Shown here: piece after piece, positions 1 through 64,000 of the stretch | How the letters are laid out: every line of letters starts with the position of its first letter | Position numbering within the stretch: position 1 is the first letter of the stretch | Source of the DNA: Candidatus Kerfeldbacteria bacterium | GTDB lineage: Bacteria > Patescibacteriota > Patescibacteriia > UBA9570 > XYC2-FULL-38-9 | DNA length: 64,000 nucleotides | NCBI GenBank assembly: GCA_043813585.1 | Contig: JBDRKW010000020.1 | Location: forward strand, 65,185 to 129,184 | Direction of reading: 5' to 3' | The notes under the pieces: model-generated | Seen by the model: only the letters and a program-made list of their open reading frames with translations | Told to the model about the DNA's origin: nothing | Database searches by the model: none | Position numbers and translations under genes: made by a program

Positions 1-31
1 TCTGCTGCCATGATTTTTTCTTTTTTGACAT

Positions 32-553
32 ATGCTTTCTCGATCCAATAAGGATTTAATACGTTATGATGAGTCTGTGGTGGATATCTTCCGGCCGTCA
101 CTGGTTTATTACCAGTGGCCGCTCGTGGTGTTCTCGCTTGTTATTATCGGTTCCTTTTTCCTGATATACCCGCTGCTGTCATTTGGCATTTGGGGCTGGC
201 TGATTTTCTGCGCCAGCTTCGCTTTAGGCTGCGCAGGCATTGCCCGAACCATTTTTATCTGGAAACGCACCGTCGTGCTGCTCACCAATCAGCGTTTAAT
301 CGATTTTGAGCGCAAGTCGTTGTTTTCACAGCATGTTGCTGAGTGCCCGCTGGATAGAATACAGGATATCCGATACAATAAAAAGGGCATCGTTGCCGCC
401 TTTTTTAATGTCGGCACTGTTGTTGTGGACACCGGAAGCGGCGCAGGCCATATTGAGATTGTCCATGTGAAGAATCCGGAAGCTGTGAAAGAGCGAATAA
501 CAAGCGTGCAAAAACACAATATCAAAAAGGACGATGAAGTACAAGAAATCTGA
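32..553 (+). CDS. membrane protein with bacterial PH (bPH_2 / YdbS-YdbT-like) domain
   Basis: Two N-terminal TM helices followed by a 'LLTNQRLIDFERKSLFS...VVDTGSG' region typical of the bPH_2 fold. ATG at 32. Confidence 0.5.
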   Translation: MLSRSNKDLIRYDESVVDIFRPSLVYYQWPLVVFSLVIIGSFFLIYPLLSFGIWGWLIFCASFALGCAGIARTIFIWKRTVVLLTNQRLIDFERKSLFSQHVAECPLDRIQDIRYNKKGIVAAFFNVGTVVVDTGSGAGHIEIVHVKNPEAVKERITSVQKHNIKKDDEVQEI

Positions 554-998
554 CAGGCGAATACAGCGCGATGAGAACCATCAGTATGTTCGCATTTGGA
601 AGTCCAAAGGATTTGTACTGACGTTATTGGTGCTGTTTGTGCTGTTGGCCGTTTCAGTCACCAAAGAGGCGATCCGGAAGATCGAAATGAACTACGAGAT
701 CGAAAAAATGGAGTCAGAGGTCGCCCGATTGCAGCATCGGAACATAGAGATGGATGACATTCTTGCATTATTGAACACCGATACCATGCAGGAAAAAGAG
801 GCGCGCGTGAAACTGGGGCTGCAGTCGGAAGGGGAGCGCGTAGTCATGTTGCCGGGCCGCCGCACGGAAAAGGAGATCATACTTCCCGATTCGGATAAAA
901 TACGCTATATTCCTATTAATGATTACCAGTCAAACCCTGAAAAATGGTTCTATTTTTTCTGGGATAAGATTGATAAGCCAGTAATTAACAACACCTAA
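534..998 (+). CDS. septum formation initiator family protein (FtsB/DivIC-like)
   Basis: Single TM, then a coiled-coil, then an '[21 protein letters not shown]' motif characteristic of FtsB/DivIC. Overlaps the upstream gene's stop. Confidence 0.55.
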
Positions 999-1002
999 GC
1001 AT

Positions 1003-2028
1003 ATGGAGAACCAAATGAAAAACGAAGAAGGGCAAACAAAACCAACGCCAGCCGTTAAGCCGGCAATGAGGCAGGAACCTGCGCCAGCCGCAGAAAAAGG
1101 AGTAACGCAAAAAGCGAAAAAAATGATGATCACAGGCCTAATTATTGCGGGCGTGTTCGTCGTACTAATCCTCGGCTTTGGAAGCTATTGGATGGTATAC
1201 GAATCATCGGGTGAGAACGCGGTGAAGAGCGGCATTAAGAGCGTTGTGCCATTTCCAGTCGCGATCGTGAATGGAAACTGGATCAGCCTGAAGGATTTTG
1301 AAAACGGCGTTGATTCAACAAATTTCTTCTTTGATAAGCAGGATGCAACAGAACTCGGGCTTGCAGAACGCCCGTCAATGGAAGAGATCCGTCAGAACCA
1401 GTACGACCGCATGATCAGCCTCACTCTGCTTGAACAGCTCGCAAAGGAACGGGACGTGAATGTGACAGATGAAAATATAGAGGAATATTTTACCTCGCAG
1501 ATTTTACCGCAGGCAGAAGGCGGCATGGATGAGATTACCCAAACGTTAAGCGATCTGTACAACTGGACTGTGGACGAATTCAAACAGAATGTGCTGTATG
1601 AAGTCGTTCTCGCGCAAAAAGTTGAGGAGTCAATTGCACAAGACGAAGAGCTTTCCAAGGAAGCCAGCGACAGCGCGTGGGATCTTTATAATGAAATAAA
1701 AAATTCAGACAAGCCGTTTTCTGAATTCGCACAGGAAAACAGCGATGACAGTGCATCTGCTGTAGACGGCGGCATGCTCGGTTTCTTTGCAAAAGGCCAG
1801 ATGGTGCAGGAGTTTGAAGACGCCGCATTCACGATGGAAGTCGGCGATGTATCAGAGCCGGTAAAGACACAGTTCGGATACCACATCATCAAAGTCACGG
1901 ATAAGGATGAAGAAGCGGGAACAATTGAAGCGCGCCACATTCTCATTGCAACAAAATCCATGAACGACATCATTCAGGAGCGGAAAGACGAAGCATCGAT
2001 CAAGGATCTGCGTCCAAAATACGAATAG
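1003..2028 (+). CDS. parvulin-type peptidyl-prolyl cis-trans isomerase (PrsA/SurA-like), membrane anchored
   Basis: N-terminal TM. C-terminal PpiC/rotamase motif '[22 protein letters not shown]...[16 protein letters not shown]'. Confidence 0.7.
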
Positions 2029-2040
2029 AAACTGCGCGGG

Positions 2041-2113
2041 AGCCGACGCCGAGATTCGAACTCGGGACCTACGCGTTACGAATGCGTTGCTCTACCAGCT
2101 GAGCTACGTCGGC
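2041..2113 (-). tRNA. tRNA-Thr (anticodon CGT)
   Basis: Reverse complement folds as a 73-nt cloverleaf. Acceptor GCCGACG/CGTCGGC, D-arm GCTCAGCTGGTAGAGC, anticodon loop TTCGTAA, T-arm CCGAG-TTCGAAT-CTCGG, discriminator U. CCA is not encoded. There is one A-C mismatch at the base of the anticodon stem. Confidence 0.8.
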
Positions 2114-2142
2114 ATTGAGGTACTTGAAAAAGATCAGTGCAT

Positions 2143-2171
2143 AGTATACGGTATCAGAAATTAACCGTCAA
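2143..2171 (-). promoter_or_regulatory. sigma70-like promoter for tRNA-Thr (TTGACG-17-TATACT)
   Basis: On the minus strand, TTGACG, a 17-nt spacer and TATACT end about 23 nt upstream of tRNA position 1. Confidence 0.5.
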
Positions 2172-2174
2172 TGT

Positions 2175-3479
2175 ATGGCAGAACAAGCTAAACAACTGAG
2201 CGAAAACGGGCTATTGCGGAAGCGGATTAATGAGATGGAAGCGGTCAACCGGATCAGCCAGACAATGAATTCTTCACTGAACGTGAAGGAGACGCTTGAG
2301 TCGGTTATGGAAGCGGTGATTGAATTGGGCAACGCGGATCGGGCGCTGATGTATTTGCTAAATGAAGCTGAAACGCATTTTATCCCAACCGTCTCCCGCG
2401 GAGATACAAACGATATAGATTTGAATTTTGAAGTGGCCGCGGAGTCGTCGCTGTTTCGATATGTGCTGCGTGACCGCGTTCCGATTGTTGTTGACGATAT
2501 TGAGATGGATTCTCGCGTTAACCGGTCGCATGCAGACCACCTTGGGACGACATCGTTTATTATTGTTCCGATGATATCCAAAGAGCGCGTGATAGGCATC
2601 ATAGGGGTCGATAATGCGGAAACGGGGCGCTCAGTGCGCGACATTGATGTTTCGCTGCTCGTAACGCTTGCAAACCATGCCGCAATCGCACTTACAAACA
2701 GCCGGCTGCATGAACAGACGCAGCGCTTCAATGAACAGCTTCAGGTGAAGGTAAAGGAAGCCACCGACCATCTTGAACGCCTATTGGAGATGAAATCTCA
2801 TTTCCTCACTGTGGCATCACACCAGCTGCGGACTCCGACGACAGTCATCAAAGGATTGCTATCCATGATTTCGGAAGATCCCGATATGCCTCAGGAAGAA
2901 AAAGACCGGATGATCGAACAGGCGTATGCCAGCGTAAACCGCCTGGAGCGCATTCTTTCGGAGTTATTGACGGCGACAGAGTTCGATGACAAAGCAGTCA
3001 TAATCAAGATAGAGCAGATTGATCCGCGTGAGCTGGTAGAGGATCTAATGAAAGAGCTCTCGCCGCTTGCAAAGAGGCGAAACATTCAGCTGAGCATCTC
3101 CTTGCCGAAGGAAACGATCGCGCCTATTCAATCTGACCGTTTCAAATTATATGAAGCTATTGCAAATCTGGTTGACAACGCAATACGGTACACAGAAGAA
3201 GGTTCGGTGACGCTAACGCTGGAAGACGCGCTGACGCATGTCGTGATGCGTATAGAAGATACAGGTATCGGTTTGGAACCGGATGAACATGAAGTCATCT
3301 TTGATAAATTCCACCGAAGCCATGCAGCCATGGAAATCAAGGCAAGCGGTACCGGCCTCGGGTTGTTTATCACAAAAAATATTGTCGATATGCTGAAAGG
3401 GGAAATCATCGTCCATTCGGAAGGCAGGGGAAAGGGATCGACATTTATTATCAAAATTCCGAGAGACTTGTCTAACTAA
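2175..3479 (+). CDS. cytoplasmic sensor histidine kinase with GAF domain (HisKA + HATPase_c)
   Basis: GAF-like N-half. H-box 'SHFLTVASHQLRTPTT'. N, G1 and G2 boxes 'VDNAIRYT...DTGIGL...GTGLGL'. No TM segment. Confidence 0.8.
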   Translation: MAEQAKQLSENGLLRKRINEMEAVNRISQTMNSSLNVKETLESVMEAVIELGNADRALMYLLNEAETHFIPTVSRGDTNDIDLNFEVAAESSLFRYVLRDRVPIVVDDIEMDSRVNRSHADHLGTTSFIIVPMISKERVIGIIGVDNAETGRSVRDIDVSLLVTLANHAAIALTNSRLHEQTQRFNEQLQVKVKEATDHLERLLEMKSHFLTVASHQLRTPTTVIKGLLSMISEDPDMPQEEKDRMIEQAYASVNRLERILSELLTATEFDDKAVIIKIEQIDPRELVEDLMKELSPLAKRRNIQLSISLPKETIAPIQSDRFKLYEAIANLVDNAIRYTEEGSVTLTLEDALTHVVMRIEDTGIGLEPDEHEVIFDKFHRSHAAMEIKASGTGLGLFITKNIVDMLKGEIIVHSEGRGKGSTFIIKIPRDLSN

Positions 3480-3528
3480 GGCATTGACAGGAGGGCAGCG
3501 ATATTGTATTCTGTTGGCGAGTGCAAAT

Positions 3529-4344
3529 ATGAATTCGAGATTAAAACAAAACGTCTCCGTAATGCATCATACAACCATTTCAACACGGCTGTTCATTGCC
3601 GTTTTTATTTTTTCCGCGTTCATCCTCGGCAGCGCGCAGGCGGCGTTTGCGGCAGGAAAGGCTGATACCCCGTCTCATATCCCGGCAGTACGCATACGCA
3701 TGGATAAACCGACCATTCAGAAAGGCTTTACCATTGAAAGCGAAGGCCAGAAATTCCGGATTGGCGTAACGGACCACGCGGTTGGCGAGCGTGACGAGGC
3801 GTTTGTCCGGCTGAAGCCCGTCTTTGACAAAGACGTGACGCTGAAAGGCGAAACGCTGTTGAGTAAGCTGTATTCTTTTGATATTTACAATAAGGAAACT
3901 ATTCCGGTCTATAAGCCGATTTGGATGTCCATCAAGTGGGAGAAAGAATCAAGCAGCGGCATGGTGGTGAAGTACTGGGATTCAAACGCTGCAGCATGGA
4001 TTGAGCTCCCAAGCTCAATAAACGAGCAGGAACAATGGATGCAGGCGGCTATTCATCTGCCGTATGCAATTGTAGGCGTATTTGAAAAAGAAGAAGTATA
4101 TGTTGAAGGCAAAGCAAGTTGGTATGACTGGCACGGTGCAGCGATGAATGGCGTGCCGATGGGTACGGTGGTTAAAGTAATCAACAAGGCAAATGGCAAA
4201 TCAGCAATAACCACAATCGTTTCAACCGGACCGTTTGTGCCCGGACGCGTCATTGACCTGACACGAGGGACGTTTTCCGAAATCGCCGACCTTGCAACAG
4301 GAGTGATAGATGTTATAGTTATCATAAAGGAGAACACAGAATGA
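3529..4344 (+). CDS. secreted RlpA-like double-psi beta-barrel (DPBB) protein
   Basis: Signal peptide 'LFIAVFIFSAFILGSAQAAFA'. C-terminal 'KASWYDWHGAAMNGVPMGTVVKVINKANGKSAITTIVSTGPF..RVIDLTRGTFSEIA' matches the RlpA/expansin-like DPBB. The ORF-track start (3484) is TTG; ATG 3529 is preferred. Stop overlaps the ftsE start. Confidence 0.65.
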   Translation: MNSRLKQNVSVMHHTTISTRLFIAVFIFSAFILGSAQAAFAAGKADTPSHIPAVRIRMDKPTIQKGFTIESEGQKFRIGVTDHAVGERDEAFVRLKPVFDKDVTLKGETLLSKLYSFDIYNKETIPVYKPIWMSIKWEKESSSGMVVKYWDSNAAAWIELPSSINEQEQWMQAAIHLPYAIVGVFEKEEVYVEGKASWYDWHGAAMNGVPMGTVVKVINKANGKSAITTIVSTGPFVPGRVIDLTRGTFSEIADLATGVIDVIVIIKENTE

Positions 4345-5021
4345 TAGTTTTTGAAAATGTTTCCAAGGAATATAAGGACGGCACCGTAGCGGCTGCTGAT
4401 CTTGATTTTGTTATCGAACCGGGTGAGTTTGTGTCAATCGTGGGGCAGTCAGGCGCAGGCAAGACCACAATCGCCAAATTGATCATTGCGGAAGAAACGC
4501 CGAGCGAAGGAAGGATCGTGATCGGCGGGTGGGATATTTCCAATATTAAACAATCTCAAATTCCCGTGCTGCGTCGCCAGATCGGCGTGGTATTCCAGGA
4601 TTTTAAGTTGCTTCCCAGAAAGACTGTTGAAGAAAATGTCGCATTTGCCCTGGAAACGTGTGCGGCGCGCCGCCGAAAGATTAAAAAGATCGTGCCACAG
4701 GTTTTGAAGATTGTCGGGCTTGAAGATAAACTGGACCGTTTCCCGGACCAGCTTTCCGGCGGGGAGCAGCAGCGCGTCGTGATCGCGCGTTCACTGGTTC
4801 ATCGGCCGAAAATTCTTCTGGCTGACGAACCGACAGGCAACCTCGATTCCATAACGGCGCGTGAAATAATCGATTTGCTGCTCAAGATCAACAAGCTAGG
4901 CACAACGGTTGTTCTCGTCACGCATAACCCGGAAATCGTCAACCGCATCCGCAAGCGCGTCATCACAATCGACAGCGGCGCGGTATCATCCATGCAAAAG
5001 AAAGGTAAATACACACTCTAA
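4341..5021 (+). CDS. ftsE: cell division ATP-binding protein FtsE
   Basis: Walker A 'GQSGAGKTT', ABC signature 'LSGGEQQRV', Walker B 'ILLADEPTGNLD'. Immediately upstream of ftsX. Confidence 0.9.
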   Translation: MIVFENVSKEYKDGTVAAADLDFVIEPGEFVSIVGQSGAGKTTIAKLIIAEETPSEGRIVIGGWDISNIKQSQIPVLRRQIGVVFQDFKLLPRKTVEENVAFALETCAARRRKIKKIVPQVLKIVGLEDKLDRFPDQLSGGEQQRVVIARSLVHRPKILLADEPTGNLDSITAREIIDLLLKINKLGTTVVLVTHNPEIVNRIRKRVITIDSGAVSSMQKKGKYTL

Positions 5022-5935
5022 TGATCCTAGGCGCGGCACGCACCACGAAATTCGCTGTACAAAATTTCTGGAGGAACCTGTGGCTCTCCGTTATTACGGT
5101 TTTTTTGTTAGTGCTTACAACGTTCAGTATTACGCTTGTGGTCAGCATGAATGTGATTACCTCGCAGATGATTAATGCGGTAGAAAGCAAGGTTGACGTT
5201 GACCTCTATTTTGCAGAATACGTCCAGGAGAAGGATATTCTTGCCACTCAGTCGTTCTTAAATGGAATGGATGAGGTCTCCAAGGTCGTGTATGTGTCAA
5301 AAGAAGATGCGCTCGAAGACTTCCGGGAACGCCATGCGGACGAGCCTGCCATTCTGGCATCGCTTGATGAACTGGATGAGAACGTTCTTCCTGCAAGCCT
5401 GATCGTGCACGCAACCGAAATAGACGACTATCCGAAAATAATCGACAATGTTGAGACTTCAAAGTACCAGGAGTTTATCGACCAAACTGACTTCAACGAT
5501 AACGAGGAAATTATCGGAAAGATCAGCGACATCACGAGCCGTGCGTACCAAATAGGCCTGATCGTCAGTATGGTGTTTATTGTCATCTCGGTTATCGTGA
5601 TCTTCAACACCATACGCATCACGATTTACAGCCATCGGGAAGAGATTGGCATCATGAAGCTCGTGGGCGCGACGAACTGGTTTATCCGCGCGCCGTTTAT
5701 TATGGAAGGAATCCTGCTTGGCTTGATCGCTGCGGTGGTCACACTTGCGCTGTTCTATGTTGCGCTTTTTGTTTCTGACCCTTCCGTTTCCGCGTTCTTT
5801 GCCGGGTATGACTTCTCCGTGTTCCAGTATTTCAAGTTCCACGCGCTCCAGCTGGTATTGGCGGAGGTTGTGGGCGCGATTCTGCTCTCCGTGGTGTCGA
5901 GCATGGTGGCAATCACGCGGTATCTGCGCGTCTAG
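5021..5935 (+). CDS. ftsX: cell division permease FtsX
   Basis: FtsX-like topology: TM1, a large extracytoplasmic loop, three C-terminal TMs, and the conserved 'EIGIMKLVGAT' motif. TAATG overlap with ftsE. Confidence 0.8.
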   Translation: MILGAARTTKFAVQNFWRNLWLSVITVFLLVLTTFSITLVVSMNVITSQMINAVESKVDVDLYFAEYVQEKDILATQSFLNGMDEVSKVVYVSKEDALEDFRERHADEPAILASLDELDENVLPASLIVHATEIDDYPKIIDNVETSKYQEFIDQTDFNDNEEIIGKISDITSRAYQIGLIVSMVFIVISVIVIFNTIRITIYSHREEIGIMKLVGATNWFIRAPFIMEGILLGLIAAVVTLALFYVALFVSDPSVSAFFAGYDFSVFQYFKFHALQLVLAEVVGAILLSVVSSMVAITRYLRV

Positions 5936-5964
5936 TTGACAGCCGCCGTTGGGGCGGATATTCT
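5936..5964 (+). promoter_or_regulatory. putative promoter for tRNA-Gln (TTGACA-17-TATTCT)
   Basis: Perfect -35 hexamer directly after the ftsX stop. A weak -10 lies about 40 nt upstream of the tRNA. Confidence 0.3.
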
Positions 5965-6004
5965 TATTCAAGTGCGCTGCTACTAAGCGCATTTTAAGAA
6001 CCAT

Positions 6005-6076
6005 TGGGGAGTCGCCAAGCGGTAAGGCACCAGGTTTTGGTCCTGGTTATCGGGGGTTCGAATCCCTCCTCCCCAG
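6005..6076 (+). tRNA. tRNA-Gln (anticodon TTG)
   Basis: 72-nt cloverleaf. Acceptor UGGGGAG/CUCCCCA (the U1:A72 pair typical of bacterial tRNA-Gln), anticodon arm CCAGG-TTTTGGT-CCTGG, T-loop TTCGAAT, discriminator G. CCA is not encoded. Confidence 0.85.
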
Positions 6077-6084
6077 CAGAAAAC

Positions 6085-6120
6085 GTGTCGTGGTCCCGGA
6101 AGGGGCCGCGGCACTTTTTA
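6085..6120 (+). terminator. rho-independent terminator after tRNA-Gln
   Basis: 13-bp stem GUGUCGUGGUCCC/GGGGCCGCGGCAC (3 G-U pairs), GGAA tetraloop, then TTTTT. Confidence 0.7.
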
Positions 6121-6244
6121 ATTGGAACGGAGGAAGGATGAGAACGGGCAGAAGCGAGCGAGGAGCGAACGCGACGATGAGAGCGCCGACAAGGTGCCGG
6201 CGGCACGTTGTCGCTGCCCAGGACAAGGAGCGGAGCGACGCGGA

Positions 6245-6262
6245 AATCCCTCCTCCCCAGCA
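6245..6262 (+). repeat. direct repeat of the 3' end of tRNA-Gln (att-like core AATCCCTCCTCCCCAGCA)
   Basis: An 18/18 identical copy of tRNA-Gln positions 6061-6078 lies 165 bp downstream of the tRNA. Confidence 0.7.
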
Positions 6263-6267
6263 ATAGC

Positions 6268-6298
6268 ATGAGGCGTTGATACTGGCGCCTCATTTTGC
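6268..6298 (+). terminator. hairpin + T-run immediately after the att-like repeat
   Basis: ATGAGGCG-ttgatactgg-CGCCTCAT followed by TTTT. Confidence 0.5.
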
Positions 6299-6304
6299 TA
6301 TACT
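6299..6304 (+). promoter_or_regulatory. TATACT -10 element upstream of the 6331 gene
   Basis: gcTATACTg lies 26 nt before the ATG. The same hexamer recurs at four other gene or tRNA 5' regions in the window. Confidence 0.35.
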
Positions 6305-6330
6305 GAGAGCATTATAACTAACAAGAAAAT

Positions 6331-8463
6331 ATGAAAACAGGCTCATACATCATCCTTGCGGTGATCGGAGTCATCGCGGTTGCCGGAGGTATTTACCTAT
6401 TCCTGCAGTGGGCTCAACTGGAAGAACAGCTGCAGCAGCAAATCGGCACGACCACGTTCGAATCAAATTTTAATTTCAAACGGTTTGCCGACGAAAATGA
6501 CTTCAGCAATTATCTGACGCTTGTTGAGGAAACGGTCGGGGACACCTCCGGCTACGGTGCGGGATTCGGCAGCACGCGGACTATGGCTCTTGAAGACGGT
6601 GCCATGGAAGTTAATGCTATTGATGAATCTGCAAAGGGCGCTCCGCAAGTGGACCGCGTTTCGGAGACCAACGTGCAGGTGCAGGACATTGACGAACCGG
6701 ATATTGTCAAAACAAACGGCGAAGAGATTTTCCTCTCACTAGAACAGTGGTACTACCCGTGGTATGGCGTGGATGACGTACGGTTTGAGGAGATTCCCGT
6801 AACTTCAACGTCCAGTGTTGATGAGGATTCTTCAAGTGAAGAACCGGGTGCGGCTGATGATTCGGGCGATTCAAGCGAAGGCAGCGCCGGAGCGGCAACA
6901 GGCGATGAGGATGCTCCGGAAGATGCAAAAATCGCAGCACCTGATTTCTATGAGCCGCAAAATAATGTATCGGTCGTGAAGGCGTTACCGCCGGAAGCAA
7001 TGGAAAAACTTTCCACCATCGACACGACCGGCGACCTCCTACTGTCCGGCGATGTGCTTGTCGCCATCGGGTATGAAGGAATCAAGGGGTTTGACATATC
7101 CGACCCGGCGCAGCCCACAGAAAAATGGTCATATGATTTTGAAAACGATTCGTACTATGACACCGCACGGCTGTATGGCAATACGATTTATCTTGTGCTG
7201 CAAACCCCATTGGACTACGGATCGCCATGTCCGGTAAGGCCGTTGTCAGACGGCGAGATGTACACCGTGGCATGCGCTGATATCTATTATCCCGGCGCTC
7301 CGGTACGGACAGAGCTCACCAGCACTATCCTGAGCATTGACGCTCCAAGCGGGTTCATCAACGACAGCGTCACCTTTACCGGTTCGTATGACCAGTCCGT
7401 GATCTACATGTCCAAAGACAACCTGTACGCCACCTACGCATATACTGCGCCGACCTATGTGATGATGTACGGCTTCTTTACGACGGATGGCGCAGACCTG
7501 TTCCCGGCAGCGACGATTGACCGGTTGAAGGCCGTGAACGGATATGATATTTCAGTGGAAGCGAAGATGGTGGAACTCGAGCAAACGTTGACAAAGTACA
7601 TGGAAACGCTTTCGGACGATGACGCGCTGACATTCGAGACCAACATCGAAGACCGTCTTGATAAATTCTACGATAACCACCTGCGCGAATTCGAACGCAC
7701 GGACATCACGAAGATCGGCACGGACAGTTTCGAAGTCGCCGCAACCGGCAGCGTACCCGGCCATCCGTTGAACCAGTTCTCGCTGGATGAATACAACAAC
7801 CACTTGCGCATTGCGACCACGATCGGCGAATCGTTCTGGTTCGGGATTACAGCAAATACTTTAAACGACCTATATGTGCTCGATAGCAACCTGAAGCAGA
7901 CCGGTTCGGTCATGGATCTGGGCGAAGGCGAGCGCATCTACTCAACACGCTTTATCGGCGATGTCGGCTACATGGTCACATTCCGAGAGACCGACCCGTT
8001 CTACGTGTTTGACCTGTCAAACCCGAACGCGCCGAAAAAGACGGGTGAATTGAAGATTCCGGGGTATTCAGCATATCTGCACCCAATTTCCGAAGACCGC
8101 GTTCTCGGCATCGGCAGGGAAGACCAGCAGGTCAAAGTTTCGCTGTTTGACGTAAGTGATCCCTCAAACCCAACAGAAAAAGACAAGTACCAGCTGAACG
8201 AATACTGGTCCGATATCCTGGACACGCATCATGCATTCCTGCTTGATGAGAAGTACAGCGTCTTCTTCCTGCCTGGAAGCAACGGAGGATACGTGCTCTC
8301 CTATGAAAACGACAAGCTGGAGCTGAAAAAAGCGGTGAGCGATATTCAGGCAAAACGCGCGCTGTATATCAACGATTACCTGTATATCCTGGGCAGCGAC
8401 AAGATTGTCGTGCTTTCGGAAAAAGACTGGGAGCGGGCCGGCCAGCTGAAACTGTTCGAATAA
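6331..8463 (+). CDS. membrane-anchored extracytoplasmic protein, putative beta-propeller domain protein
   Basis: N-terminal TM/signal anchor. The motif 'VDRVSETNVQVQDIDEPDIVKTNGEEIF' resembles the Beta_propel (PF09826-like) family as I recall it. An acidic low-complexity linker follows. No enzymatic motifs recognised. Confidence 0.35.
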   Translation: MKTGSYIILAVIGVIAVAGGIYLFLQWAQLEEQLQQQIGTTTFESNFNFKRFADENDFSNYLTLVEETVGDTSGYGAGFGSTRTMALEDGAMEVNAIDESAKGAPQVDRVSETNVQVQDIDEPDIVKTNGEEIFLSLEQWYYPWYGVDDVRFEEIPVTSTSSVDEDSSSEEPGAADDSGDSSEGSAGAATGDEDAPEDAKIAAPDFYEPQNNVSVVKALPPEAMEKLSTIDTTGDLLLSGDVLVAIGYEGIKGFDISDPAQPTEKWSYDFENDSYYDTARLYGNTIYLVLQTPLDYGSPCPVRPLSDGEMYTVACADIYYPGAPVRTELTSTILSIDAPSGFINDSVTFTGSYDQSVIYMSKDNLYATYAYTAPTYVMMYGFFTTDGADLFPAATIDRLKAVNGYDISVEAKMVELEQTLTKYMETLSDDDALTFETNIEDRLDKFYDNHLREFERTDITKIGTDSFEVAATGSVPGHPLNQFSLDEYNNHLRIATTIGESFWFGITANTLNDLYVLDSNLKQTGSVMDLGEGERIYSTRFIGDVGYMVTFRETDPFYVFDLSNPNAPKKTGELKIPGYSAYLHPISEDRVLGIGREDQQVKVSLFDVSDPSNPTEKDKYQLNEYWSDILDTHHAFLLDEKYSVFFLPGSNGGYVLSYENDKLELKKAVSDIQAKRALYINDYLYILGSDKIVVLSEKDWERAGQLKLFE

Positions 8464-8478
8464 GGTATTCCCCAAAAA

Positions 8479-8505
8479 GGGCCGCAACACAGCGGTCCTT
8501 TTTTC
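8479..8505 (+). terminator. rho-independent terminator (GGGCCGC-aacaca-GCGGTCC-TTTTTT)
   Basis: GC-rich 7-bp stem plus T6, directly after the 6331..8463 stop. Confidence 0.7.
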
Positions 8506-8521
8506 ATATGCAAAAAAACGG

Positions 8522-8527
8522 TATACT
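8522..8527 (+). promoter_or_regulatory. TATACT -10 element upstream of beta-helix gene 1
   Basis: cggTATACTa lies 26 nt before ATG 8554. The whole terminator/-10/5'UTR unit is duplicated upstream of the paralog at 11016. Confidence 0.4.
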
Positions 8528-8553
8528 AAAGACGTTAAAGAGTAAAAAAAAAT

Positions 8554-10923
8554 ATGGAGAGATTACGTTTTATTAAAGCACTGGCGATTGCAGGATCCGC
8601 ATCAGTGTTCATTTTTGCGTGTACGGCTGTTCCTGCAAGCGCGACAAATTATGTTGTTACAAAGACAGCAGACACGAATGACGGTACGTGCAACAGCGAT
8701 TGTTCGCTTCGCGAAGCTATTCGCGCTGCAAATGATGTTTTAGGGGACGATGAAGTTACGATTCCTGCCGGGACATACACGTTCACCCTGGCGGGGCGCG
8801 GGGAAGATGCCGCATCAACCGGCGACTTGGACATTGAAGACAATCTCATCATTCGGGGTGATAAGGCATCGAATACCATCATTGACGCGGACGATCTGGA
8901 CAGGGTCTTTGAGGTTGAAGCAGGATGGATAGTGGAACTCCATGATCTCACCATCCAAAACGGTACGGCAGCGGTCGGGTCCGGTGCGAATGGGGGAGGC
9001 ATAGCGAACGAAGGCGTGCTATCCATTTATGATTGCATCATAAAGAATAATATCGCGTCTTCATTTTCAGGCGTGACCGGGGGATCGGGAAATGGCGGCG
9101 GCATCTATAATAACGGAGCAATGCCACTTATTGAGCGAACAACATTTGATGGCAATAAGGCAGTTATGAGCAGAAGTTCCAACTTCGGAACTGGCATGGG
9201 CGGTGCAATCTATAACAATTTGGAAATAACAACCATTAATGATTCTGAGTTTACCGGGAATTACGGCTCATATAATACCGGCACCGGGAACTTTGCCGGG
9301 TATGCCGGAGCCATTCATAATGACAGTACATTAGGGACATTAAAGCACTCAACCTTATCCAATAATGGAGCGGTCTACACCGAAGGCCTGGGAACAGGAT
9401 ATGGCGGCGGCATTTTTAACAATGGCACATGGACAACCCTACGCAACACAACATTCAAGGCAAACGTTGCCCTTGAGCACGAGGGCCCGGGATTTGCGGC
9501 GGGTTACGGAGGTGCAGCATTTAACAATAATTCGCTTCAAACCATTCAACGGGTAAAAATTCTCAACAATACGGCTAAGAAAGGCACGGGCCAGGGATAC
9601 GGTTATGCGGGAGGAGTGTTCATTAATGCACCGATAGCCACCATGGAGCATATGACGATAGACGGTAATGTGGCGTTAAGCTACAACAGTGTCTCGGGTT
9701 CCTCTCTCGGTTATGGGGGAGGACTGTACGTAAATAGTGTAGTGACTACATTCCGAAACACCACCATAAGCAATAACACCGCCAAAAAAGGATTCAATGA
9801 TGGAAATGGTTATGGCGGAGGCATGTATGTGAACAGTAAAATATCACATTTTCAGAACTCAACCGTGAGCGGCAATACGACATGTGAATATACTGGCAGC
9901 GGAACCGTGGGTTGCTGGGGCGGTGGCATATATGAAAATGCAGACGGATCGAGTTACGATCATGTAACAATAGCCGACAATACAACGGCAAACGTAACCG
10001 GTAGCGGGATGGCAAACGCAAGCGCCGGCGGGATTTTCCAGGGCGGCACTGCATTAGCGCTCAAAAATTCAATCCTTTCAGGCAATTACGAAGACGGTGA
10101 CCAAACAACCGCTTCTGACTGCGAAATTTGGGGAACACTGACATCAGGTGGATATAACATCTTCAGCGAGACAACAGACTGTACAGTAACTACATCCACT
10201 GGCGACCAAACAAACACAGATCCGGAGATCGGTATCCTCAATGATAATGGAGGGTTCAATGAAACACATAAACTGCTCGACGGATCACCTGCGCTAGACA
10301 AGATTCCAACGGCGGTCTGTACTTTGAATGAGGACCAGCGCGAAGTAGAGCGGCCGCAGGGCGAAAACAATAAATGCGATGTGGGCGCGTATGAGCTTGA
10401 ACAGTGGGGTGCGGTAGCCGAACTCGTTCCACAACAGAACACGGAACTCAAAGTAAAGTACACCTACGGCTCTGACCAGACCTTCGATGTCTTTACAACT
10501 GGTACCGCAAAACCAAAGTGCAAACTGGCAAAAGACGGCGAGCGCATCGTCTGTGTGAAATACAACGGTAAAAACGTGAGTGTAACCGATTCTTGGTCTG
10601 GCGAAGTACTTTCAAAAACAAAGATCAGGAAGAATAAGCAGCCGTATGTGAAGTTAAAAGTCTTCGACTTCTATGACGATGATCCAAAAAATGAGGTTGT
10701 GGTTGCATCGATCCGCAATAACAAATTGCGAACAACCATCATTACCCTCACGGACGAAAAAAGCAAACTAAAGAACGAAAATACGAAGAAGGAGGATCCT
10801 TTCACAAGGGACGGCTTTGATATTGATGGCCACAAGAAGCGAGTTCAGATTATGTACGGAAGCGACGTATTGCACGAATACAAGGTGAACAGCGACCGGG
10901 ATCTCGAAGACTGGAGTTCCTAG
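8554..10923 (+). CDS. secreted right-handed beta-helix repeat protein (CSLREA-motif N-domain, Pmp-like GGxI/FxxN rungs, conserved lysine-rich C-terminal module), paralog 1
   Basis: Signal peptide 'ALAIAGSASVFIFACTAVPASA'. N-domain 'TKTADTNDGTCNSDCSLREAIRAAND'. About ten ~22-aa rungs 'GYGGGIYNNG / GGAIYNN / GGAAFNNN'. A ~165-aa C-terminal domain is about 80% identical to that of the paralog. Confidence 0.6.
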   Translation: MERLRFIKALAIAGSASVFIFACTAVPASATNYVVTKTADTNDGTCNSDCSLREAIRAANDVLGDDEVTIPAGTYTFTLAGRGEDAASTGDLDIEDNLIIRGDKASNTIIDADDLDRVFEVEAGWIVELHDLTIQNGTAAVGSGANGGGIANEGVLSIYDCIIKNNIASSFSGVTGGSGNGGGIYNNGAMPLIERTTFDGNKAVMSRSSNFGTGMGGAIYNNLEITTINDSEFTGNYGSYNTGTGNFAGYAGAIHNDSTLGTLKHSTLSNNGAVYTEGLGTGYGGGIFNNGTWTTLRNTTFKANVALEHEGPGFAAGYGGAAFNNNSLQTIQRVKILNNTAKKGTGQGYGYAGGVFINAPIATMEHMTIDGNVALSYNSVSGSSLGYGGGLYVNSVVTTFRNTTISNNTAKKGFNDGNGYGGGMYVNSKISHFQNSTVSGNTTCEYTGSGTVGCWGGGIYENADGSSYDHVTIADNTTANVTGSGMANASAGGIFQGGTALALKNSILSGNYEDGDQTTASDCEIWGTLTSGGYNIFSETTDCTVTTSTGDQTNTDPEIGILNDNGGFNETHKLLDGSPALDKIPTAVCTLNEDQREVERPQGENNKCDVGAYELEQWGAVAELVPQQNTELKVKYTYGSDQTFDVFTTGTAKPKCKLAKDGERIVCVKYNGKNVSVTDSWSGEVLSKTKIRKNKQPYVKLKVFDFYDDDPKNEVVVASIRNNKLRTTIITLTDEKSKLKNENTKKEDPFTRDGFDIDGHKKRVQIMYGSDVLHEYKVNSDRDLEDWSS

Positions 10924-10937
10924 AAGTCTAATATAAA

Positions 10938-10963
10938 GGGCCGCTACTGCGCGGTCCTTTTTT
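10938..10963 (+). terminator. rho-independent terminator (GGGCCGC-tactgc-GCGGTCC-TTTTTT), near-copy of 8479-8505
   Basis: Same stem as the upstream terminator with only the loop differing. It is followed by cgcTATACTa. Confidence 0.7.
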
Positions 10964-10980
10964 AGTACAGCAAAAAGCGC

Positions 10981-10986
10981 TATACT
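10981..10986 (+). promoter_or_regulatory. TATACT -10 element upstream of beta-helix gene 2
   Basis: gcaaaaagcgcTATACTa closely matches gcaaaaaaacggTATACTa at 8511-8528. Confidence 0.4.
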
Positions 10987-11015
10987 ACTCTTGTTAATGA
11001 TTATTCAATAGAACT

Positions 11016-13613
11016 ATGGAGAGATTTCACTTAATCAAAGCGTTGGCAATTACAGGAACATTGTCAGTGTGCTTTTTTGCACTTTCAGCCGTACCGGCAA
11101 GTGCAGACACGTTTGTTGTTACCAAATCCGCAGACACTAATGATGGTACTTGCGACAACGACTGCTCTCTGCGTGAAGCCATTCGCGCTGCAAATGATCA
11201 ATTAGGAGAAGATTCCATCTCATTGCCGGCCGGTACGTATACATTATCAATCGCCGGGCGCGGTGAGGAGGCCGCATCAACCGGCGACCTGGACATTGAG
11301 GAGAATCTGGTCTTTTGGGGTTCGCATGCGACAACAACCTTCATTGATGCCGATGAACTGGACCGCGTGTTTCAGGTGGAACCGGGAGTGACCTTTGAAC
11401 TGCATAGTGTAACCATCCGCGACGGCGTGGCAAACGTCAACGCGAACGGCTACGGCGGCGGCCTCTTTAACAGCGGCACGCTAAAGGTCTACGATTGCAT
11501 ATTTGAAAGCAATACTGCGACATACCTGTCGTCAGGCGCATCAGGCACCGGCTACGGCGGCGGCATTTACAGCAATAACGGAACCATCGATATAATCGAA
11601 GGCACCACGTTTAAAGACAATATTGCGGTCCATAACACAACAACGAATATCGGCACCGGCTACGGCGGCGGCGTCTATAATAACAACGGTACGCTCACTG
11701 AATTAGCGTCCAGTTCGTTCGAGAATAACAGGGCGGAGTATAACACGGGAACAGGAACACATACCGGTTTCGGGGGCGGATTATGGAACGGCGGCACGGT
11801 CGGGCTAGTTAAGTACACGCAATTTACCGAAAATGCCGCAAACGAAAGCACGCAGGCAGGTAACGGGTGGGGAGGCGGTCTCTATAACGCCGGGACAATG
11901 AACGTGGTGCGCGATTCGACGTTTTCTGAAAACACCGGCCTGATAAATAATTCACTCGCAACAGCTAGCGGACAGGGCGGCGGCGTGTACAACAGCGGCA
12001 CTCTCAAAGTGTTGCAGCGCGTAACGCTGGAGGGTAACCACGGAAAAACCGGGTCCGGACCGGGCGGCGGGAGCGGAGGCGCCATCAGAAACATCGGCGA
12101 TATGAATAACCTTGAAGACCTGGTGGTTCAGGAAAACGTGGCTCTTGATTATGACGGTGCCGCATCATCGGCAGCATACGCCGGCGGGCTGTCCAACAAC
12201 GGAACAATATTAAAAATTCAGCGTTCAACCTTCAGTGGCAATATCGGCAGGATCGGCTCTGGAGCCGGCGATGTGTACGGCGGCGGTATCTTCGACCAGG
12301 GAGCTATTAACGCGCTCGAAAATTCAACGATTAGCGGGAACACCGCTCTCTATGACGAAAGTAGCTCTGGTACCAACAGGGGCGAGGGCGGCGGCTACTG
12401 CAACTACGGTTCGGGCTCGACATTAACGAACGTTACCATCGCCGACAACGCTGCTCTGGTGAAGGACGGTGCAAATACAAGCGCCGGATATGGTGGCGGG
12501 TTCTATATTGCCGGCACGATGACGCTTTCGAACTCCATTGTTGCGGACAACACGGCAGGCGGCGCCGGCGATTCCCCGGATTGTGACAATAACAACACGA
12601 TGAATACAAACGGTTACAATATCGTCAGCGATACGACGAATTGTAATTGGAGTTTGGCAACAGGCGACAGAACGGATACAGATCCCGATTTGAATGAGCT
12701 CGCTGACAACGGCGGTTTTGGGGAAACACATTCTTTAAAAACCGGTTCGCTTGCCATAGACCAGATACCTATTGCAAACTGTTCGCTTGCCACTGATCAG
12801 CGTGTGCTTGACCGTCCCGAAGGCACCAAATGCGATATGGGCGCAGTCGAAATGGACCAGACCGCGCCGGTTCTTACTGTAGTCGGCGACTCACCGATGG
12901 ATATCTTGATAAATGATGAATATATCGAACGCTGGGCGTCAGCAACGGATAATTTTGATAACAATGTTCAATCCACGCTAACGTACGACGAACCCGTCAA
13001 CACAGGCAAGATAGGCACCTATTATGTGACCTATACCGCAACTGACAGGGATGGGAATGTCGGAACCGTTCAGCGCACGGTGAATGTCATAAGCCGCGGA
13101 GATGTCACGGAGTTGGTTCCAATGCAAAACACCGAATTGAAGGTCAAATATTCCGGAGGAACGGAACAGACCTTCGATGTGTTTGCAAAGGGCAAGGCAA
13201 AACCCAAATGCAAGCTGTCAAAAGATGAAGAACGCATTGTGTGCGTGAAGTATTCCGGACGCAACGTAAGCGTGCTTGATGCGCAGAGCGGAGAGGTCTA
13301 TTCCAAGAGCAAAATTCGGAAGTACAAGCAGTCGTATGTAAAGTTCAAGGTGATGAATTTCTACGATGACGATCCGAAGAATGAAATTATTGTAGCGACC
13401 ATTAGGGGAAGCAAGCTACGAACGACAATCCTGACGCTCACCGACGCAAACAGCAACCTGAAGAACAAAAATACCAAGAAAGAAGATCCATTTACGAGTG
13501 ACGGCTTCACTATCAAGAAATACAAGAAACGGGTACAGATTAAATACCGCAGTAACGTGCTGCACCAATACAAAGTAAACAGCGACCGCGACCTTGAGGA
13601 TTGGGGTTCGTAG
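11016..13613 (+). CDS. secreted right-handed beta-helix repeat protein, paralog 2, with an additional Ig-like (DUF5011-type) insert
   Basis: N-terminal about 65% identical to paralog 1 (CSLREA motif conserved). Eleven GYGGG(I/L/V)YN rungs. The insert 'TAPVLTVVGDSPMDILINDEYIERWASATDNFDNNVQS...YYVTYTATDRDGNVGTVQRTVNV' matches the DUF5011 Ig-like domain. C-terminal module shared with paralog 1. Confidence 0.6.
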   Translation: MERFHLIKALAITGTLSVCFFALSAVPASADTFVVTKSADTNDGTCDNDCSLREAIRAANDQLGEDSISLPAGTYTLSIAGRGEEAASTGDLDIEENLVFWGSHATTTFIDADELDRVFQVEPGVTFELHSVTIRDGVANVNANGYGGGLFNSGTLKVYDCIFESNTATYLSSGASGTGYGGGIYSNNGTIDIIEGTTFKDNIAVHNTTTNIGTGYGGGVYNNNGTLTELASSSFENNRAEYNTGTGTHTGFGGGLWNGGTVGLVKYTQFTENAANESTQAGNGWGGGLYNAGTMNVVRDSTFSENTGLINNSLATASGQGGGVYNSGTLKVLQRVTLEGNHGKTGSGPGGGSGGAIRNIGDMNNLEDLVVQENVALDYDGAASSAAYAGGLSNNGTILKIQRSTFSGNIGRIGSGAGDVYGGGIFDQGAINALENSTISGNTALYDESSSGTNRGEGGGYCNYGSGSTLTNVTIADNAALVKDGANTSAGYGGGFYIAGTMTLSNSIVADNTAGGAGDSPDCDNNNTMNTNGYNIVSDTTNCNWSLATGDRTDTDPDLNELADNGGFGETHSLKTGSLAIDQIPIANCSLATDQRVLDRPEGTKCDMGAVEMDQTAPVLTVVGDSPMDILINDEYIERWASATDNFDNNVQSTLTYDEPVNTGKIGTYYVTYTATDRDGNVGTVQRTVNVISRGDVTELVPMQNTELKVKYSGGTEQTFDVFAKGKAKPKCKLSKDEERIVCVKYSGRNVSVLDAQSGEVYSKSKIRKYKQSYVKFKVMNFYDDDPKNEIIVATIRGSKLRTTILTLTDANSNLKNKNTKKEDPFTSDGFTIKKYKKRVQIKYRSNVLHQYKVNSDRDLEDWGS

Positions 13614-13646
13614 GCGATATGCGGCTGCGTTTGGACATCATGACAC

Positions 13647-13675
13647 TTGATTTATTCCGGTAAATATGCTATCTT
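13647..13675 (+). promoter_or_regulatory. putative promoter (TTGATT-17-TATCTT) for the 13688-16471 cassette
   Basis: Hexamers with a 17-nt spacer, ending 12 nt before ATG 13688. Confidence 0.3.
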
Positions 13676-13687
13676 TTCATGTTCCAT

Positions 13688-13858
13688 ATGGCGATTGACC
13701 AGCACAGCAAACAACAAGTCCAACAGATGCAGTCCATATACGAGCGGGCATTGCAACAGCTTCAGGCGATCCGCGAGAGCAGGAAACAGTGGAGCGTATG
13801 GTTTGCCGACCATGTAAACAAGAGGAAAATCGAAAAAATAAAGAAAGAGCTGCAGTAA
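13688..13858 (+). CDS. small hypothetical protein (56 aa, Q-rich coiled-coil)
   Basis: ATG..TAA ORF 'MAIDQHSKQQVQQMQSIYERALQQLQAIRESRKQWSVWFADHVNKRKIEKIKKELQ', below the 60-aa cutoff of the ORF track. Its stop lies 1 nt before ATG 13860. Confidence 0.35.
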   Translation: MAIDQHSKQQVQQMQSIYERALQQLQAIRESRKQWSVWFADHVNKRKIEKIKKELQ

Positions 13859-13859
13859 T

Positions 13860-15983
13860 ATGCCAGGACTCGAAGGAGCCCCGTCCAGTGCTCCGCAGGA
13901 AAAACAATCGCAAGAGAAAGCGCCTGCAGTAGAACGCGCTGCCGGTCTTGACGTTGAAAGCCTGGACACACCGGAAAAGCGCAGGGAATTCGGCGAACAG
14001 CTGCAACAGGCGCTCCATGCGCAGAGCGAAGCTGTCCGGAACGACATTGCCGAAGGGAGCAGGCGCCTGGACAGGGATTCAGCAGACCTGTCACGTGAAG
14101 AGGTCGCTGATATCTATCCGCAGGCGCAAGCCGCCTTTCAACAACTGGAGACACAGGCTGTTCAGATAGATGCACAGGCAACCGCGCAAATTGATAGCGT
14201 GATTGCCGAGGAGCAAGGTGGAACCGTTCCCGAAGGAGCTTCATTGCGCATAACACGTTCGGAAGCGGAGCTGCAGGCGCTTCGGGACGTTGAACTGGTC
14301 GGTCCGGAAAAATACGGTAAAAGCCTGGTAAAGGAACACCACCGGGACAACATGACGGTGGGCGAGCACGAACAGGCTCAGGAGAAGGCGATGCAGGCGA
14401 TGCAGGAGAAAATTGATGCAGGCGTGATTGATCCGGGGTCAATTTCGAGCGACATGTTGCGCGAACTCGGAGTTGAGCCGGGCACCGAAGGCGCGCCGGA
14501 TTCATTCGACTCTATCATAGGCAGTATTCGAACAGAGCTTACCAAATTTCGCTCCGAAGGATACATCCCGAATTTGGAGGAAGGCGTTGCGATCGAGAAG
14601 GAAATCCGCGAATATATTGACATCTATAGGGAATCGTTTCCGGACGCACCGCCGCAGAAAGTATTCGAAGTGGCCCGCGATAACGCGAGAAAGCTCGCCT
14701 ACCAGACCAGCAGGGATAAAGAAGTGTTCTCAGGGTCTGACCACGGAACCAAACATATCCTGGACGGAAACATGAAGTTCGCCAACCAGATGCTCGACAG
14801 CCTGCAAAAGCAGGGAGTTGACGTGTCTGCGAAAGACAAGCTCTTCATCCACCAGATCATCATTGACCATGACATTGGGTATACGGTTGGAGCCGCGCAG
14901 GCAAAGAAAGGCTTTGAAGCGTCGAAAGACCATCCGCTGTTCAGCACGAAGTTCGTGGAGCAAAACGAAGAGTATTACAAGGATAAGTTCGGCGAGGACG
15001 GGTACAAGATGATTCGTGACGGCATCCTCTACCACAGCTACCCCAAAACAGAACTCAATACGCCGCGTTCAGGTCCTGACGCGGTCAACGTCGATTTGGT
15101 CCGTTCGGTCACTTCCATTGTTGATGGCCTGGGAGTGACGGCGGAGACGAAGACGCCGGCGTTCTTCCAGAAACCGGAAGCGATTTCCACACTCATGAAG
15201 CTTCGTCTTGCCATGGAGGCAGGTGCGACAAAAGACAATCCGTCATTGCTGGATACTTATAAAGCCGATTTGCGGGAAATAGCAGACAAAGAACCGAATG
15301 AAAAACGGCGGACCCAGTTCGGCAAAGCAATTGATGATTTTTTCAATGAATATACTGCTGAAGTGACTCTCGGCCACTATACCGGCGTTGTGCAGGAAGT
15401 GGGCGTCACAATGCAGGGAGACAAGTTCGTCCCCCATGTCAAAGCAAAAATGTCGCGGATACACGCTCTTCTTGGTGACATGTTCGGCGGCAAGCTTGAG
15501 GGCCAGGCGTTTATGAAAGCGATGCAGGAGTTCGGCGTGGAAAGTAATGAGATGAATCGGTTCGGCCTTGAGCTGGAAATTGCGAGGAAAAACGCGATCA
15601 TACGGGAAAAGCCGCTGCAAATGAGGTCAGAGACCGCAGTATTCGAAGTTGATTCCCGATTTATCGAGGAAACTGATAACCAGTACGCCGATATTGAAGC
15701 CGCGATAAGCGAAGTGTACGGCACTTCAATTCGCTCCGAAATCAACAGCATTCTGGACAGCTTTAAAAAAAATCCTGAACTGGCGAGGGAAAACGTTGAC
15801 GAAATACGCGACCGGTTCATCTTTTCTACCACGGAAAAAGCAACAGCGGACGAATTAAAGCAGATACAAACCATGATTGACGGACTTGCAAACCCCGACC
15901 CGGCCGTCGCGCAGGGCGCAGGGGATCAGCTGCGGCATTTCCTGACGGCGGAAGAAAAAAAGCTTTTAAAAATACAAACATGA
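13860..15983 (+). CDS. large hypothetical protein (707 aa) with disordered Q/E/A-rich N-terminus and a possible HD-type phosphohydrolase motif
   Basis: Uninterrupted 707-codon ORF. A central 'SDHGTKHIL ...(37 aa)... IIIDHDIGY ... KDHPLFS ... ILYHSYP' pattern fits the H..HD..H..H spacing of HD domains. No other family recognised. The competing minus-strand ORFs are R/P-rich GC artefacts. Confidence 0.55.
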   Translation: MPGLEGAPSSAPQEKQSQEKAPAVERAAGLDVESLDTPEKRREFGEQLQQALHAQSEAVRNDIAEGSRRLDRDSADLSREEVADIYPQAQAAFQQLETQAVQIDAQATAQIDSVIAEEQGGTVPEGASLRITRSEAELQALRDVELVGPEKYGKSLVKEHHRDNMTVGEHEQAQEKAMQAMQEKIDAGVIDPGSISSDMLRELGVEPGTEGAPDSFDSIIGSIRTELTKFRSEGYIPNLEEGVAIEKEIREYIDIYRESFPDAPPQKVFEVARDNARKLAYQTSRDKEVFSGSDHGTKHILDGNMKFANQMLDSLQKQGVDVSAKDKLFIHQIIIDHDIGYTVGAAQAKKGFEASKDHPLFSTKFVEQNEEYYKDKFGEDGYKMIRDGILYHSYPKTELNTPRSGPDAVNVDLVRSVTSIVDGLGVTAETKTPAFFQKPEAISTLMKLRLAMEAGATKDNPSLLDTYKADLREIADKEPNEKRRTQFGKAIDDFFNEYTAEVTLGHYTGVVQEVGVTMQGDKFVPHVKAKMSRIHALLGDMFGGKLEGQAFMKAMQEFGVESNEMNRFGLELEIARKNAIIREKPLQMRSETAVFEVDSRFIEETDNQYADIEAAISEVYGTSIRSEINSILDSFKKNPELARENVDEIRDRFIFSTTEKATADELKQIQTMIDGLANPDPAVAQGAGDQLRHFLTAEEKKLLKIQT

Positions 15984-16471
15984 CCACGCCACCTTCAAAT
16001 CAGTACGAACGCCAGTTGCGCAATTCAAAGGATACGGCCGAGGAAGAGGAGCGCCGCTCCAGGATGTACGCGCGCATGTTAGATTACATTGAACAACAGG
16101 TACCGGGTTTTACAGTAGGACCGATGGAAGCCGTCACCCTCGCGTATATCTGCAATAAAAAAATTGATGTGCTTCCCCATGACGCGACTGCCGAGACGGT
16201 AACACAGCAGGTATTCGGAATAGAGCAGGGGGACACCGCGCTGGATGCGATGTGGAAAATCCAGCAGGTGGTGCACGGCTGCACAATGGAGGGAATCGAC
16301 AGGCTCGTGCAGGAAGCGCATGGAAATGATGAGGAACGAGCGAAAATGGAAACCCTGCGCTCTATGGTGGCTGCGTCGCATCAAGATAAAGAGGAGAAAT
16401 ACAAAAAAGGCAAGATGTTCAGTATTGGAAAGATCCCTGCGTATTGGAAACCCAGCTGGCTCAAGCTGTAA
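15980..16471 (+). CDS. hypothetical protein (163 aa), translationally coupled to the 707-aa protein
   Basis: ATGA overlap with the upstream stop. No recognisable motif. Confidence 0.5.
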   Translation: MTTPPSNQYERQLRNSKDTAEEEERRSRMYARMLDYIEQQVPGFTVGPMEAVTLAYICNKKIDVLPHDATAETVTQQVFGIEQGDTALDAMWKIQQVVHGCTMEGIDRLVQEAHGNDEERAKMETLRSMVAASHQDKEEKYKKGKMFSIGKIPAYWKPSWLKL

Positions 16472-16475
16472 AAAA

Positions 16476-17606
16476 TTATCTTCTTACCAGTTTGCTCACA
16501 AGCTCCACATGCGGCGTATGCGGGAACATGTCCACCGCTTTTATGGCATCCACGCGATAATACTTCGAAAGCTCCGTAATGGAGCGGGCGTATTGTTTGT
16601 AGTTGCATGAAACATAGACAATCCGCGGCGGGAGACTAGTGAGAAGGTCTTTCAGCGCATTGTCGTGCAGGCCGCTGCGTGGCGGATCAATAATGACAAG
16701 ATCGGGATCGAGCGACATCCAGTCGTACTCTTCGGTTTTTGCGACATGGAATGAAATATCAGCATTATTCAGCTCTGCATTTACTTGTGCGTCCGCAATT
16801 GCCTCCGGCACAAGTTCAACGCCAATCAGCTTTTTTGCGGATCGCGCAAGCGGGATCGAGAAAAAGCCGCTGCCGCAATACAGGTCGAGCACAATTTGCT
16901 CTGAAATATCACCGGCAAAGTCCTGGACGCATTGCATTAATAACGGAGCAGTTGAGGAGTTGGTCTGAAAAAACGCGTTGGGTGTGATGCGATACCGGAA
17001 CCCGTTGATAACCTCTTCAATAAACCCTTGGCCTGAAATTATATGAAGTTCGTCCCCGAACGAGACATCAGCGGTTGTATGGTTCACAGACCAGACGATC
17101 GTTGCCGCTCCCGTATCTTTTGCCAGAACTTCAAGCGCGCTTAAACACTCAATGCGTTCCTGCTCGTTGTTTGGTTCGCTCGTGACAATAATTACCATGG
17201 TATCGCCTGCGAGCGTCGCGCGTACAACCGCATAGCGCAATAACCCATGGTGTGCCTTGCGGTCAAAAAAAGACAATCCGGAATCAGCGACCCACTGGCG
17301 TATGATCGGAAACAGATGTTCAATCGCTTCATCGCCTAAAAAGCACGGATGGTTATCGATGACGCGCCACCATTTTCCCTTTTGCCGTAATCCTACACGG
17401 CCTTCGAAATCGATCACAAAATCCATCCGGTTGCGGTAGTGCGCGGTTTTTGCCGACGGCACAATCTCGGTACAGGACAAATCCAGCTTATGCAATGCCA
17501 AACTGCCATTGATATCTGATAATTTCTGCTTCAGCTGCTTCTCATACGGTATATGCGACCATCCGCACGAGCCGCAGACCTCCTTATTGGGACAGAGTGT
17601 TTTCAT
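16476..17606 (-). CDS. 23S rRNA (uracil-C5)-methyltransferase, RlmD/RumA family (Fe-S cluster type)
   Basis: N-terminal Cys cluster 'CPNKEVCGSCGW'. SAM motif 'VLDLYCGSGFFS'. Catalytic 'DPPRSG' and C-terminal 'VYVSCN'. Confidence 0.8.
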   Translation of the reverse strand: MKTLCPNKEVCGSCGWSHIPYEKQLKQKLSDINGSLALHKLDLSCTEIVPSAKTAHYRNRMDFVIDFEGRVGLRQKGKWWRVIDNHPCFLGDEAIEHLFPIIRQWVADSGLSFFDRKAHHGLLRYAVVRATLAGDTMVIIVTSEPNNEQERIECLSALEVLAKDTGAATIVWSVNHTTADVSFGDELHIISGQGFIEEVINGFRYRITPNAFFQTNSSTAPLLMQCVQDFAGDISEQIVLDLYCGSGFFSIPLARSAKKLIGVELVPEAIADAQVNAELNNADISFHVAKTEEYDWMSLDPDLVIIDPPRSGLHDNALKDLLTSLPPRIVYVSCNYKQYARSITELSKYYRVDAIKAVDMFPHTPHVELVSKLVRR

Positions 17607-17619
17607 CTCTGCTATAATA
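17591..17619 (+). promoter_or_regulatory. promoter with consensus TATAAT 6 nt upstream of the acyP ATG (leaderless transcript likely)
   Basis: gGACAGa-17-TATAAT. The -10 ends at 17619 and the ATG is at 17626. Confidence 0.35.
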
Positions 17620-17625
17620 GGCTAT

Positions 17626-17901
17626 ATGCAGAAACATCTCAACATCCGCGTCATCGGCAGGGTTCAGGGCGTCTTTTTCCGCATGTCCGCCAAGGAACAG
17701 TGCGAGCTGCTCGGCCTGACCGGATGGGCGCGCAACGAGCCGGACGGTTCAGTCATGATCAGGGCGGAAGGCGAAGAAGCGCAGCTGGACAAACTGGTGG
17801 CATGGTGCACGGAAGGGCCGTCGCATGCGTACGTGGATGATGTACAGGTTACGGAAGGCGATGTGCAAGGATTTGAAACGTTTGAAATACGCTATAACTG
17901 A
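17626..17901 (+). CDS. acyP: acylphosphatase
   Basis: 'IRVIGRVQGVFFRMSAKEQCELLGLTGWARNEPDGSVMIRAEG' matches the AcyP signature (VQGVxFR...GWVRN). The longer ORF-track version would overlap the rlmD start. Confidence 0.8.
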   Translation: MQKHLNIRVIGRVQGVFFRMSAKEQCELLGLTGWARNEPDGSVMIRAEGEEAQLDKLVAWCTEGPSHAYVDDVQVTEGDVQGFETFEIRYN

Positions 17902-17905
17902 TCGT

Positions 17906-18247
17906 ATGGAAATAAAAATCGGTTCAGACCTCGCCTCCATTCAAAAGTTCACAACATCGGCACGGAAGGGCGGGAAGACGTTCCTTGACCGCCTTTTTAC
18001 GGAAGAGGAGCAGGAACAGGCGCAGTCCATGGAGAGCCTGGCCGGCATGTTTGCCGCAAAAGAAGCCGCAATCAAGGCGCTCGGGTTGTCTGCGGGCCAA
18101 TGGAAAATGTTCGAAATTGAAAAAGTCGGGGATGGAAAACCGAAGCTTACGCTTGTGGATAGCGATGTGCCAATTATCTCCCACGATGTTACAATTACGC
18201 ATGACGCAGAATATGCATTTGCAACTGCGGTCTTCATAGTGGAATAA
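17906..18247 (+). CDS. acpS: holo-[acyl-carrier-protein] synthase (4'-phosphopantetheinyl transferase)
   Basis: 'MEIKIGSDLASIQKF...FTEEEQ...AAKEAAIKALG...ISHDVTITHDAEYAFATAV' matches the AcpS family. Confidence 0.8.
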   Translation: MEIKIGSDLASIQKFTTSARKGGKTFLDRLFTEEEQEQAQSMESLAGMFAAKEAAIKALGLSAGQWKMFEIEKVGDGKPKLTLVDSDVPIISHDVTITHDAEYAFATAVFIVE

Positions 18248-18265
18248 ATAAAAAAAATAATACCT

Positions 18266-19828
18266 ATGGTACTAAACGATTTCGTGCGCAACGCAGCTGA
18301 AGCGTATCCAGACCAGGCTGCGCTTATTATGCAAATGGGATACCGTACTGTTTCACTGACATTCAGTGAAGCGTACGGGATGGCTAAGAAGACAGCCTGC
18401 ACTCTGGACGCGGAGGGCGTCGCGGCAGGCGATAAAATACTTCTTGCGGCAGGGAACTCGCCGTACTGGATAACCACATGGTTTGGGAACATGCTGCGCG
18501 GTTCCGTCATTGTCCCGCTGAATATCCAGAATACGACAGAGCAGGTGCAAAAGATCGCAGACCAGACCGAAGCAAAACTGTTTATCCATGATGATCAATA
18601 CGTCGGCGAGGCGCCGAAGGGGGTGAAGGCAGTCACGCTCGAGCAGTTCATTGCAAAGGTGGAAGCAGCGGACTGCGGCAACTTCACCGAATATGCGCCG
18701 AAGGAAGACGATCTCGCGGAGATCATGTATACGTCGGGAACGACCGGCGATCCAAAGGGCGTCATGCTGACGCATAACAATCTTACTTCAAATACAAAGG
18801 CGGTAACCGAGGCGCTATATGTTGACCATAATGATGTCTTTCTCTCAATCCTCCCTCTTTCGCACATTTTCGAGCAGACAGCCGGATTTCTGGCGCCCTA
18901 TTCCAGGAATTGCACGATTGTCTATGCCCATACAACTTCAGCAATACAGGAACTGATGAAAGAGTATCGGGCGACTGTTATGGCGGCAGTACCGGAATTC
19001 CTGCAGGTGGTGATGTCAAAAATTGAAGCTTCAGCAGAAGAGCAGGGCAAAGCGGCGCTGTTCGGGAAGCTGCGAAAGGTCTCCCGCGCTATCAAGATCA
19101 AGCCAATCCAGCGGCTGCTTTTCAGCAGCGTGCTAAAGAAATTCGGCGGCCGCCTGCGAATCGTCGCATCCGGCGGAGCCCCGCTAAGTCCGCGTCTTGA
19201 ACGCAAGTGGATGGATTTTGGTGTTGCGCTGCTGCAGGGGTACGGACTCACAGAAACATCGCCGGTAATATCAATGAATACACTGCATAACCATCGCATT
19301 AAATCAATTGGAAAGCCACTCAATAATGTTGAGGTAAAAATCGCGGATGACGAAGAGATTCTGGTAAAAGGCCCGAGTGTGTTTCAGGGGTATTATAAGA
19401 ATAAGGAAAAAACGAAAGCGGCGTTTACCGAAGACGGCTGGTTTAAAACCGATGATATGGGCTCACTTGACGATGACGGCTTTCTGTTCATTAGCGGCCG
19501 AAAAAAATATATGATCCTGGGTCCGGGCGGCCAAAACGTCCATCCGGAAGATATTGAGGAAGTGATCAATGCAGTGGCAGGCATCAAGGATTCAGCAGTT
19601 GTCGGAATTGAGAAGGAAAGCGGAAGGCAGGAGATCCACGCTGCGCTATTATTTGAACAGGGGCAGAAGCCGGATCCGAAGTCAGTTGTTGACGAAGCGA
19701 ACAAAAAGCTGGCGTCGTACCAGCAGATTGCCGGCTGGACCGTATGGGAAGATGACGATTTCCCCAGGTCTGCGACGCGCAAAGTAAAGAAAGAGCAGGT
19801 GTTAACGCATATCCGTGCAAAACGGTGA
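18266..19828 (+). CDS. AMP-dependent synthetase/ligase (long-chain fatty acid-CoA / acyl-carrier ligase)
   Basis: AMP-binding motif 'IMYTSGTTGDPKGVMLTHNNL'. 'GYGLTETS'. C-terminal 'GWFKTDDMG'. Confidence 0.8.
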   Translation: MVLNDFVRNAAEAYPDQAALIMQMGYRTVSLTFSEAYGMAKKTACTLDAEGVAAGDKILLAAGNSPYWITTWFGNMLRGSVIVPLNIQNTTEQVQKIADQTEAKLFIHDDQYVGEAPKGVKAVTLEQFIAKVEAADCGNFTEYAPKEDDLAEIMYTSGTTGDPKGVMLTHNNLTSNTKAVTEALYVDHNDVFLSILPLSHIFEQTAGFLAPYSRNCTIVYAHTTSAIQELMKEYRATVMAAVPEFLQVVMSKIEASAEEQGKAALFGKLRKVSRAIKIKPIQRLLFSSVLKKFGGRLRIVASGGAPLSPRLERKWMDFGVALLQGYGLTETSPVISMNTLHNHRIKSIGKPLNNVEVKIADDEEILVKGPSVFQGYYKNKEKTKAAFTEDGWFKTDDMGSLDDDGFLFISGRKKYMILGPGGQNVHPEDIEEVINAVAGIKDSAVVGIEKESGRQEIHAALLFEQGQKPDPKSVVDEANKKLASYQQIAGWTVWEDDDFPRSATRKVKKEQVLTHIRAKR

Positions 19829-20723
19829 AAAAAAGGAGAAGCTTCTAAAGATAATTTCGGAGGTCACGGACACGGACGTCAGCACGCTTGCTGATGCAAC
19901 GAACCTAGTGCGCGACCTGCAGGTTGATTCTGTCTTGCGGGTGGAGCTGGCAAGCAGGATTGAAGATGCGTTCGGCGTGGCAATTGACGAACGGAAGGTG
20001 AACCTCGACACTACGGTCGGTGACCTTTTTCATCTGCTGCTCGAGTCGAAACCCGCGGCAAAGTCCTGGAAGTTCAAGGAATGGCCTTTAACATGGTGGG
20101 CGGCGATTATCCGATCATTGATACAGGACTTATTGGTGCACCCGGTACTGAAGCTCGGAGTCAAGAAAGTGGATGTCCGCGGTCTTGAAAACCTTGAGGA
20201 CATGCAGTTTCCCGTCGTGTTCATGCCGAACCATGTACGCTATCTTGATACCGCCATTGTCTACCGCGCCATTCCGCGCAAAATAAGAAAAAAAACAGCC
20301 ATTGCTGCGGCCGTAGACATGGTCTATACGCGGTACAAGCGCTATCGGCGGTTTGCGGAAATCGGCTATAACGCCTTTCCGTTTCCGCGAAAGGAAGGCG
20401 AGAATATCAAGCCCGGACTGGATTACATGGGCAAGATGCTTGACCGCGGATACAATGTTGTGCTTTTTCCCGAGGGCAAGGCGAGCTTCACCGGAAAACT
20501 GCAGCCGATCAAACGCGGCGCAGGATTCATAGCGACGGAGATGAATGCAACCATCATCCCGATGAAAATCACCGGAATTCCGCGCATCATCCCGCCCGAC
20601 CGAACGCTGCCGATCCGGCGTGACACGGTCACTGTCACATTTGGCAAGCCGATCCGCTTTTCAAAGGAGGAGAGCTACATAGAAGCCACGGAAAAGATTT
20701 ACAAGGCGATGCAAACGCTATAA
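19815..20723 (+). CDS. fusion of an acyl-carrier-like domain with a lysophospholipid (1-acyl-glycerol-3-phosphate-type) acyltransferase
   Basis: N-terminal 'DLQVDSVLRVELASRIEDAFGV' carries the phosphopantetheine-attachment DS motif. PlsC motifs 'NHVRYLD' (HX4D) and 'FPEGKAS' follow. GTG start, overlapping the ligase stop by 14 nt. Confidence 0.65.
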   Translation: MQNGEKKEKLLKIISEVTDTDVSTLADATNLVRDLQVDSVLRVELASRIEDAFGVAIDERKVNLDTTVGDLFHLLLESKPAAKSWKFKEWPLTWWAAIIRSLIQDLLVHPVLKLGVKKVDVRGLENLEDMQFPVVFMPNHVRYLDTAIVYRAIPRKIRKKTAIAAAVDMVYTRYKRYRRFAEIGYNAFPFPRKEGENIKPGLDYMGKMLDRGYNVVLFPEGKASFTGKLQPIKRGAGFIATEMNATIIPMKITGIPRIIPPDRTLPIRRDTVTVTFGKPIRFSKEESYIEATEKIYKAMQTL

Positions 20724-20841
20724 TTGATTTTCAATAGAAGTATGGTATATTTGTGGTGATATGCATGCAATCGTTATCACAATTTTCGCGGTGTTCGCAT
20801 TTATCGTTGTTGGCAGCTTTCTCTTCGCTTAGGTTAGCACA

Positions 20842-21441
20842 ATGAACAGCAGGCTCGTCATGGCGATCGCTGGTTTGAGCATATTATGTATTGCGGGCGG
20901 CGCGGCCGCTTTTATCGTCTTCTCACCGAAGGAGCCATCCCCGACCAACAGCTCCATAATGCAACAAGCAACAATTAGCAAAAGTTCTATGCAATTAACA
21001 AGCAACGCATTTCAACAGAATGAAATGATACCGCCGTTGCACACCTGCGACGGTGCAGGGACAAGTCCCGCTTTTGCAATTGGCGGAGTGCCGGAAGCGG
21101 CACAAAGCCTGGTGTTGATAATGGAAGACCCTGATGTGTCGAGAGCAATCCGGGAGGACGGCATGTGGGACCACTGGCTCATTTGGAACATTGATCCGGC
21201 CACAGCTGCTATACCTGAAGGCACTGATCCGGCCGGAGTACACGGCACCACAACGAGCAATACGACAGCGTACGTACCCCCGTGCCCGCCGGATGCGGAG
21301 CACCGCTATATCTTCAGGCTCTATGCCCTGGACTCACTTCTTGAATTGGCTGAGGGGGCGTCAAAAGCCGAACTTCTTGCAGCTATGGAAGGCCACATCA
21401 TTGAGCGGGCGGAATTAACAGGCCGGTATAACCGTCAATAA
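20842..21441 (+). CDS. YbhB/YbcL-family phosphatidylethanolamine-binding protein (PEBP), with signal anchor
   Basis: 'MEDPDVSRAIREDGMWDHWLIWNI' and 'YVPPCPPDAEHRYIFRLYALD' match the bacterial PEBP signatures. Confidence 0.8.
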   Translation: MNSRLVMAIAGLSILCIAGGAAAFIVFSPKEPSPTNSSIMQQATISKSSMQLTSNAFQQNEMIPPLHTCDGAGTSPAFAIGGVPEAAQSLVLIMEDPDVSRAIREDGMWDHWLIWNIDPATAAIPEGTDPAGVHGTTTSNTTAYVPPCPPDAEHRYIFRLYALDSLLELAEGASKAELLAAMEGHIIERAELTGRYNRQ

Positions 21442-21442
21442 G

Positions 21443-22009
21443 ATGAAACAGGCGATTATTGTCCATTGCTGGGGAGGCGGTCCGGACTATTGCTGGTACC
21501 CTCAGACAAAAAAGGAGTTGGAGGATCTTGGTTTTAGTGTACAGGTGCCGGCCATGCCGGATACGGAAAATCCTAAATTGGATGCGTGGCTATCTGCGTT
21601 GAAAGGGGTAGTTGAAGCACCAACAGAAAATCTGTATCTCATCGGCCACAGCGCCGGATGCATTACCATTATGCGCTATTTGGAAACACTTCCGTCAAAC
21701 ACACAAATCGGCGGTGTTGTATTTGTAGCGGGTTTTACAGACGACCTTGGTTTTGAAGAAATCAAGACGTTCTTCCGGGAACCGCTGGATTTTGAAAAGA
21801 TAAAATCCGCTGCAAAGAAATTCGTGGCGATCCATTCTGACAATGATCCCTATGTCGCGCTCCGCTACGGGGATATTCTCAAAGAAAAGCTCGGTGCCGA
21901 AGTCATCGTAAAGAACAATGCAGGTCATTTTTCAGGCCCTGTCGATGATGAGGGGAGCTGCCTGTCACTGCCCGAAGTCGCAGAGTCGATAAGAAAGATG
22001 CCCGTATGA
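21443..22009 (+). CDS. RBBP9/YdeN-family serine hydrolase (alpha/beta fold)
   Basis: 'IIVHCWGGGPDYCWYP', nucleophile elbow 'LIGHSAGC', C-terminal 'SDNDPYV...AGHF'. Confidence 0.6.
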   Translation: MKQAIIVHCWGGGPDYCWYPQTKKELEDLGFSVQVPAMPDTENPKLDAWLSALKGVVEAPTENLYLIGHSAGCITIMRYLETLPSNTQIGGVVFVAGFTDDLGFEEIKTFFREPLDFEKIKSAAKKFVAIHSDNDPYVALRYGDILKEKLGAEVIVKNNAGHFSGPVDDEGSCLSLPEVAESIRKMPV

Positions 22010-22770
22010 AAGTATCAGTCGTCTGCCCCGTTCATAACGAGGAGGCTATTATTGAGCAAAGCCTTTCTTCGCTGTTACGGCAAACCGTCCTGCCGAACGA
22101 AGTCATTATTGTCGATAACAATTCCACGGACCGGACATACAGCATCATTAAATCCCTTCAGCCGAAGTTTGAAAAGAGGGGAGTATACCTGGTGCCGCTC
22201 TCCTGCGTAAACGGGAACCAAATCGAGGCGCGCATATTGGGATTTGGCACGGCAAAGCATGAATTGATCGTTTCGATGGACGCAGATACGGTATTCAAGA
22301 TCGATTGGTTCGAAAAGGCGACCAAGTTCTTTTCCGCGAATCCTGATGTTGTTGCCGTGGGAGGCAGGATCTTGTATGACGATGCCGTTATCACATTCTT
22401 TCATAGCCTGGTGTTTTTCTTCTACCGGCTGTTTCCGAGGAGGTATAATTTCTACGGTTCAAACGCTGCGTTCAGAAAGGGCGCCTATCTTGAATCCGAC
22501 GGCCTGAAAGGCTGCCGCATGACGTATGAAACAAAGAAATTCCAGGAACCGTATGACGACGTTTATTTGTCGTTCATGTTAAAAGTAATGGGGCAGGTAG
22601 TACCGGTTCCAGAACTCATTGTGCACGGCCTATCGCGCAAAGACGGCGAGCACGTATCGCTCGTTCGAGCGCTCGGCCGGCTCCTGCGGCAGCTCCGAGA
22701 GACGCTCTGGCTTCAGAAACATTTACTCAATAAAGTTGAACGTGCTACAATCAGTCGGAATTCAACGTAG
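22006..22770 (+). CDS. family 2 glycosyltransferase
   Basis: 'VSVVCPVHNEEAIIEQSLSSLLRQT...EVIIVDNNSTDRT', then a DxD 'SMDADT'. Confidence 0.7.
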   Translation: MKVSVVCPVHNEEAIIEQSLSSLLRQTVLPNEVIIVDNNSTDRTYSIIKSLQPKFEKRGVYLVPLSCVNGNQIEARILGFGTAKHELIVSMDADTVFKIDWFEKATKFFSANPDVVAVGGRILYDDAVITFFHSLVFFFYRLFPRRYNFYGSNAAFRKGAYLESDGLKGCRMTYETKKFQEPYDDVYLSFMLKVMGQVVPVPELIVHGLSRKDGEHVSLVRALGRLLRQLRETLWLQKHLLNKVERATISRNST

Positions 22771-22771
22771 C

Positions 22772-23374
22772 ATGAACATACAACAAGCAGTACAACAGAT
22801 AAGAGAAGGTGGTTTTGTTGCGGTAACAGATGATGAGGACCGCGAAAACGAAGCAGACCTAGTGATTGCAGCTCAGCATATTACACCAGAGCTGATGGCT
22901 TTTATGATCCGCAATACCAGCGGGATTATCTGCATCGCCATGGAGGAGGCGCGCCTGAAGGAACTGGAACTGAATCTTTTGCGCGAAACGGACAACACAG
23001 CCCATTTCGGCACGCCGTTTACCATGCCCGTAGACGTAAAGCAGAATACGCGAGGCGGCGTTTCTGCTGAAGAGCGTGTGCAAACCGTGCGGGCATTGAT
23101 CGATCCGGACGCAAAACCGGATGATTTCGGACGGCCGGGGCATGTTTTTCCATTGCGCGTCCATCCGGAAGGCCTTCGCGGCCGTCTTGGCCATACAGAA
23201 GCCTCTATAGATCTCATAAGGCGCGCAAAATGCACGCCAGCGGCGGTTATTGCTGAATTGCTGAATGAAGACGGCTCGCTCATGCGCGGCGCGGATCTGC
23301 GTGATTTTCTCGAAAAAAACAAGATCCCGTTGGTTTCTGTCCGTGAACTCGTAGAAGGCGAAAAACAGACTTGA
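22772..23374 (+). CDS. ribB: 3,4-dihydroxy-2-butanone-4-phosphate synthase (monofunctional RibB)
   Basis: 'VTDDEDRENEADLVIAAQ...FMIRNTSGIICIAM' and 'RPGHVFPLRVHPEGLRGRLGHTEASIDL'. ATG 22772 is preferred over the upstream extension, which overlaps the GT2 gene. Confidence 0.85.
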   Translation: MNIQQAVQQIREGGFVAVTDDEDRENEADLVIAAQHITPELMAFMIRNTSGIICIAMEEARLKELELNLLRETDNTAHFGTPFTMPVDVKQNTRGGVSAEERVQTVRALIDPDAKPDDFGRPGHVFPLRVHPEGLRGRLGHTEASIDLIRRAKCTPAAVIAELLNEDGSLMRGADLRDFLEKNKIPLVSVRELVEGEKQT

Positions 23375-23442
23375 ACAAAGTGAAAAAACGGTATATAACG
23401 TGTACAAGGCCTGTACGGTCTTTTAACGTAATATCGCCAAAA

Positions 23443-24210
23443 ATGAAAATCCAAGTTATCGGTCTGCAGAGAAGCGACCTCATTTCATACATAAAAAAGA
23501 ACCATCCGAAAATTACGATTGTTGAGAAAGATCCGGAGCTTATCATCTGTTACGGCGGCGACGGAACACTCCTGTATGGCGAACGCATGTATCCCGGCGT
23601 GCCGAAAGTATTGCTGCGCAACAGCCTCATCTGCAATCTTTGCGCAAAGATCGCGAAGGATGAGATCCCTCAGCTCCTTCTTGAAAAAAAATTCACCATT
23701 GTCGAACATATCAAACTGGAAGGTTCGTACGACGGAAAATCGCTCAAAGCGCTGAACGACATTGTCGTTGCACACCCGAACGTCAACGGCACCCTGCGCG
23801 CCATCGTCTACGTGAACGGAAAAAAATACGGCGGAGAGATTCTTGGCGACGGTTTGATTATCGCAACGCCGATCGGTTCAACAGGGTATTTCCAGAGCAT
23901 CACGCGCAGCAATTTCCAGACCGGTATTGCGTTGGCGTTCAATAACAGCGTGAAGATTATCAACCATGTTGTGCTTAAAGAAGATTCGAAGATAGAGGTA
24001 GAGGTCACCAGGGGTCCGGGCGTACTGGCTGCGGATAATGATGAAGATCAGATCAGCCTAACCACAGGTGACAAAGTCCGGGTTGAGGCATCCGGCGAAA
24101 AAGCTCAATTAGTCGAATTTAATGAAGAGTACGAGCGGTTCAACGTTACCACCAGCACCAACCGTGTCCCGCTCGGCTTCTGCCAGATTTGCAAGCAGAA
24201 TTATGACTAA
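23443..24210 (+). CDS. nadK: NAD(+) kinase
   Basis: 'ICYGGDGTLL' and 'NDIVVAHPNVNGTLRAIVYVNGK...GDGLIIATPIGSTGY'. Confidence 0.85.
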   Translation: MKIQVIGLQRSDLISYIKKNHPKITIVEKDPELIICYGGDGTLLYGERMYPGVPKVLLRNSLICNLCAKIAKDEIPQLLLEKKFTIVEHIKLEGSYDGKSLKALNDIVVAHPNVNGTLRAIVYVNGKKYGGEILGDGLIIATPIGSTGYFQSITRSNFQTGIALAFNNSVKIINHVVLKEDSKIEVEVTRGPGVLAADNDEDQISLTTGDKVRVEASGEKAQLVEFNEEYERFNVTTSTNRVPLGFCQICKQNYD

Positions 24211-24772
24211 GCCGGCGGTTACTGTTGTTACCACCAACACGAGCAAGTTCAACCAGATCACCGAGGCATTAAGCCATTATGATATCCGGACGCAGCTTCT
24301 GGATGTTGATATTACAGAAATAAAGAGCCTCGATGTGACGGCAGTCGTTCGCGACAAAGCGGTAAAAGCATATGAGCAGGCAGGCGAACCGGTGTTAGTG
24401 GATGATTCAGGCATCTATTTTGATGCCTATAAGGATTTCCCCGGGACATATTCAAAGTTTCTCTATAAGACGATAGGGTTTGACGGTATTTTAAAGCTTG
24501 TGCAGCCCGGAGACAGTGCGGTGTTCATTTCGTACGCTGCATATATGGATAATACGCTGGACGAGCCGATGCTGTTCAAAGGTGAATATTCGGGAACGAT
24601 TACGGAACAATTTGACCAGTCGAAGGATTACGAGATGCCGTACGCGCCAATGTTTATCCCATTGGGCGAGAGCAAAGATATGGCCTCCATGACTCCGGAA
24701 GAGCGGGGGAACGACCACCGCCACCAGGCGATTGATGCATTTGCAAAGTGGTTTAATGAACGGCAGCCATGA
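24203..24772 (+). CDS. rdgB: non-canonical purine NTP pyrophosphatase (RdgB/Ham1 family)
   Basis: 'VVTTNTSKFNQI', 'LVDDSGIYFDAYKDFPG', 'FISYAAY'. Start overlaps the nadK stop. Confidence 0.8.
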   Translation: MTKPAVTVVTTNTSKFNQITEALSHYDIRTQLLDVDITEIKSLDVTAVVRDKAVKAYEQAGEPVLVDDSGIYFDAYKDFPGTYSKFLYKTIGFDGILKLVQPGDSAVFISYAAYMDNTLDEPMLFKGEYSGTITEQFDQSKDYEMPYAPMFIPLGESKDMASMTPEERGNDHRHQAIDAFAKWFNERQP

Positions 24773-25929
24773 AACAGGTTGTCGTCGCAAACATCGGGGA
24801 GCTGGTACTTAAAGGCGGGAACCGCCGGTCATTTGAGGGGACGCTTTTAAAAAATATCGATATCGCTCTTAAAGGTTTGGGCGTGAAGGTGAAAAAGGGC
24901 TACGGCATTATTACAATATCCGGATCTGGTGAAAAGGAAATAAATGCAAAGGAGGTTATGCAGCGGTTGCAGCATGTTTTTGGGATCGCATCGCTGTATG
25001 CCGCGACCGAAATAGAGAACGATGCACAAGCCATCGAAAACCATGCGTTACAGCAGCTTGGACAACTGACGTATAAGACGTTTGCGATTCGCGTGAAGCG
25101 GACAAACAAAAAATTCCCGGTCTCAAGCGGAGAGCTGGAAAAAAAGATCGGTGCTGCCGCATGCGCATCGTATGCAAAGGATGTAGATTTAACAGATCCA
25201 GATGTCACAGTGCATATTCGCATCGCAGAGGATAATGCGATGGTGTATGCCGAGAAAATCTCCGGAGCGGGCGGTTTGCCGGTCGGAACGGGCGGCAAGA
25301 TGCTGTCTCTAATTTCTTCAGGCATTGATTCGCCGGTCGCCAGTTCTATGATGATGCGCCGGGGAGCAAGCGTGCACTATATCCATTTCCATAGTTATCC
25401 TGCAACAAGCAGGGCGTCTGCGGAAAACGCGGAACAGCTTGTTAAGATTATCCAACAGCATCAGCCGCCGACAACACTGGCCATGGCGCCGTTTCATGAT
25501 TTCCAAAAGCAGATTATTGAAAAAGCGCCTGCGCCGCTTCGCGTTGTGATGTACAGGCGCGGAATGTACGCCATTGCGGATGCGCTCGCCGGCAGGATGC
25601 GCGTAAAAGCGCTTATTTCAGGCGAGAGCCTCGGCCAGGTCGCATCGCAAACCGTCCAGAACATGACGGCTACATCGTACGGGCTGAAACGACCGGTATT
25701 CAGGCCGCTCATCGGCATGGATAAGCAGGAGATCGTCGACCGCGCAACGGCAATTAATACCTACGAAACGTCCATCCGGCCGTATGACGACTGTTGTTCA
25801 TTCCTCGTACCGGAGCATGTTGAAACAAGCGCGAAGCTTAGAGAAGTGCTGGACATAGAACAATCGCTGCCATGGAATGAGATGATTTCAGGAGTTCTTG
25901 ATCAACTCGAAGTGAAAAAGGTGGTATAA
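24769..25929 (+). CDS. thiI: tRNA 4-thiouridine(8) synthase ThiI
   Basis: THUMP-like N-half, PP-loop 'LISSGIDSPVASSMMMRRG', C-terminal 'CCSFL'. Confidence 0.8.
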   Translation: MKQVVVANIGELVLKGGNRRSFEGTLLKNIDIALKGLGVKVKKGYGIITISGSGEKEINAKEVMQRLQHVFGIASLYAATEIENDAQAIENHALQQLGQLTYKTFAIRVKRTNKKFPVSSGELEKKIGAAACASYAKDVDLTDPDVTVHIRIAEDNAMVYAEKISGAGGLPVGTGGKMLSLISSGIDSPVASSMMMRRGASVHYIHFHSYPATSRASAENAEQLVKIIQQHQPPTTLAMAPFHDFQKQIIEKAPAPLRVVMYRRGMYAIADALAGRMRVKALISGESLGQVASQTVQNMTATSYGLKRPVFRPLIGMDKQEIVDRATAINTYETSIRPYDDCCSFLVPEHVETSAKLREVLDIEQSLPWNEMISGVLDQLEVKKVV

Positions 25930-25936
25930 TGTCATT

Positions 25937-26128
25937 ATGAAGGAAGCGCAACAATATCGCTGCCGGGACTGCGACAACATCTCCTGGCAGCCGGAAATAT
26001 GCCACGGCGTCCCAATGGAAGCGCTCTGTTACTGTGGTTCAGGGGAGTTTTTAAGCGACTGCCATGGCGAAGAGGGAAGCGAAGCGGCGCGTGCCGCGGG
26101 ACAATTTGAACCGAAGCAACCGGCATGA
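25937..26128 (+). CDS. small SEC-C motif zinc-binding protein
   Basis: 'CYCGSGEFLSDCHG' matches the SecA C-terminal metal-binding motif CxCGSGxxxxxCHG. An extra CxxC lies at the N-terminus. ATGA-coupled to the next gene. Confidence 0.5.
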   Translation: MKEAQQYRCRDCDNISWQPEICHGVPMEALCYCGSGEFLSDCHGEEGSEAARAAGQFEPKQPA

Positions 26129-27477
26129 AAATTACGTTTTGCGGAGCCACGCGGCAGGTTACCGGATCCTGCTATCTCGTTGAAACGGCAGAATCCAAGG
26201 TTCTTATCGACTGCGGTTTATTTCAGGGCGGCCGTATTGGTGAAAAACAGAATCTCGACAAGTTTCCGTTCAACCCGAAAGATATTACTGCGGTTGTACT
26301 TACGCATTCCCACCTGGACCACAGCGGCCGTATTCCGCGCCTGGTCCGGCATGGGTTCCGCGGACCTATTTACGCGACCAATCCGACCGTGAAATTTGCA
26401 CAGCTTTTTTTGGAAGACTCCGTTCATATTCTTGAGCAGGAAGCAGAGCGCCATCGCCATGAGCCCATATACCAGGAGGATGATGTCGTTCAGGCTTCGC
26501 GACAGTTTGAAGGCGTTGTCTATCACGATATGGTTGAAATAGCGCCCGGAATCTCTGCTCAATTTTTTGATGCGGGACATATCCTCGGTTCGGCATCGGT
26601 GCGCATTACCGCAGAGGGGAAATCAGTCGTCTTTTCGGGCGACCTTGGAAACCCGCCGGTTCCTATCCTGAAGCCAACGGAGTCGATTGACGATGCTGAT
26701 TTCGTGATCATGGAATCAACCTACGGCGCGCGCCTTCATGAAGATAAGGACAACCGCCGCCTTATCCTGCAGTCAGCGATCTATGAGACAATCATAATGA
26801 AAGGCGTGCTGATGATCCCCGCATTTGCCATGGAGCGTACGCAGGAAATCCTGTATGAGCTCAACGACATGATGAACAACAATGACATACCGCGTGTTCC
26901 CATCTTCCTCGACAGCCCGCTTGCCATCAGGGCTACGCGCATATTCAAGGAGTATGAAAAACATTTCAACAAGGAGGCGCGCGGAAATATTAAAAGCGGC
27001 GATGACATTTTTCATTTTCCCGGCCTGCATATGACCCTTGATTCCGTTGAGTCCAAAGCCATCAATGATGCTCCGGCCCCAAAGGTGATCATCGCCGGTT
27101 CGGGTATGGCGCAGGGCGGGAGGATCCTGCACCATATCAAACGGTATATAGGGCATTTTGCGAACCAATATCTCATTGTCGGTTATCAGGTGGAAGGTTC
27201 GCTCGGCCGCCGCATTCTTGACGGCGAAAAGACAATTAAAGTTCATGGGTCGCCATACACCGTTCGGGCAAAGGTGCGCGCAATCGGCGGCTATTCTTCG
27301 CATGCCGACCGCGACAAGCTCACGACATGGGTTAGCGAATTCGACCGGAAGAAATTGAAGAAAGTGTTCATCACGCACGGGGAAGAGATGCAGTCCCTCG
27401 AGCTTCAGCGCCATTTTCAGCAACAATTTGAATTCGAACCGGTCGTGCCTACTATGCTTGAATCATTTGAGCTCTAG
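26125..27477 (+). CDS. beta-CASP family MBL-fold ribonuclease (TTHA0252-like, RNA-metabolising)
   Basis: 'MKITFCGATRQVTGSCYLVE...VLIDCGLFQG', 'THSHLDHSGRIP', beta-CASP region and C-terminal 'GYSSHAD'. Confidence 0.8.
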   Translation: MKITFCGATRQVTGSCYLVETAESKVLIDCGLFQGGRIGEKQNLDKFPFNPKDITAVVLTHSHLDHSGRIPRLVRHGFRGPIYATNPTVKFAQLFLEDSVHILEQEAERHRHEPIYQEDDVVQASRQFEGVVYHDMVEIAPGISAQFFDAGHILGSASVRITAEGKSVVFSGDLGNPPVPILKPTESIDDADFVIMESTYGARLHEDKDNRRLILQSAIYETIIMKGVLMIPAFAMERTQEILYELNDMMNNNDIPRVPIFLDSPLAIRATRIFKEYEKHFNKEARGNIKSGDDIFHFPGLHMTLDSVESKAINDAPAPKVIIAGSGMAQGGRILHHIKRYIGHFANQYLIVGYQVEGSLGRRILDGEKTIKVHGSPYTVRAKVRAIGGYSSHADRDKLTTWVSEFDRKKLKKVFITHGEEMQSLELQRHFQQQFEFEPVVPTMLESFEL

Positions 27478-27480
27478 CGT

Positions 27481-27486
27481 TATACT
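27481..27486 (+). promoter_or_regulatory. TATACT -10 element upstream of the 27519 gene
   Basis: cgtTATACTa lies 32 nt before the ATG. A strong SD 'AAGGAGG' is also present. Confidence 0.35.
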
Positions 27487-27518
27487 ATATCTACAATCAA
27501 CATAACTAAGGAGGCACT

Positions 27519-27848
27519 ATGGCAAAAAAGAAAAATGTATCAAAGTTTCTTATCGGCGCCGGAGTCGCGGCAGCAGTCGCGGCAGGCGTAGTCGGGTTCC
27601 TGACCCAGACGAAGAAGGGGAAAGAGCTCACAAAAAAAGGTAAGGACGCGGCAGGCGAAATTGCAAAGAATGTCGCTGTCAAAGCGGAAAAGATGAAGGT
27701 CGCTACAAAGGCAAAGTATGACGAGATCGTCGACGACGTCGTGGCAGAATACCAGAAGAAGAAAAAGATCACGAAGAGCACGGCAGACGAGCTTGCAACG
27801 GAGCTCAAGAAGGAATGGATCAAAGTCAAGCGCGAATTGAAAAAATAA
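27519..27848 (+). CDS. small lysine-rich membrane-anchored protein (109 aa), function unknown
   Basis: One TM 'FLIGAGVAAAVAAGVVGFL' followed by a K/E-rich helical tail. Strong RBS. Flanked by a terminator. Confidence 0.5.
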   Translation: MAKKKNVSKFLIGAGVAAAVAAGVVGFLTQTKKGKELTKKGKDAAGEIAKNVAVKAEKMKVATKAKYDEIVDDVVAEYQKKKKITKSTADELATELKKEWIKVKRELKK

Positions 27849-27855
27849 CAATACG

Positions 27856-27882
27856 AAAGGCCGCCTCACCGGGCGGCTTTTT
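27856..27882. terminator. bidirectional rho-independent terminator (AAAGGCCGCC-tcacc-GGGCGGCTTTTT)
   Basis: A-run, GC stem, T-run. Lies between convergent genes (27519..27848 + and the GNAT gene on the minus strand). Confidence 0.65.
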
Positions 27883-27915
27883 GCTTCCTGCGAATTTAAA
27901 AATGGTCTGAAAAGA

Positions 27916-28395
27916 TCAACTAATTTTTTTCTTCATCCGCTGGACGCGCAGACCGTGCTTCGTGGGTAACCCCCATGTTTTTTTATAACCGAGTTTTTCA
28001 TAGAACGGCACGGCGTGAAGGCTTGAACGAACCCGTACTGTTTTGATTCCTCTCCCGAGCGCCCATTTCTCAAATGCTGTCATCAGCTCCCTGCCGATGC
28101 CCCTGCCATGAAACGCGCTGTCAACATACAGGTTAAACGCCCGTCCCATGGTGCCGCGCACAAAACCCACAATCCTTACATCCTCTTCAGCGACAAACGC
28201 AATTTGGCTGCCCGCAAACTTCGCTTTGATATTCTGGAGATTATCAACAGGGTCAAAAAAGTCCAGATAGGCCTGGATAGCTTCTTGCGAGCCCTCTTCC
28301 ATATTGCATTCACGGTATGTATTCCTAATCATTTCAGCAACCGCGAACGCGTCCTGTTCCATATATGGTCGAATCTTTATACGCGTAACCAGCAT
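27916..28395 (-). CDS. GNAT family N-acetyltransferase
   Basis: 'RGIGRELMTAFEKWALGRGIKTVRVRSSLHAVPFYEKLGY' matches acetyl-CoA-binding motif A. Confidence 0.75.
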   Translation of the reverse strand: MLVTRIKIRPYMEQDAFAVAEMIRNTYRECNMEEGSQEAIQAYLDFFDPVDNLQNIKAKFAGSQIAFVAEEDVRIVGFVRGTMGRAFNLYVDSAFHGRGIGRELMTAFEKWALGRGIKTVRVRSSLHAVPFYEKLGYKKTWGLPTKHGLRVQRMKKKIS

Positions 28396-28404
28396 TCCAG
28401 CAAG

Positions 28405-29472
28405 TTAACGCTTTAAACCCCCGGGAAGTCTTGCGAGTTGCGTTTTAAGGCCGTTTGCGTAATCAGATACAAGTCCCTTCAACGCCGTGATCTCGTTGTA
28501 CTGCGACGGCCGTCCAAAAATCTCCATGAATCCGTGGCCGTTTACTTCTTTCGAGCCGACTGTTCCACGCACATCCATCGGCCCCTCCCAATAATTCACT
28601 TTTGCAAACAGCATCTCCGGGTCTTTGCGGAGCGGCTTCACGGTAATATTAATCTTCTTTGACGGAATTGATATCTTCCACGAGATCGAGTAGGTCGCTT
28701 TTGTTTTCGGGCTTTTCCATTTCTCATCGAGTGCCGTGAAGTGAACATCAGAGGTGTGCGTCTGTGTGCCGTTTGGGTTCATAATGCTTGCCCAGCAATC
28801 ATCACGCTCATCATCACCATAAATGTAGCACAGTATCTCTGTTCCATTATCCAGTTGGAGCGAAAACCAGGTCCATTGCCTTGAGGAGGCAAAATTCAGC
28901 TTTGACCACTGGTGGTCCATCCACGACAATCCGGTTACTTCAAGATCGCGGTCGTTCTGCCGGATGGTTCCTTTTGTATCCAGGTGGGTGAGCGTGTAGT
29001 AGTACGATCCTTTATTGCCAAGGCGCTGGTATCCATCTCCACCAACCATGAGCGGTTTCTTTTTCGATTCCAGCGATAGATTGACCTGTTCGTTCTTCAC
29101 CCGGTAATTGAACAGTGATGTCTCTTCAATGCTGTTGTTGAAGTATCCGTTCATCACGAACGGACTCGCAAAGTTGACGAATAACAGATCCCTGGTAAAC
29201 GAGTCACGAGAAGGAATGACAATATATTCCATAATAGGTGCAAACGAACGTTTTGCTACGTTGAACAGCTGCGAATGCGCGAAATAGAGCGTCTTAAACG
29301 GCATGCGCTTTAGCATAGGTTCTCCAACGTGCCTCGTGTCAACCTTGAATAACGTTGACATATACGCATAGCGGCTGCCGCGCTTATCCCATAAATGCCC
29401 ATTGAAATACCACCATTCAATGATTGCGTCGTCGTGCTTATTTTCGTCGCGCGGGAATAGAACTTTTTTCAT
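28405..29472 (-). CDS. CrtC/AttH-like lipocalin-fold protein (carotenoid 1,2-hydratase family homolog)
   Basis: 'HDDAIIEWWYFNGHL' and 'SWMDHQWS' are the hallmark CrtC/AttH motifs. ATG at 29472 (MKKVLF) preferred over the longer track ORF. Confidence 0.55.
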   Translation of the reverse strand: MKKVLFPRDENKHDDAIIEWWYFNGHLWDKRGSRYAYMSTLFKVDTRHVGEPMLKRMPFKTLYFAHSQLFNVAKRSFAPIMEYIVIPSRDSFTRDLLFVNFASPFVMNGYFNNSIEETSLFNYRVKNEQVNLSLESKKKPLMVGGDGYQRLGNKGSYYYTLTHLDTKGTIRQNDRDLEVTGLSWMDHQWSKLNFASSRQWTWFSLQLDNGTEILCYIYGDDERDDCWASIMNPNGTQTHTSDVHFTALDEKWKSPKTKATYSISWKISIPSKKINITVKPLRKDPEMLFAKVNYWEGPMDVRGTVGSKEVNGHGFMEIFGRPSQYNEITALKGLVSDYANGLKTQLARLPGGLKR

Positions 29473-29531
29473 TTGCTTAGTATAGCAAAATATCTTGATT
29501 TTTTCACGATTGTTTGGCACTATTCGATTCA

Positions 29532-31025
29532 ATGGACAACAACGATCTCACGGAACATATCAAGAATAGTACGTGGTACCGCCAGGCGGTGAGCTCCAAT
29601 CTCTATTACGCATACGCGCCTTTTGACGCATATATCAAGCTCATGGGGCCGATTGCCTGTTTTGCCTATTTTGCGAACAATTTTCATGAAGGATACTTCG
29701 ACATCGACCGGTCATTTGAGATGGCCCGGGCAACACTCAAACAAGTTCGAAAGAATAGGGCGACTATCGATGAGATCCACGCGAAGTGGGAAGCTCTAAG
29801 AAGCGAACACGAGAAAAAAGTCGGACGTGTTAATGAAGGCGTCCTGCAGACATTAGATACGGATGCGTTCATAGAATTCCAGAGAGACTTTTTACAATCC
29901 TGGTGCGCACTTTGGATGATCTCTCTTTATGTAGAACCGTTTGATCCATCAGGTGAAGCATTATTGGAAGAGGAGATACAAAAAGCCGGTGTTCGACTTT
30001 CAAAGAATGAGATCGATACTCTGGTAACTCCGAACCGGCCGTTGTTTCATGCAGTGTTCGAGGCGATGCTAGCCAGCATTGCATTGAACAATTATGAACG
30101 GAAAGATCAGTTACTGAAGATGACTGACGAAGTTTCCTATCGGGATAACAGAATTATTGGATGTGCCGACCTGCAGAAGAAGTATTTCTGGAAAAAGAAT
30201 GACTGGGGGAATGCATGCGCCATGACAGAATATGATTTTTTCATAGAACTTGTTCCGTTGTTTACAAAATCAAAACAGGAACTGGGGGAGCTGATAGAAA
30301 GAGTTGAGACACACTCTAAAGACATTGCGATAAGGAAAAAAGAGATCATCGACAAGCACTCGCTGTCAGAGGAACTGCAAAACATCTTTTACTTGTTTGC
30401 TGAGATGACGCTCTTTCGCGACCAAAGGAAGATCAATATGCAAAAAACCGCAGCTGCGCTTGATGCGATGTTAGAATACATGGCTGACAGAACGGGACTG
30501 GAAAAAGGGCTGCTACGCAATGTTTATGTGACCGAGCTTTCAAGCCTGGACTTTTCCGACGATTATGTGGATCTGTTAAAAGAAAGGGAACAAGGGTCAA
30601 TGCAATATGCTGACAGCGACGGTGGGTATATGAACATCAGCGGAAAACAGGCACAAGATATTCATGATCTTCTTGAGCAAACATATAGGCAGCAGCATGC
30701 AGAGATTGTCGGCACGACAGGTTGCGGCGGGAAAGCTGCAGGAACAGTAAAGGTCATTAACACGCCCGAAGAATTTGGGAAAATGGAACAAGGAGATGTT
30801 TTGGTGGCACCGATGACTCGCCCTGAATACGTTCCGCTCATGAAAAAAGCGGCAGCGATCGTTACTGACGAGGGCGGCATTGCCTGCCATGCGGCAATCG
30901 TCTCGCGTGAGCTGGGCATACCGTGCATTATCGGTTCCCAAATCGCCACAAAGGCACTACATGACGGGGATATTGTGGAGGTTGATGCGGATAGTGGTCA
31001 AGTACGTATGATTGAAGAAAAATAA
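29532..31025 (+). CDS. PEP-utilising-enzyme mobile (phosphohistidine swivel) domain protein with ~390-aa helical N-domain, paralog A
   Basis: C-terminal 'GKAAGTVKVI...GDVLVAPMTRPEYVPLMKKAAAIVTDEGGIACHAAIVSRELGIPCIIG' matches the PEP-utilizers domain with its catalytic His. No PPDK_N ATP-grasp domain. The track ORF begins at TTG 29514. Confidence 0.7.
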   Translation: MDNNDLTEHIKNSTWYRQAVSSNLYYAYAPFDAYIKLMGPIACFAYFANNFHEGYFDIDRSFEMARATLKQVRKNRATIDEIHAKWEALRSEHEKKVGRVNEGVLQTLDTDAFIEFQRDFLQSWCALWMISLYVEPFDPSGEALLEEEIQKAGVRLSKNEIDTLVTPNRPLFHAVFEAMLASIALNNYERKDQLLKMTDEVSYRDNRIIGCADLQKKYFWKKNDWGNACAMTEYDFFIELVPLFTKSKQELGELIERVETHSKDIAIRKKEIIDKHSLSEELQNIFYLFAEMTLFRDQRKINMQKTAAALDAMLEYMADRTGLEKGLLRNVYVTELSSLDFSDDYVDLLKEREQGSMQYADSDGGYMNISGKQAQDIHDLLEQTYRQQHAEIVGTTGCGGKAAGTVKVINTPEEFGKMEQGDVLVAPMTRPEYVPLMKKAAAIVTDEGGIACHAAIVSRELGIPCIIGSQIATKALHDGDIVEVDADSGQVRMIEEK

Positions 31026-32531
31026 ATGACATTCGAACAAGCAAAAAAGAAAGCAGGGGGACATACCTGGTGGAGCGAAGAATGCCCGGGCAAGATGCAG
31101 TATTGCTATTGGATGCATGGCGCGGTGGAGCAGCAGCTCTATTTTACGCCCGGCTTATTGAGCGTCTGTTTTTGCACGGTCCAAAACGGCTATCTTAAAG
31201 AAAAGTCTTCAGAACAGGAAAAACTACAACAGTATTTCTGGTTAAAGGAGCAGTATCAGGACGACCATGGGTACATCGACCAGGAGCACGACCGCTGGAT
31301 GCAGGTTCGCAACGATAAGGTTGCATCGTGTCAGGAGATAGTTTCCCACACAGGCAAGTGGAGCCGTAAACAGCTGTTGGAACAATACAGCCGCTTGCTG
31401 TCGCTCGCAGTCGATTCGGTCAGATGGGGGTTCTGGATCGAGAACGTGGACGTGTATACAAACAATGAACTTCCAAAAAAAATGGCAGAAGTGCTTCCGG
31501 ACATGGACAGCACGGAACGAAGTACTCTGACAGTGACGATGTGCACACCACTGATCGTGAGTTTTATGGAAGAATATCGCATCGACAAGTATCATGTGAT
31601 ACTCAACTACAGAAACGAACTGAATGAACCAACTGAAAGGGCCAAAAAAGCGGTTCAATCCTTCCACATGCAATACCGGTATATTTCCGTCAACTATGGA
31701 GGGTCGCCACCGCTCACAGAAGAAGATATTTGGAGGGAAATTCTTGAGGATGCAGCAACGCATACGGATGAAGAGCTGAAACAGGAGATCGACGATATTG
31801 AAGACAAGATTGATCGTGTCGCAGCCCAGCAATCAGCACTGGAAGAACAGCACCAGTTTCCGATGGATCTGTTGGACGACTTCACCATCATTCGTTCCAT
31901 AGGCGCATGGATGGATGAGCGCAAGGAATCGATGGTGAAGACATCGTTCGCAATCTGGACCATACTTGGAGCAATCGCCGATACAACCGGGATACCAAAA
32001 AGCGAACTGGAGTGGTATACGGTTGAGGAGATAAAAGCGTTGTTGCGTGATGATACGTGCATTCCAGCGGAACAAATACAGGAACGCAACCATAATTCCG
32101 TTATCGCCAGCGAGTTCGACGGCAAAGAGGGGAGCGATATAACGTTCTTTACGGGAAGCGAGGCGGATGAGCTGAGTGCGCTTCTTAACGCGGGCAATAC
32201 AGATGTGTTGGAAGGCATCGTCGCCAGTGCTCCTGATGCGGCCGGCGCAGTCTTTGCCGGCACGGTACAAATCGTAACAGATATCGAAAAAGAGGATTTT
32301 GAAGCGGGAAACATACTAGTGACCTCCATGACACGTCCGGATTTCATGCCGCTTATGAAGAAAGCGGCAGCAATAATCACCAATGAAGGCGGCATGACCT
32401 GCCACGCGGCAATTGTGGCGCGCGAGTTGGGCATTCCCTGCATTATTGGAACCAAATATGCAACAGAAACGCTGAGAAACGGCGATACGGCAGCGATGAA
32501 CATGGAGACTGGGGAGATTACAATCCAATAG
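31026..32531 (+). CDS. PEP-utilising swivel-domain protein, paralog B
   Basis: C-terminal 'GNILVTSMTRPDFMPLMKKAAAIITNEGGMTCHAAIVARELGIPCIIG'. Divergent N-domain. Starts 1 nt after paralog A. Confidence 0.7.
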   Translation: MTFEQAKKKAGGHTWWSEECPGKMQYCYWMHGAVEQQLYFTPGLLSVCFCTVQNGYLKEKSSEQEKLQQYFWLKEQYQDDHGYIDQEHDRWMQVRNDKVASCQEIVSHTGKWSRKQLLEQYSRLLSLAVDSVRWGFWIENVDVYTNNELPKKMAEVLPDMDSTERSTLTVTMCTPLIVSFMEEYRIDKYHVILNYRNELNEPTERAKKAVQSFHMQYRYISVNYGGSPPLTEEDIWREILEDAATHTDEELKQEIDDIEDKIDRVAAQQSALEEQHQFPMDLLDDFTIIRSIGAWMDERKESMVKTSFAIWTILGAIADTTGIPKSELEWYTVEEIKALLRDDTCIPAEQIQERNHNSVIASEFDGKEGSDITFFTGSEADELSALLNAGNTDVLEGIVASAPDAAGAVFAGTVQIVTDIEKEDFEAGNILVTSMTRPDFMPLMKKAAAIITNEGGMTCHAAIVARELGIPCIIGTKYATETLRNGDTAAMNMETGEITIQ

Positions 32532-32532
32532 T

Positions 32533-33978
32533 ATGAATAACGTTATCTCACATGGCCGTGAAAAACTGCGCTGGGGCCCGCTCGACGGAACCTACACGTC
32601 ATTGATCGGCACGGCTGAAGGCGTGGTGATGAAATTGTATGACCACTATCAGTTTGAATGGCCCGCAGGCGTGATGATGGCACGCGGGAACCGGTGGCAA
32701 TGGGTGCAGGACTGGGATCGTCTTATCGAACAAAGCTTCAAGTGTTTTCAAACCCTGATTTTACCCGAAGAAAAGCGCAAAGAGATACGGCAGGCATACG
32801 ATACGCAGGTGAAGCACAATCGGAGTTATGCCGATGCGGTATACAACGGTGAGCTCCCCAAGTTAGATAATGACGCGTTTGTTTCATTCTTCCGGGACTG
32901 GTTTGAGAATTACATTTCATTCTGGGGGCACTCATCACCTTGCGAGCTTTCAACCTGGGGAACAGTGGACCACCTGCAAAAAGAACTTGAACAGCGCAAC
33001 CTCAAGCCGGATGAACTCGCACGGGCATTAGAAACGCTTACCGCGCCAAGCGGATTGTCATTCTTCCAGGAGGCAGAGGCTGATTTATTAAGGACGCTCA
33101 TCAATAAAGAGCCGCTGCAAAGCCACATTGACAGATACTACTGGCTCGGTAACAGTTATGCAGGAGCAAAACGCCGCATGCTAGAAGACATTGAAGAACA
33201 GGCAGCAGAGTTGAGCAGCAAAAAAGACAGCCTGGAAGAGCAATATGCAGTGCTGACGGCATACGCAAAACAGCTGCAACAAAAACGAACAAGGATCCAG
33301 GAAGAGTTTACGCTGCCTGATGAGTTAATGGATAAAAGTCGCGCGCTTGGGATCGCAGTGACATGGCAGGATGAGCGCAAAGGAGAGATGTTCCGGCAGA
33401 TGGACGTGCTCTTTAATTGTGTAGACGAATATGCGCGCAGATTTGGCGCTGAGCGGGACGACATCAACTGGGTTGATGTGCACGAGCTTCTCGAAAATGC
33501 AGAAGACACAAACAAGATTGCAGAACTAGCCGAGGATCGCCGCGGGCATTGCGTGGTCTTCTTTTCCAAGGAGTCACACGAGACAACCGGTGGAATAAAA
33601 GCGGAAGAGTACCTTAATGAATATTGGGAAGACGAACCCGTGAATGACGAACTGAAAGGAACGGTTGCGAGTTTCGGTGATGGCGAAAGGACGGTAACCG
33701 GACAAGTCACCATAATTCATTCGGCGTTTGAAGACAAGGATTTCAAAGAGGGAAGCATACTGGCGTCAGCCATGACCACGCCGGAATTCATGCCGCTGAT
33801 CAAAAAAGCAAAAGCAATTATCACTGATGAAGGCGGCCTGACTGCGCATGCGGCAGTGGTTTCCCGTGAAATGGGCATACCGTGCATTGTTGGGACGAAA
33901 TTCGCAACAAAACTGCTAAAAGACGGCGATAGTGTTACAATGAATCTTCAGACGGGGGAAATTATCAAAAACAATTAA
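32533..33978 (+). CDS. PEP-utilising swivel-domain protein, paralog C
   Basis: C-terminal 'GSILASAMTTPEFMPLIKKAKAIITDEGGLTAHAAVVSREMGIPCIVG'. Divergent N-domain. Starts 2 nt after paralog B. Confidence 0.7.
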   Translation: MNNVISHGREKLRWGPLDGTYTSLIGTAEGVVMKLYDHYQFEWPAGVMMARGNRWQWVQDWDRLIEQSFKCFQTLILPEEKRKEIRQAYDTQVKHNRSYADAVYNGELPKLDNDAFVSFFRDWFENYISFWGHSSPCELSTWGTVDHLQKELEQRNLKPDELARALETLTAPSGLSFFQEAEADLLRTLINKEPLQSHIDRYYWLGNSYAGAKRRMLEDIEEQAAELSSKKDSLEEQYAVLTAYAKQLQQKRTRIQEEFTLPDELMDKSRALGIAVTWQDERKGEMFRQMDVLFNCVDEYARRFGAERDDINWVDVHELLENAEDTNKIAELAEDRRGHCVVFFSKESHETTGGIKAEEYLNEYWEDEPVNDELKGTVASFGDGERTVTGQVTIIHSAFEDKDFKEGSILASAMTTPEFMPLIKKAKAIITDEGGLTAHAAVVSREMGIPCIVGTKFATKLLKDGDSVTMNLQTGEIIKNN

Positions 33979-33988
33979 TCGTACGCAT

Positions 33989-34933
33989 ATGGCAAAACGG
34001 GATTTTGTCCACACAACAGACTTCAGCAAGGAGGATTATGATGAAATATTCCGCCGCGCGAAGATATTTGAAGAGGGCATAAAAGCAGGCAAAGATTTTA
34101 CGCACCTGATGCCAGGTAAGGTGCTGGCAAGCATGTTCCTGAAAGAAAGCACCCGCACAATGACCAGCGCGCAGTCAGCGATTATCCGGCTGGGCGGCGC
34201 GTGGACAGGACTGACCGGGACTGCCGGAACCTACCTGGCGACCGGCGAAGAAGACGTCTATGACATCTGCGAATCCATCGCAGAAGTTGCTGATCTCATG
34301 TACCTCCGCTACAACGACGTGGACCCGAAAGAGCTTGCGAAGAAGATCAACATCCCGCTGATCAACGGCATGTGCGGCGGGGACGAACATGCCACCGGCG
34401 CCATGGCACTTGCGTATCCGTGGTCAAAGCGCATAGACCTGACCGGAAAAACTATCGGCATGTATGGCATGGTCAGTTCCAGCCGGCCGATGAAAGCGAT
34501 AGCTAGCATGCTTGCTCCGTACGGCGTTAAATTTGTAATTGACCCCGTGGTCGACGTATTTAAATTCCCGGAGCACATTACCAAACTCGCAACCGAGCGC
34601 GGTGCGACAATCGAATACAAGCCGTGGGAAGAGTGGATCGGTGATGCAGATGCGTTTATTTGGGTGGAGGGCCTGCCGCAGGCCGGCGAGCCGGAAGAGA
34701 ACGTGAAAAAGTTCAACGAGAAATTCCATCAGTTCACGGCAGCTGACATCAAGCGCGCCAAAGATGATGCGCTGTTCTTGGCCTGCATGCCGCGTATGAC
34801 AACAGACGGTCGTCTGACAATGGCCAAGGACTGCGACGACCACCCGAATAACTCATCGTTTGAGGCGCTGAATTTGTTCGTCTATGTCACAATGGCGCTC
34901 TATACCTATCTACTCGACGTTAAGGTTGATTAA
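33989..34933 (+). CDS. aspartate/ornithine carbamoyltransferase-fold protein with degenerate catalytic motifs
   Basis: 'FLKESTRTMTSAQSAIIRLGG' resembles the STRTR carbamoyl-phosphate loop with R replaced by M. 'DEHATG' sits where HPxQ is expected, and 'ACMPR' where HCLP/HPLP is expected. Confidence 0.5.
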   Translation: MAKRDFVHTTDFSKEDYDEIFRRAKIFEEGIKAGKDFTHLMPGKVLASMFLKESTRTMTSAQSAIIRLGGAWTGLTGTAGTYLATGEEDVYDICESIAEVADLMYLRYNDVDPKELAKKINIPLINGMCGGDEHATGAMALAYPWSKRIDLTGKTIGMYGMVSSSRPMKAIASMLAPYGVKFVIDPVVDVFKFPEHITKLATERGATIEYKPWEEWIGDADAFIWVEGLPQAGEPEENVKKFNEKFHQFTAADIKRAKDDALFLACMPRMTTDGRLTMAKDCDDHPNNSSFEALNLFVYVTMALYTYLLDVKVD

Positions 34934-34939
34934 ACGTAT

Positions 34940-36691
34940 ATGACCTCGAAAGAGTTTAGGCATTTCAAACCGGAAAAAGTCCTCATCCCGGAAACAGAAA
35001 AAGGCGGCCTGCCGTCCGAGGGTACCCAGATTATTCATGACCAGGACGGCCGGATCGCGTTTTGCGGCTCCCCGCACGATGTTGCGCAGTGGGTGAACGC
35101 CCGGCGCGACGAGGGTGCCACATTTCGAACAGAAGAAGGGGGAGTGCTGCTTCCCGGGCTGGCAGACACGCATTACCACCCTGCAATTTACGGCACGCTC
35201 GAGCTCCTAAGGCCGGCAGACGCGTCCGCAGTAAAATCGGCCGGACAGCTGCGCAACCTCGCGCAGGAGGCGCTGCGCGAACGCAAAGGCGAAACACACT
35301 CGGACGAGCCGCTGGTGATATTGAATTACGATTCTTCACAGGTTGGAAGCTTCAGCGAGCTGAACATGGACGAGGTGGAGGCGACACAGCCGATATTCGT
35401 GCTGGACCGGTCGTTCCACAGCGGCGCGGGCAATTCTGCAGCAATGCGGGTGCTTGACCGGTATTTGGAAAAAAATTACAGCCAGCGCAAACAGAAGTCA
35501 GGCGCGTACGATTTCCCTGGCTATATGAAAAAGCAGGAAATTGCGGAAGCGTTTGTATTCCTGGCAATGGAGTTAGCCGAATCATACCAATCCGTGGAAA
35601 AGGTTGAAGGCGCGATTGAGACGAGCGTGGAAAATTACCTCGCGAAAGGCGTGACGTCGATCCACGAGATGGCGGTCATGTCCTGGCAACAGCTTATGGC
35701 GTACCTGTTGCTTCACAAGGAATGGAAAGGGAAGCACCCGAAGATGGAGTTCCCGGTGAGGCAGATCTACCTAACCGACGCCGTAGTCGAGCGGTTCGTG
35801 CGCGAAGAGGATGCGCTGGTGAAATCCGGTTTGCTGACCGACGATATCAAGGGAATATTAGGAGTGAAACTGCTGGCTGACGGATCAATCGGCAGCAGGA
35901 CCGCGCTTATGGATGAACCCTATTTGTCCGCTGACCAAAAGAAACAGCACGGCATCATCTACAACCGCATGCGCGAGGCGGAAAAAGCGCTCAAACTGGC
36001 AGCACGGTCCGGTTTGGATAAAGTTGCGGTGCATGCGATCGGCGATAAAGGCATTGTGCGCGCCATCGAATTCGGCCGCAAATGGATGGAGATCGCGGAA
36101 AAAGGGAAGATTGACCCGAAATTCCGCATGGAGCATTTTGAACTTCCGCAGCCCGAATCTATTCGCGAGGCAGGGGAGATGGGCGCATGGGTGTCCATGC
36201 AGCCGAATTTTGGACTGGAAGACATTGTGTACCATGACCGCATCGGCAACCGCACGCGGCTGCTCTGTCCGCACGCTGACCTGACGAACGAAGGCGTGCC
36301 GATGATGTTCGGGAGCGACGGCATGCCGGACAGCATGTTGTACGTCATCTGGTCAGCCATGCACCACCACGACCCGAAACACCGGCTGGACGCCATATCA
36401 GCCGTGACAGCCGCATCTGCGGCTGCAGGCGCGTATGAGGGTTCGCTGCGCGGGACGCTGCAGCCCGGGTCGCAGACCGATATTGTGGTGGCGTCGCCGG
36501 AGCTGCTGCAGGTGCTGGCAGACGGACGGCTTGCACAGGACTATTTTGAACAGGCCGACCTGCCGCCTGACCAGCGGACGATCCCGATCCGCGACCAGGT
36601 TGGCGAGCTGGAACGCCGGATTTTGCGGGTATTCAGGAACGGGCAGCTTGTCCATGCAGCAGATTCGGAGAAGGACGGGAAAAGCAGTTGA
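34940..36691 (+). CDS. amidohydrolase family protein (Amidohydro_3-like metal-dependent hydrolase)
   Basis: 'LLPGLADTHYHPA' (HxH metal site), 'VLDRSFHSGAGNS', 'VAVHAIGDKGIVRAIEFG', 'GSDGMPDS'. GC-rich (~58-60%). Confidence 0.7.
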   Translation: MTSKEFRHFKPEKVLIPETEKGGLPSEGTQIIHDQDGRIAFCGSPHDVAQWVNARRDEGATFRTEEGGVLLPGLADTHYHPAIYGTLELLRPADASAVKSAGQLRNLAQEALRERKGETHSDEPLVILNYDSSQVGSFSELNMDEVEATQPIFVLDRSFHSGAGNSAAMRVLDRYLEKNYSQRKQKSGAYDFPGYMKKQEIAEAFVFLAMELAESYQSVEKVEGAIETSVENYLAKGVTSIHEMAVMSWQQLMAYLLLHKEWKGKHPKMEFPVRQIYLTDAVVERFVREEDALVKSGLLTDDIKGILGVKLLADGSIGSRTALMDEPYLSADQKKQHGIIYNRMREAEKALKLAARSGLDKVAVHAIGDKGIVRAIEFGRKWMEIAEKGKIDPKFRMEHFELPQPESIREAGEMGAWVSMQPNFGLEDIVYHDRIGNRTRLLCPHADLTNEGVPMMFGSDGMPDSMLYVIWSAMHHHDPKHRLDAISAVTAASAAAGAYEGSLRGTLQPGSQTDIVVASPELLQVLADGRLAQDYFEQADLPPDQRTIPIRDQVGELERRILRVFRNGQLVHAADSEKDGKSS

Positions 36692-36716
36692 CATTTTTCA
36701 TTCAGTGACGTACGGT

Positions 36717-36741
36717 AAGCCGTTCCTAGAACGGCTTTTTA
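36717..36741 (+). terminator. rho-independent terminator (AAGCCGTTC-cta-GAACGGCTT-TTTT)
   Basis: Perfect 9-bp stem plus T-run, 25 nt after the stop at 36691. Confidence 0.65.
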
Positions 36742-36917
36742 AGCCTTTTTGGGTGATCTTTATACATTTCTGCGAAACGGCAAGCAGCAGGTTTTTAGGT
36801 TGAATTTCGGGCGTTTTGAGTCCAATTAAACCTAGAACACCTTCTGCTTGTTGACGATTAGCGTTGACTGCAGAGAAGGAAACACGATACCAAAACGGGT
36901 ACTGGGAGGTACAAACC

Positions 36918-38411
36918 ATGGGAATGCTGTTTACCGGAAGGTTTCTGACGTTGCTTGATGAGACGGTCGACAAGGTTCTGGTCGACGACGACGGACTGAT
37001 CGTCGCGACCGGCGACTTGGCCGGCTTGCTGGTCAAGAACGCCGAGATCGAGACCGTCGAGCTCCCGGGCTACACCATGCCCGGATTCCGGTCCGAGCAC
37101 GATCACATGCTGTTCACGCTCGTGGCCGGCTCGCTGTCGCTGCGCGGCGTGGACAACGAGGGCGAGGCCGCGACCCTGATCCGGACAGCACTCGGCCGGC
37201 GGCCCGAGGGGTGGGTGGTGATCACCGACTGGAACGACTCGGTACTCAACACCGCCCAGATGTCCGATCTCGTCAATATCCTGGCTGCCGACCGCATGCT
37301 CCTCGTGCTCAACACGAGCTGGCACAGTGCCTTCGGGTCCAGGAACCTGATCAAGCACGTGAGCCCGACGCTCCGCGCCATGAACCTGGCCACCGGCTCG
37401 TGCATCGGCCAGTTACTGACGGAGGACCACGTGCTGCAGACGGTCAGCCTGATGCAGACCAACGCAGATGCGCTGGTCAGCTCGGTGATGGACCGTCAGC
37501 AGTTCCTGTTCAGCAAGGGTGTCACCAGCATGTTCGACAAGCTGGTGCACGGCGAGGCGATTCACGATGCCATGGAGCGCGCCTCTCGCGCCGGATGGCT
37601 GAAGTACCACATCTTCGCGGCCGTGCAGCCGTGGATGATGCGCAACGGTCTCATGCCCGGTCCGCGCGGACGGAGCTTCGAGGTGAAATGGATGAAGTAC
37701 CTGGCCGACGGGTCCTTCGGCTCCCGCACCGCCTTCATGGCCCGCGATTACGGCATGATGTACTCCGACGGCACCGAAGGCGTCTTCCAGCTGCCGCCGC
37801 CCAGCGAGATTTACGACGACCTGACCGAGTGGCTGGACAAGGGCGGCGAGGGCCTCTGCGTCCACGCCATCGGCCCTGGTGCGGTGCACAACGTCATCGG
37901 CCTGTTCGAATGGCTATACAAGCGCATCGGCGATAAGTCGGTGATGATGTCGCTCGAGCACGGTACCACCTGGGTGCCGGGCCTGGTCGAGCGCTTCGCC
38001 AAGTTGCAGCACGCGGGATACAACATCCGGCTCTGCAGCCAGATGTCGTTCACCGAGGACGCCAGCCAGTACGCGGACAGGCTGCCGCAGATCGTTTGCG
38101 ATGCCATCAACCCGTATGCTGACTTCGAACGCTGCGGGGTACTCTACAGTGGCGGGACCGACGGCCCGATCTGCAACGACGACCACCTCGGTGGGACGTC
38201 GCAGGCGGTGAACCGGCCAGGTTCCCAGGCGATCGACGCCCAGACCGCGCTTCGCCGGGTCACGGAGGGTCCGATGGAGGCCGGAATGCCGTTCAACATG
38301 GTGTGCCTCAATCGCGACATCATCGAGAAGCCCATGGAAATGGCGCTGGCACAACCGCTGCAGACCTGGATCAACGGCAAGAAGGTCTGGGAGAAGAGCG
38401 ATAACGAGTAG
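36918..38411 (+). CDS. amidohydrolase family protein (Amidohydro_3-like), compositionally foreign (~64-66% GC)
   Basis: Same architecture as the upstream paralog ('ELPGYTMPGFRSEHDHM', 'VLNTSWHSAFGS', 'LCVHAIGPGAVHNVIGLFEW', 'YSGGTDGP'), about 25-30% identical. SD GGGAGGT lies 7 nt before ATG 36918. The track start is TTG 36864. Confidence 0.7.
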   Translation: MGMLFTGRFLTLLDETVDKVLVDDDGLIVATGDLAGLLVKNAEIETVELPGYTMPGFRSEHDHMLFTLVAGSLSLRGVDNEGEAATLIRTALGRRPEGWVVITDWNDSVLNTAQMSDLVNILAADRMLLVLNTSWHSAFGSRNLIKHVSPTLRAMNLATGSCIGQLLTEDHVLQTVSLMQTNADALVSSVMDRQQFLFSKGVTSMFDKLVHGEAIHDAMERASRAGWLKYHIFAAVQPWMMRNGLMPGPRGRSFEVKWMKYLADGSFGSRTAFMARDYGMMYSDGTEGVFQLPPPSEIYDDLTEWLDKGGEGLCVHAIGPGAVHNVIGLFEWLYKRIGDKSVMMSLEHGTTWVPGLVERFAKLQHAGYNIRLCSQMSFTEDASQYADRLPQIVCDAINPYADFERCGVLYSGGTDGPICNDDHLGGTSQAVNRPGSQAIDAQTALRRVTEGPMEAGMPFNMVCLNRDIIEKPMEMALAQPLQTWINGKKVWEKSDNE

Positions 38412-38440
38412 CGTACCGCGCCAAGCGGCGGCTGCCTCCG

Positions 38441-38491
38441 GCGTGCTTTGCATGAGGTCAATCCCTCTGCAGAGCACGCTGTCTTTTTTTT
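38441..38491 (+). terminator. possible terminator (GCGTGCT ... AGCACGC + T8) after the GC-rich gene
   Basis: 7-bp stem with a long 25-nt loop, followed by TTTTTTTT. Confidence 0.35.
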
Positions 38492-38520
38492 GGGTGAAAA
38501 ATATGCGATAATACTCTCCT

Positions 38521-38880
38521 ATGGACACCAAGATCTGGGGCAAGGTACAACAAGGGAACGCACGCGGCAGCAAACTGGGCTATAACACCGCAAATATCGC
38601 CATTCACCGCGCTGTTGAAGACGGTGTGCATATTTCTCGTACCAAGGTTGACAACGTGTGGCATCCGTCAGTAACCTTCATCGGAGCCGCTATTACCTAT
38701 GGAGATACGAAGCGCCATGCGGAAACGCATATTCTCAACTTCAATAGGAATATTATTGGAAAGCGCATCACCATCAATCTTCTAAGGCGCATCCGCGGCA
38801 ACAGGAAATTCAGCAGCGAACAAGATCTCGTCGCCGCAATAAAGGCAGATATCTCAATCGCTCAAACCTATTTCAAATAA
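38521..38880 (+). CDS. ribK: riboflavin kinase (monofunctional, RibF C-terminal-domain type)
   Basis: 'GKVQQGNARGSKLGYNTANI' (GxxxGRxLGFPTAN motif) and 'ETHILNFNRNIIGKRITINLLRRIRGNRKFSSEQDLVAAIKADI'. Confidence 0.8.
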   Translation: MDTKIWGKVQQGNARGSKLGYNTANIAIHRAVEDGVHISRTKVDNVWHPSVTFIGAAITYGDTKRHAETHILNFNRNIIGKRITINLLRRIRGNRKFSSEQDLVAAIKADISIAQTYFK

Positions 38881-39467
38881 TGTTCACAGGAATCATCACA
38901 GCGTACGAAACAGTCTCTAACATTGTTGAAAAAAATGGCAACAAAATCTTTACGATACTCAAACCGGAACAATGGAAACTCGCAATAGGGGACAGCGTGA
39001 GCGTAAACGGCGTGTGTTCGACTATAATCGCGAGCAACGATGCGACATTTCAAGTAGAGTATATGCCGGAGACCCTTCGCCTCACAACGCTTAATATAAT
39101 CAGCGTGGATGACAAGATAAACCTTGAGCTAAGCGCTAGAATCGGCGACCCTCTTTCCGGCCATTTTGTGTATGGCCATATCGATGGTACAGGCACAATC
39201 GAGCAAATAGAAAAAGACGGTGATTCGCATATTCTGACGATCAGTTTTAATCCTCAATTCAAAAAATATCTCATACAGAAAGGATCCGTAGCGCTCAATG
39301 GAATAAGTTTGACCGTGATCAATCCATCGGGGGATGCATTCCAGGTTGCAATCATCCCGCACACATGGGAAAATACAAACCTTAAAGCGTTAAACGATGG
39401 CGACAGCGTGAACCTGGAATTTGATGCGATCGCAAAATATATTGAACAAATGACAACCGCAAAATGA
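38880..39467 (+). CDS. ribE: riboflavin synthase alpha subunit
   Basis: 'MFTGIITAYETV...AIGDSVSVNGVCST' lumazine-binding repeat, duplicated ('GSVALNGISLTV'). Confidence 0.85.
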   Translation: MFTGIITAYETVSNIVEKNGNKIFTILKPEQWKLAIGDSVSVNGVCSTIIASNDATFQVEYMPETLRLTTLNIISVDDKINLELSARIGDPLSGHFVYGHIDGTGTIEQIEKDGDSHILTISFNPQFKKYLIQKGSVALNGISLTVINPSGDAFQVAIIPHTWENTNLKALNDGDSVNLEFDAIAKYIEQMTTAK

Positions 39468-39913
39468 GCGACCGATTAAAAAAAGAAAAAATAGACATAG
39501 TGAATCCGAAAGCATTAAGGATAGGCATTGTTCGGTCGCTGTATAACCAGGATATCACCGACCAACAGCTGGCACGAGCAACAGAATGCCTTGAAGAGCA
39601 CGGCGTTGCATACGATGTGATCGATGTTACTGGCACCTTTGAAATAGCTTACATGCTCCAGCGGATGGCAGAATCAAAAAAATACAACGGACTTGTTGCG
39701 CTCGGGTGCCTTATTAAGGGTGAAACGTCGCATTACGACATTATCGCAAACGCTATCGGTGAAGCGGTCATGAACCTGATTCGCGAATACAAACTGCCGA
39801 TCGGTTTTGGCATTATTACCGCGTTTGAAAAGGACCAGGCTATTGCGCGCGACTGGCTCGGGCATGACGCAGCCTATGCCGTTCTGCACTCCCTAAATCA
39901 ACTCCAAAAGTAA
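39464..39913 (+). CDS. ribH: 6,7-dimethyl-8-ribityllumazine synthase
   Basis: 'RIGIVRSLYNQDIT...YDVIDVTGTFEIAYMLQRMAESKKYNGLVALGCLIKGETSHYDIIAN'. Confidence 0.85.
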   Translation: MSDRLKKEKIDIVNPKALRIGIVRSLYNQDITDQQLARATECLEEHGVAYDVIDVTGTFEIAYMLQRMAESKKYNGLVALGCLIKGETSHYDIIANAIGEAVMNLIREYKLPIGFGIITAFEKDQAIARDWLGHDAAYAVLHSLNQLQK

Positions 39914-39914
39914 T

Positions 39915-40856
39915 ATGTCATACACGAAACAGCTGGAAGAAATCACTAAGGAGAGTGTTTCGGAAGCAGGAGGTAAGGGGGCGAGCCTGGGCGAAATGAT
40001 GCAGGCCGGTTTTCCGGTGCCGCCGGGATTTGTCATAACCTCATCAACCTACGATGAATTCCTGGATAGGCTGAATGTGAAGGAGGACATCAACGCGCAG
40101 TTGAAGACAGTCGATCTCAATGACATGAACTCTGTTGAAAAAGCAACAGCAGTTATCCACGATATTATCCATGATGTACAGATCCCCGATGATATGCAGA
40201 AAGAGTTCCTTGCAGAGTTCGACAAGCTGGATGCTACCTTTGTTGCAGTGCGCAGCTCTGCAACCGCAGAGGATTCGGCAGTTGCGTCATGGGCTGGCGA
40301 GTTGGAAACATACCTCAACACAACCAAGATAACTTATATCAACAATATTAAGAAGTGCTGGGCGTCGCTATTCTCTCCGCGAGCCATATTCTATAGGATG
40401 GAGAATAAATTAGAGGACGCAAAAGTATCGGTTGCGGTTGTTGTGCAGAAAATGGTCAATAGCGACGTGGCTGGTGTTATTTTCACTGTGCACCCAGTTA
40501 CGAAGAATGATAACCAAATGATTATTGAGGCCGGCTTTGGTTTGGGAGAGATGTTGGTTTCAGGGCAGATCACGCCTGACAGTTATATTGTTGCTAAGGA
40601 TTCACTTACATTGATAGACAGCAATATCTCGACGCAAACATCGAAGATGGTCCGTAATGAATCAGGCATCAACGAAATCGTAAAGTTCTCAGAAGAAGAG
40701 GGTAGTAAGCAGAAGCTGACAACAGATCAAATACAGCAACTCGCTGAGACAGCAAAAAAAATTGAAGCCCATTACGGCTTCCCTTCGGATATTGAGTGGG
40801 CGATAGAGGGGAGTGATATCTTTATCACTCAATCGCGTCCAATCACAACGTTGTAG
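39915..40856 (+). CDS. stand-alone PEP/pyruvate-binding ATP-grasp domain protein (PPDK_N, N-terminal half of PEP synthase / rifampin-phosphotransferase-like enzymes)
   Basis: 'SEAGGKGASLGEMMQAGFPVPPGFVI', 'VAVRSSATAEDSAVASWAGE', 'DIEWAIEGSDIFITQSRPITTL'. The protein ends exactly where the swivel domain would begin. Starts 2 nt after ribH. Confidence 0.8.
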   Translation: MSYTKQLEEITKESVSEAGGKGASLGEMMQAGFPVPPGFVITSSTYDEFLDRLNVKEDINAQLKTVDLNDMNSVEKATAVIHDIIHDVQIPDDMQKEFLAEFDKLDATFVAVRSSATAEDSAVASWAGELETYLNTTKITYINNIKKCWASLFSPRAIFYRMENKLEDAKVSVAVVVQKMVNSDVAGVIFTVHPVTKNDNQMIIEAGFGLGEMLVSGQITPDSYIVAKDSLTLIDSNISTQTSKMVRNESGINEIVKFSEEEGSKQKLTTDQIQQLAETAKKIEAHYGFPSDIEWAIEGSDIFITQSRPITTL

Positions 40857-40858
40857 CG

Positions 40859-42487
40859 CTATACCTCGTGCGCACCTACGCCCTTCATGGATGCGGAGGG
40901 TTCTTCTGTTTCACCGCGCGCTGCACGCGCATCAGCGGCCTGTGTTTGTACGATTAACTGGTCCGTAGCAAGCGGCAGTCGAATAGTAAATGTTGTTCCC
41001 TTGCCTTCGATACTGTCGAAGGTTAGGCTACCGTCATGGCCAAGCACGATTTCATGTGCAACAAACAGGCCAAGGCCGGAACCGTCTGCCTGGATCGTCT
41101 GGATATTCGTACCGCGGTAAAATTTCGTAAAAATACGGTCCTGTTCTTTTTCCGGGATTCCATAGCCTGTATCAGTGACAAAAATATCCACATAATCACC
41201 GGCCTGCTGAAACGTAATGGACACTTGCCCATCCTTTGGCGTATATCGAATCGCGTTGTCGACAATGTTGCGAATTACAATATTAATCTTTTCAACATCA
41301 ATTTGCGCCATCGGTATTGGCGAGGCCGGATCGTGTACCGTGACGGTAACCCCGGCTTCCTGGGCATTCGGTTCAAGTGAGCTTTCGATTTCCTTGGTAA
41401 TCTGGACAATATCGCGTGCTTCAAACTTGAACTTTCCCGCTTCTGTTTCGATTTTCGTGACATCCAGTAAGCTGTTGATAAGAATGATCATTCGGTCGAT
41501 GTTTTCCAGCCCTTTGCCCAATTGCTGGGATGCTTCTTCGGGCATTTTACCTAGATCACCTTCAACAGCCATGCTCACGACCCATTTGATCCCGGACATC
41601 GGCGTACGGAGTTGATGCGCTGCGATGGAAAGAAATTCTGTTTTTTGCTGGTCGAGTTTTTTGGTCTTTTCGAGCTCGACAATCAACGCTTCCTGAGTAG
41701 CTTTAATGCGCGTCGTCATCGTATTAAACGTTTCCGCAAATAGGCCAAGCTCATCTTTTGTATCTATCTCAACTGCCCTGAACTTGCCTTGCCCAATATC
41801 GATTGCAGCTGCTGACAACTGGGCGATAGGCCGTGCGATGGACCGCTGCACAAAAATAAAGATGAACAACATGACGACAATGGCAACAACGCCCACAATA
41901 GCAACATTCAGTATTGTCTGACTGACAAGCGCATCGGTGTTATCCCGCTCCGTCTGCGCTTCTTGCTCTACCTTGGTTTCAGATTCTTCTTCCAAGAAAG
42001 CGGTCAGGGAGTCGCGTGCCTTTGCAACGATCGTAATTTTTTCCTGAACTTGTTCTTCGCTGGCATTCGATTCAAATGTGGCGATCATTTGTGTCAGTGC
42101 TTCTGCAACAAGGTTTATCTGATCCTGAAAATCCGAAGAAAATTGAAAATCTTCCTGTGTCTGGGAAAGGTAAAATACTTCTAATTGATGCATTAACGCT
42201 TCATTCAAACTATCTTCATAGCGCTGTTTATTTACCGGGTTGCCCGTTTGCACGTAATCCACAGCTGAAAAAATAGAAGCATTCAGCGCATCTTTCGTAT
42301 GCGAAGCATGGATAAGCCGCGGAATTAATACTTGAGATATGCGCGCCGTGTCTGTGCGGATATCAGAAATCGAGGTGACATTAAGTGCGCCCAAATCAAT
42401 AATGAGCAGCAGCATGACAAAAAAGACCAGAAAAAACTTAATCCGTAACTTGAGGCTGCGGAGCGCCTTAATGAATGATGATGCCAT
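40859..42487 (-). CDS. membrane sensor histidine kinase (extracytoplasmic sensor, HAMP, HisKA, HATPase_c)
   Basis: Two TMs flank a ~150-aa sensor region. H-box 'IAAHQLRTPMSGI'. 'RNIVDNAIRYT', 'DTGYGIP', 'GSGLGL'. Confidence 0.8.
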   Translation of the reverse strand: MASSFIKALRSLKLRIKFFLVFFVMLLLIIDLGALNVTSISDIRTDTARISQVLIPRLIHASHTKDALNASIFSAVDYVQTGNPVNKQRYEDSLNEALMHQLEVFYLSQTQEDFQFSSDFQDQINLVAEALTQMIATFESNASEEQVQEKITIVAKARDSLTAFLEEESETKVEQEAQTERDNTDALVSQTILNVAIVGVVAIVVMLFIFIFVQRSIARPIAQLSAAAIDIGQGKFRAVEIDTKDELGLFAETFNTMTTRIKATQEALIVELEKTKKLDQQKTEFLSIAAHQLRTPMSGIKWVVSMAVEGDLGKMPEEASQQLGKGLENIDRMIILINSLLDVTKIETEAGKFKFEARDIVQITKEIESSLEPNAQEAGVTVTVHDPASPIPMAQIDVEKINIVIRNIVDNAIRYTPKDGQVSITFQQAGDYVDIFVTDTGYGIPEKEQDRIFTKFYRGTNIQTIQADGSGLGLFVAHEIVLGHDGSLTFDSIEGKGTTFTIRLPLATDQLIVQTQAADARAARGETEEPSASMKGVGAHEV

Positions 42488-42546
42488 ATAAAAAGTATAC
42501 CATGTTTTTTCTTCTCGGAAAAACTATATTATGGTATAGTATTTTT

Positions 42547-43356
42547 ATGGCAAACGACACACCAACAAATTTACCACCATTACCCAATTTACCCGGCATT
42601 GATGATGATGCGGATGCCATTGCAGGCACTCAGGCTGAGCCTGCTTCCACGCCGGCTATGATGCCGACTCCTATGTCCGCAACAGTTCAACAACCGCCGT
42701 CTGCACCTGCAGATCTTCCTCAGATACCGCCACAGACGCCTCCTCCATCTCAACCTGCACCTCTGCCCGCAATACCTCCATCTCAACCGCCGGCCATAGC
42801 TTCCGCTGTTGTCGTTGAGCCGCCCTCTCAAATGCCAGCGACACCTCCCGCAACTCAGCCGCCGACTGTACCTCCAATACAACCGGTTCAACCGGTTCAA
42901 CAGCCATTTACTGCTGCGACTCCGCCTCCGGTACAGGGAGCAGGAGCAATATTCACGCAACCGCAAGCGGCACTCGGAGCGCCTCCGCCGCCAATTGACA
43001 CGCAGGGCGGCATGCAGAGCATTGAGCAGGCCGCGCTGAGCGATGACGAGCAAGAAGATCTTTTTGGAAAGGAAGCATTATCGACACGGCAGAAAGTTAT
43101 TATTGTGGTTATTGTTGTTATTGCGCTCGGGGTGGTACTTGGCGGGGGTTTCTTCCTCTACACGCGGATTAATCCTTCATTTCTGGGCGCAACAACCACC
43201 GCCAACACCGATGCGACGCTTGATACTGACGGCGATGGCCTGACTGATGCCAAGGAAGCGGAACTCGGCACGAATCCCAACATCAATGATACTGACGGCG
43301 ATGGGTACCTCGACGGTGATGAAGTCAAAAACGGATACAATCCGCTAGGACCATAA
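42547..43356 (+). CDS. bitopic membrane protein: Pro/Thr/Ala-rich N-terminal region, one TM, C-terminal thrombospondin-type-3-like Ca-binding repeats
   Basis: 'DTDGDGLTDAKEAELGTNPNINDTDGDGYLDGDEVKNGYNP' (DxDxDG repeats). TM 'VIIVVIVVIALGVVLGGGFFLY'. ATG 42547 is preferred over the track start. Confidence 0.5.
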   Translation: MANDTPTNLPPLPNLPGIDDDADAIAGTQAEPASTPAMMPTPMSATVQQPPSAPADLPQIPPQTPPPSQPAPLPAIPPSQPPAIASAVVVEPPSQMPATPPATQPPTVPPIQPVQPVQQPFTAATPPPVQGAGAIFTQPQAALGAPPPPIDTQGGMQSIEQAALSDDEQEDLFGKEALSTRQKVIIVVIVVIALGVVLGGGFFLYTRINPSFLGATTTANTDATLDTDGDGLTDAKEAELGTNPNINDTDGDGYLDGDEVKNGYNPLGP

Positions 43357-43359
43357 CAT

Positions 43360-44439
43360 ATGAAGCAAGTAATTATTGGAATGAGCGGAGGAGTCGATTC
43401 CTCGGTGGCTGCGTTTTTGTTGAAGGAACAGGGATGGGACGTCACCGGCGTGTTCATGAAGAATTGGGAAGACGAGCACTCGGATACCTATCGTCATGAG
43501 CATACGAGCGGATGCATATGGGAGAAGGACTTTGAGGATGTTCGGCGCGTTTGCGACCAGCTGGAGATTCCATATCAGACATTCAACTTTACACGCGAGT
43601 ATCGAGAACTCGTTTTTTCATTATTTCTAAAGGAATTAGAGCAGGGGAGAACACCGAATCCAGATATTGCCTGCAATCAGGAAATAAAATTCAATCTCTT
43701 TGCAAAAAAAGCCTTGGCCCTCGAAGGAATAGATGCGATTGCAACCGGACACTATGCACGTATTAATGAAGGTGCGCTTTGCCGTCCAAAGGATGACAAC
43801 AAAGACCAGACCTATTTTCTATACCGGGTACCGCCGGATATTCTCAATTCCGTGATATTCCCATTGGAGGATCTCACAAAAGATGAAGTTCGCACGATTG
43901 CGAAGAAACAGAACTTCCCAAATGCAGACAAGAAAGATTCAACCGGTATCTGTTTTATCGGTGATATTGATTACAATGCGTTTATCAAAGAGTATATCCC
44001 AGAGAACCCAGGTCTCATTGTTTCTACTGGAGGCAAAACACTAGGCGAGCACAAAGGGCTTCATTTTTTCACGATCGGACAACGGCGGGGGATTGATATT
44101 GGCGGTACAGGTCCATACTATGTTGTCGAAAAACGTATCGACACGGATGAACTTGTGGTAACCAATGATAAAGATGACGCGCGCCTGTATCAGCGTTCAT
44201 GCATTGTTGAAGACTTGCACCATCTTACCAACGAACCATTTCCAGAACAGTGTCAGGTTCAAGTGCGCTACAGGCAGAAGGCTGTTGACTCCGTGGTCAC
44301 ACAGATCGATGAGAAAAAAATCGAGATAACTTTTGATCAACCAGTACGAGCGATCACGCCCGGACAGTCTGCAGTACTCTATGATAACGACTGCGTCATT
44401 GGTGGAGGGGTTATATCACAGGTTGACAAAACTGAATAA
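43360..44439 (+). CDS. mnmA: tRNA-specific 2-thiouridylase MnmA
   Basis: PP-loop 'IIGMSGGVDSSVAAFLL', 'IATGHYAR', C-terminal 'DQPVRAITPGQSAVLYD'. Confidence 0.9.
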   Translation: MKQVIIGMSGGVDSSVAAFLLKEQGWDVTGVFMKNWEDEHSDTYRHEHTSGCIWEKDFEDVRRVCDQLEIPYQTFNFTREYRELVFSLFLKELEQGRTPNPDIACNQEIKFNLFAKKALALEGIDAIATGHYARINEGALCRPKDDNKDQTYFLYRVPPDILNSVIFPLEDLTKDEVRTIAKKQNFPNADKKDSTGICFIGDIDYNAFIKEYIPENPGLIVSTGGKTLGEHKGLHFFTIGQRRGIDIGGTGPYYVVEKRIDTDELVVTNDKDDARLYQRSCIVEDLHHLTNEPFPEQCQVQVRYRQKAVDSVVTQIDEKKIEITFDQPVRAITPGQSAVLYDNDCVIGGGVISQVDKTE

Positions 44440-44475
44440 ACAGTGTATAAAGCGTACAGCCAAATGGAGGAACAC

Positions 44476-44880
44476 ATGAAGGTTCTGGTTATTGAGGATG
44501 ATCCAGACGTCCGCAAGGCGGTTGGGCGTATGATCACAATCATTCTTCGATGTCCTGCTGTTGTGGCAGAGACGACGACGAAAGGACTGGAGATATTCGG
44601 TTCAGACGAAGCGATCGATCTGGTGGTGAGCGACTATGACACAGGTCGCGGCGAGCCTCGGAGCACCATGCTCTACGAGAAGATTCGCGGCGAGCTGGAA
44701 CAGCGCGGAGGTTTTTTCATCGCAATGAGTGCTGATTTCCACTCGCGAGAAGGCCACACCGCTCGGAAGCACTTCGAGTCGCTTGGCGTACCGACGCTCG
44801 ACAAGCCATTCCGGATGCCGCAAATGGAGAGCATCTTCGAAGGATTGTTTCCTCATCTCGCTGACAAAGGGTTTACCTGA
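44476..44880 (+). CDS. stand-alone response-regulator receiver (REC) domain protein
   Basis: 'MKVLVIEDDPDVRK', phospho-acceptor region 'DLVVSDYDTG', and 'LDKPF'. SD GGAGG lies 4 nt upstream of ATG 44476. Confidence 0.6.
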   Translation: MKVLVIEDDPDVRKAVGRMITIILRCPAVVAETTTKGLEIFGSDEAIDLVVSDYDTGRGEPRSTMLYEKIRGELEQRGGFFIAMSADFHSREGHTARKHFESLGVPTLDKPFRMPQMESIFEGLFPHLADKGFT

Positions 44881-44933
44881 GTCAGCTTCTTTTTTTATTT
44901 GCAAAACGCGTTCAAATCCTGTTTAATGGCCAT

Positions 44934-46760
44934 ATGTCAAACCTATCCAGCAACGAAATCAGGAAGCGATTCATTGATTTTTTTCGTGATAAAGACCACG
45001 AAATTTTACCTTCCGCTTCTGTCATACCCGAAAACGATCCAACGCTTCTTTTTGTGAACAGCGGCATGTACCCGTTGGTACCCTATCTGATGGGCGAATC
45101 GCATCCTCAAGGGAAACGCCTGGCCAATATTCAAAAATGCATCCGTACTATTGATATTGACGAGGTCGGTGACAACCGACACAACACTTTTTTCGAGATG
45201 CTTGGTTGCTGGAGTCTGGGTGACTATTTCCGCGAAGAGATAATTCTTTGGACCTATAAGTTCCTAACTGATGAAAAAATAGGAATTGGCCTGGATGTCT
45301 CTCGATTATACGTAACCTGTTTTGAAGGTGATGATAGATCGCCAAAAGATACAGAATCAGCAGAGCTATGGATGGCTGCAGGCATTCCTCAAGATCGAAT
45401 CCATTTTCTGCCGGCAGAAGAAAATTGGTGGCAGCTACCAGGAAAAACAGGGCCATGCGGTCCAGATTCAGAGATCTATTATGATCTAAGCGGAACACTT
45501 GGAAAGGTGACAGCTGAAGAATTTGTGAAGGCAGGGGACGATGGCGTTGTCGTTGAAATCGGCAATGACGTCTTTATGGAATTTGCTAAAGACGGAAAGG
45601 GCGGCGTGGAGCCGCTTCCAAGGAAGAATATTGACGTCGGTTGGGGGTTGGAACGGCTCGCTATCGCGTCGCAGGGCGTTCAAACGATATATGAAATTGA
45701 CACGTTTAAGCCGCTAATAGACAAAGTAGGTGATATTTCAAAGAAGCAATTTGACGGGGAGTTTACCCGGCCGATGCGTATTATTGCTGACCATATAAAA
45801 GCGGCAACAATGCTGATCGGCGACCAGGTCGGCGCAACCCCGTCCAATGTCGAACAGGGGTATATCGTCCGTCGGCTGATTCGACGCGCCATTCGGGAAG
45901 GAAATACACTCGGCATTAAACGTGAATTTACAGTCTCAATTGCGGAGCTGGTGATTCAATTGTATGGGAAGTACTATCCTGAGCTGGAAACAAACAAGGA
46001 GAAAATAAGGGCAGAACTTCAGAACGAAGAAGCAAAATTTTTAAAAACACTTGAAAAAGGTTTGAGAGAGTTTGAAAAGCTGATCGAGAAGGATCTAAAA
46101 CAGATATCGGGACACGACGCATTTATTTTATTTAGTACATACGGGTTTCCACTGGAGATTACTATGGATTTAGCGGCCGAACGAGGAGCATTAGTCGACA
46201 AGGAAGAGTATCAGCGTGAGTTCGAACAACACCAGGAGTTATCGAGGTCTGGTGCAAAAGCAAAGTTCAAGGGAGGTTTAGCCGAGGATTCGGATAACAC
46301 ACGAAAACTTCACACCGCAACACACCTTCTTCACAAGGTGTTAAAGATGGTTCTCGGTGATGAGGTAGAGCAAAAAGGTTCAAATATTACCCCGGAACGG
46401 CTTCGATTTGATTTCAATTACGCAGAAAAACTTACTGACGAACAAAAAGCAGAAGTAGAGAAGATTGTGAATGATCAAATACAGGCAGATCTGCCCGTTG
46501 TGTGCACAGAAATGACTGTTGACGAGGCAAAAAAAGATGGTGCAATCGGCCTGTTTGAGGAGGAATATGAGAAGAGCGGCGGAAAGGTAAAGGTCTATAC
46601 GATCGGAGAAACAGGCCATATTTTTTCCAAAGAAATTTGTGGAGGACCCCATGTTGAAACAACAGGAGAGTTGAAATCATTCAAAATTACTTCTGAAAAA
46701 TCATCATCTGCAGGTATTCGGCGCATAAAGGCGGTTATTGGATTTCAGGCAAAAGGCTAA
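44934..46760 (+). CDS. alaS: alanine--tRNA ligase, short form lacking the C-Ala domain
   Basis: 'IRKRFIDFFRDKDHEILPSASVIPENDPTLLFVNSGM'. Editing-domain motifs 'HTATHLLH' and 'CGGPHV'. 608 aa versus about 870 in the canonical enzyme. Confidence 0.85.
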   Translation: MSNLSSNEIRKRFIDFFRDKDHEILPSASVIPENDPTLLFVNSGMYPLVPYLMGESHPQGKRLANIQKCIRTIDIDEVGDNRHNTFFEMLGCWSLGDYFREEIILWTYKFLTDEKIGIGLDVSRLYVTCFEGDDRSPKDTESAELWMAAGIPQDRIHFLPAEENWWQLPGKTGPCGPDSEIYYDLSGTLGKVTAEEFVKAGDDGVVVEIGNDVFMEFAKDGKGGVEPLPRKNIDVGWGLERLAIASQGVQTIYEIDTFKPLIDKVGDISKKQFDGEFTRPMRIIADHIKAATMLIGDQVGATPSNVEQGYIVRRLIRRAIREGNTLGIKREFTVSIAELVIQLYGKYYPELETNKEKIRAELQNEEAKFLKTLEKGLREFEKLIEKDLKQISGHDAFILFSTYGFPLEITMDLAAERGALVDKEEYQREFEQHQELSRSGAKAKFKGGLAEDSDNTRKLHTATHLLHKVLKMVLGDEVEQKGSNITPERLRFDFNYAEKLTDEQKAEVEKIVNDQIQADLPVVCTEMTVDEAKKDGAIGLFEEEYEKSGGKVKVYTIGETGHIFSKEICGGPHVETTGELKSFKITSEKSSSAGIRRIKAVIGFQAKG

Positions 46761-46815
46761 TATTAGCAGTATAAGAATGTTATACGCAGTGTTATCCCCA
46801 ATACACAGCATATCC

Positions 46816-46843
46816 TTGACACGGAAATGGCGTGTGTTATAAT
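46816..46843 (+). promoter_or_regulatory. strong sigma70-type promoter (TTGACA-16-TGnTATAAT) upstream of infA and the ribosomal operon
   Basis: Consensus -35 and extended -10 about 125 nt upstream of infA. Confidence 0.55.
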
Positions 46844-46969
46844 CGTCGAGCAATTGATCTCTGTAGCAATATCACGAACTCTTCAAGAAAGACGGTGCAA
46901 ATAGAGCATTATTACTTCTCATTTGACCGACAGGACACTGGGAGGTGATCTTTTTTTGCGCCAATTAGC

Positions 46970-47236
46970 GTGATTATGCCAAAACCACAACATCAAGACC
47001 GAAAACCAAACGAGATCAAAACCACAAAAAAGGGGTTTATTGAAGCAAAGGGTACAGTAGAAGAGATGCTTCCAAACGGCTATTTCAAGGTTATCCTTGA
47101 AAACGAACATGAACTCCTGGCCCATCTTTCCGGCAAAATGCGCATGTACAAGATTCGCGTACTCCCAGGCGATGAAGTCATTGTGGAAATGACGCCGTAT
47201 GACCTGACGAAAGGTCGCATAACAACACGTCTTTAA
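46970..47236 (+). CDS. infA: translation initiation factor IF-1 with a ~17-aa N-terminal extension
   Basis: '[58 protein letters not shown]'. Confidence 0.85.
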
Positions 47237-47249
47237 TCACACGTTTCCA

Positions 47250-47363
47250 ATGAATGTTTCCGCATCAGTAAAAAAGCGCTGCAAAAAGTGCAAGACGATC
47301 CGTCGCAACGGGCGAGTGCGTGTGATTTGCTCTAATCCAAAACATAAGCAACGACAAGGATAA
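47250..47363 (+). CDS. rpmJ: 50S ribosomal protein L36
   Basis: 38-codon ORF '[37 protein letters not shown]' with the zinc-ribbon Cys pattern. Below the ORF-track size cutoff. Confidence 0.85.
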
Positions 47364-47366
47364 GCT

Positions 47367-47759
47367 ATGGCACGTATTGCTGGAATTACATTACCAAATG
47401 AAAAGCGCGTAGAGATTGCGTTGACATATATTTATGGTATCGGTCTTACTACAGCCAAGAAAATATTAAAACTGACAAAAGTTGATGGAAATACCCGGGT
47501 GAAGGACCTTACTGAAAACCAGGTACGCGTGCTTCGCGATGCAATTGAAAAAGGTTCATTTAAGATCGAAGGAGATCTAAAGCGAGATGTATTATCAAAT
47601 ATCAAACGACTGAAAGAAATTACCGCATATCGGGGTGTTCGCCATATGCGCGGGTTGCCTGTTCGCGGCCAGCGCACTAAGTCGAATACACGTACAGTAC
47701 GCGGCAACGTAAGGAGAACCGCCGGTTCAGGACGCAAAGTATCAGCTCAAAAGACATAA
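47367..47759 (+). CDS. rpsM: 30S ribosomal protein S13
   Basis: '[26 protein letters not shown]...[19 protein letters not shown]'. Confidence 0.9.
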
Positions 47760-47762
47760 TCT

Positions 47763-48245
47763 ATGGCAGACGAAGAGAAAAAACCAGAATTGGAAACAAC
47801 AGCCGAAGCTAAGCCGGAGATCACTGATTCTGATACAAAGGAATCACAGGAAGATGATGCGGCTGCTGCTAAGAAGAAAAAGAAATCAAAGAAGCGCACT
47901 GTTGCACGGGGGCGCGCATATATCAAGGCGACCTATAATAATACTATAGTAACGTTCACAGATCAGCACGGTAATACGCTTGTTTCATCTTCAGCAGGCC
48001 GTTGCGGGTTCAAGGGTCCGAAGAAATCGACGCCGTATGCCGCGGGAATTATCGTAAAGGATGCCTCTGAGCGGGTGAAAGATTACGGGCTGCGGACTGT
48101 TGACGTCTATGTACGGGGAATCGGAAGCGGCCGCGACGGAGCTATTCGTGCGCTGAATGCACAGGGTTTTTCAATGCAGAGCATTAAAGATATTACGCCA
48201 ATTCCGCATAACGGCTGTCGTCAGCGGAAACTGCGACGCGTATAA
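47763..48245 (+). CDS. rpsK: 30S ribosomal protein S11 with acidic/lysine-rich N-terminal extension
   Basis: 'GRAYIKATYNNTIVTFTDQHGNTLVSSSAG...KKSTPYAAG'. Confidence 0.9.
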   Translation: MADEEKKPELETTAEAKPEITDSDTKESQEDDAAAAKKKKKSKKRTVARGRAYIKATYNNTIVTFTDQHGNTLVSSSAGRCGFKGPKKSTPYAAGIIVKDASERVKDYGLRTVDVYVRGIGSGRDGAIRALNAQGFSMQSIKDITPIPHNGCRQRKLRRV

Positions 48246-48251
48246 ACGATC

Positions 48252-48863
48252 ATGGGTAGAAATCTCGAACCAAAATGTAAGAAATGCCGGAGGATCGGCG
48301 AAAGCGTCTGCGGATCGGCGAAATGCGCAGTAACTCGCCGCAGTTATATTCCGGGCATGCACGGTCCAAAATACAGGCCGCGTGTATCCGAATTTGGAAT
48401 GCAGCTGCGCGAGAAGCAGAAGGCAAAATATACCTATGGCGTTATGGAACGCCAGTTCCGCGGCTACTACGAAAAAGCAAACAAAAAGGCGGGGAACACC
48501 GGTGACATTCTCATGCAGTTGCTTGAGCTCCGTCTTGACAATGTTATCTATCGGGCCGGCTATGCCTCGACGCGGCGTCAGTCGCGCCAGCTGGTATCTC
48601 ACGGGCATTTTCTCGTCAATGGACGCCGCTGCGACATACCATCCCGCCACATGAAGGTCGGCGATGTGATTGAATTGCGGACAAAAAGCCAGGGCAGTGA
48701 ATATTTCGAGCAGAACAAACTGGAGATGAAAATGCACGAGCCGCCAAAATGGCTTCATGTAGATAAGGCGGCAAATACGGTTAAGGTCCAGGCTCTTCCG
48801 GCAGTTGATGAGGTCGAGCGGAATATCGCGGTGAACCTGATTGTTGAATTTTACTCACGATAA
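48252..48863 (+). CDS. rpsD: 30S ribosomal protein S4
   Basis: Zn-ribbon 'CKKCRRIGESVCGSAKC'. S4 domain 'LDNVIYRAGYASTRRQSRQLVSHGHFLVNGRRCDIPS'. Confidence 0.9.
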   Translation: MGRNLEPKCKKCRRIGESVCGSAKCAVTRRSYIPGMHGPKYRPRVSEFGMQLREKQKAKYTYGVMERQFRGYYEKANKKAGNTGDILMQLLELRLDNVIYRAGYASTRRQSRQLVSHGHFLVNGRRCDIPSRHMKVGDVIELRTKSQGSEYFEQNKLEMKMHEPPKWLHVDKAANTVKVQALPAVDEVERNIAVNLIVEFYSR

Positions 48864-48881
48864 AAAAATTTATATACGATT

Positions 48882-49715
48882 ATGTCCATCCCACTACCAA
48901 ATAAAATTGACGTAGAAGAGAAGGCCGATAATCATGCTGTCATTACGGTTTCTCCGTGCTTTCCAGGATATGGAACAACAGTGGGGAATGCGCTGCGCCG
49001 CGTTTTGCTTTCTTCATTGCCGGGCGCTGCGATTACCGCTGTAAAGATTAAAGGGGTTGACCATGAATTTTCCACACTTGAAAATGTCAAAGAGGACATC
49101 GTCGAGGTCATCCTAAATTTAAAAACAATACGCGTAAAATCAGAATCAGACGACCCGATTGAGCTGGAACTTTCTGTTAAAGGCGAAAAGGTGGTCACCG
49201 CGGCCGACTTCAAAGATAATGCCCAGGTCGAAATCATGACCAAGGATATTGAAATCGCAACACTCACAGACAAGGCTGCAGAGCTCAACATGAAAGTTAT
49301 TGTTGAAAAAGGCAGTGGATATGTGCCTGTTGAAGAGCGGAATACGGAAAATCTGGAAGTTGGCTATATCGCGATCGATTCTGTCTATACCCCGATCCGC
49401 AACGTAAATTATAATACTGAACATGTCCGCGTCGGACAGATGACAAACTACGATAAACTGTTGCTGGATGTTGTTACTGACGGAACGATCAATCCGGAAG
49501 AGGCATTCCGCACGGCAGCAAAAATCCTCGTTGAGCAGTTCCAGAGTCTGACAGGCGAAACTGGCGTTGAAGAAGAGCCGGTTATGGAAGCTATACAGGC
49601 ATCTCTGCTCGGGGAGGACGTATCTTCCGGAGACGACGAAGAGAAGGAAGAAGAAACGGAGACAGTAGATGAGGAAACAGAGGAAGATAAAGAGGAAGAG
49701 AAAAAAGAAGATTAA
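48882..49715 (+). CDS. rpoA: DNA-directed RNA polymerase subunit alpha, N-terminal domain only, with acidic C-terminal tail
   Basis: The alpha-NTD is conserved ('GYGTTVGNALRRVLLSSLPGAAITAVKIKGVDHEFS'). The protein ends after ~235 aa in a 40-aa D/E-rich tail. No alpha-CTD is encoded. Confidence 0.85.
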   Translation: MSIPLPNKIDVEEKADNHAVITVSPCFPGYGTTVGNALRRVLLSSLPGAAITAVKIKGVDHEFSTLENVKEDIVEVILNLKTIRVKSESDDPIELELSVKGEKVVTAADFKDNAQVEIMTKDIEIATLTDKAAELNMKVIVEKGSGYVPVEERNTENLEVGYIAIDSVYTPIRNVNYNTEHVRVGQMTNYDKLLLDVVTDGTINPEEAFRTAAKILVEQFQSLTGETGVEEEPVMEAIQASLLGEDVSSGDDEEKEEETETVDEETEEDKEEEKKED

Positions 49716-49737
49716 TAAGGTCCTGAAGATCTAGACT

Positions 49738-50094
49738 ATGCGTCATAAGAAAGAATCAGTAAAACTGGGGAGGCTGGCAGGTCCGCGAAAAGCGGTCATG
49801 CGTTCTCTTGCGATTGCTCTTATAGAAAATGGACGCATCACCACCACTGCAGTCAAGGCGCGGGCGCTCAAGAAGTTTATTGAACCGCTGGTAACAAAAG
49901 GCGGGTCAAAGAGCGTACACACGATACGGGAAATTGAAAAGAAACTGTCGAATAAGAAGGCGGCATTAAAGCTGGTGAATGAAATCGGTCCGAAGTTCAA
50001 ATCAGTCAACGGGGGATATACGCGCATTACGAAGCTGATCGTACGCAAAGGCGACGGTGCGGAGCAGTCTGTTATTGAATGGGTAACGAAGTAG
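49738..50094 (+). CDS. rplQ: 50S ribosomal protein L17
   Basis: 'MRHKKESVKLGRLAGPRKAVMRSLAIALIENGRITTT...GYTRITKL'. Confidence 0.9.
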   Translation: MRHKKESVKLGRLAGPRKAVMRSLAIALIENGRITTTAVKARALKKFIEPLVTKGGSKSVHTIREIEKKLSNKKAALKLVNEIGPKFKSVNGGYTRITKLIVRKGDGAEQSVIEWVTK

Positions 50095-50096
50095 CT

Positions 50097-50456
50097 ATGG
50101 CAACACCAATCAAACGCAATAATCATGTTATTGACGCGACAGGCAAATCACTCGGCCGGCTTGCATCAGAGGTAGCCATATTGCTGCGCGGAAAAAATAA
50201 GCCATCATTTCAACCGCACGTTGACGGCGGAGATATTGTGCAAATTACAAATATCAAACACGTAAAGGTGACCGGCAATAAACAGGAGCAAAAGAAGTAT
50301 TTCCGCTACACCGGCTATCCCGGCGGGATAAAGAGTTCCACACTGGACGAACTATTGGAATCCAATCCAGAAAAGCTGATGAAGATGGTGGTTCGCGGAA
50401 TGTTGCCGGACAATAAGCTCCGTGACGGAATGCTCAAACGCTTAACGATCAAATAA
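50097..50456 (+). CDS. rplM: 50S ribosomal protein L13
   Basis: 'VIDATGKSLGRLASEVAILLRGKNKPSFQPHVDGGDIV...YFRYTGYPGG'. ATG 50097 is preferred over the track start 50079. Confidence 0.9.
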   Translation: MATPIKRNNHVIDATGKSLGRLASEVAILLRGKNKPSFQPHVDGGDIVQITNIKHVKVTGNKQEQKKYFRYTGYPGGIKSSTLDELLESNPEKLMKMVVRGMLPDNKLRDGMLKRLTIK

Positions 50457-50458
50457 CC

Positions 50459-50878
50459 ATGGTTCAAGCTTCAAAACGGAAACGACGAGGATACACCTAT
50501 GCTGTAGGACGGCGAAAAACTTCTACGGCCAGGGTTCGGTTTTATAAAAGTGAAGAACGGGTAGGGGAAATTGAAGTTAACGGCAAGAAGCCGGGTGAAT
50601 ATTTTGCAGCACACGTAGCAACAATTCCAAAGGAAGCAATCGACGCACTATCAGAGCCGGTTGAAGGGTACTTTACAGTGCGAGTTACAGGCGGTGGCAG
50701 TAAATCTCAGGCAGAAGCGGTGCGGCACGGTATTGCACAGATACTCATTTTACTTAATGAAGACTCGAGAGCCGTCCTGCGAAAGAAAGGTTTTGTTACT
50801 CGAGACCCAAGAATGAAGGAGCGGAAAAAGCCTGGCTTGAAGCGCGCTCGTCGGGCGCCGCAATGGTCAAAGCGCTAA
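50459..50878 (+). CDS. rpsI: 30S ribosomal protein S9
   Basis: 'YTYAVGRRKTSTARVRF...VRVTGGGSKSQAEAVRHGIAQIL...RDPRMKERKKPGLKRARRAPQWSKR'. Confidence 0.9.
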   Translation: MVQASKRKRRGYTYAVGRRKTSTARVRFYKSEERVGEIEVNGKKPGEYFAAHVATIPKEAIDALSEPVEGYFTVRVTGGGSKSQAEAVRHGIAQILILLNEDSRAVLRKKGFVTRDPRMKERKKPGLKRARRAPQWSKR

Positions 50879-50890
50879 CGTCTGTCCTCC

Positions 50891-52348
50891 ATGGCTCGCG
50901 CCGGCAGAATCGCGAAAAATACGACCTATCTCACGATTGCGTCGGTTTTTCAAAAGCTCATCTCGTTTGGATATTATGCCTACCTCGCTGATGCGATCGG
51001 AGCCGGCAGTTTAGGGAAATATACCTTTGCACTGACCTTTACGTCAGTGTTTATTATATTCATGGATTTTGGTCTTGGGCCGCTGCTGACCCGCGAGGCC
51101 GCCAAGGACGAAAGCAAGCTACAGGATCATTTTGAACGCATATTCAGCATCAAACTGGTGCTTATCGGCGTTTCATTGGTAGCGCTCTTCGCGTCGATTA
51201 CGATCGCCGAGCCGCTGTTCACAAATATTGACTGGTCCGATGTGACGCTGGTCTATCTTGGCGCGGTTATCATCCTGTTTGATACGCTGACGTTCACGTT
51301 TTTTTCCGTTTTCCGTGCTTTGAAGCAGATGCAATGGGAGGCGATTGGAATCGTCATCTACCAGGCCCTTATTCTAATTGTTGGCTATTTAGTGCTTCGC
51401 GCCGGCATGCCGCTGCCGTATGTTCTGGGTGCGATCCTCACCGGATCGTTATTTCAGGTCATCTACATGTTTATTCTCATTCTGCGCAAGACCGATCTGA
51501 AATTCCGCTTTGTGTGGGACTGGAAAAAAGTAAGGCATATTCTCGCGATGTCCGCCCCGTTTGCAATTGCCGGGGTTATCTTCCGCATCAACGGCTCTGC
51601 CGATACGATGATGCTGAAAGTAATGGTCGGAGACAGCCACGCCGGTTGGTACTCGCTCGCATTCAAGCTGACGTTTGCGCTCACCGTGCTGCCGGGCGCT
51701 TTTGCCACAAGCTATTATCCGGCAGTCAGCGCACTGTATAAAACGGCGAGAGAAAAAGTTCATATTGTTTTCGAGTCTGGTTTATTTTACATGATGATCA
51801 TCAGCTTTCCGATTGTTGCAGGCGTTGCGGTTCTTGGTGACGATATCATTTATGCGGTCTGGGGTTCGAATTGGGAAGCTTCTGTTACGCCGCTATGGAT
51901 CTTTATGATCGGTTTGCCGTTTGTCTTTTTCAATTATCCGATAGGCAATTTTCTCAACGCGGTGAACCGGCAAAAACTAAACACGTTGAATATGTCGATT
52001 GCGCTGGTTGTGAACATCGTACTCAATGTCATCCTCATCCCGTATTACACGTTCAACGGCGCAGCTATAGCTGCAGTCGCATCGGCAATCGTGCTTGTCG
52101 CTCTTGGTTTGCCATGGGTATACAAGATTTCGCCTTTTAATTTTGCATTCCTATTGAAAAAATTCAGCCTGGTCGCAGCCGCTGCCGGACTGATGTCATT
52201 CGTGCTATTCTTTGTTCAGCACAATTATTCCCTGATCGTGCTGATACCAATGGGCGTACTTCTGTATGTCAGCGCGCTTTTGCTCACAAATGGAATAACC
52301 AAAGAGGAGCTGCAGAAATTCAAGTCTTCCTTAATCAAAAGAGGGTAG
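50891..52348 (+). CDS. oligosaccharide/polysaccharide flippase (Wzx/MOP superfamily)
   Basis: About 14 predicted TMs. An N-terminal 'KNTTYLTIASVFQKLISFGYYAYLADAIGAGSLGKY' region typical of polysaccharide-biosynthesis flippases. Confidence 0.65.
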   Translation: MARAGRIAKNTTYLTIASVFQKLISFGYYAYLADAIGAGSLGKYTFALTFTSVFIIFMDFGLGPLLTREAAKDESKLQDHFERIFSIKLVLIGVSLVALFASITIAEPLFTNIDWSDVTLVYLGAVIILFDTLTFTFFSVFRALKQMQWEAIGIVIYQALILIVGYLVLRAGMPLPYVLGAILTGSLFQVIYMFILILRKTDLKFRFVWDWKKVRHILAMSAPFAIAGVIFRINGSADTMMLKVMVGDSHAGWYSLAFKLTFALTVLPGAFATSYYPAVSALYKTAREKVHIVFESGLFYMMIISFPIVAGVAVLGDDIIYAVWGSNWEASVTPLWIFMIGLPFVFFNYPIGNFLNAVNRQKLNTLNMSIALVVNIVLNVILIPYYTFNGAAIAAVASAIVLVALGLPWVYKISPFNFAFLLKKFSLVAAAAGLMSFVLFFVQHNYSLIVLIPMGVLLYVSALLLTNGITKEELQKFKSSLIKRG

Positions 52349-52349
52349 T

Positions 52350-53456
52350 ATGAAAAAAACGTTACTCATTACGCTTGAATACCCCCCGATGGTTGGCGGC
52401 GTTGCCAATTATTATAAGAATTTAGTAAACAATCTCCCCGCTGAATCAATAGAGGTATTGGATAATGCAGACAATAAATTACTGTCGACCTCGCGGTTGA
52501 TGTGGCCTAAATGGCTAAGAGGATTGCGACATGTTAAACGTATCGTTGAACAAGAGAATATTAAGCATATTCTTGTCGGACAAATACTTCCAATCGGAAC
52601 AATCGCGCTGATCCTGAAGAAACTGTACGCCGTACCGTATACGGTAATGACGCATGCCATGGATGTGACCCAGCCATTCACATCCGGAAGTCCAAAGCGA
52701 AAGCAATGGCTGATACGCGCCATTTTGAAAAATGCACATAGTGTAACGACGGTGAGCTCATTCACGCGCAATAAGTTGCAGCACCTTGGCGTATCCCCGG
52801 CCAGGGTGTATGTCGTCTATCCATGCCCTAATATTGACGGATCAAAATGCCACATTCCTGATAAGGAACTAAATCAGCTCGACGAGAAGTATAATATTCA
52901 TGATAAACGCATAATATTGAGCGTAGGACGCCTTGTTCAGCGAAAAGGAATGGATACAGTGATTAAGGCGTTTGCGCCGCTGAAAGACAAACTGCCAAAT
53001 ACCCATTATGTCATCGCCGGGGACGGGGAGTATAAGAAACAATTGGAACAGCTGGTCCGGGAGAATAAGTTGACCGGCAGAGTGCATTTTGTCGGAAACG
53101 TCAGTAATGAAGAGCTTGCCCGCTGGTATGCGCGGTGCGAAGTGTTCGTCATGCCGTCACGACAGCTTCACAATAATGACGTGGAAGGATTCGGAATGGT
53201 ATTTGTTGAAGCGAATAGTTTTGGCAAGCCTGTCATTGGCGGAAAGAGCGGGGGAGTTTCAGATGCTGTTATTGACGGTAAGACAGGTTTTCTTGTTGAT
53301 CCTGAAGACGCGGGCATGCTGACTGAAGCGCTTGACCGCATCCTTTCAAATGAATCAGAGGCGATACGGCTTGGTTATAACGGAAGCGAACGGGTCAAAG
53401 AAACATTTCAATGGGAAATCCAGGCGCGCCAATTACAAGAACTATTAAACCTGTAG
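52350..53456 (+). CDS. family 4 (GT-B) glycosyltransferase
   Basis: 'MKKTLLITLEYPPMVGGVANY' and C-terminal 'EGFGMVFVEANSFGKPVIGGKSGG'. Confidence 0.75.
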   Translation: MKKTLLITLEYPPMVGGVANYYKNLVNNLPAESIEVLDNADNKLLSTSRLMWPKWLRGLRHVKRIVEQENIKHILVGQILPIGTIALILKKLYAVPYTVMTHAMDVTQPFTSGSPKRKQWLIRAILKNAHSVTTVSSFTRNKLQHLGVSPARVYVVYPCPNIDGSKCHIPDKELNQLDEKYNIHDKRIILSVGRLVQRKGMDTVIKAFAPLKDKLPNTHYVIAGDGEYKKQLEQLVRENKLTGRVHFVGNVSNEELARWYARCEVFVMPSRQLHNNDVEGFGMVFVEANSFGKPVIGGKSGGVSDAVIDGKTGFLVDPEDAGMLTEALDRILSNESEAIRLGYNGSERVKETFQWEIQARQLQELLNL

Positions 53457-53458
53457 CT

Positions 53459-54613
53459 ATGGGAAAAACTCTACTGATGATAAACATGTCGTATGCAAGC
53501 GACTGGGACGAGGGAATTGTTAATCGCAATTTTCATATTCTCCAGTCGTTAAAAAAAGAAGAAGTGTTTGATACCATCGTATCCGTCGATTTCCCTCCCT
53601 ATTCAGTTAAGACAAAACTGAGGGCATTGTTGAAGACCAAAACGTGGAAAAAGAATAAAGAGACGGTGCATCGAGGAGGCGGAATACGCATCGATGCCCA
53701 GGATGGAAATAAAAAGATGCTGGCGGCATATTGCACTTCTCTAAGCTCGCTTCCAAAAGCGTTGAAGAAGGTTGGAATACAAACCGACGATCTTGTGGTC
53801 TGGTCATATGATCCATTCGCCACGTCTATTCGCCGCCTGTTTCCAAATGCGCTGTATGTGTTTGACGCGGTCGATAACTGGACAGAACATCCATCGCATG
53901 TCCGTCGCAAAGCGATGCTTGGACAGGCTTACAAAACCATTCAACGAGATGCGGATATTATTTTCACCGTCTCCGAAGGGCTGGTTGATTTCTTTAACAA
54001 GAGCGAGAAGGCCTTCTTTGTCCCAAACGGGGTGGATGCATTCCATTTTAGTGCCGGTGTCTGCAACACGGCGCTGATTCCTGATACGAAAGGACCAATA
54101 GTCGGGTACCATGGAATTATCCAGGACAGGATCAATTTTTCCGTTATTGATTTTATCTCCGACAAACTCCCTGACCACCAGTTTGTGATCGCCGGCCCTG
54201 TCTGGAAGTCAGTGGAAGATTCAGTAAAGAGGCTTGGCAAAAAGCCGAACGTGAATTTCATCAATCAGATTCCATATGAAGAGCTGCCAAACCTGATCCA
54301 GTGTTTTGATGTTGCGATCATTCCGCATAAAGTCGATGCGCTGACTCAGTCAATGAATCCTCTTAAAATCTACGAATACCTGGCTGCGGGCAAGCCAATT
54401 GTCGCGAGTCCGATTGCAGGGGCAGACCAGTTTCAGGATCTGATTAAATTGGCTGTTTCACCGGAAGAATTTACGGTTAAGATTCAAAAAGCGATTGAGC
54501 TTGATTCACAGGAGCTGATTGATCGGCGCAAGTCCATGGCAAAGATGCATAGCTGGACCCAGCGTATCCATACTATGCTTGAAATTATGGAATCTCGAAC
54601 TAAAAAAAGCTAG
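53459..54613 (+). CDS. GT-B fold glycosyltransferase (GT4-like)
   Basis: C-terminal nucleotide-sugar-binding region '...NPLKIYEYLAAGKPIVASPIAG' with the conserved E-x7-E-like motif. Start chosen at the in-frame ATG (MGKTLLM). Confidence 0.6.
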   Translation: MGKTLLMINMSYASDWDEGIVNRNFHILQSLKKEEVFDTIVSVDFPPYSVKTKLRALLKTKTWKKNKETVHRGGGIRIDAQDGNKKMLAAYCTSLSSLPKALKKVGIQTDDLVVWSYDPFATSIRRLFPNALYVFDAVDNWTEHPSHVRRKAMLGQAYKTIQRDADIIFTVSEGLVDFFNKSEKAFFVPNGVDAFHFSAGVCNTALIPDTKGPIVGYHGIIQDRINFSVIDFISDKLPDHQFVIAGPVWKSVEDSVKRLGKKPNVNFINQIPYEELPNLIQCFDVAIIPHKVDALTQSMNPLKIYEYLAAGKPIVASPIAGADQFQDLIKLAVSPEEFTVKIQKAIELDSQELIDRRKSMAKMHSWTQRIHTMLEIMESRTKKS

Positions 54614-54660
54614 TAAAAAGGGCTTGAAAAACATCCATTGATCTGGTAGATTGTTCTGGT

Positions 54661-55551
54661 ATGGATGCGTCAATTATCATCGTTTCCTGGAACGTTCGCG
54701 ACCTTCTTTCGAAGTGTTTGCAGAGTATTTATACCTATACGAATGACCTCGATTTTGAGGTCATTGTTGTTGATAATGCGTCAACCGACGGCTCCGCTGC
54801 AATGGTGAAGGACACGTTCCCGCAGGCGAGACTGATCGAAAACGACGCAAATGTTGGTTTTGCCGCCGCAAACAATCAGGGCGCTAAAGACGCAAAAGGA
54901 CGTGTTCTCGTGTTCCTGAATGATGACGTTCAATTAACGAGTAATGCGGTGGAGCGAATGGTACGGCAGATTGAATCAGACAACTCAATTGGCGTGCTCG
55001 GATGTAGAATGAAGTTTCCCGACGGATCCCATCAGGATTCTGTCAGGCATTTTCCGGGTGTACGCGACCAACTCTTGATACTTCTGAAGCTGCATAACAT
55101 CTTCCCGACGCTACCGGCACTCCGACGCTACTTTGCTACAGGCATGGATTACAACAAGGAACAGAAGGTCGATCAGGTAATGGGCGCATGTATGGTGATT
55201 CGGAATGAGATCTTTAAACGCGTTAATGGATTTGATGATGGGTATCGTCTTTGGTTTGAAGAGGTGGATTTGCAAAAGCGGATACAGAAACGGCTGGGTC
55301 TAAGCGCCGTGTATACGCCGAACGTTGAAATTATTCATGTCAAAGGCGCTAGTTTCTTCCAAAATTTATCCCTTCAGAACCAGGCATACCTGAATAGAAG
55401 CATGCGCCGTTATTTTCATAGGCATCATTCGCCGGGAGCCTATCTTTTAATAGCTGCGCTGCAACCTTTCAGTTATGCGCTGGCGGCGATTGCGCAACTT
55501 TTTCAGAAAACAGGCGTTGATATTAAAAAGTACAAGCATGGACACGATTAA
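54661..55551 (+). CDS. family 2 glycosyltransferase
   Basis: 'ASIIIVSWNVRDLLSKCLQSI', 'VIVVDNASTDGS', 'VFLNDDV'. Confidence 0.75.
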   Translation: MDASIIIVSWNVRDLLSKCLQSIYTYTNDLDFEVIVVDNASTDGSAAMVKDTFPQARLIENDANVGFAAANNQGAKDAKGRVLVFLNDDVQLTSNAVERMVRQIESDNSIGVLGCRMKFPDGSHQDSVRHFPGVRDQLLILLKLHNIFPTLPALRRYFATGMDYNKEQKVDQVMGACMVIRNEIFKRVNGFDDGYRLWFEEVDLQKRIQKRLGLSAVYTPNVEIIHVKGASFFQNLSLQNQAYLNRSMRRYFHRHHSPGAYLLIAALQPFSYALAAIAQLFQKTGVDIKKYKHGHD

Positions 55552-57037
55552 GGATTATTATAAGAACCTATACGCGTCCATCCCGTTTTGGTGGATTGTT
55601 CTTGTTATCCTCTGTGTCGAGGTGGTATCTTTTGCCGGCCATAATTTTGATATTGTCGAAACAGCCGCATTTGCAGCGATTGTTGCTCTTACGTTCGTAT
55701 ACTCCCTCCGCAACCTGAAGATTGGCGTCTTTATACTTATCACAGAGTTATTTATCGGGTCTAAAGGATATCTGTTTGCCGTTGACATCGGGTCATTTTC
55801 CGTCTCAATCCGGCTCGCACTTTTCTTAACAGTATTTGCCGCGTATTTGATCTGGTTGATACGGGACAGGCGCATTGAATTTTTTCGCTGGTCACTTTGG
55901 AAAGAATACTCTCTCGTAATCGTTTTAATCGTCGTAGGCGTGGTTATTGGCGTATTGCGCGGTAATGAATTGACGAATATCTTCCTTGATACCAACGGGT
56001 ATCTCTATTTCGGTCTTATCGGACCGTACACGCAGGCAATAAAATCGCGTGATGATTCAAAACAAGCTATTGCACTTCTATTTGCCGGAATGACGGCGCT
56101 CGGTATCAAGACACTGGTCATTCTCGCGATGTTTTCACAGATCAGCGTACTGGAGTTCACATTGCCGGGCATCTATCGCTGGATTCGAGATACAGGAGTA
56201 GGGGAGATTACTCGTTTTGAAAATGGATTCTCAAGAATCTTCTTTCAAAGCCACTTTTATATGATCGTTCCGTTTTTCTTTGTGCTCGCTCACATGCTCC
56301 TTATAAAGACAAAAACCGCCTGGAAGAACAAAACCGTACTGTCGACTGTTGCACTATTTGGATTATCGATGCTTGTGCTTTTTCTGAGCTATTCAAGAAG
56401 CTTTTGGGCAGGACTTGCCGGTACGATTATTGTTGGATCGCTTTGGCTGTTAATCAGACGCAAAGTTACCATAAAGCGGCTGATTATTGTCGGTGCAATA
56501 TGTATTGCTGTATTTGCGATTGACTATGCAATTGCATTCGGACTGGTAAATATCCCGCTCCCGGGAAACGTTGGGGTTGGCGCGTCGTCTTTATTGATCG
56601 AGCGCACACAGAACATCAGCGATGAACCGGCAGCAGCAACCCGGTGGCAGTCGCTGGATCCGCTAATGGATGCTGCGCTGGAGCATCCACTGATCGGTTC
56701 AGGTCTGGGAAAAACGGTTACGTATATCTCATCGGACCCACGCGTGCTGGAAGAATCGCCGGATGGTTCATATACCACTTTTGCTTTTGAATGGGGGTAT
56801 CTTGATCTCTTCTTAAAGTATGGGATAGTGGGACTTCTTATTTATGCCATGTTCTTCATCGAGTTGTTTCGCAAGGGATTGAAACAAATACAATCAAACA
56901 AACAGCAACCAATTGAGGTTGTTGGATTCATTCTCGTTTTACTTGCTATGCTGGCGATAAATGTGTTTACACCTTATCTCAACCATCCGTTGGGAATTGG
57001 GTTGATTATAATGGCATCACTTGCGCTAACGCTATGA
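55538..57037 (+). CDS. O-antigen ligase/polymerase-like polytopic membrane protein
   Basis: About 12 TMs and a large extracytoplasmic loop near the C-terminus, resembling Wzy_C/O-antigen ligase topology. Start uncertain (ATG 55538 chosen). Confidence 0.5.
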   Translation: MDTIKDYYKNLYASIPFWWIVLVILCVEVVSFAGHNFDIVETAAFAAIVALTFVYSLRNLKIGVFILITELFIGSKGYLFAVDIGSFSVSIRLALFLTVFAAYLIWLIRDRRIEFFRWSLWKEYSLVIVLIVVGVVIGVLRGNELTNIFLDTNGYLYFGLIGPYTQAIKSRDDSKQAIALLFAGMTALGIKTLVILAMFSQISVLEFTLPGIYRWIRDTGVGEITRFENGFSRIFFQSHFYMIVPFFFVLAHMLLIKTKTAWKNKTVLSTVALFGLSMLVLFLSYSRSFWAGLAGTIIVGSLWLLIRRKVTIKRLIIVGAICIAVFAIDYAIAFGLVNIPLPGNVGVGASSLLIERTQNISDEPAAATRWQSLDPLMDAALEHPLIGSGLGKTVTYISSDPRVLEESPDGSYTTFAFEWGYLDLFLKYGIVGLLIYAMFFIELFRKGLKQIQSNKQQPIEVVGFILVLLAMLAINVFTPYLNHPLGIGLIIMASLALTL

Positions 57038-58032
57038 GAAACGCCGTATCAGTTGTAATCGTTACCTACAACGCGCAGGACCATATTGCGGCGTTGTTGG
57101 AGTCGCTGCAAAAACAGACACTGCAGCCAAGCGAGATTATCGTTGTAGACAGCGCGTCGAGCGATCGGACCGTTGATATCATCAATACTAATTTTCCACG
57201 TGTGCGCCTAGAGCGAAGCGAACATAATCTTGATTTTGCAAAGGGGTACAACCGCGGGATAAATCTGTCTTCCGCGCCCATAGTGATGGTTGTGAATCAG
57301 GACGTCGTGCTTGAACCTTCGGCAATTGAAAAACTCGCGGCGGCGTTGCAGGTATCGGAACAGATCGGAGCAGTAGGTCCAAAGTTGTTGCGGGTAGCGG
57401 CGTCGGGCATGAAGAACATTGACACTGTGGGAATTCGCGCAACGCGTGCACGACAATTCCTGAACATCGGTGAAGGGGAAAAGGATGACGGACGGTATAA
57501 TGCGCAACGGCAAGTTTTCGGTTTATCGGGGGCGGCAATTCTGTTAAAGCGGGAAGCACTATTGTCAATTGCAGAAACAGGCAATGGACACCAGGAGTAT
57601 TTTGATGAAGATTTCATCGCATTCAAAGAAGATGTCGACCTTTCTTATCGGCTTAACCACGCAGGATGGACGTTGTATGCAGTACCTAATGCGGTCGGAC
57701 ATTACAACCGGTCAACGTCACTCGATCCGGATTCGCCGATCACTGCCCAGCGGCAACAGCGTACTGCCAGGGCGAAGTCATACTCGTGGAGAAACCACAG
57801 ATGGACCATCATAAAAAACGAACCTCTAGTAAATATTCTACTCGATGGGTGGTTGATAATTCCCTACGAATGCGGGAAAATGCTGTTTTTGCTTGTTCGT
57901 GAACCTAAAACCCTTAAGACACTCCCGTCGTATCTCAAAGGGTTGCCAACGATGCTTAAAAAACGCAAAACGGTATTGACATCTTCAAAAATTTCTGCTA
58001 AACAGTTACGTCAATTACTCTTCCACTCATGA
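57034..58032 (+). CDS. family 2 glycosyltransferase
   Basis: 'VSVVIVTYNAQDHIAALLESLQKQT', 'IIVVDSASSDRT', 'VNQDV'. Confidence 0.75.
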   Translation: MRNAVSVVIVTYNAQDHIAALLESLQKQTLQPSEIIVVDSASSDRTVDIINTNFPRVRLERSEHNLDFAKGYNRGINLSSAPIVMVVNQDVVLEPSAIEKLAAALQVSEQIGAVGPKLLRVAASGMKNIDTVGIRATRARQFLNIGEGEKDDGRYNAQRQVFGLSGAAILLKREALLSIAETGNGHQEYFDEDFIAFKEDVDLSYRLNHAGWTLYAVPNAVGHYNRSTSLDPDSPITAQRQQRTARAKSYSWRNHRWTIIKNEPLVNILLDGWLIIPYECGKMLFLLVREPKTLKTLPSYLKGLPTMLKKRKTVLTSSKISAKQLRQLLFHS

Positions 58033-58841
58033 AATTATCGTTTATCATCCTCAACTACAAAACCAAGAACCATCTTCGGCTTTGTTTGGAAAATATTCAC
58101 AAGATTCCTCTGGATTTGGAATACGAAATAATAGTTGTTGACAATGCATCAGACGATGGATCGGTTGAAATGGTAAGGCAGCAGTTCCCCGGCGTGATGC
58201 TGATTGAAAACAAGGCCAACACCGGCCATTCTGCAGGTAATAATATGGGTATTAAACAAGCGTCAGGCGAATATATCGCTATTGTGAATCCAGATATTGT
58301 CTTACGCAGTGCCGAAGATTTTCATAAATTGGTAGCATACTTGGACCAGAACGCCAAGATTGCAATGCTTGGACCGCGTCTTCTTAATCCGGATGGTACG
58401 GTACAGAACTCTTGCTACAGGTCCTATTCAACGTTAACGCCACTGTATCGCCGAACGTTCTTGGGAAAACTTCCTTTTGGCAAAAAGGATATCGACCGAC
58501 ATCTTATGGTAGATTTTAAGCACGATGAGATCAGCGAAGTGGACTGGCTCCTCGGCGCATGCATGGTTGTACGGAAAAAAGCCATTGAAGAGATCGGTTT
58601 AATGAATGAGGAGCTGTTTCTCTATTTTGGAGACTATGAATGGTGCGACCGGGCAAGACAGAACGGATGGAAAGTGGTATATTATCCCGGAACGAACGGC
58701 ATCTACCACTACCATAAGCGTGAATCTGATTCCGGCCGGTTCTCTTTCCTGCAAGCATTCTCGTATATTACACGCATACACATTAAAGATTGGTTAACGT
58801 ATTTGAAATTTAGGAGGCACTATGCAAAATCTTCTCGATAA
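58029..58841 (+). CDS. family 2 glycosyltransferase
   Basis: 'LSFIILNYKTKNHLRLCLENI', 'IIVVDNASDDGS', 'VNPDI'. Confidence 0.75.
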   Translation: MKLSFIILNYKTKNHLRLCLENIHKIPLDLEYEIIVVDNASDDGSVEMVRQQFPGVMLIENKANTGHSAGNNMGIKQASGEYIAIVNPDIVLRSAEDFHKLVAYLDQNAKIAMLGPRLLNPDGTVQNSCYRSYSTLTPLYRRTFLGKLPFGKKDIDRHLMVDFKHDEISEVDWLLGACMVVRKKAIEEIGLMNEELFLYFGDYEWCDRARQNGWKVVYYPGTNGIYHYHKRESDSGRFSFLQAFSYITRIHIKDWLTYLKFRRHYAKSSR

Positions 58842-60810
58842 ACATCCTGATGCCAAAGGCGGCAGATGGAAGCGAATGGCAGGATGGAAAAAATTTCTCA
58901 TATATTTTGGAAGCGCGTTAGCAGTGCTTGCTATTGCGCTAGCTGTCTGGGGCGCAATCAACATCAACCGAGCAAAGGTTGTATATGACGAAAGCCTTGC
59001 AGCAAAGCAAAGCATCGAGTACGCACAAACTGCGGTCGCGAACCAGGATTTTGATCTCGCGGCCAGCGATCTTGAAGAGGCGAAGGAGCACTTTGATACG
59101 GCGTTGGATAATTTCGCGCGTTTCCGCGTGTATAAGATTATCCCGGGTCTTGCAGAACAAATAAAAGCCGTAGACAATATTTTACTGGCCGGGAAAAATC
59201 TTTCATCCGGCCTGCAGAAGCTGGTGCTTCTTGTCGTAGATATTAATGACGTAATCGAAGAAAAGGAAGGTGATATTTCATTCGGGGATATTACTGCCGA
59301 AGAAAAGCGAAATATCCTGAAAAAAATGAGCGAATCTCCGGCAGATCTGCAGGGATTAAAATCAGAAATTGAATTGGCGGTCTTCCTGATCGATGAGATT
59401 CCGGAGGATGGCTTGTTTGCCCCGATTCGCGAAGCTGTCGAACCGGTAAAGGAACAATTGCCATTGCTTGAAGCTGTTGTGAACCAGCTCATTCCGGCTG
59501 CGCAGTCATTGCCGACCATTGCAGGGTATCCCAATGAGAAGACCTACCTCTTTCTGTTGCAGAACAACCGGGAGCTCCGGCCGACCGGCGGATTTATCGG
59601 GACGTACGGCATCCTCAAGTTAAAGGACGCGGAGATCCAGCAGTTCACGACGGACAATATCTACAATCTGGACAATCAGGGCAAAGATACCATTACCGAA
59701 CCTGCTCCGGCCCCGATCGCAAAGCATACCAGCACGCAGAATTGGCTGCTGCGCGATATTAACTGGTCGCCGGATTTTCCTGCAACCGCAAAAAAAGCAG
59801 AGGAAAAATATCATGAAGAGGGAGGCACGGAACAGCACATCGACGGCGTCATTGCCGTTACCCCAACATTCATCGAATCCCTTCTTGATATAACCGGTCC
59901 GCTCACGGTCGATGGCGTCGAATTCAATTCAGAGAACCTGTTTGAGACACTCGAATACCAGGTGGAATTTGGCTATTATGAACAGGGGATATCCGACGCT
60001 GAGCGGAAAGAAGTGATCGGCGACCTGTCGTCACGACTCATGGACGAGCTCTTTGCACTGCCGCGCTCAGAATTATCAACGTTGTGGGAAACGTTTGTCG
60101 ATGCGGTTGATTCGAAACAGATCCTGGTATACGTTGATGACCCTATCACGCAGAGCCTAGTGTTAAAGCAAAACTGGGCAGGCGAGATGAAGGTGTACGA
60201 CGGAGATTATCTGATGTTTGTGGACGCGAATTTAGCAGCGTTGAAAACTGACGCTGTACTGGAGCGTGACTTATCCTATTCCGTCAATCAGTTTGACGGA
60301 GAATATTACGGCACCGCAGAAATGCACTACGAGAATACCGGATGGTTTTCGGGCTTCCATACACGGTACCGAACCCATACGCGCATCTACCTGCCGCTCG
60401 GATCTGAAGTTGTTGAGTGGTCAGGGTTCATGACCGGCGATAAGACGCAAAATGGCGTTGCAACAGACCCTGAAATCTATGAGGAATCATTTCCTCATGC
60501 CGATGGTACGACATCAAAATATACCGTCGTGGGCGGATTTACTTCAATTGAACCGCAAACAGGCGGCACGCTACGCATCAAATACAAGCTGCCGGAATCA
60601 GTGGTGGCCCAGATCAATGCGGGAACGTACAAGTTGTATGTGCAAAAACAGGCCGGAACACTGAAGCACGGATTGAATGTATCCTTCGATATTGGCCGCA
60701 AATTACAGGCTGGTTCACCGCTTGACAAAATAGGCGAGATAAGCGAAAATAGCGTCTCCTTTTCAACCGATCTCCACGTGGACAGGAAGTTTATGGTCAC
60801 ACTGGAATAA
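58822..60810 (+). CDS. membrane-anchored extracytoplasmic protein, DUF4012-like
   Basis: N-terminal TM. The central motif 'LFLLQNNRELRPTGGFIGTYGILKL' matches what I recall of DUF4012 proteins, which are typically found near cell-envelope glycopolymer loci. The motif recall is uncertain. Confidence 0.4.
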   Translation: MQNLLDKHPDAKGGRWKRMAGWKKFLIYFGSALAVLAIALAVWGAININRAKVVYDESLAAKQSIEYAQTAVANQDFDLAASDLEEAKEHFDTALDNFARFRVYKIIPGLAEQIKAVDNILLAGKNLSSGLQKLVLLVVDINDVIEEKEGDISFGDITAEEKRNILKKMSESPADLQGLKSEIELAVFLIDEIPEDGLFAPIREAVEPVKEQLPLLEAVVNQLIPAAQSLPTIAGYPNEKTYLFLLQNNRELRPTGGFIGTYGILKLKDAEIQQFTTDNIYNLDNQGKDTITEPAPAPIAKHTSTQNWLLRDINWSPDFPATAKKAEEKYHEEGGTEQHIDGVIAVTPTFIESLLDITGPLTVDGVEFNSENLFETLEYQVEFGYYEQGISDAERKEVIGDLSSRLMDELFALPRSELSTLWETFVDAVDSKQILVYVDDPITQSLVLKQNWAGEMKVYDGDYLMFVDANLAALKTDAVLERDLSYSVNQFDGEYYGTAEMHYENTGWFSGFHTRYRTHTRIYLPLGSEVVEWSGFMTGDKTQNGVATDPEIYEESFPHADGTTSKYTVVGGFTSIEPQTGGTLRIKYKLPESVVAQINAGTYKLYVQKQAGTLKHGLNVSFDIGRKLQAGSPLDKIGEISENSVSFSTDLHVDRKFMVTLE

Positions 60811-60842
60811 ACCTTTACAGCAGGTTGAACGGGCATTGTTGT

Positions 60843-61850
60843 ATGCTATCAAAAAAAATAGCAATTGATTTAGGTACTGCAAATACGCTTGTATTTGTTC
60901 CCAAGAAGGGCATTGTCATCAATGAACCTTCTGTTGTTGCTATCTCTGTCAGGGATCGAAAGGTGCTGGCAGTCGGAATTGAAGCGAAAGAGATGCTCGG
61001 CCGGACGCCGGACACGATCGTCGCGCAAAAGCCGCTTAAAGACGGCGTGATTGCAGACTACCGCACTACAGAGAGCATGCTGCGCTATTTCATAAATAAA
61101 GCGCTTGGCGGAGTCCGCTTATTCGCGCCGGAAATCATGATCGGTGTTCCGGCTGGCATTACTTCAACTGAACGCCGCGCTGTTATTGATGCGACTATTC
61201 AGGCCGGCGCAAAAGCTGCATACATCATTAAACAGCCGATTGCGTCTGCAATTGGAGCCGGTATACCGATTGGTTCGGCATCCGGCCACATGATCATTGA
61301 AAGCGGCGGCGGCACCACGGAAATTGCGGTTATTTCGCTTGGCGGAATTGTTGCGAATACATCCGTCAGAATAGGCGGGACAAAGCTGGATTATGCAATC
61401 CAGGAATATGTCCGCAAAAAACACAACCTTGCAATCGGTGAACGAACCGCGGAAGATCTGAAAATCAAGATTGGATCGGCACTGCCGCTAAAAGATCCGG
61501 TCAAACAGGATGTGCGCGGCCGCGACGTCATTACAGGGCTGCCTAAAACCGCTACGGTGACATCCGATGACGTTACAGAGGCGATTCAGGGAGAATTGAA
61601 CGAATTAATCGAAGCAGTAAAATCCGTTCTCCAGGAAACGCCACCGGAACTTGCCGCCGACGTCATTGATAAAGGAATGGTGCTATCCGGCGGCAGCGGT
61701 ATGCTGCGAAACCTGGATGAATTGCTGAGCCGCGCGACTGACGTTCCTGCATATGTGGCAGAGGACTGCCTGTTGAACGTCGTTAACGGCGCCGGGATTG
61801 CATTAGAAAATTTGGAATCGTACAAACGGTCCATTATGGAAAATAAATAG
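60843..61850 (+). CDS. mreB: rod shape-determining protein MreB
   Basis: 'IAIDLGTANTLVFV', 'EPSVVAI', 'DGVIADY', 'MIIESGGGTTEIAVISLGG' are the actin-fold phosphate and adenosine motifs. Confidence 0.9.
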   Translation: MLSKKIAIDLGTANTLVFVPKKGIVINEPSVVAISVRDRKVLAVGIEAKEMLGRTPDTIVAQKPLKDGVIADYRTTESMLRYFINKALGGVRLFAPEIMIGVPAGITSTERRAVIDATIQAGAKAAYIIKQPIASAIGAGIPIGSASGHMIIESGGGTTEIAVISLGGIVANTSVRIGGTKLDYAIQEYVRKKHNLAIGERTAEDLKIKIGSALPLKDPVKQDVRGRDVITGLPKTATVTSDDVTEAIQGELNELIEAVKSVLQETPPELAADVIDKGMVLSGGSGMLRNLDELLSRATDVPAYVAEDCLLNVVNGAGIALENLESYKRSIMENK

Positions 61851-61864
61851 GGGAGAGCTTTCTT

Positions 61865-63070
61865 ATGGTTATTGGCATTGATGCGTCACGCGCAAACAAG
61901 CAAGAGCGTACCGGCACGGAGTGGTATTCCTATCATGTCATCCAACAGCTGAAAGAAATTATTCCTGATACGCATCAGGTCTTTTTATATACCAAAGAGC
62001 CATTATTGGACGACCTGGCTGATCTGCCGCAACACTGGAAAAGCAAGGTTTTGGCATGGCCTCCACGGTTCCTATGGACCCAATTGCGGCTGTCTCTGGA
62101 AATGCTCTTGCACAAGCCGGATATTCTGTATATTCCGGCTCATACCATACCGATTATCCACCCCGAAAAAATTGCTCTCGTCGTGCATGACGTCGGATTT
62201 GAGCGTCAGGATGAACTCTATGACCCGAAGCTGATCGGATATAATTCCGGAGTAATGAAAAGAATCATCAATGCAGGAGTGAAATTGGCAACCCTGGGCA
62301 AATACGGATCATCCGAGCGTGACTACCATCGTTTTGCGATGGATCTTGCCGTGAAGCATGCGACCAGAATCATAACCGTATCTGAATTTTCAAAGCGGGA
62401 GATGATCGACATTTACAAGCTACCCGAAGAGCTGATAGCTGCCATTCCAAACGGCTTTAACGCACTGGCAGCTCCTGCTGATACTGAAGAGATCCTGGCT
62501 GAGTTATCAATTTCCAAACCGTATATCGCATTTGTCGGCCGGCTGGAGCAAAAGAAGAATGTACCGCGTCTTATTGAGGCGTTTGGCGTGCTGAAGCAGA
62601 GTTACGGCTATGAAGGGAAACTCGTGCTTGTCGGGTCGCCGGGGTATCAGCATGAACTCATTCAGAAGCTCATTCGGGACAACCAATTGTCCGGCGATAT
62701 TATTGAAACAGGCTGGGCGGATAGTGCGCAATTAGCGGCCATTGTCGCAAACGCCGATGTTTTCGTATTGCCGTCGCTATATGAAGGATTTGGAATTCCG
62801 GTGCTGGAAGCAATGAGCGCTGACACTGTCGTTGCCTGCTCAGATATACCATCATTGCGGGAGGTTGCGGGAGACGCGGCATTTTTCTTTAATTCAAAAT
62901 CGAGCAACGCAATCGCCGCTGCTCTGAATACGGTAATATCGGATGAATTACTGCGAGACGATCTCATTTTACGGGGCAGAAGGCGAATCACTCATTTTTC
63001 ATGGGCATTAACAGCCAAATCCACATGGGCGGAGTTGGAAAAAATATTGTACAATACAGGACATGAATAA
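61865..63070 (+). CDS. family 4 (GT-B) glycosyltransferase
   Basis: 'MVIGIDASRANKQERTGTEWYS' and 'EGFGIPVLEAMSADTVVACSDIPSLREVAGDAAFFF'. Confidence 0.75.
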   Translation: MVIGIDASRANKQERTGTEWYSYHVIQQLKEIIPDTHQVFLYTKEPLLDDLADLPQHWKSKVLAWPPRFLWTQLRLSLEMLLHKPDILYIPAHTIPIIHPEKIALVVHDVGFERQDELYDPKLIGYNSGVMKRIINAGVKLATLGKYGSSERDYHRFAMDLAVKHATRIITVSEFSKREMIDIYKLPEELIAAIPNGFNALAAPADTEEILAELSISKPYIAFVGRLEQKKNVPRLIEAFGVLKQSYGYEGKLVLVGSPGYQHELIQKLIRDNQLSGDIIETGWADSAQLAAIVANADVFVLPSLYEGFGIPVLEAMSADTVVACSDIPSLREVAGDAAFFFNSKSSNAIAAALNTVISDELLRDDLILRGRRRITHFSWALTAKSTWAELEKILYNTGHE

Positions 63071-64000
63071 ATCCGCAGAAGCGGCGTTGGAAAAAGCGTA
63101 TCCAAAGCAGGTCAACTACTTGAGATCTGTCGTGATTTCTGGTACAATCAACCACGCATATTGCTTCATTGGCACTGATCAGGGCGGACAAAATCATTTG
63201 CTCGAATATCTTTGCCAGGAAGCCGCCTGCACTGATAATGATGGTGCGTCGTGCGGCCAGTGTGATAGTTGTACCGAGGCGCACCGTGATTTGCACGCAG
63301 ATATTCTCACGATTCAAGGCGAAATAAATGAGCCGATTGGGATTGAACTGGCCCATGCCGTTCATCGCCATCTAGCATCGCGTCCTGTGCTTGCTCCGAA
63401 GCGGATCGCACTTATAAAAAACGCACATCACATGACAGCCCAGGCGGCTAATGCATTATTGAAAATTGTGGAAGAGCCGCCGAAATGCGCAGTCATTCTC
63501 ATGAGCACTTCTTTGCCGGATATGCTGCCGGCAACACTCTTATCGCGAATGCAAGCTGTCAGGGTGCCCAGAATGCCCCATACGGCGGTGAAACAGCTAT
63601 TTTCGGAGGTATCTGCCTATTCGCAGCAACAGCAGGAAACCTACACGCACCTGGCAGACGGCAGGTTTGAACGTGTTTTGCAGTTATCTGATCCCGAAGG
63701 AGAGGAAAAAGAGTGGTGGCACGATCAACTGCAACTCTGGATTACGTTTTTACTGTCATCAACGGCAAAACGGGATGCGCTCATTCAAAAGGAATTCATG
63801 ACGGGCAAGCAATCGAAGGAAAAAGTACATACCTTGCCGCAAGTGCTTGGCCTTCTGGAAATTATTCTTCGCGACACCATTCTGCATAATTCCGGATTTG
63901 AAGGAATGAAAATGATCCAGCTGCAGGGAAAATCACTCGAACAGTTGCAGAAAAAATATTCTGTCGATAATAGCCGGCACGCACTGTCGCAACTGACGGA
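63063..64000 (+). CDS. holB: DNA polymerase III delta-prime subunit (partial, continues beyond window end)
   Basis: 'HAYCFIGTDQGGQN', Zn-module 'CGQCDSC', 'KIVEEPPKCAVILMSTSLPDMLPATLLSRMQ'. Open to the window edge with no stop. Confidence 0.75.
   Translation, partial: MNKSAEAALEKAYPKQVNYLRSVVISGTINHAYCFIGTDQGGQNHLLEYLCQEAACTDNDGASCGQCDSCTEAHRDLHADILTIQGEINEPIGIELAHAVHRHLASRPVLAPKRIALIKNAHHMTAQAANALLKIVEEPPKCAVILMSTSLPDMLPATLLSRMQAVRVPRMPHTAVKQLFSEVSAYSQQQQETYTHLADGRFERVLQLSDPEGEEKEWWHDQLQLWITFLLSSTAKRDALIQKEFMTGKQSKEKVHTLPQVLGLLEIILRDTILHNSGFEGMKMIQLQGKSLEQLQKKYSVDNSRHALSQLT

Follow-up and report, generated by a model that had tools for sequence, protein, structure and literature searches.

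Two adjacent genes of a Candidatus Kerfeldbacteria genome (Patescibacteria/CPR) encode repeat proteins that begin with a signal peptide and finish in the same C-terminal stretch. This raises the question of what the shared end is, and what it does for the proteins that carry it. We examined both genes within a 64,000-nucleotide stretch of this genome, referred to below as the window.

Two tandem paralogs with a catalogued passenger body

The two genes are tandem paralogs and lie exactly at the positions first proposed for them (Table 1). Their proteins share 40% identity overall (BLASTP, E = 2e-173), and residues 1–160 are 64% identical, close to the value of about 65% given earlier for the N-terminal 150 residues. 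They were also described as giant, which lengths of only 789 and 865 aa do not bear out. Both signal peptides are of the Sec type and end in ...VPASA on inspection of the sequence. The NCBI annotation of both proteins names known domains only.

Table 1. Positions of the genes, protein domains, and 5′ elements in the window
Feature	Position	Strand	Details
Hairpin 1, AAAAAGGGCCGC-N6-GCGGTCCTTTTTT	8474..8503	+	Intrinsic-terminator-like; RNA fold −18.3 kcal/mol, z −5.5
GCAAAAA..CG.TATACTA element 1	8510..8528	+	TATACT (−10-like hexamer) at 8522–8527, 26 nt 5′ of gene 1 ATG
Gene 1	8554..10923	+	789 aa; NCBI MFH1426603.1, "CSLREA domain-containing protein", Candidatus Kerfeldbacteria MAG
Signal peptide, gene 1	8554..8643	+	Residues 1–30, ...AVPASA/TNY; from translation
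CSLREA N-terminal domain, gene 1	8650..8733	+	Residues 33–60; TIGR04214, 42.0 bits, cut-off 25
Glycine-rich repeats (about 11), gene 1	8971..10023	+	33–36 aa; motif at 147, 181, 216, 284, 319, 388, 421, 456
Choice-of-anchor Q, gene 1	10219..10398	+	Residues 556–615; NF041518, 63.9 bits, cut-off 25, E 1.2e-17
C-terminal module, gene 1	10417..10920	+	Residues 622–789, 168 aa; pI 8.9
Hairpin 2	10935..10960	+	Copy of hairpin 1; closes gene 1; RNA fold −16.3 kcal/mol, z −3.8
A-rich/TATACT element 2	10969..10987	+	TATACT at 10981–10986, 29 nt 5′ of gene 2 ATG
Gene 2	11016..13613	+	865 aa; NCBI MFH1426604.1, "choice-of-anchor Q domain-containing protein"
Signal peptide, gene 2	11016..11105	+	Residues 1–30, ...AVPASA/DTF; from translation
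CSLREA N-terminal domain, gene 2	11112..11195	+	Residues 33–60; TIGR04214, 39.2 bits, cut-off 25
Glycine-rich repeats (about 11), gene 2	11433..12596	+	33–36 aa; motif at 147, 181, 217, 253, 286, 321, 354, 422, 493
Choice-of-anchor Q, gene 2	12681..12854	+	Residues 556–613; NF041518, 61.7 bits, cut-off 25
Bacterial surface Ig-like, gene 2	12876..13088	+	Residues 621–691; PF16403 (formerly DUF5011), 55.1 bits, cut-off 27, E 8e-15
C-terminal module, gene 2	13107..13610	+	Residues 698–865, 168 aa; pI 9.7, net charge +14

The body in front of the shared end, here called the passenger, opens with the CSLREA head that had been predicted, as TIGR04214 (CSLREA_Nterm) was matched at the same residues of both proteins above its curated cut-off. 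The head is followed by glycine-rich repeats, for which the consensus G-x-G-[YFW]-G-G-[GA]-[ILVM]-[YF]-N ... [ST]-[FI]-x-x-N-x-A was derived in gene 1. Their number of about 11 agrees with the 10–11 repeats counted before, but their period is 33–36 aa instead of about 22 aa; at the DNA level they are spaced by 99–108 nt, and those of gene 2 constitute the DNA repeat families D2–D5. An assignment to chlamydial Pmp-type repeats was not sustained, since Chlam_PMP (PF02415) gave a sub-threshold score in gene 1 (14.2 bits, E = 0.055, cut-off 20.6) and no match in gene 2. Neither TIGR01376 nor PF13229 Beta_helix was reported for either protein at E ≤ 0.1, and PDB profile searches yielded only weak matches to pectinesterase (E = 0.17–0.25). 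Homologs score higher: P0023, which is 42% identical to the repeat region of gene 1, reached 26.3 bits with PF02415, P0031 reached 36.8 bits with PF13229, both above the cut-offs, and many CSLREA relatives match Beta_helix and Chlam_PMP. A right-handed β-helix is presumed for the repeat region because such homologs reach the cut-offs of these two models, and the passenger body may play an adhesin-like role.

A choice-of-anchor Q domain, overlooked in the earlier note, is located downstream of the repeats in both proteins. The Ig-like domain was correctly placed in gene 2 only, and PF16403 found no match in gene 1. It had been regarded as an insert; however, it is probably ancestral and was lost from gene 1, because the closest homologs (P0009, P0023, P0051, and P0052) all carry it. 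Homologs of the passenger family number at least 2,990 across many phyla, and the passenger is classified by these models as an ordinary member of the large, already catalogued CSLREA/choice-of-anchor Q family.

A hairpin and a TATACT element precede each gene. Hairpin 1 closes an upstream β-propeller gene (6331–8463), and hairpin 2 shares its stem and T-tract and differs in the loop. A pattern search located the hairpin motif at only 2 sites in the 64-kb window, at hairpin 1 and at 10936, where 0 were expected by chance, and RNA folding gave no comparable hairpin after gene 2. The non-coding unit 8476–8544 is repeated at 10935–11003 with 72% identity (69-nt direct repeat D6), which substantiates the idea that a terminator/−10 unit was copied before both genes. 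The GCAAAAA..CG.TATACTA element is a candidate promoter, although a sigma-70 consensus scan did not call element 1, for want of a good −35 hexamer. The duplication was originally thought to be recent. It is instead old, because synonymous sites are saturated: the proportion of synonymous differences amounts to 0.78–0.89 over choice-of-anchor Q, the C-terminal module, and the middle part of the genes. In the first 130 codons it is 0.60. The central regions are also nearer to that of P0051, from another assembly (49% and 46% identity), than to each other (38%).

Sequence and predicted fold of the C-terminal module

Judged from family searches, the novelty of this locus lies in its 168-aa C-terminal module, for which none of the tested Pfam and NCBIfam models gave a match; the rest of the proteins belongs to known families. 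The two modules align without a gap at 74% identity (69% at the DNA level), so that a shared Lys-rich domain of about 165 aa had been rightly recognized, though not its identity of about 80%. In Pfam, module 1 matched nothing and module 2 only ILEI at chance level (E = 0.044), and at E ≤ 10 both NCBIfam and a PDB sequence search gave no match with either module, in keeping with the earlier statement that the domain belongs to no known family. The original prediction had proposed a check against SLH, LysM, T9SS CTD, and similar domains; Pfam and NCBIfam searches detected none of the known anchors SLH, LysM, CWB2, GW/SH3b, choline-binding, T9SS CTD, LPXTG, and PEP-CTERM in the last 168 aa. A C-terminal hydrophobic helix with a basic tail, as in sortase, exosortase, or rhombosortase substrates, is absent, the proteins ending in ...DLEDWSS (gene 1) and ...DLEDWGS (gene 2). 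The Kyte–Doolittle maximum over a 19-residue window is 1.27 for any module, which indicates no TM segment. No autotransporter-barrel model of Pfam or NCBIfam matched the whole proteins or the modules, and the C-terminal fold was modelled as propeller blades. The reported lack of a sortase motif, autotransporter barrel, or SLH domain thus persisted in these searches.

The structure of the gene 1 module was predicted with AlphaFold2 from a 45-sequence alignment, giving a pLDDT of 95.9, a pTM of 0.90, and 15 strands grouped 3+4+4+4. According to this model, the module is a folded domain and not a lysine-rich disordered tail, with an all-β structure of approximately four propeller-type blades of four-stranded type. 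When the model was submitted to Foldseek, nearly all of the top 50 PDB matches and the top BFVD matches were propellers with a probability of 1.0. The best were WD40, PROPPIN, and YncE propellers (E = 5e-5 to 7e-4, sequence identity 10–17%), including the lipid-binding PROPPINs WIPI3, Hsv2, and Atg18, and TMq rose to 0.64 in PDB (WIPI3) and 0.68 in BFVD. In superpositions with 7-bladed propellers, the module spans about half of the target, with a TMq of 0.55–0.68 over 160–180 columns and a TMt of 0.3–0.38, and a 4-bladed hemopexin-type match was absent among the 50 matches listed. The Pfam repeat models WD40, PQQ, FG-GAP, Kelch, NHL, and YVTN found no match in the module at E ≤ 10, and the blades were not significantly similar to one another in sequence (hhalign probability ≤ 19%).

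Distribution, charge, and evolution of the module

An HMMER search through all of 1.84 billion cluster representatives (E ≤ 1e-3) identified the module in 48 of them, all 48 having it at the extreme C-terminus; four further carriers (P0049–P0052) were found later. The passengers are of at least 8 mutually unrelated types. Among the 48 carriers, Ig-like domains (PF16403) were found in 26, choice_anch_Q in 21, CSLREA in 19, and FG-GAP in 9, and the others comprise PKD, TSP3, CarboxypepD_reg, Peptidase_S8, Peptidase_M4, GLUG, and SdiA-regulated domains. A hydrophobic N-terminal segment is present in 39 of the 43 full-length members. Most carriers come from metagenome assemblies; the five with a taxon name are all Kerfeldbacteria or Patescibacteria, from which we infer that the module is specific to Patescibacteria. 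One genome or contig may hold several carriers, such as two in the window and three on contig SRR33375183_10683, and a truncated module also stands alone behind a signal peptide (L004 930–1382).

In the window proteins, choice-of-anchor Q precedes the module directly (gene 1) or with the Ig-like domain between them (gene 2). The name of this domain in NCBIfam refers to its location before different C-terminal anchoring signals in different lineages. Such variety was also observed at the C-termini of 115 passenger homologs, which include LPxTGG followed by a TM segment and RRR, PTLSWP followed by a TM segment and R, YLPLxxR, PWIPLLLLDD, and dockerin-like and RTX tails. Since CSLREA passengers of other phyla end in these different tails, of LPxTG-like, PEP-CTERM-like, or dockerin-like character among others, the module fills the slot that lineage-specific anchors take elsewhere. 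No conserved partner gene was found beside the module genes at eight relatives' loci, which argues against a dedicated sorting enzyme but does not in itself speak for an anchor.

The modules exhibit a median pI of 10.3 and a net charge of +22, whereas their passengers have a median pI of 4.05 and a net charge of −67. Among the basic modules, the two of the window rank lowest (+4 for gene 1 and +14 for gene 2), and two others are neutral or acidic (P0034, pI 7.7; P0037, pI 4.4), so that the mechanism must involve more than charge. Apart from 2 lone exceptions, the cysteines of the modules co-occur in pairs (alignment columns 35 and 46, 25 and 46, 23 and 62, and 165 with the tail), a pattern that fits disulfide bonds in a domain outside the cytoplasm. 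Between genes 1 and 2, the module showed a pN of 0.165 against a saturated pS of 0.885, indicating strong purifying selection, and no other part of the two paralogs is as well conserved (74% identity versus 38% for the centre). Modules from the same genome are 69–82% identical while their passengers are 46–47% identical; between genomes, passengers are 46–53% identical and modules only 32–35%. These identities indicate that the modules evolve in concert within genomes and independently of the passengers, as would be expected if every module of a cell followed the same lineage-specific partner.

Possible roles of the module and its relation to known systems

We give about an even chance to the view that the module is a Patescibacteria-specific, non-covalent surface-retention (anchor) domain on Sec-exported proteins. 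Both proteins would be exported by Sec, and the module would then attach to an anionic envelope constituent of the producing cell, for which a wall polymer, a surface polysaccharide, an S-layer, and lipid head groups are candidates. It would thereby hold acidic passengers at the surface, such as β-helix proteins, FG-GAP proteins, subtilases, and M4 peptidases. The original prediction had already nominated the C-terminal module for surface anchoring or binding, and this proposal is strengthened by the C-terminal position, the varied passengers, the slot after choice-of-anchor Q, the charge dichotomy, and the concerted evolution. A bolder version, which we consider decidedly unlikely, is a new Patescibacteria-specific surface-display system, in which an open four-blade half-propeller either pairs with another copy to close a ring or docks on a receptor or polymer of the envelope that is dedicated to it. 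If this were true, a single docking interface that co-evolves rapidly would be common to all cargo of one cell, including adhesin-like β-helices, FG-GAP proteins, and proteases, which would explain the near-identical modules within a genome and the identity of roughly 32–35% between genomes.

The same data also fit a module that binds the host-cell surface instead of the producer's own envelope. The module would then be the business end, a lectin-like or lipid-binding propeller by which an episymbiotic CPR bacterium targets adhesins and proteases onto host glycans, teichoic acids, or anionic lipids. The propeller-blade fold with lipid-binding PROPPINs among its matches, the basic surface, and the occurrence on proteases as well as adhesin-like bodies agree with such a role, and likeness within but divergence between genomes could reflect host specificity. 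All cultivated Patescibacteria are episymbionts according to PMC12206443. We nevertheless regard host binding as unlikely: homologs place self-anchors in the C-terminal slot after choice-of-anchor Q, the β-helix, FG-GAP, and Ig-like passengers already resemble binding parts, and nothing else would keep these proteins, which have no TM segment, LPxTG, or lipobox, on their producer. Pairing of two open four-blade arcs into a ring, to build homo- or hetero-oligomers or an S-layer-like array, is suggested by a module of only about four blades in 168 aa that fits half of a 7-bladed propeller, by the absence of a hemopexin-type protein among the 50 matches listed, and by the stand-alone truncated copy; high identity within a genome would favour such pairing. 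This oligomerization seems improbable to us, as the monomer model is very confident, and strongly basic, like-charged modules would repel each other unless a polyanion bridged them.

By analogy with the T9SS CTD and its sortase PorU, the module could serve as a secretion or sorting signal that dedicated machinery recognizes and removes. This is hardly credible to us, even though the module is strictly C-terminal, rides on diverse cargo, and occurs in several copies per genome. Full-length members already possess a Sec-type N-terminus, the eight loci share no neighbour gene, no T9SS CTD or sorting-signal model of Pfam or NCBIfam was matched, and a length of 168 aa under purifying selection throughout far exceeds known sorting signals. 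Finally, an ordinary CSLREA paralog pair with a poorly annotated, β-rich spacer at its C-terminus and no targeting role would accord with an annotation limited to known domains and with the huge passenger family. We attach little likelihood to it, since C-terminal placement in all representatives behind so many passenger types, the highest conservation within the paralogs, and concerted evolution within genomes are not what a spacer would show.

The surface-retention reading can be placed among known systems. The window repeats resemble those of chlamydial Pmp (PF02415, TIGR01376) in their GG[AG][ILV] and FxxN-type motifs, and P0023 passes PF02415, but the window proteins themselves differ in their sub-threshold or missing matches, their 33–36-aa unit, and the lack of an autotransporter barrel. 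Similarly, dozens of Bacteroidota cargo proteins that are unrelated to one another share one conserved C-terminal β domain, the T9SS CTD, often behind Ig-like or choice-of-anchor domains. This CTD is a β-sandwich of approximately 80–100 aa that an outer-membrane translocon recognizes and then cleaves; the window module is twice as long, has another predicted fold, and does not match its model, and Patescibacteria are not known to possess a T9SS. The WD40, PROPPIN, and YncE propellers, the best structural matches, have seven blades, whereas about four are predicted for the module. PROPPINs bind anionic lipids through basic pockets, and YncE is a secreted bacterial propeller with reported DNA binding. 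The monoderm wall-binding modules (SLH triplet, CWB2, GW, LysM, and choline-binding repeats) would be the functional counterparts, being likewise C-terminal modules of about 160–180 aa on unrelated secreted proteins, with neither a membrane segment nor a covalent sorting motif. GW modules are basic, as is the window module, and bind lipoteichoic acid. None of these families matches it in sequence, and their folds (helical for SLH, SH3-like for GW, βααβ for LysM) are unlike its predicted four-stranded propeller-type blades. The passenger itself belongs with the CSLREA/choice-of-anchor Q proteins, as both window proteins pass TIGR04214 and NF041518; elsewhere such proteins carry short sorting tails or different domains at their C-termini, whereas a 168-aa propeller-like module takes this place in the window proteins and in their relatives from Patescibacteria.

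Domain Organization of the Gene Pair

The original prediction placed two paralogous genes here, which agrees with both the ORF list and BLASTP (40% overall identity, E 2e-173). Exact-sequence matching identified gene 1 as MFH1426603.1 and gene 2 as MFH1426604.1 of a Candidatus Kerfeldbacteria MAG, for which the NCBI names are “CSLREA domain-containing protein” and “choice-of-anchor Q domain-containing protein”, with nothing further. That prediction was largely correct as a whole, apart from several numerical and evolutionary errors, and it had overlooked the choice-of-anchor Q domain.

Features of the gene pair, its surroundings and relatives' loci (nt, window positions; res., protein residues; L, relatives' loci)
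Feature	Location	Description
Gene 1	nt 8554–10923	+ strand, 789 aa
Gene 2	nt 11016–13613	+ strand, 865 aa
Sec-type signal peptide	N-terminus, both proteins	Ends at ...AVPASA
CSLREA N-terminal domain	res. 33–60, both proteins	42 and 39 bits (cut-off 25)
Glycine-rich repeats, about 11	Between CSLREA and choice-of-anchor Q domains	G-x-G-[YFW]-G-G-[GA]-[ILVM]-[YF]-N
Choice-of-anchor Q domain	res. 556–615, both proteins	E about 1e-17
PF16403 (ex-DUF5011) Ig-like domain	res. 621–691	Gene 2 only, of the two
Ig-like/module junction	res. 692–697, gene 2 (nt ~13089–13106)	V-x-V-[VI]-S-R-G
C-terminal module	res. 622–789, gene 1; 698–865, gene 2	168 aa, gap-free alignment, 74% identical
Duplicated non-coding unit	nt 8476–8544; 10935–11003	72% identity
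TATACT	nt 8522; 10981	3' of each hairpin
Upstream neighbor	nt 6331–8463	710 aa, secreted, Beta_propel (PF09826), E 6e-109
ORFs 3' of gene 2	nt 13689–13858; 13860–15983; 15980–16471	56 codons; 707 aa; 163 aa (overlapping)
PEP-utilizing paralogs	nt 29514–33978	503, 501 and 481 aa, in tandem
PPDK_N gene	nt 39915–40856	313 aa, PPDK_N only
GC island	nt 34940–38411	0.60 at 36–38 kb vs ~0.48 elsewhere
Surface-polysaccharide cluster	nt 50891–63070	Wzx-like flippase, Wzy_C O-antigen-ligase-like protein, DUF4012, GT4 glycosyltransferase
Small module gene	L004 930–1382 (contig SRR33375183_10683)	− strand, 150 aa, signal peptide and truncated module
Cadherin-like/Big_9 repeat gene	L006 3580–9780; L007 1921–8175	2,066–2,084 aa

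The glycine-rich motif recurs every 33–36 residues, concordant with DNA spacings of 99–108 nt, and not every ~22 aa as had been proposed. The Chlam_PMP match is sub-threshold in gene 1 (14.2 vs 20.6 bits), and gene 2 has none. Among the related proteins (P handles), the closest homolog P0023 reaches the Chlam_PMP cut-off, and P0031 and many other CSLREA homologs reach that of Pfam Beta_helix, so that the repeat region of both genes is likely, by homology, a right-handed β-helix. A phmmer search of the PDB with the passenger, i.e., the exported body preceding the module, gave no match, and the whole-family profile retrieved only Ig-like, PKD, and cadherin domains there, with pectinesterase at non-significant E values. 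The DUF5011-type domain anticipated in gene 2 is present. Since PF16403 also occurs in all nearest relatives (P0009, P0023, P0051, and P0052), its loss from gene 1 is more parsimonious than the proposed insertion into gene 2. The passenger belongs to a very large, widely distributed family, with at least 2,990 members matched at E ≤ 1e-5 in Anaerolineae, Actinobacteria, Chromatiales, Kaiserbacteria, and other taxa, and the bodies of both proteins and their tandem duplication are ordinary. The junction between the Ig-like domain and the module is conserved in many relatives to a degree unusually high for a linker. It often reads S-R-G-D (gene 2, P0003, P0006, and P0023), in which the RGD tripeptide is probably coincidental.

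The window also encodes FtsEX, ThiI, MnmA, a short AlaRS, and DUF4012, and its Rfam matches are two tRNAs only; this remaining content fits a small-genome bacterium. A genome-contig scan with the upstream Beta_propel gene found only two distant loci, its closest genome-collection relatives, in a Doudnabacteria MAG (46%) and an “uncultured Gammaproteobacteria” MAG (40%), neither with synteny beyond that gene nor with a paralog. Downstream of gene 2, the 707-aa and 163-aa ORFs gave no significant Pfam/NCBIfam match; the 707-aa protein has many charged residues and no signal peptide. The sole match of the three tandem PEP-utilizing paralogs is a C-terminal PEP-utilizing-enzyme mobile domain, their N-terminal ~400 aa being without assignment; together with the separate PPDK_N gene 6 kb downstream of the array, they resemble a PEP synthase/PPDK-like system that has been split and triplicated. 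Two neighboring Amidohydro_3 paralogs (583 and 515 aa) occupy the GC island, which may have been acquired horizontally.

A Rare C-Terminal Module and Its Predicted Fold

The C-terminal domain had been described as unassignable to any family, and searches of Pfam, NCBIfam, and PDB sequences were indeed empty even at E ≤ 10. When 1.84 billion cluster representatives were searched exhaustively with HMMER, 48 module proteins were retrieved, and 4 more carriers were found later; the module reaches the C-terminus in 48/48 representatives. A word-indexed search of 5.8 billion proteins returned nothing with the module and P0036 only with the 45-sequence profile, so this index is evidently blind to the family and the exhaustive scan was the search that succeeded. 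A genome-contig scan with the module alignment A1 gave no relative. The attached passengers are unrelated, including CSLREA/choice-of-anchor Q, FG-GAP, subtilase with PKD, M4 peptidase, CarboxypepD_reg, TSP3, GLUG, and SdiA-regulated/phytase-like proteins, and 39 of the 43 full-length carriers have a hydrophobic N-terminus. Carriers with a named taxon come from Kerfeldbacteria (P0001, P0002, P0037, and P0052) and “Patescibacteria group” (P0031), while P0006 and P0010 are labeled “bacterium” only. No published description of the module was found in the literature on CSLREA, choice-of-anchor, or Patescibacteria β-propeller/C-terminal domains. The module represents a genuine domain family, rare and well folded, that neither Pfam nor NCBIfam contains.

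AlphaFold2 run on the 45-sequence module alignment (A2) gave a pLDDT of 95.9 and a pTM of 0.90, with 15 strands grouped 3+4+4+4, as compared with a pLDDT of 39 for the two window modules alone. A lysine-rich disordered tail was rejected in view of this confident predicted fold. The best Foldseek matches in the PDB and BFVD are almost all β-propellers (WD40, PROPPINs such as WIPI3, and YncE), with a probability of 1.0 and TMq up to 0.64–0.68, and cover about half of each 7-bladed target. Because of this coverage and the strand grouping, the module is predicted to comprise about four propeller-type blades, among which hhalign detected no significant internal repeat. The product of the small module gene, whose copy spans HMM positions 38–156 (E 1e-13) on a contig shared with the full carriers P0015 and P0020, represents a three-blade version of the module, secreted on its own.

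Age of the Duplication and the Copied Non-Coding Unit

Nei-Gojobori counts on the codon alignment of genes 1 and 2 gave a proportion of synonymous differences (pS) of 0.60 for the first 130 codons (pN 0.185), 0.83 for the central repeats (pN 0.422), 0.78 for the choice-of-anchor Q domain (pN 0.299), and 0.89 for the C-terminal module (pN 0.165). Since values of 0.78–0.89 represent saturation, the duplication is old, and the recent event of the original prediction was rejected. Strong purifying selection acts on the module. The 5' end and the 72%-identical upstream DNA diverged less than other parts, pointing either to an older gene-conversion tract or to a regulatory region under constraint. 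The central regions share 49% and 46% identity with P0051 from another assembly, versus 38% with their own neighbor.

Same-genome pairs (the window pair, P0015/P0020, and P0006/P0010, the last assigned to one genome from close NCBI accession numbers and an identical source label) share 69–82% identity in the module and 46–47% in the passenger, whereas different-genome pairs (P0001 or P0002 with P0051, and P0001 with P0023) share 32–35% and 46–53%, respectively. The modules of one cell thus all evolve in concert, regardless of the passenger attached.

A copied terminator and TATACT unit upstream of both genes was confirmed. The hairpin AAGGGCCGC-N6-GCGGTCCTTTT occurs at these two sites only in 64 kb (0 expected by chance), with fold energies of −18.3 and −16.3 kcal/mol (z −5.5 and −3.8). 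Both copies have the same stems and T-tracts and different loops, as expected for a constrained terminator. The first copy is also the terminator of the upstream Beta_propel gene, and RNA folding found no comparable hairpin after gene 2. The TATACT units are putative promoters; no good −35 hexamer lies near them, and a consensus scan called no promoter.

Candidate Role in Surface Retention

The module bears the comparative signature of a Patescibacteria domain for anchoring or docking. In other phyla, passenger homologs end in LPxTG-like, PTLS + TM + R, YLPLxxR, PWIPLLLLDD, dockerin-like, or RTX tails, and the module thus occupies the “anchor” position that a choice-of-anchor domain implies. 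Its median pI is 10.3 and its net charge +22, against 4.05 and −67 for the passenger. Exceptions are P0034 and P0037, A2 members whose modules are neutral or acidic (pI 7.7 and 4.4); these divergent proteins, one from Kerfeldbacteria, continue into an additional C-terminal tail with a Cys (...SECIVYFW) and possibly represent a sub-family that has another partner. Module cysteines co-occur in pairs, save two lone exceptions, as would be expected for disulfides outside the cytoplasm. Neither a hydrophobic helix nor a sorting motif was found in the module.

The best-supported reading, in which we infer all functional statements, is a lineage-specific, non-covalent surface-retention domain, and we consider its chances about even. 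Passenger and module would be exported via Sec, the basic propeller-like module would then bind an anionic envelope component, and the acidic passengers would thereby be kept on the cell. The surface-polysaccharide cluster is a possible source of an envelope polymer to which the module might attach. The module might bind a host surface instead, which seems unlikely. At eight relatives' loci, no conserved neighbor gene, sortase-like or other, was found; the carriers sit among housekeeping genes, and a single contig can hold several of them. In the MAG GCA_030698395.1, P0006 lies head-to-head with the cadherin-like/Big_9 protein, a much larger surface protein without the module. With about half of a 7-bladed propeller matched, an oligomerizing half-propeller is conceivable, though quite improbable. 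We judge a functionless spacer equally doubtful. A cleaved sorting signal is the least credible reading and very improbable.

Little is known of how ultrasmall CPR/Patescibacteria retain surface proteins and attach to partner cells, and generic repeat domains are the only annotation that most of these proteins have. The common module offers a simple sequence handle, by which the A2 HMM can catalog the proteins displayed on the surface in Kerfeldbacteria-like genomes, and it is a nominee for binding assays and a display tag. As a surface-retention domain, it would be one further entry among the anchors that follow choice-of-anchor domains, and would work like the SLH, CWB2, and GW modules of monoderm bacteria, although it belongs to none of these families.

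What the first reader, a model, noticed from the sequence alone, without database searches (positions are those of the whole stretch)
13647..16471. Three-gene cassette of unknown function: 56-aa Q-rich protein, 707-aa protein with disordered N-terminus and HD-like metal-hydrolase motif, 163-aa partner
The three ORFs are tightly coupled (stop/start separated by 1 nt at 13858/13860, ATGA overlap at 15980). Their GC content is noticeably higher than that of the flanking ribosomal and housekeeping genes. The cassette sits at the distal end of the tRNA-Gln-flanked accessory block and ends 4 bp from a convergent gene with no terminator. The 707-aa protein has a ~200-aa low-complexity Q/E/A-rich N-terminal region. 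Its central region has the spacing 'DHGTKH ...(37 aa)... IIIDHDIGY ... KDHPLFS ... ILYHSYP', which fits the H..HD..H..H..D signature of HD-domain phosphohydrolases. I recognise nothing else in any of the three proteins. The small first gene (coiled-coil, W-containing) fell below the ORF-track length cutoff. It may be a regulator, chaperone or immunity-like partner.
Basis: partly seen in the sequence, partly recalled or inferred. Interest (0 to 1): 0.55.

Follow-up and report, generated by a model that had tools for sequence, protein, structure and literature searches.

The report
Conserved HD-like enzyme with two partners
Three tightly packed genes in a Kerfeldbacteria (CPR) genome form a conserved, unnamed cassette: a 707-aa protein with a very divergent HD-type metal-hydrolase core, a fast-evolving 163-aa partner and a 59-aa helical protein; the same core also occurs inside giant proteins of other CPR bacteria.

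Summary
The three ORFs are real and tightly coupled: 13679-13858, 13860-15983 and 15980-16471. The window comes from a Candidatus Kerfeldbacteria MAG.

None of the three proteins matches Pfam, NCBIfam, PADLOC, PHROGs or PDB sequences.

- **HD-like core.** H295, H299, H337-D338, H358 and H392 are invariant in 64 homologs, and D422 is at least 90% conserved. AlphaFold models the protein with high confidence (pLDDT 91). Fold searches give no significant hit, but the best weak hits are HD-superfamily proteins. Pfam HD is the commonest weak hit among distant relatives. I read this as a very divergent HD-superfamily domain; formal membership is not proven.
- **Conserved cassette.** The 163-aa protein has relatives directly downstream in about 20 of 23 related loci and co-diverges with the large protein. 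The small protein recurs directly upstream in 10 loci, counting this window, and about 930 nt upstream in one more.
- **Wider family.** A core profile finds 418 cluster representatives. Many are Pfam-blank giant proteins of 1.4-6.6 kaa.
- **Claims that fail.** The GC content is ordinary. I found no evidence for a mobile island. The N-terminus is largely a helical hairpin, not 200 aa of disorder.

My best reading is a metal-dependent phosphoesterase kept in check by its partner, probably as part of a conflict or host-interaction system. Substrate and role are inferred, not shown.

The parts
13679..13858 (+). Small gene: 59 aa from the first ATG, or 56 aa from the ATG at 13688. From its sequence it looks like a single amphipathic helix, but it was not modelled. 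Consensus in relatives: ..IY..Y...L..L..KQ..I...F.K.LE.KKI..I+K.L
   Evidence: ORF. An HMM built from 9 positional homologs in other loci scores it at 22.6 bits (E 5e-6); the best of 1000 shuffles scores 12.6. It lies 1 nt before the large gene.
13860..15983 (+). Large gene, 707 aa: a soluble, almost all-alpha protein with no signal peptide and no hydrophobic segment
   Evidence: ORF. It has 64 homologs, none with a Pfam domain. AlphaFold2 gives pLDDT 91 and pTM 0.83. No hydrophobic 19-mer was found.
13860..14249 (+). Variable N-terminal region, residues 1-130: a short disordered tip (1-21) followed by two long helices (38-74 and 79-119)
   Evidence: Poorly conserved in A1/A2. Secondary structure and pLDDT. 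This region is missing in the Microgenomates-type homologs.
14637..15179 (+). HD-like core, residues about 260-440. Candidate metal ligands are H295/H299 (GSDHGxxH), H337-D338 (DHDxGY), H358 (KDHP), H392 (HSYP) and D422 (VDxLG). Conserved R277, Q282, D286 and K287 lie just upstream.
   Evidence: Invariant columns in the 64-sequence alignment. Foldseek top hits for the domain-only model are HD-superfamily proteins. Pfam HD gives weak hits in 8 of 69 distant members. hhalign puts the motifs in register with those of a bona fide HD family.
15180..15980 (+). Conserved C-terminal body, residues 441-707: helical bundles plus two beta-hairpins (509-531 and 586-598). No known relative.
   Evidence: AlphaFold2 model. 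No significant Foldseek hit in PDB or BFVD. Conserved K468, R483, N496, G509, G543, K553 and D557.
15980..16471 (+). Partner gene, 163 aa, whose start overlaps the large gene's stop (ATGA). Conserved C-terminal motif G-G/x-[VI]-x3-[YW]-x-P-x-W.
   Evidence: An HMM of 17 positional homologs scores it at 77.8 bits, E 4.6e-23. Alignment A11. Mantel r 0.896 with the large protein. No Pfam or PDB relative.

Best explanation
The 707-aa protein is an enzyme. Its core (residues about 260-440) is a very divergent HD-superfamily domain with a six-ligand, probably two-metal, His/Asp site: H299 (plus H295), H337-D338, H358, H392 and D422. It most likely cleaves a phosphoester or phosphodiester bond in a nucleotide-derived substrate.

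It is made together with, and acts as a unit with, the translationally coupled 163-aa partner. I infer that the partner binds the enzyme and holds it in check, in the manner of an inhibitor or immunity protein. I also infer that the 59-aa helical protein docks on the enzyme's variable N-terminal helical hairpin as an adaptor or chaperone.

The same catalytic module sits in the C-terminal part of Pfam-blank giant proteins of CPR bacteria, and one member comes from an Altiarchaeota MAG. In at least two cases it is followed by the same partner family. The cassette is therefore most likely part of a conflict or host-interaction armoury rather than core metabolism.

- **Shown:** gene coupling, conservation of the motif, conservation and co-divergence of the cassette, the high-confidence all-alpha model, and the family's distribution.
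- **Inferred:** HD homology (about 0.8), catalysis, physical complex formation, the inhibitory role of the partner, and the biological role.
For: - **Motif conservation.** The motif is invariant in 64 homologs and kept in distant and giant members.
- **Fold.** For the domain-only AlphaFold2 model (pLDDT 86.7), the Foldseek PDB top hits are YhaM 9h3f (prob 0.99, TM 0.47), HD-GYP 4r8z, the PPX C-terminal domain 3rf0, Bd1817 3tm8 and YqeK 8wmy. The full-length searches also bring up HD-type proteins among their weak hits: PPX, PDEs, YhaM and BT4208 in PDB, and the phage Goslar HD hydrolase in BFVD.
- **Pfam.** PF01966 is the most frequent weak hit among 69 distant members (8 hits, best E 1.5e-4; HD-CE in 3 more), and it hits 2 of the 64 close members.
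- **Profile comparison.** hhalign against a true CPR HD family aligns DHGxxH with CHDWSH, IDHDIGY with LLHDIGR, and ILYHSYP with IISHRF. The score is 18.7, against 13.6 +/- 2.2 for column-shuffled controls; 5 of 200 shuffles reach it.
- **Partner.** It scores 77.8 bits against an HMM built without it. It lies directly downstream in about 20 of 23 evaluable loci. Mantel r is 0.896 with 0 of 5000 permutations reaching it, and the partner diverges about twice as fast (23% vs 43% mean identity). The ATGA overlap is shown.
- **Small protein.** It recurs directly upstream in 10 loci counting this window, and about 930 nt upstream in one more.
- **Wider family.** There are 418 representatives, many of them giants with central hydrophobic pairs. 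Partner homologs follow the giants in L026 and L034 (63 bits under code 25).
- **Distribution.** It is sporadic: several CPR phyla, Vulcanimicrobiota and one Altiarchaeota MAG.
Against: - No single homology test is significant. Foldseek E-values are at least 0.26. hhalign gives probability below 1% and E 0.062. The window protein itself has no Pfam HD hit.
- There is no signal peptide, no known trafficking or secretion domain, and no secretion-system or defence neighbours in the window.
- The catalytic body is large (about 570 aa) and conserved rather than polymorphic, unlike classical polymorphic toxins.
- Several giants (L033, L036, L037) and the 770-aa clade (L023-25, L028) have a different downstream gene.
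- The small gene is missing in the Microgenomates-type and Vulcanimicrobiota-type loci.
- No complex model could be built, so the proposed binding of the partner and of the small helix is untested.
Confidence: 0.4

Rival explanations
1. It is an intracellular housekeeping-type HD enzyme, for example one that turns over nucleotides, second messengers or RNA. The 163-aa protein would be a regulatory or specificity subunit, with no role in conflict.
For: - No export signal or hydrophobic segment.
- Characterised HD-domain enzymes are typically cytoplasmic (general knowledge of the HD superfamily).
- Neighbours in several loci are housekeeping genes: RlmD, Pth, tRNA synthetases and Maf.
- Strong purifying selection on a 570-aa body.
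Against: - The distribution is very sparse: 24 loci among 185,579 species genomes, although the scan depends on matching short patterns.
- The family crosses distant phyla at 40-50% identity.
- The module is embedded in giant Pfam-blank proteins with hydrophobic hairpins.
- The partner evolves fast.
Confidence: 0.3
2. It is an anti-phage or anti-plasmid defence cassette. The HD-like protein would be a nuclease effector, and the two small proteins would be sensor or regulator components.
For: - A sporadic, HGT-like distribution.
- A multi-gene cassette with an HD-type catalytic domain.
- Conflict-type neighbours in some loci: two Fic genes in L003, NACHT in L005, GIY-YIG in L007.
Against: - No PADLOC hit for any of the three proteins.
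- No defence genes in the window's neighbourhood.
- Flanking genes differ from locus to locus.
- Fusion into 2-6.6 kaa giant proteins is not typical of defence effectors.
- Not found on IMG/VR viral contigs.
Confidence: 0.12
3. It is a non-catalytic scaffold. The His/Asp cluster would bind a structural metal, or would be a relic, and the protein would act as a helical adaptor, for example in a cell-surface or division machine.
For: - A large all-alpha architecture with long helices.
- No significant match to any enzyme.
- It sits next to surface-protein genes in the window.
Against: - Six candidate ligands plus R277, Q282, D286, K287, K431 and others are invariant across at least 64 sequences at only 29% mean column identity, and they persist in relatives at 11-14% mean column identity. 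That is the pattern of an active site.
- The ligand order and spacing match two-metal HD enzymes.
Confidence: 0.1

Closest known systems
HD-superfamily metal-dependent phosphohydrolases (Pfam clan HD, PF01966). Nearest structural matches: YhaM (9h3f), HD-GYP PA4781 (4r8z) and Bd1817 (3tm8), PPX/GppA C-terminal domain (3rf0), YqeK (8wmy)
   Same: - The order of conserved ligands, H...HD...H...H...D, is that of two-metal HD enzymes.
- The domain is all-alpha.
- HD proteins are the top Foldseek hits.
- There are recurrent weak PF01966 hits.
- The motifs fall in register in hhalign.
   Different: - No test reaches significance, and the window protein does not hit PF01966 at all.
- Spacers between ligands are longer (38/21/34/30 residues).
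- There is an extra invariant GSDHG loop and a DHP motif.
- The domain is embedded in a conserved body of about 570 aa that has no relatives.
- It has dedicated partner genes.
Polymorphic toxin / effector-immunity cassettes with small helical accessory proteins (e.g. LXG toxins of type VII secretion, which have Lap-type helical partners upstream and an immunity gene downstream; from my own knowledge)
   Same: - The gene order is small helical protein, then a large protein with a variable helical N-terminus and a catalytic body, then a small fast-evolving gene that is translationally coupled downstream.
- The same catalytic module lies in the C-terminal part of much larger proteins.
   Different: - No LXG, WXG, RHS, PT-TG or other trafficking domain was detected.
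- No secretion system is nearby.
- The catalytic part is conserved, not polymorphic.
- I know of no type VII secretion system in CPR bacteria (from memory, not checked).
- Toxicity and immunity are untested.
Giant surface or membrane proteins of predatory or episymbiotic CPR bacteria (Vampirococcus lugosii, PMC8080830)
   Same: Many family members are proteins of 1.4-6.6 kaa from CPR-type genomes, including two loci that use genetic code 25. Many have hydrophobic segments.
   Different: - The giants described in that paper carry known adhesion and interaction domains (WD40, PKD, integrin and others).
- The giants found here have no Pfam domain at all.
- The window protein is not a giant and has no membrane segment.

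Membership tests
HD superfamily (PF01966-type phosphohydrolase domain) | Conserved H...HD...D metal-ligand signature (with extra H...H in two-metal members) | tested here: met
   H299, H337-D338, H358 and H392 are invariant and D422 is at least 90% conserved in 64 sequences. The signature is retained in giants and distant members.
HD superfamily (PF01966-type phosphohydrolase domain) | Significant sequence-profile match to an HD family model | tested here: not met
   The window protein has no PF01966 hit. The best hit in the family is E 1.5e-4, below Pfam's cut-off, in 8 of 69 distant members. hhalign against a CPR HD family gives E 0.062, with an empirical P of about 0.025.
HD superfamily (PF01966-type phosphohydrolase domain) | HD fold: a helical bundle that places the ligands around one pocket | tested here: inconclusive
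HD superfamily (PF01966-type phosphohydrolase domain) | Metal-dependent phosphoester hydrolysis | not testable with these tools
   This needs biochemistry.
Polymorphic toxin / effector-immunity system | Recognisable N-terminal trafficking or secretion domain, or linkage to a secretion system | tested here: not met
   No Pfam or NCBIfam domain in the N-terminus. No secretion genes among the neighbours.
Polymorphic toxin / effector-immunity system | Small cognate gene immediately downstream that co-varies with the toxin | tested here: met
   The partner family lies directly downstream in about 20 of 23 loci. Mantel r is 0.896. The start overlaps the stop as ATGA. This shows position and co-variation only; an immunity function was not tested.
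Polymorphic toxin / effector-immunity system | Toxicity of the large protein, neutralised by the downstream protein | not testable with these tools
   This needs expression experiments.
Known anti-phage defence systems (PADLOC-DB v2) | Match of any component to a defence-system model | tested here: not met
   No hit below E 0.03 for any of the three proteins.

The most novel reading that the evidence does not exclude
The cassette is the minimal, stand-alone form of a previously unrecognised effector module of ultra-small symbiotic or predatory prokaryotes. On this reading, an HD-like phosphoesterase 'warhead' of about 570 aa is delivered to host or competitor cells. It acts either alone, with a helical adaptor, or as the C-terminal payload of 2-6.6 kaa giant proteins that carry a membrane-inserting hydrophobic hairpin. 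The downstream protein would be its dedicated immunity factor. That would give a first functional handle on some of the Pfam-blank giant proteins of CPR bacteria, and perhaps of Altiarchaeota-type archaea.
Probability: 0.25. Interest if true: 0.75.

Novelty: new variant of a known kind. Interest (0 to 1): 0.55.

Why it matters
CPR bacteria make up a large share of bacterial diversity, yet most of their lineage-specific proteins, the giant ones above all, have no assigned function.

This work defines a sizeable family that is absent from Pfam: 418 clusters at 50% identity. The family has a high-confidence structural model, a candidate active site and two dedicated partner families. The 707-aa stand-alone form is small enough to express and assay.

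If the module proves to be a partner-controlled phosphoesterase, that result would carry over directly to the catalytic part of many giant proteins in symbiotic or predatory CPR lineages. It would also add an extreme outlier to the HD superfamily.

If it proves to be an ordinary intracellular enzyme, the gain is a new HD family with a regulatory subunit. That would be useful but modest.

Tried and rejected
- **Library searches of the three proteins.** Pfam, NCBIfam, PADLOC, PHROGs and PDB sequences gave nothing.
- **Profile searches against PDB sequences.** Profiles A2, A7, A10 and A11 returned only coiled-coil or chance hits, such as designed repeats, haemagglutinin, STING and IncA.
- **Other weak Pfam hits in family members.** DUF6507, CdiI_2, TetR_C, Lipoprotein_10 and DotY were followed up on 10 proteins. 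They fall at inconsistent positions and are noise.
- **hhalign against an HD family.** The close-family core (A5) against a CPR HD family gave probability 0.12%. A diverse 179-sequence core gave E 0.062.
- **Viral comparisons.** BFVD gave no significant match. IMG/VR viral contigs hold no relatives.
- **GC or tRNA island idea.** Rejected.
- **Signals and RNAs.** No promoter consensus was found, and terminator-like hits were at chance level. No Rfam element lies in the region.
- **The 2471-aa giant next to the P0007 homolog (L035).** It is not a family member within its first 2003 aa.
- **Small gene versus N-terminal length.** Presence of the small gene does not track the length of the large protein's N-terminus.
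- **Small protein fused into the large one.** The small-protein HMM found no match inside the large proteins that lack the small gene.
- **Literature.** Searches found no description of this family.
Full report
**What is there.**
The window comes from a Candidatus Kerfeldbacteria MAG. The 707-aa protein is identical to NCBI's ABIG66_04250, which lies on a 351-kb contig.
Three same-strand ORFs are packed without intergenic space:
- 13679-13858, 59 aa.
- 13860-15983, 707 aa.
- 15980-16471, 163 aa.

The junctions are TAA-T-ATG and an ATGA overlap. The last stop lies 4 nt from the stop of a convergent RlmD-like methyltransferase gene.
The scan found no promoter consensus, and terminator-like hits were at chance level. 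No Rfam element is present.

**What does not hold.**
The GC claim fails. The trio has GC 0.517, against 0.493 +/- 0.029 for equal-sized windows. Its GC3 is like that of the neighbouring genes. Only the A/E/Q-rich first 200 codons are raised, at 0.57.
The 'accessory block' idea is unsupported. After tRNA-Gln (6005-6077) come a secreted beta-propeller protein and two paralogous CSLREA / choice-of-anchor-Q surface proteins. Downstream lie RlmD, acylphosphatase, ACP synthase, an acyl-AMP ligase and an acyltransferase. No integrase or defence gene is present.
The N-terminus is not 200 aa of disorder. AlphaFold2 leaves only residues 1-21 unstructured and builds two long helices, 38-74 and 79-119.

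**The large protein.**
Pfam, NCBIfam, PADLOC, PHROGs and PDB sequences all give nothing.
A word-indexed search found 64 homologs, all 'hypothetical' and all without Pfam domains. They come from Kuenen-, Roizman-, Uhr-, Kerfeld-bacteria, Minisyncoccia and Eremiobacterota.
In the 64-sequence alignment the invariant columns include G292-S293-D294-H295-G296, H299, H337-D338, G340-Y341, D357-H358-P359 and H392. D422 and K431 are at least 90% conserved. This is against a mean column identity of 29%.
The full-length AlphaFold2 model is confident (pLDDT 91, pTM 0.83). It is almost entirely helical, with two beta-hairpins.

**Is it an HD domain?**
Four independent lines of evidence point the same way, but none is significant alone.
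1. *Fold search.* Foldseek of the full model against PDB has no hit below E 0.09, but the weak hits include PPX, PDEs, YhaM and BT4208. A domain-only model (residues 228-508, pLDDT 86.7) puts HD proteins on top:
   - YhaM 9h3f: E 0.26, prob 0.99, TM 0.47.
   - HD-GYP PA4781 4r8z.
   - PPX C-terminal domain 3rf0.
   - Bd1817 3tm8.
   - YqeK 8wmy.

   In BFVD, among the few hits above prob 0.3 are the phage Goslar 'HD superfamily hydrolase' (prob 0.63) and a poly(A) polymerase; two other such hits are a minor tail protein and an unnamed protein.
2. *Pfam.* PF01966 hits 2 of the 64 close members (best E 0.0083). It is the most frequent family among 69 distant members (8 hits, best E 1.5e-4), with HD-CE in 3 more.
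3. *Profile comparison.* I compared a diverse 179-sequence core profile (Neff 6.2) with a genuine CPR HD family, taken from the PF01966 gene in locus L005. hhalign aligns 88 columns and puts DHGxxH on CHDWSH, IDHDIGY on LLHDIGR, and ILYHSYP on IISHRF, with E 0.062. Column-shuffled controls score 13.6 +/- 2.2 against the real 18.7, and 5 of 200 reach it.
4. *Ligand order.* The order and spacing of the ligands are those of two-metal HD enzymes, with longer spacers.

**The cassette is conserved.**
Word-indexed search found no homolog of the 163-aa protein. However, every context I examined had a gene of 147-169 aa directly downstream of the large gene.
An HMM built from 17 of these, excluding the window, scores the window's protein at 77.8 bits (E 4.6e-23). 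The best of 1000 shuffles scores 6.9 bits.
The partner family shares a C-terminal G-G-[VI]-x3-[YW]-x-P-x-W motif. It has no Pfam or PDB relatives.
Across 18 loci, the identity matrices of the large protein and the partner correlate with Mantel r 0.896; 0 of 5000 permutations reach this value. The partner diverges about twice as fast, at 23% against 43% mean identity.

The small protein is also a family. An HMM of nine others scores the window's at 22.6 bits, against 12.6 for the best shuffle.
Relatives sit 2-19 nt upstream of the large gene (overlapping its longest-ORF start in L007) in L003, L005, L007, L011, L012, L018, L019 (two copies), L022 and L030. In L008 the relative lies about 930 nt upstream.
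The small gene is absent from the Microgenomates-type and Vulcanimicrobiota-type loci. Its presence does not track the length of the large protein's N-terminus.
Flanking genes differ from locus to locus.

**The family is larger than it first looked.**
A scan of species-representative genomes found 24 loci. They lie in several CPR phyla, three Vulcanimicrobiota MAGs and a few MAGs with other or placeholder labels.
An exhaustive HMMER search with the core profile found 418 representatives at E <= 1e-3, of which 108 are at E <= 1e-30. Many are proteins of 1.4-6.6 kaa that carry the module in their C-terminal third. One is from an Altiarchaeota MAG.
The giants keep the motifs. They have no Pfam domain at all. 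Many carry two adjacent hydrophobic 19-mers in mid-protein.
The giants in L026 and L034 (the latter read with code 25) are followed by homologs of the window's partner, at 102.9 bits and 63.1 bits. Other giants (L033, L036, L037) have a different downstream gene of about 200 aa and a 108-164-aa gene upstream.
The family is not found on IMG/VR viral contigs.
Giant membrane proteins of predatory CPR bacteria have been proposed to mediate host recognition and attachment (PMC8080830). Neither that paper nor the other searches describe this module.

**How it most likely works.**
*Shown:*
- A conserved candidate active site in a confidently folded helical protein.
- Obligate genomic coupling and co-divergence with a small partner.
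- A frequent small helical companion.
- Reuse of the module in giant proteins.
- A sporadic, cross-phylum distribution.

*Inferred:*
- The protein is a two-metal phosphoesterase.
- The co-translated partner binds it and restrains it.
- The small helix docks on the N-terminal hairpin.
- The system serves conflict or host interaction, not core metabolism.

I give the whole chain a confidence of 0.4.
The main rival, at 0.3, is an intracellular HD enzyme with a regulatory subunit. Its support is the lack of any export signal and the housekeeping neighbours.
A defence system (0.12) has no PADLOC or neighbourhood support.
A non-catalytic scaffold (0.1) fits poorly with the pattern of invariant polar residues.

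**Verdict.**
This is a new, Pfam-blank and very divergent branch of a known superfamily, with a new architecture and new partner families. I rate it a new variant of a known kind.
Interest is moderate at 0.55. The cassette offers a tractable entry point into CPR 'dark' giant proteins, but its function is still inferred.

Noticed in passing
window 8554-10923 and 11016-13613 (also 6331-8463): Two tandem paralogous surface proteins of the CSLREA / choice-of-anchor-Q type lie directly upstream of the cassette on the same strand. Their N-terminal ~60 aa and C-terminal ~170 aa are highly similar, while their middles differ. A secreted beta-propeller protein precedes them.
   Followed up: partly
window 37001-38000 (ORF 36864-38411): A 1-kb stretch has GC 0.65 against a window mean of 0.49. 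It lies in the second of two tandem ORFs whose translations look amidohydrolase-like to my eye (no family search run), 34940-36691 and 36864-38411.
   Followed up: no
L034 5001-13853; L036 3001-11043: Two giant family members read with 66 and 118 in-frame stops under table 11 but only 1 under table 25. Their genomes therefore use the UGA=Gly code typical of Gracilibacteria and Absconditabacteria.
   Followed up: yes
P0235, P0242, P0249, P0267, P0274, P0277, P0283, P0285, P0288, P0292 and others: Many giant members have two adjacent hydrophobic 19-mers (a possible membrane hairpin), in most of them about 800-1000 aa into the protein (375 to 1314 at the extremes). Several share an N-terminal start of the type 'MSP...Q..ID.LD.K.D.K.D'.
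   Followed up: partly
P0317 (2440 aa): One family member carrying the HD-like module (residues 695-931) comes from a Candidatus Altiarchaeota archaeon MAG. The module therefore appears to cross the bacteria/archaea boundary, unless this is a binning error.
   Followed up: no
L030 4314-6083 and 5978-6637: In Uhrbacteria RIFCSPHIGHO2_02_FULL_53_13 the large gene is split into two overlapping ORFs. This is either a frameshift or pseudogene, or an assembly error. The small gene and the partner are still present.
   Followed up: no
L019 4259-4486 and 4492-4677: Two tandem copies of the small helical gene lie upstream of the large gene. This locus shows no partner-type ORF downstream.
   Followed up: no
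L001 8452-9798; L006 8473-9769: The Microgenomates-type loci share two further conserved genes after the partner (133/117 aa and 312/313 aa, no Pfam). They lack the small upstream gene.
   Followed up: no
L023, L024, L025, L028 (770-780-aa clade): One clade of the large protein has neither the small gene nor the partner. Instead it is followed by an ORF of 420-460 aa with no Pfam domain.
   Followed up: partly
L026 294-7244 (giant, around residues 600-640): The N-terminal extension of this 2316-aa giant contains a stretch, '...AIICPFSQINNSLFMNLANAQL...', that loosely recalls a degenerate Fic motif. Two Fic genes also lie just upstream of the cassette in L003. This may well be coincidence.
   Followed up: no

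What the first reader, a model, noticed from the sequence alone, without database searches (positions are those of the whole stretch)
29532..40856. Split PEP-utilising phosphotransfer family: three tandem swivel-domain paralogs plus a remote stand-alone ATP-grasp (PPDK_N) subunit
Each of the three back-to-back genes (29532-31025, 31026-32531, 32533-33978; gaps of 0-1 nt) ends in a canonical PEP-utilizers phosphohistidine swivel domain (GG-x-[TA]-[CA]-HAA-[IV]-V-[SA]-RE-[LM]-GIPCI-[IV]-G). Their ~380-aa N-terminal regions are mutually divergent, helical, Trp-rich and lack any ATP-binding domain. The only PPDK_N (ATP-grasp, PEP/pyruvate-binding) domain in the window is a separate 313-aa protein at 39915-40856. 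It stops exactly at the point where a swivel domain would normally follow, and it is translationally coupled to ribK-ribE-ribH. In PEP synthase, pyruvate phosphate dikinase and rifampin phosphotransferase these modules are fused in one chain. Here the architecture looks like one shared ATP-dependent 'E1-like' subunit serving three substrate-specific His-phosphocarrier/substrate-binding subunits. That would make it a small, diversified phosphotransfer or xenobiotic/metabolite-phosphorylating system, and I do not recognise the N-domains as any described family. The paralog expansion suggests selection for distinct substrates.
Basis: partly seen in the sequence, partly recalled or inferred. Interest (0 to 1): 0.72.

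Follow-up and report, generated by a model that had tools for sequence, protein, structure and literature searches.

The report
Split rifampin-phosphotransferase-like dikinase, three substrate modules
A candidate-phyla-radiation bacterium encodes a kinase of the rifampin-phosphotransferase type in separate pieces: one ATP-binding subunit and three very different substrate-binding/phosphohistidine subunits. The split design is already known, but its expansion into large gene arrays across ultra-small bacteria and archaea appears undescribed, and the substrates are unknown.

Summary
Three abutting genes each end in a PEP-utilizers swivel domain with an intact phosphohistidine motif. The only PPDK_N ATP-grasp gene in the window is a 313-aa stand-alone protein 5.9 kb downstream, abutting ribH.

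- The N-domains are distant homologues of the rifampin-binding domain of rifampin phosphotransferase (RPH). They keep the acid/Lys motif that RPH needs for the second phosphotransfer.
- Split enzymes of this type are already characterised: PpsAB, CreHI and HpeHI.

What looks new is the scale. The window comes from a Candidatus Kerfeldbacteria MAG. Across CPR bacteria and DPANN archaea, relatives form arrays of up to nine anciently diverged modules. Where a stand-alone PPDK_N lies nearby there is exactly one, usually abutting a module. Natural fusions join an orthologous PPDK_N to between one and eight modules in a single chain.

The most likely mechanism has one shared ATP-grasp subunit pyrophosphorylating the swivel His of each module. 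Each module then phosphorylates its own substrate (X + ATP + H2O → X-P + AMP + Pi). Substrates are unknown. I found no paper describing these arrays.

The parts
29514..31025 (+). Module A: RPH-type substrate-binding N-domain plus a C-terminal phosphohistidine swivel domain. The start is TTG 29514 (NCBI annotation) or ATG 29532. In ATG numbering, the RDQRK motif is at residues 296-300 (nt 30417-30431) and the catalytic His453 codon is at 30888-30890.
   Evidence: - Pfam finds PF00391 only.
- AF2 model: pLDDT 95.5, pTM 0.90.
- The orthologue in L085 has 51% N-domain identity; the archaeal L001 copy has 41%.
31026..32531 (+). Module B: same architecture as A. MDERK motif at residues 296-300 (nt 31911-31925). 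His460 codon at 32403-32405.
   Evidence: - Pfam.
- N-domain HMM 245 bits and swivel HMM 134 bits.
- Orthologues in L085 (68%) and L086 (47%).
- Coordinates.
32533..33978 (+). Module C: same architecture as A. QDERK motif at residues 279-283 (nt 33367-33381). His439 codon at 33847-33849.
   Evidence: - Pfam.
- N-domain HMM 217 bits and swivel HMM 140 bits.
- NCBIfam aligns residues 306-477 with RPH 696-858.
- Orthologue in L085 at 56%.
- Coordinates.
39915..40856 (+). Stand-alone ATP-grasp (PPDK_N) subunit of 313 aa. Lys21, Arg113 and Thr132 correspond to RPH Lys22, Arg117 and Thr136.
   Evidence: - Pfam PF01326, E 6e-97.
- PDB alignments.
- 50-66% identity to PPDK_N genes that abut modules and to PPDK_N domains fused to modules.
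33989..38411 (+). Context genes between the modules and the ATP-grasp gene. Their membership in the system is uncertain.
- Carbamoyltransferase-like gene, 33989-34933
- Amidohydro_3 gene, 34940-36691
- Amidohydro_3 gene, 36864-38411
   Evidence: - Pfam and NCBIfam hits are all below the family cut-offs for ATCase/OTCase.
- The same order is kept in relative L086, which has one amidohydrolase.
- GC3 is 65-87%, against about 50-57% for the modules, rib genes and PPDK_N.
38439..38491 (+). Intrinsic-terminator-like hairpin (38439-38481) followed by a U8 run (38484-38491), upstream of ribK. It probably separates the module operon(s) from the ribK-ribE-ribH-PPDK_N operon.
   Evidence: RNA fold of 38412-38495: ΔG -40.3 kcal/mol, z = -4.15 against shuffles.
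38521..39913 (+). ribK (38521-38880), ribE (38880-39467) and ribH (39464-39913). They overlap or abut one another and the PPDK_N gene.
   Evidence: - Pfam: Flavokinase, Lum_binding, DMRL_synthase.
- The same block precedes PPDK_N in L086 and L087.

Best explanation
The four genes encode a split, hub-and-spoke 'water dikinase' of the rifampin-phosphotransferase (RPH) type.

**Proposed mechanism**
1. The 313-aa ATP-grasp protein binds MgATP.
2. The C-terminal swivel domain of module A, B or C docks on it. Its conserved His (A His453, B His460, C His439) attacks the β-phosphate, releasing AMP.
3. The γ-phosphate is hydrolysed to Pi, leaving phospho-His.
4. The swivel domain then swings back onto its own helical N-domain. 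There an acid/Arg-Lys motif ([R/M/Q]-D-x-R-K, equivalent to RPH Arg666-Glu667...Lys670) positions the phosphoryl group for transfer to a bound acceptor.

The net reaction is X-OH + ATP + H2O → X-O-P + AMP + Pi, with a different X for each module.

**What is shown:** domain composition, fold, retention of catalytic residues, conserved linkage, and natural fusions.

**What is inferred:** the chemistry, the sharing of one ATP-grasp subunit by all three modules, and the nature of X. My best guess, held weakly, is small metabolites that are phosphorylated for salvage or activation. The hint is that phosphohydrolase, cytidylyltransferase and phosphotransacetylase genes recur next to such arrays.
For: **Domains**
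- Swivel-only and PPDK_N-only Pfam architectures.

**Fold of module A** (AF2 pLDDT 95.5)
- RPH is the only PDB entry that matches beyond the swivel domain.
- The top six Foldseek hits are all RPH-Lm, with query TM 0.39-0.52 (five of six at 0.42 or above). Every other hit is at 0.20 or below.

**Catalytic residues**
- The family profile aligns R296-D297-x-R299-K300 with RPH R666-E667-Y-P-K670.
- R666A and E667A abolish the second phosphotransfer in RPH (PMC4844700).
- D, R299 and K300 are present in all three window modules, and R299/K300 are invariant in 80 homologues.
- The ATP-grasp protein keeps the equivalents of RPH Lys22, Arg117 and Thr136.

**Partner assignment**
- Of the 83 loci surveyed (82 relatives plus the window), 23 carry exactly one stand-alone PPDK_N and none carries two. 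The median distance to the nearest module is about 11 bp.
- Examples are L001, L004, L005 and L086.
- Natural fusions carry a PPDK_N domain 51-54% identical to the window's. They run from PPDK_N-Ndom-swivel (853 aa) up to PPDK_N plus eight modules (3761 aa).
- The AF2 model of the 853-aa fusion matches full-length RPH best (E 2e-37) and then HpeI.

**Specialisation of the modules**
- A, B and C each have their own orthologue in L085 in the same order (51%, 68% and 56% N-domain identity). They are only about 20% identical to one another.
- 229 of 234 modules have their best N-domain hit in another locus.

**Precedent**
- HpeHI, PpsAB and CreHI work in exactly this way (PMC12167813).
Against: - In this window the ATP-grasp gene is 5.9 kb from the modules, the largest distance in my survey. 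It probably sits in a different operon, behind a strong terminator and coupled to riboflavin genes.
- No interaction or activity was tested, and no multimer prediction was possible.
- Arg296, the RPH Arg666 equivalent, is Met in B and Gln in C. The invariant Arg299 would have to substitute for it.
- Known two-component dikinases are 1:1 pairs. One-to-many use is inferred only from gene counts and fusions.
- The whole genome could not be inspected for further PPDK_N copies.
- The substrates are unknown. Neighbour enrichment for phosphohydrolases is modest: at 1e-5, HAD 6, HD 6 and His_Phos_1 3 of 150 adjacent ORFs, with none of the three among the families matched by two of 150 distal ORFs.
Confidence: 0.7

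Rival explanations
1. The architecture is as proposed, but the role is detoxification. Each module inactivates a different antibiotic or xenobiotic made by hosts or neighbours, as RPH does with rifamycins.
For: - RPH is the only solved structure that matches the substrate-binding domain.
- The arrays are highly diversified.
- They sit near variable-region genes such as ParE, PIN and nucleotidyltransferase/TA-like genes.
- CPR and DPANN organisms live attached to other microbes (general knowledge).
Against: - Subfamilies are ancient and orthologous across CPR and DPANN, not rapidly turning over.
- Identity to RPH is only 15-17%, and NCBIfam RPH models score 57-65 bits against a cut-off of 999.
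- The recurrent neighbours are phosphatases, cytidylyltransferases and PTA, which suggests phospho-metabolite handling rather than resistance.
- There are no PADLOC hits.
Confidence: 0.15
2. The three swivel proteins do not use the remote PPDK_N protein. They act alone as phosphoryl-exchange enzymes (X-P + Y → X + Y-P) or take phosphate from another donor. The PPDK_N protein would then serve something linked to the riboflavin operon.
For: - HpeH alone catalyses phosphotransfer between phenolic substrates (PMC12167813).
- In the window, PPDK_N is separated from the modules by a strong terminator and is translationally coupled to ribK-ribE-ribH. This coupling is kept in L086 and L087.
- Phosphatase genes recur next to the arrays.
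Against: - The orthologous PPDK_N abuts module genes in 16 of the 22 other loci that carry a stand-alone copy (within 100 bp), and it is covalently fused to modules in many CPR/DPANN proteins.
- A PPDK_N domain has no known function without a swivel His acceptor, and the window holds no other swivel domain.
Confidence: 0.1
3. The genes are a fragmented PEP synthase or pyruvate phosphate dikinase for central carbon metabolism, either functional in pieces or pseudogenised.
For: - The best sequence matches of both the ATP-grasp and the swivel parts are to PEP synthases (8a8e: 2e-68 and 1e-46).
- Public annotations call relatives 'pyruvate, water dikinase'.
Against: - There is no PEP/pyruvate-binding TIM-barrel domain (PF02896) anywhere in these genes.
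- The domain order is substrate-domain then swivel, as in RPH, not ATP-grasp/swivel/TIM barrel.
- Scores are far below the PEPS cut-offs (117 and 331 bits against 740).
- Lengths, motifs and orthologues are conserved across hundreds of genomes, which excludes decay.
Confidence: 0.03

Closest known systems
Two-component small-molecule dikinases: HpeHI (Rhodococcus), PpsAB phenylphosphate synthase (Thauera) and CreHI (Corynebacterium)
   Same: - The split is the same: a stand-alone ATP-grasp protein (HpeI/PpsB) plus a protein with an RPH-like substrate-binding domain and a C-terminal swivel His (HpeH/PpsA).
- The T-x-x-G-G-x-x-x-H motif is the same.
- The HpeI crystal structure 9goj matches the window PPDK_N at E 4e-53 and the natural fusion model at E 3e-24.
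   Different: - The known systems are 1:1 pairs of adjacent genes in aromatic-catabolism clusters, and their substrate subunits are described as ~70-71 kDa (PMC12167813).
- Here there are three modules of about 480-500 aa, and up to nine in relatives, per ATP-grasp gene.
- The NCBIfam PRK08296 models (unnamed ~600-aa proteins ending in a swivel domain; I take them to be PpsA-like from memory) match only the swivel part (97 bits against a cut-off of 578).
- The residue two before the His is mostly Thr, as in PEP synthase, not Met.
- The hosts are CPR/DPANN organisms, and there is no aromatic-catabolism context.
Rifampin phosphotransferase (RPH; PDB 5FBS/5FBT/5FBU, 5HV1)
   Same: - The three-domain logic and the domain order of the substrate part are the same.
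- It is the only PDB fold match to the N-domain.
- The catalytic Arg/acid/Lys motif and the ATP-grasp Lys/Arg/Thr are conserved.
- Single-chain CPR relatives (for example the 853-aa P0377) have the RPH architecture.
   Different: - RPH is a single chain. The window's enzyme is split.
- Identity in the substrate domain is 15-17%.
- NCBIfam RPH models score far below their cut-off.
- The N-domain is about 50-60 residues shorter.
- The substrate is almost certainly not rifampin.
PEP synthase (PpsA) and pyruvate phosphate dikinase
   Same: - The ATP-grasp and swivel domains are most similar in sequence to those of archaeal and bacterial PEP synthases.
- The presumed His-pyrophosphoryl chemistry is the same.
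   Different: - There is no PEP/pyruvate TIM-barrel domain.
- The domain order is different.
- The genes are split.
PigC/RedH prodigiosin ligases and Campylobacter Cj1418 L-glutamine kinase (the latter from memory)
   Same: They belong to the same superfamily of ATP-grasp + acceptor domain + swivel His enzymes acting on small molecules. NCBIfam PigC/RedH models hit both window parts.
   Different: They are single-chain enzymes of about 770-880 aa with other acceptor chemistries. Scores are far below the cut-offs. Cj1418 was not tested here.
PTS Enzyme I / HPr / EII relay
   Same: There is a conceptual parallel only: one general energy-coupling component feeds many substrate-specific components. 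The swivel domain is homologous to the EI N-terminal His domain.
   Different: The donor is ATP rather than PEP. There are no HPr, EII or membrane components, and no transport function is shown.

Membership tests
Two-component small-molecule dikinases (PpsAB/CreHI/HpeHI type) | ATP-grasp (PPDK_N) domain on its own polypeptide | tested here: met
   The 313-aa protein carries PF01326 only and ends at the position aligned with RPH residue 316, the end of the ATP-grasp alignment.
Two-component small-molecule dikinases (PpsAB/CreHI/HpeHI type) | A second polypeptide made of an RPH-like substrate-binding domain followed by a C-terminal swivel domain with T/S-x-x-G-G-x-x-x-H | tested here: met
   Fold matches to RPH. 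The motifs TDEGGIACH, TNEGGMTCH and TDEGGLTAH are present.
Two-component small-molecule dikinases (PpsAB/CreHI/HpeHI type) | The two component genes are adjacent or co-transcribed | tested here: not met
   In the window they are 5,937 bp apart with a strong terminator between them. The feature is met in most relatives.
Two-component small-molecule dikinases (PpsAB/CreHI/HpeHI type) | Sequence membership in the clade I equate with PpsA/CreH/HpeH (the unnamed NCBIfam PRK08296 models) | tested here: not met
   The PRK08296 models match only the swivel part, with 43-97 bits against cut-offs of 578-730.
Two-component small-molecule dikinases (PpsAB/CreHI/HpeHI type) | ATP-dependent His phosphorylation that requires both components, with AMP + Pi as products | not testable with these tools
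   Biochemistry is needed.
Rifampin phosphotransferase (RPH) | A single chain of ATP-grasp, RIF-binding domain and swivel domain, scoring above the NCBIfam NF041857 cut-off | tested here: not met
   The genes are split. Scores are 57-65 bits (modules) and 283 bits (PPDK_N) against a cut-off of 999.
Rifampin phosphotransferase (RPH) | Catalytic Arg666-Glu667...Lys670 in the acceptor domain | tested here: inconclusive
   The acid and Lys are conserved in A, B and C. The Arg666 equivalent is kept only in A (Met in B, Gln in C). A family-invariant Arg sits one residue before the Lys.
PEP synthase / PPDK | A C-terminal PEP/pyruvate-binding TIM-barrel domain (PF02896), scoring above the TIGR01418 cut-off | tested here: not met
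   No PF02896 hit. Scores are 106-117 and 331 bits against a cut-off of 739.75.
PEP synthase / PPDK | Phospho-His swivel domain and ATP-grasp domain | tested here: met
   PF00391 and PF01326 are present. The best PDB sequence hits are PEP synthases.

The most novel reading that the evidence does not exclude
CPR bacteria and DPANN archaea share a hub-and-spoke phosphorylation system. A single ATP-grasp 'charging' subunit loads the phosphohistidine arms of many anciently diverged substrate modules, up to nine per locus and sometimes fused into polyproteins of 2,000-3,800 aa. Each module phosphorylates a different scavenged metabolite. The system would be an ATP-driven, PTS-like trapping or activation toolkit that helps these biosynthetically poor symbionts live off their hosts.
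Probability: 0.25. Interest if true: 0.8.

Novelty: new variant of a known kind. Interest (0 to 1): 0.6.

Why it matters
- **Scale in tiny genomes.** CPR and DPANN genomes are very small, yet they devote up to nine-plus genes per locus to this family. An N-domain profile finds about 1,700 clusters at 50% identity. The family is therefore likely to matter to how these organisms live, and nothing is known about its substrates.
- **Annotation.** Public annotations call these proteins 'PEP-utilizing enzyme', 'PEP/pyruvate-binding domain-containing protein' or 'pyruvate, water dikinase'. That could lead metabolic reconstructions to infer PEP synthase and gluconeogenesis wrongly. This is my inference; I did not check any specific reconstruction.
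- **Mechanism.** A one-to-many ATP-grasp/swivel system and its polyprotein forms would extend the recently defined two-component dikinase subfamily.
- **Tractability.** The soluble proteins give a workable entry point for substrate discovery in uncultivated lineages.

Tried and rejected
- **Pseudogene or PEPS fragments:** rejected because of conserved orthologues, intact motifs and a confident fold.
- **Anti-phage defence family:** none of the seven cluster proteins hits PADLOC.
- **Virus-borne copies:** the IMG/VR scan gave only swivel-domain matches and no N-domain.
- **UDP-GlcNAc 2-epimerase (PF02350) link:** the precomputed Pfam lists suggested this. The hits lie inside or overlap the swivel domain and are below the cut-off, so they are spurious.
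- **One dominant conserved partner gene next to arrays:** none was found. There was only modest enrichment of HAD, HD and His_Phos_1 phosphohydrolases, PTA and small cytidylyltransferases over a distal-ORF control.
- **Promoter and terminator consensus scan:** the counts were at chance level. Only direct folding revealed the terminator before ribK.
- **FMN riboswitch upstream of ribK:** none at the Rfam gathering threshold.
- **AFDB fold search:** the library was unavailable.
- **AlphaFold-multimer of PPDK_N with each module:** not available. A natural single-chain fusion was modelled instead, and its inter-domain confidence was only moderate (pTM 0.68).
- **Literature:** searches for CPR/DPANN together with PEP-utilizing or swivel terms found no description of these arrays.

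Full report
**1. What is in the sequence**

The region holds a co-directional run of genes on the + strand. In order they are:
- three abutting genes of 497/503, 501 and 481 aa (29514 or 29532-31025, 31026-32531, 32533-33978)
- a carbamoyltransferase-like gene
- two Amidohydro_3 genes
- ribK, ribE and ribH
- a 313-aa gene (39915-40856)

A histidine-kinase gene follows on the opposite strand.

Pfam finds only the PEP-utilizers swivel domain (PF00391, E about 1e-25) at the C-terminus of each of the three genes, and nothing in their first ~380-400 residues. It finds only PPDK_N (PF01326, E 6e-97) in the 313-aa protein.

HMMs that I built for the three domain types find no other copies among window ORFs of at least 80 aa. 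The one qualification is that 'Trp-rich' holds clearly for B and C (3.1-3.3% against 1.07% background) and only marginally for A.

**2. Source and spread**

Gene A is 100% identical to a protein annotated 'PEP-utilizing enzyme' from a Candidatus Kerfeldbacteria MAG, on a 351-kb contig.

Homologues of about 450-520 aa with the same swivel-only Pfam architecture are numerous, and the named ones are labelled CPR bacteria or DPANN archaea. Of the 79 distinct loci kept, 52 are explicitly labelled CPR or DPANN, and most of the rest carry generic or doubtful bin labels.

The stand-alone PPDK_N protein has many ~315-aa homologues at 54-68% identity in Patescibacteria. It is thus far better conserved than the modules, which are about 30% identical across genomes.

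A profile of the three window N-domains finds 1,693 proteins at E ≤ 1e-3 and 737 at E ≤ 1e-10 among 1.84 billion 50%-identity representatives. These include multi-module proteins of up to 2,309 aa.

**3. What the N-domains are**

An AlphaFold2 model of module A, built with 80 homologues, is very confident (pLDDT 95.5, pTM 0.90). Three comparisons point to rifampin phosphotransferase (RPH):
- **Foldseek.** The top six hits are all RPH-Lm entries aligned over the whole query, with query TM 0.39-0.52. Every other hit has TM 0.20 or below.
- **Sequence profile.** The family profile aligns positions 234-482 with RPH 614-866 (E 2e-26).

In that profile alignment the family motif R296-D297-x-R299-K300 lines up with RPH Arg666-Glu667-Tyr-Pro-Lys670. 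Stogios et al. showed that R666A and E667A abolish the second phosphotransfer while leaving the ATP-side partial reaction. They place Lys670 in the same hydrogen-bond network (PMC4844700).

The three window modules read RDQRK, MDERK and QDERK. The acid, Arg299 and Lys300 are kept in all three. Arg299 and Lys300 are invariant in 80 homologues.

The N-domains are therefore distant homologues of the RPH rifampin-binding domain, not an unrelated new fold. B and C match my N-domain HMM at 245 and 217 bits.

**4. The ATP-grasp protein**

It aligns end to end with the RPH ATP-grasp domain (residues 4-316, E 5e-60), with PEP synthases (2e-68) and with the 387-aa chain 9goj (4e-53). Foldseek later identified 9goj as the HpeI crystal structure.

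Lys21, Arg113 and Thr132 correspond to RPH Lys22, Arg117 and Thr136, which RPH needs for the first phosphotransfer.

**5. Is the remote PPDK_N gene the partner?**

Comparative evidence says yes. I surveyed 83 loci (the window plus relatives) with my HMMs. They contain 286 swivel modules.

- **Copy number.** 23 loci carry a stand-alone PPDK_N gene, always exactly one.
- **Distance.** The distance to the nearest module gene has a median of about 11 bp. The window's 5,937 bp is the maximum.

Examples:

| Locus | Arrangement |
|---|---|
| L001 (archaeal) | PPDK_N, 2 modules, 2 HAD genes, 3 modules, HAD gene |
| L004 | module, PPDK_N, module, then a third module 1.7 kb downstream |
| L005 | module, PPDK_N |
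| L071 | PPDK_N plus nine modules |

The window's PPDK_N is 50-66% identical to these module-adjacent copies. It is 51-54% identical to the PPDK_N domains of natural fusions, against 38-44% to bona fide PEPS-like PPDK_N-swivel proteins. The fusions include:
- PPDK_N-Ndom-swivel (L036, 853 aa)
- PPDK_N plus two modules (L050, 1,311 aa)
- 1,994-aa proteins (L053, L061)
- a 3,761-aa ORF with PPDK_N plus eight modules (L032)

A database search seeded with the 853-aa fusion returned more than 100 proteins carrying both PF01326 and PF00391, of 676-1,488 aa.

An AlphaFold2 model of that fusion has pLDDT 92 and pTM 0.68, so the domain packing is only moderately confident. Its best match is full-length RPH-Lm over its whole length (E 2e-37), followed by HpeI and the isolated RPH ATP-grasp domain.

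**6. The local arrangement**

A related Patescibacteria contig (L086, PPDK_N 66% identical) keeps the same order: β-CASP nuclease, three modules, OTC-like gene, Amidohydro_3, ribK, ribE, ribH, PPDK_N, with a histidine kinase on the opposite strand. L085 keeps modules A, B and C in the same order plus a fourth module. So the bracketing of this block by the two dikinase components is conserved in this lineage.

It is unlikely to be one transcript. A hairpin of about 18 bp followed by U8 lies just upstream of ribK (38439-38491; ΔG -40 kcal/mol, z -4.2). A weaker terminator-like hairpin follows the first amidohydrolase.

The rib linkage is lineage-specific, because other CPR/DPANN loci lack it.

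**7. Age and specialisation of the paralogues**

- The N-domains of A, B and C are 20-21% identical to one another.
- Each has its own orthologue in L085 (51%, 68% and 56% identity). A's N-domain is 41% identical to an archaeal copy in L001.
- Across 234 single-module proteins, 229 have their best N-domain BLAST hit in another locus.
- Of 471 within-locus pairs, only 163 are detectably similar (median 24% identity, maximum 34%).

The arrays are therefore sets of old, distinct subfamilies shared between CPR and DPANN, not recent tandem duplicates. This fits distinct substrate specificities.

**8. Mechanism**

By homology with RPH (PMC4844700) and with the characterised two-component dikinases HpeHI, PpsAB and CreHI (PMC12167813), I infer the following:
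1. The ATP-grasp subunit presents MgATP.
2. The swivel His of a module attacks the β-phosphate, releasing AMP.
3. The γ-phosphate is hydrolysed to Pi.
4. The phospho-His domain returns to its own N-domain and phosphorylates the bound acceptor.

HpeH and HpeI form only a transient complex. That makes it plausible for one ATP-grasp protein to be shared by several modules. The sharing is inferred here from gene counts and fusions and has not been shown directly.

**9. Clues to substrates**

These clues are weak.

I took 150 same-strand ORFs lying within 600 bp of array genes. Their Pfam hits at 1e-5, and additional members found by clustering, were as follows:

| Family | Hits at 1e-5 | With clustering |
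|---|---|---|
| HAD | 6 | - |
| HD | 6 | about 8 |
| His_Phos_1-like | 3 | 5 |
| PTA_PTB | 4 | - |
| small cytidylyltransferase-like | 3 | - |

Most neighbours had no Pfam hit. In 150 control ORFs at least 3 kb away, none of these families was among those matched by two members.

Phospho-metabolite handling is therefore a recurrent theme, but no pathway can be assigned. In the window itself the neighbours are a divergent carbamoyltransferase-like protein, amidohydrolases and riboflavin genes.

**10. Comparison with what is known, and novelty**

The split itself is not new. [quoted passage not shown]

The CPR/DPANN proteins differ from that clade in several ways:
- The NCBIfam PRK08296 models, which I take to be PpsA-like, match only the swivel region.
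- The modules are shorter.
- The ATP-grasp and swivel parts are closer to PEP synthase than to RPH or HpeI.
- The residue two before the His is mostly Thr, as in PEP synthase.

The apparently undescribed features are the one-to-many organisation, the arrays of up to nine modules, the multi-module polyproteins, and the near-restriction to CPR and DPANN. Five full-text literature searches and one targeted read of a DPANN protein-family paper found no description of them. This is absence of evidence in a partial library, not proof.

I classify the finding as a new variant of a known kind.

**11. Verdict**

- It is wrong that the N-domain is unrecognisable.
- It overstates the novelty of the split.
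- The substrates and the biological role remain open.
- Interest is moderate to high (0.6), because the family is large, conserved and uncharacterised in lineages with minimal genomes.

Noticed in passing
window 36864-38411 (also 33989-36691): The second Amidohydro_3 gene is a strong compositional outlier (GC 63%, GC3 87%). The dikinase modules, rib genes and PPDK_N have GC3 of about 48-57%. The OTC-like gene and the first amidohydrolase are intermediate (GC3 65-69%). Relative L086 has an orthologue of the second amidohydrolase (39% identity) but lacks the first. This suggests a foreign or recently remodelled insert between the dikinase components.
   Followed up: partly
window 38439-38491 (+) and 36717-36750 (+): A textbook intrinsic terminator (hairpin of about 18 bp plus U8; ΔG -40 kcal/mol, z -4.2) lies just upstream of ribK. 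A weaker hairpin with a U-tract follows the first amidohydrolase. The consensus scan did not report the strong one.
   Followed up: yes
window 22619-23374, 38521-39913: A partial riboflavin gene set is present: DHBP synthase (ribB), flavokinase, riboflavin synthase and lumazine synthase. There is no FMN riboswitch at the Rfam gathering threshold. I did not look for ribA or ribD. A divergent carbamoyltransferase-like gene (33989-34933, 72% identical in L086) and amidohydrolases sit beside these genes.
   Followed up: partly
window 26125-27477 (+): A β-CASP metallo-β-lactamase nuclease matches the NCBIfam type VII CRISPR Cas14 model (E 1e-122, 410 bits, below the cut-off of 800) and archaeal aCPSF1 (E 6e-100). 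It is a conserved upstream neighbour of the module array in L085 and L086.
   Followed up: no
L032:803-12088 (+); also L061:7952-13936, L053:247-6230, L050:384-4319: Giant uninterrupted ORFs fuse one PPDK_N domain to several modules. The largest, in a Woesearchaeota MAG, is 3,761 aa with eight swivel modules. Proteins of 1,836-2,309 aa with three or four N-domain matches also appear in the representative library (P0242, P0249, P0312).
   Followed up: partly
L013:11497-12468, L015:1917-2888, L006:8978-9979, L014:1426-2430: Phosphate acetyltransferase (PTA_PTB, E down to 7e-95) genes lie beside module genes in DPANN loci. In L013 and L015 they sit directly between a module and the PPDK_N gene, with overlapping or abutting ends.
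   Followed up: no
window 28405-29532 (-) against 29514-31025 (+): A CrtC/AttH-like lipocalin gene on the opposite strand sits between the β-CASP gene and module A. Its longest ORF overlaps the annotated TTG start of module A by 19 nt. It is present in L085 but absent in L086.
   Followed up: no
L020, L041, L052, L055, L067 (several genes each): A shorter class of swivel proteins (about 330-375 aa) is interleaved in the arrays. Their N-parts mostly fail to match the N-domain HMM, or match only the region around the D-x-R-K motif. They may be a truncated or divergent module type.
   Followed up: no
L088-L112 (IMG/VR): Viral contigs hold only swivel-domain-level relatives (query residues from 339 onward). 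None has the RPH-like N-domain.
   Followed up: yes
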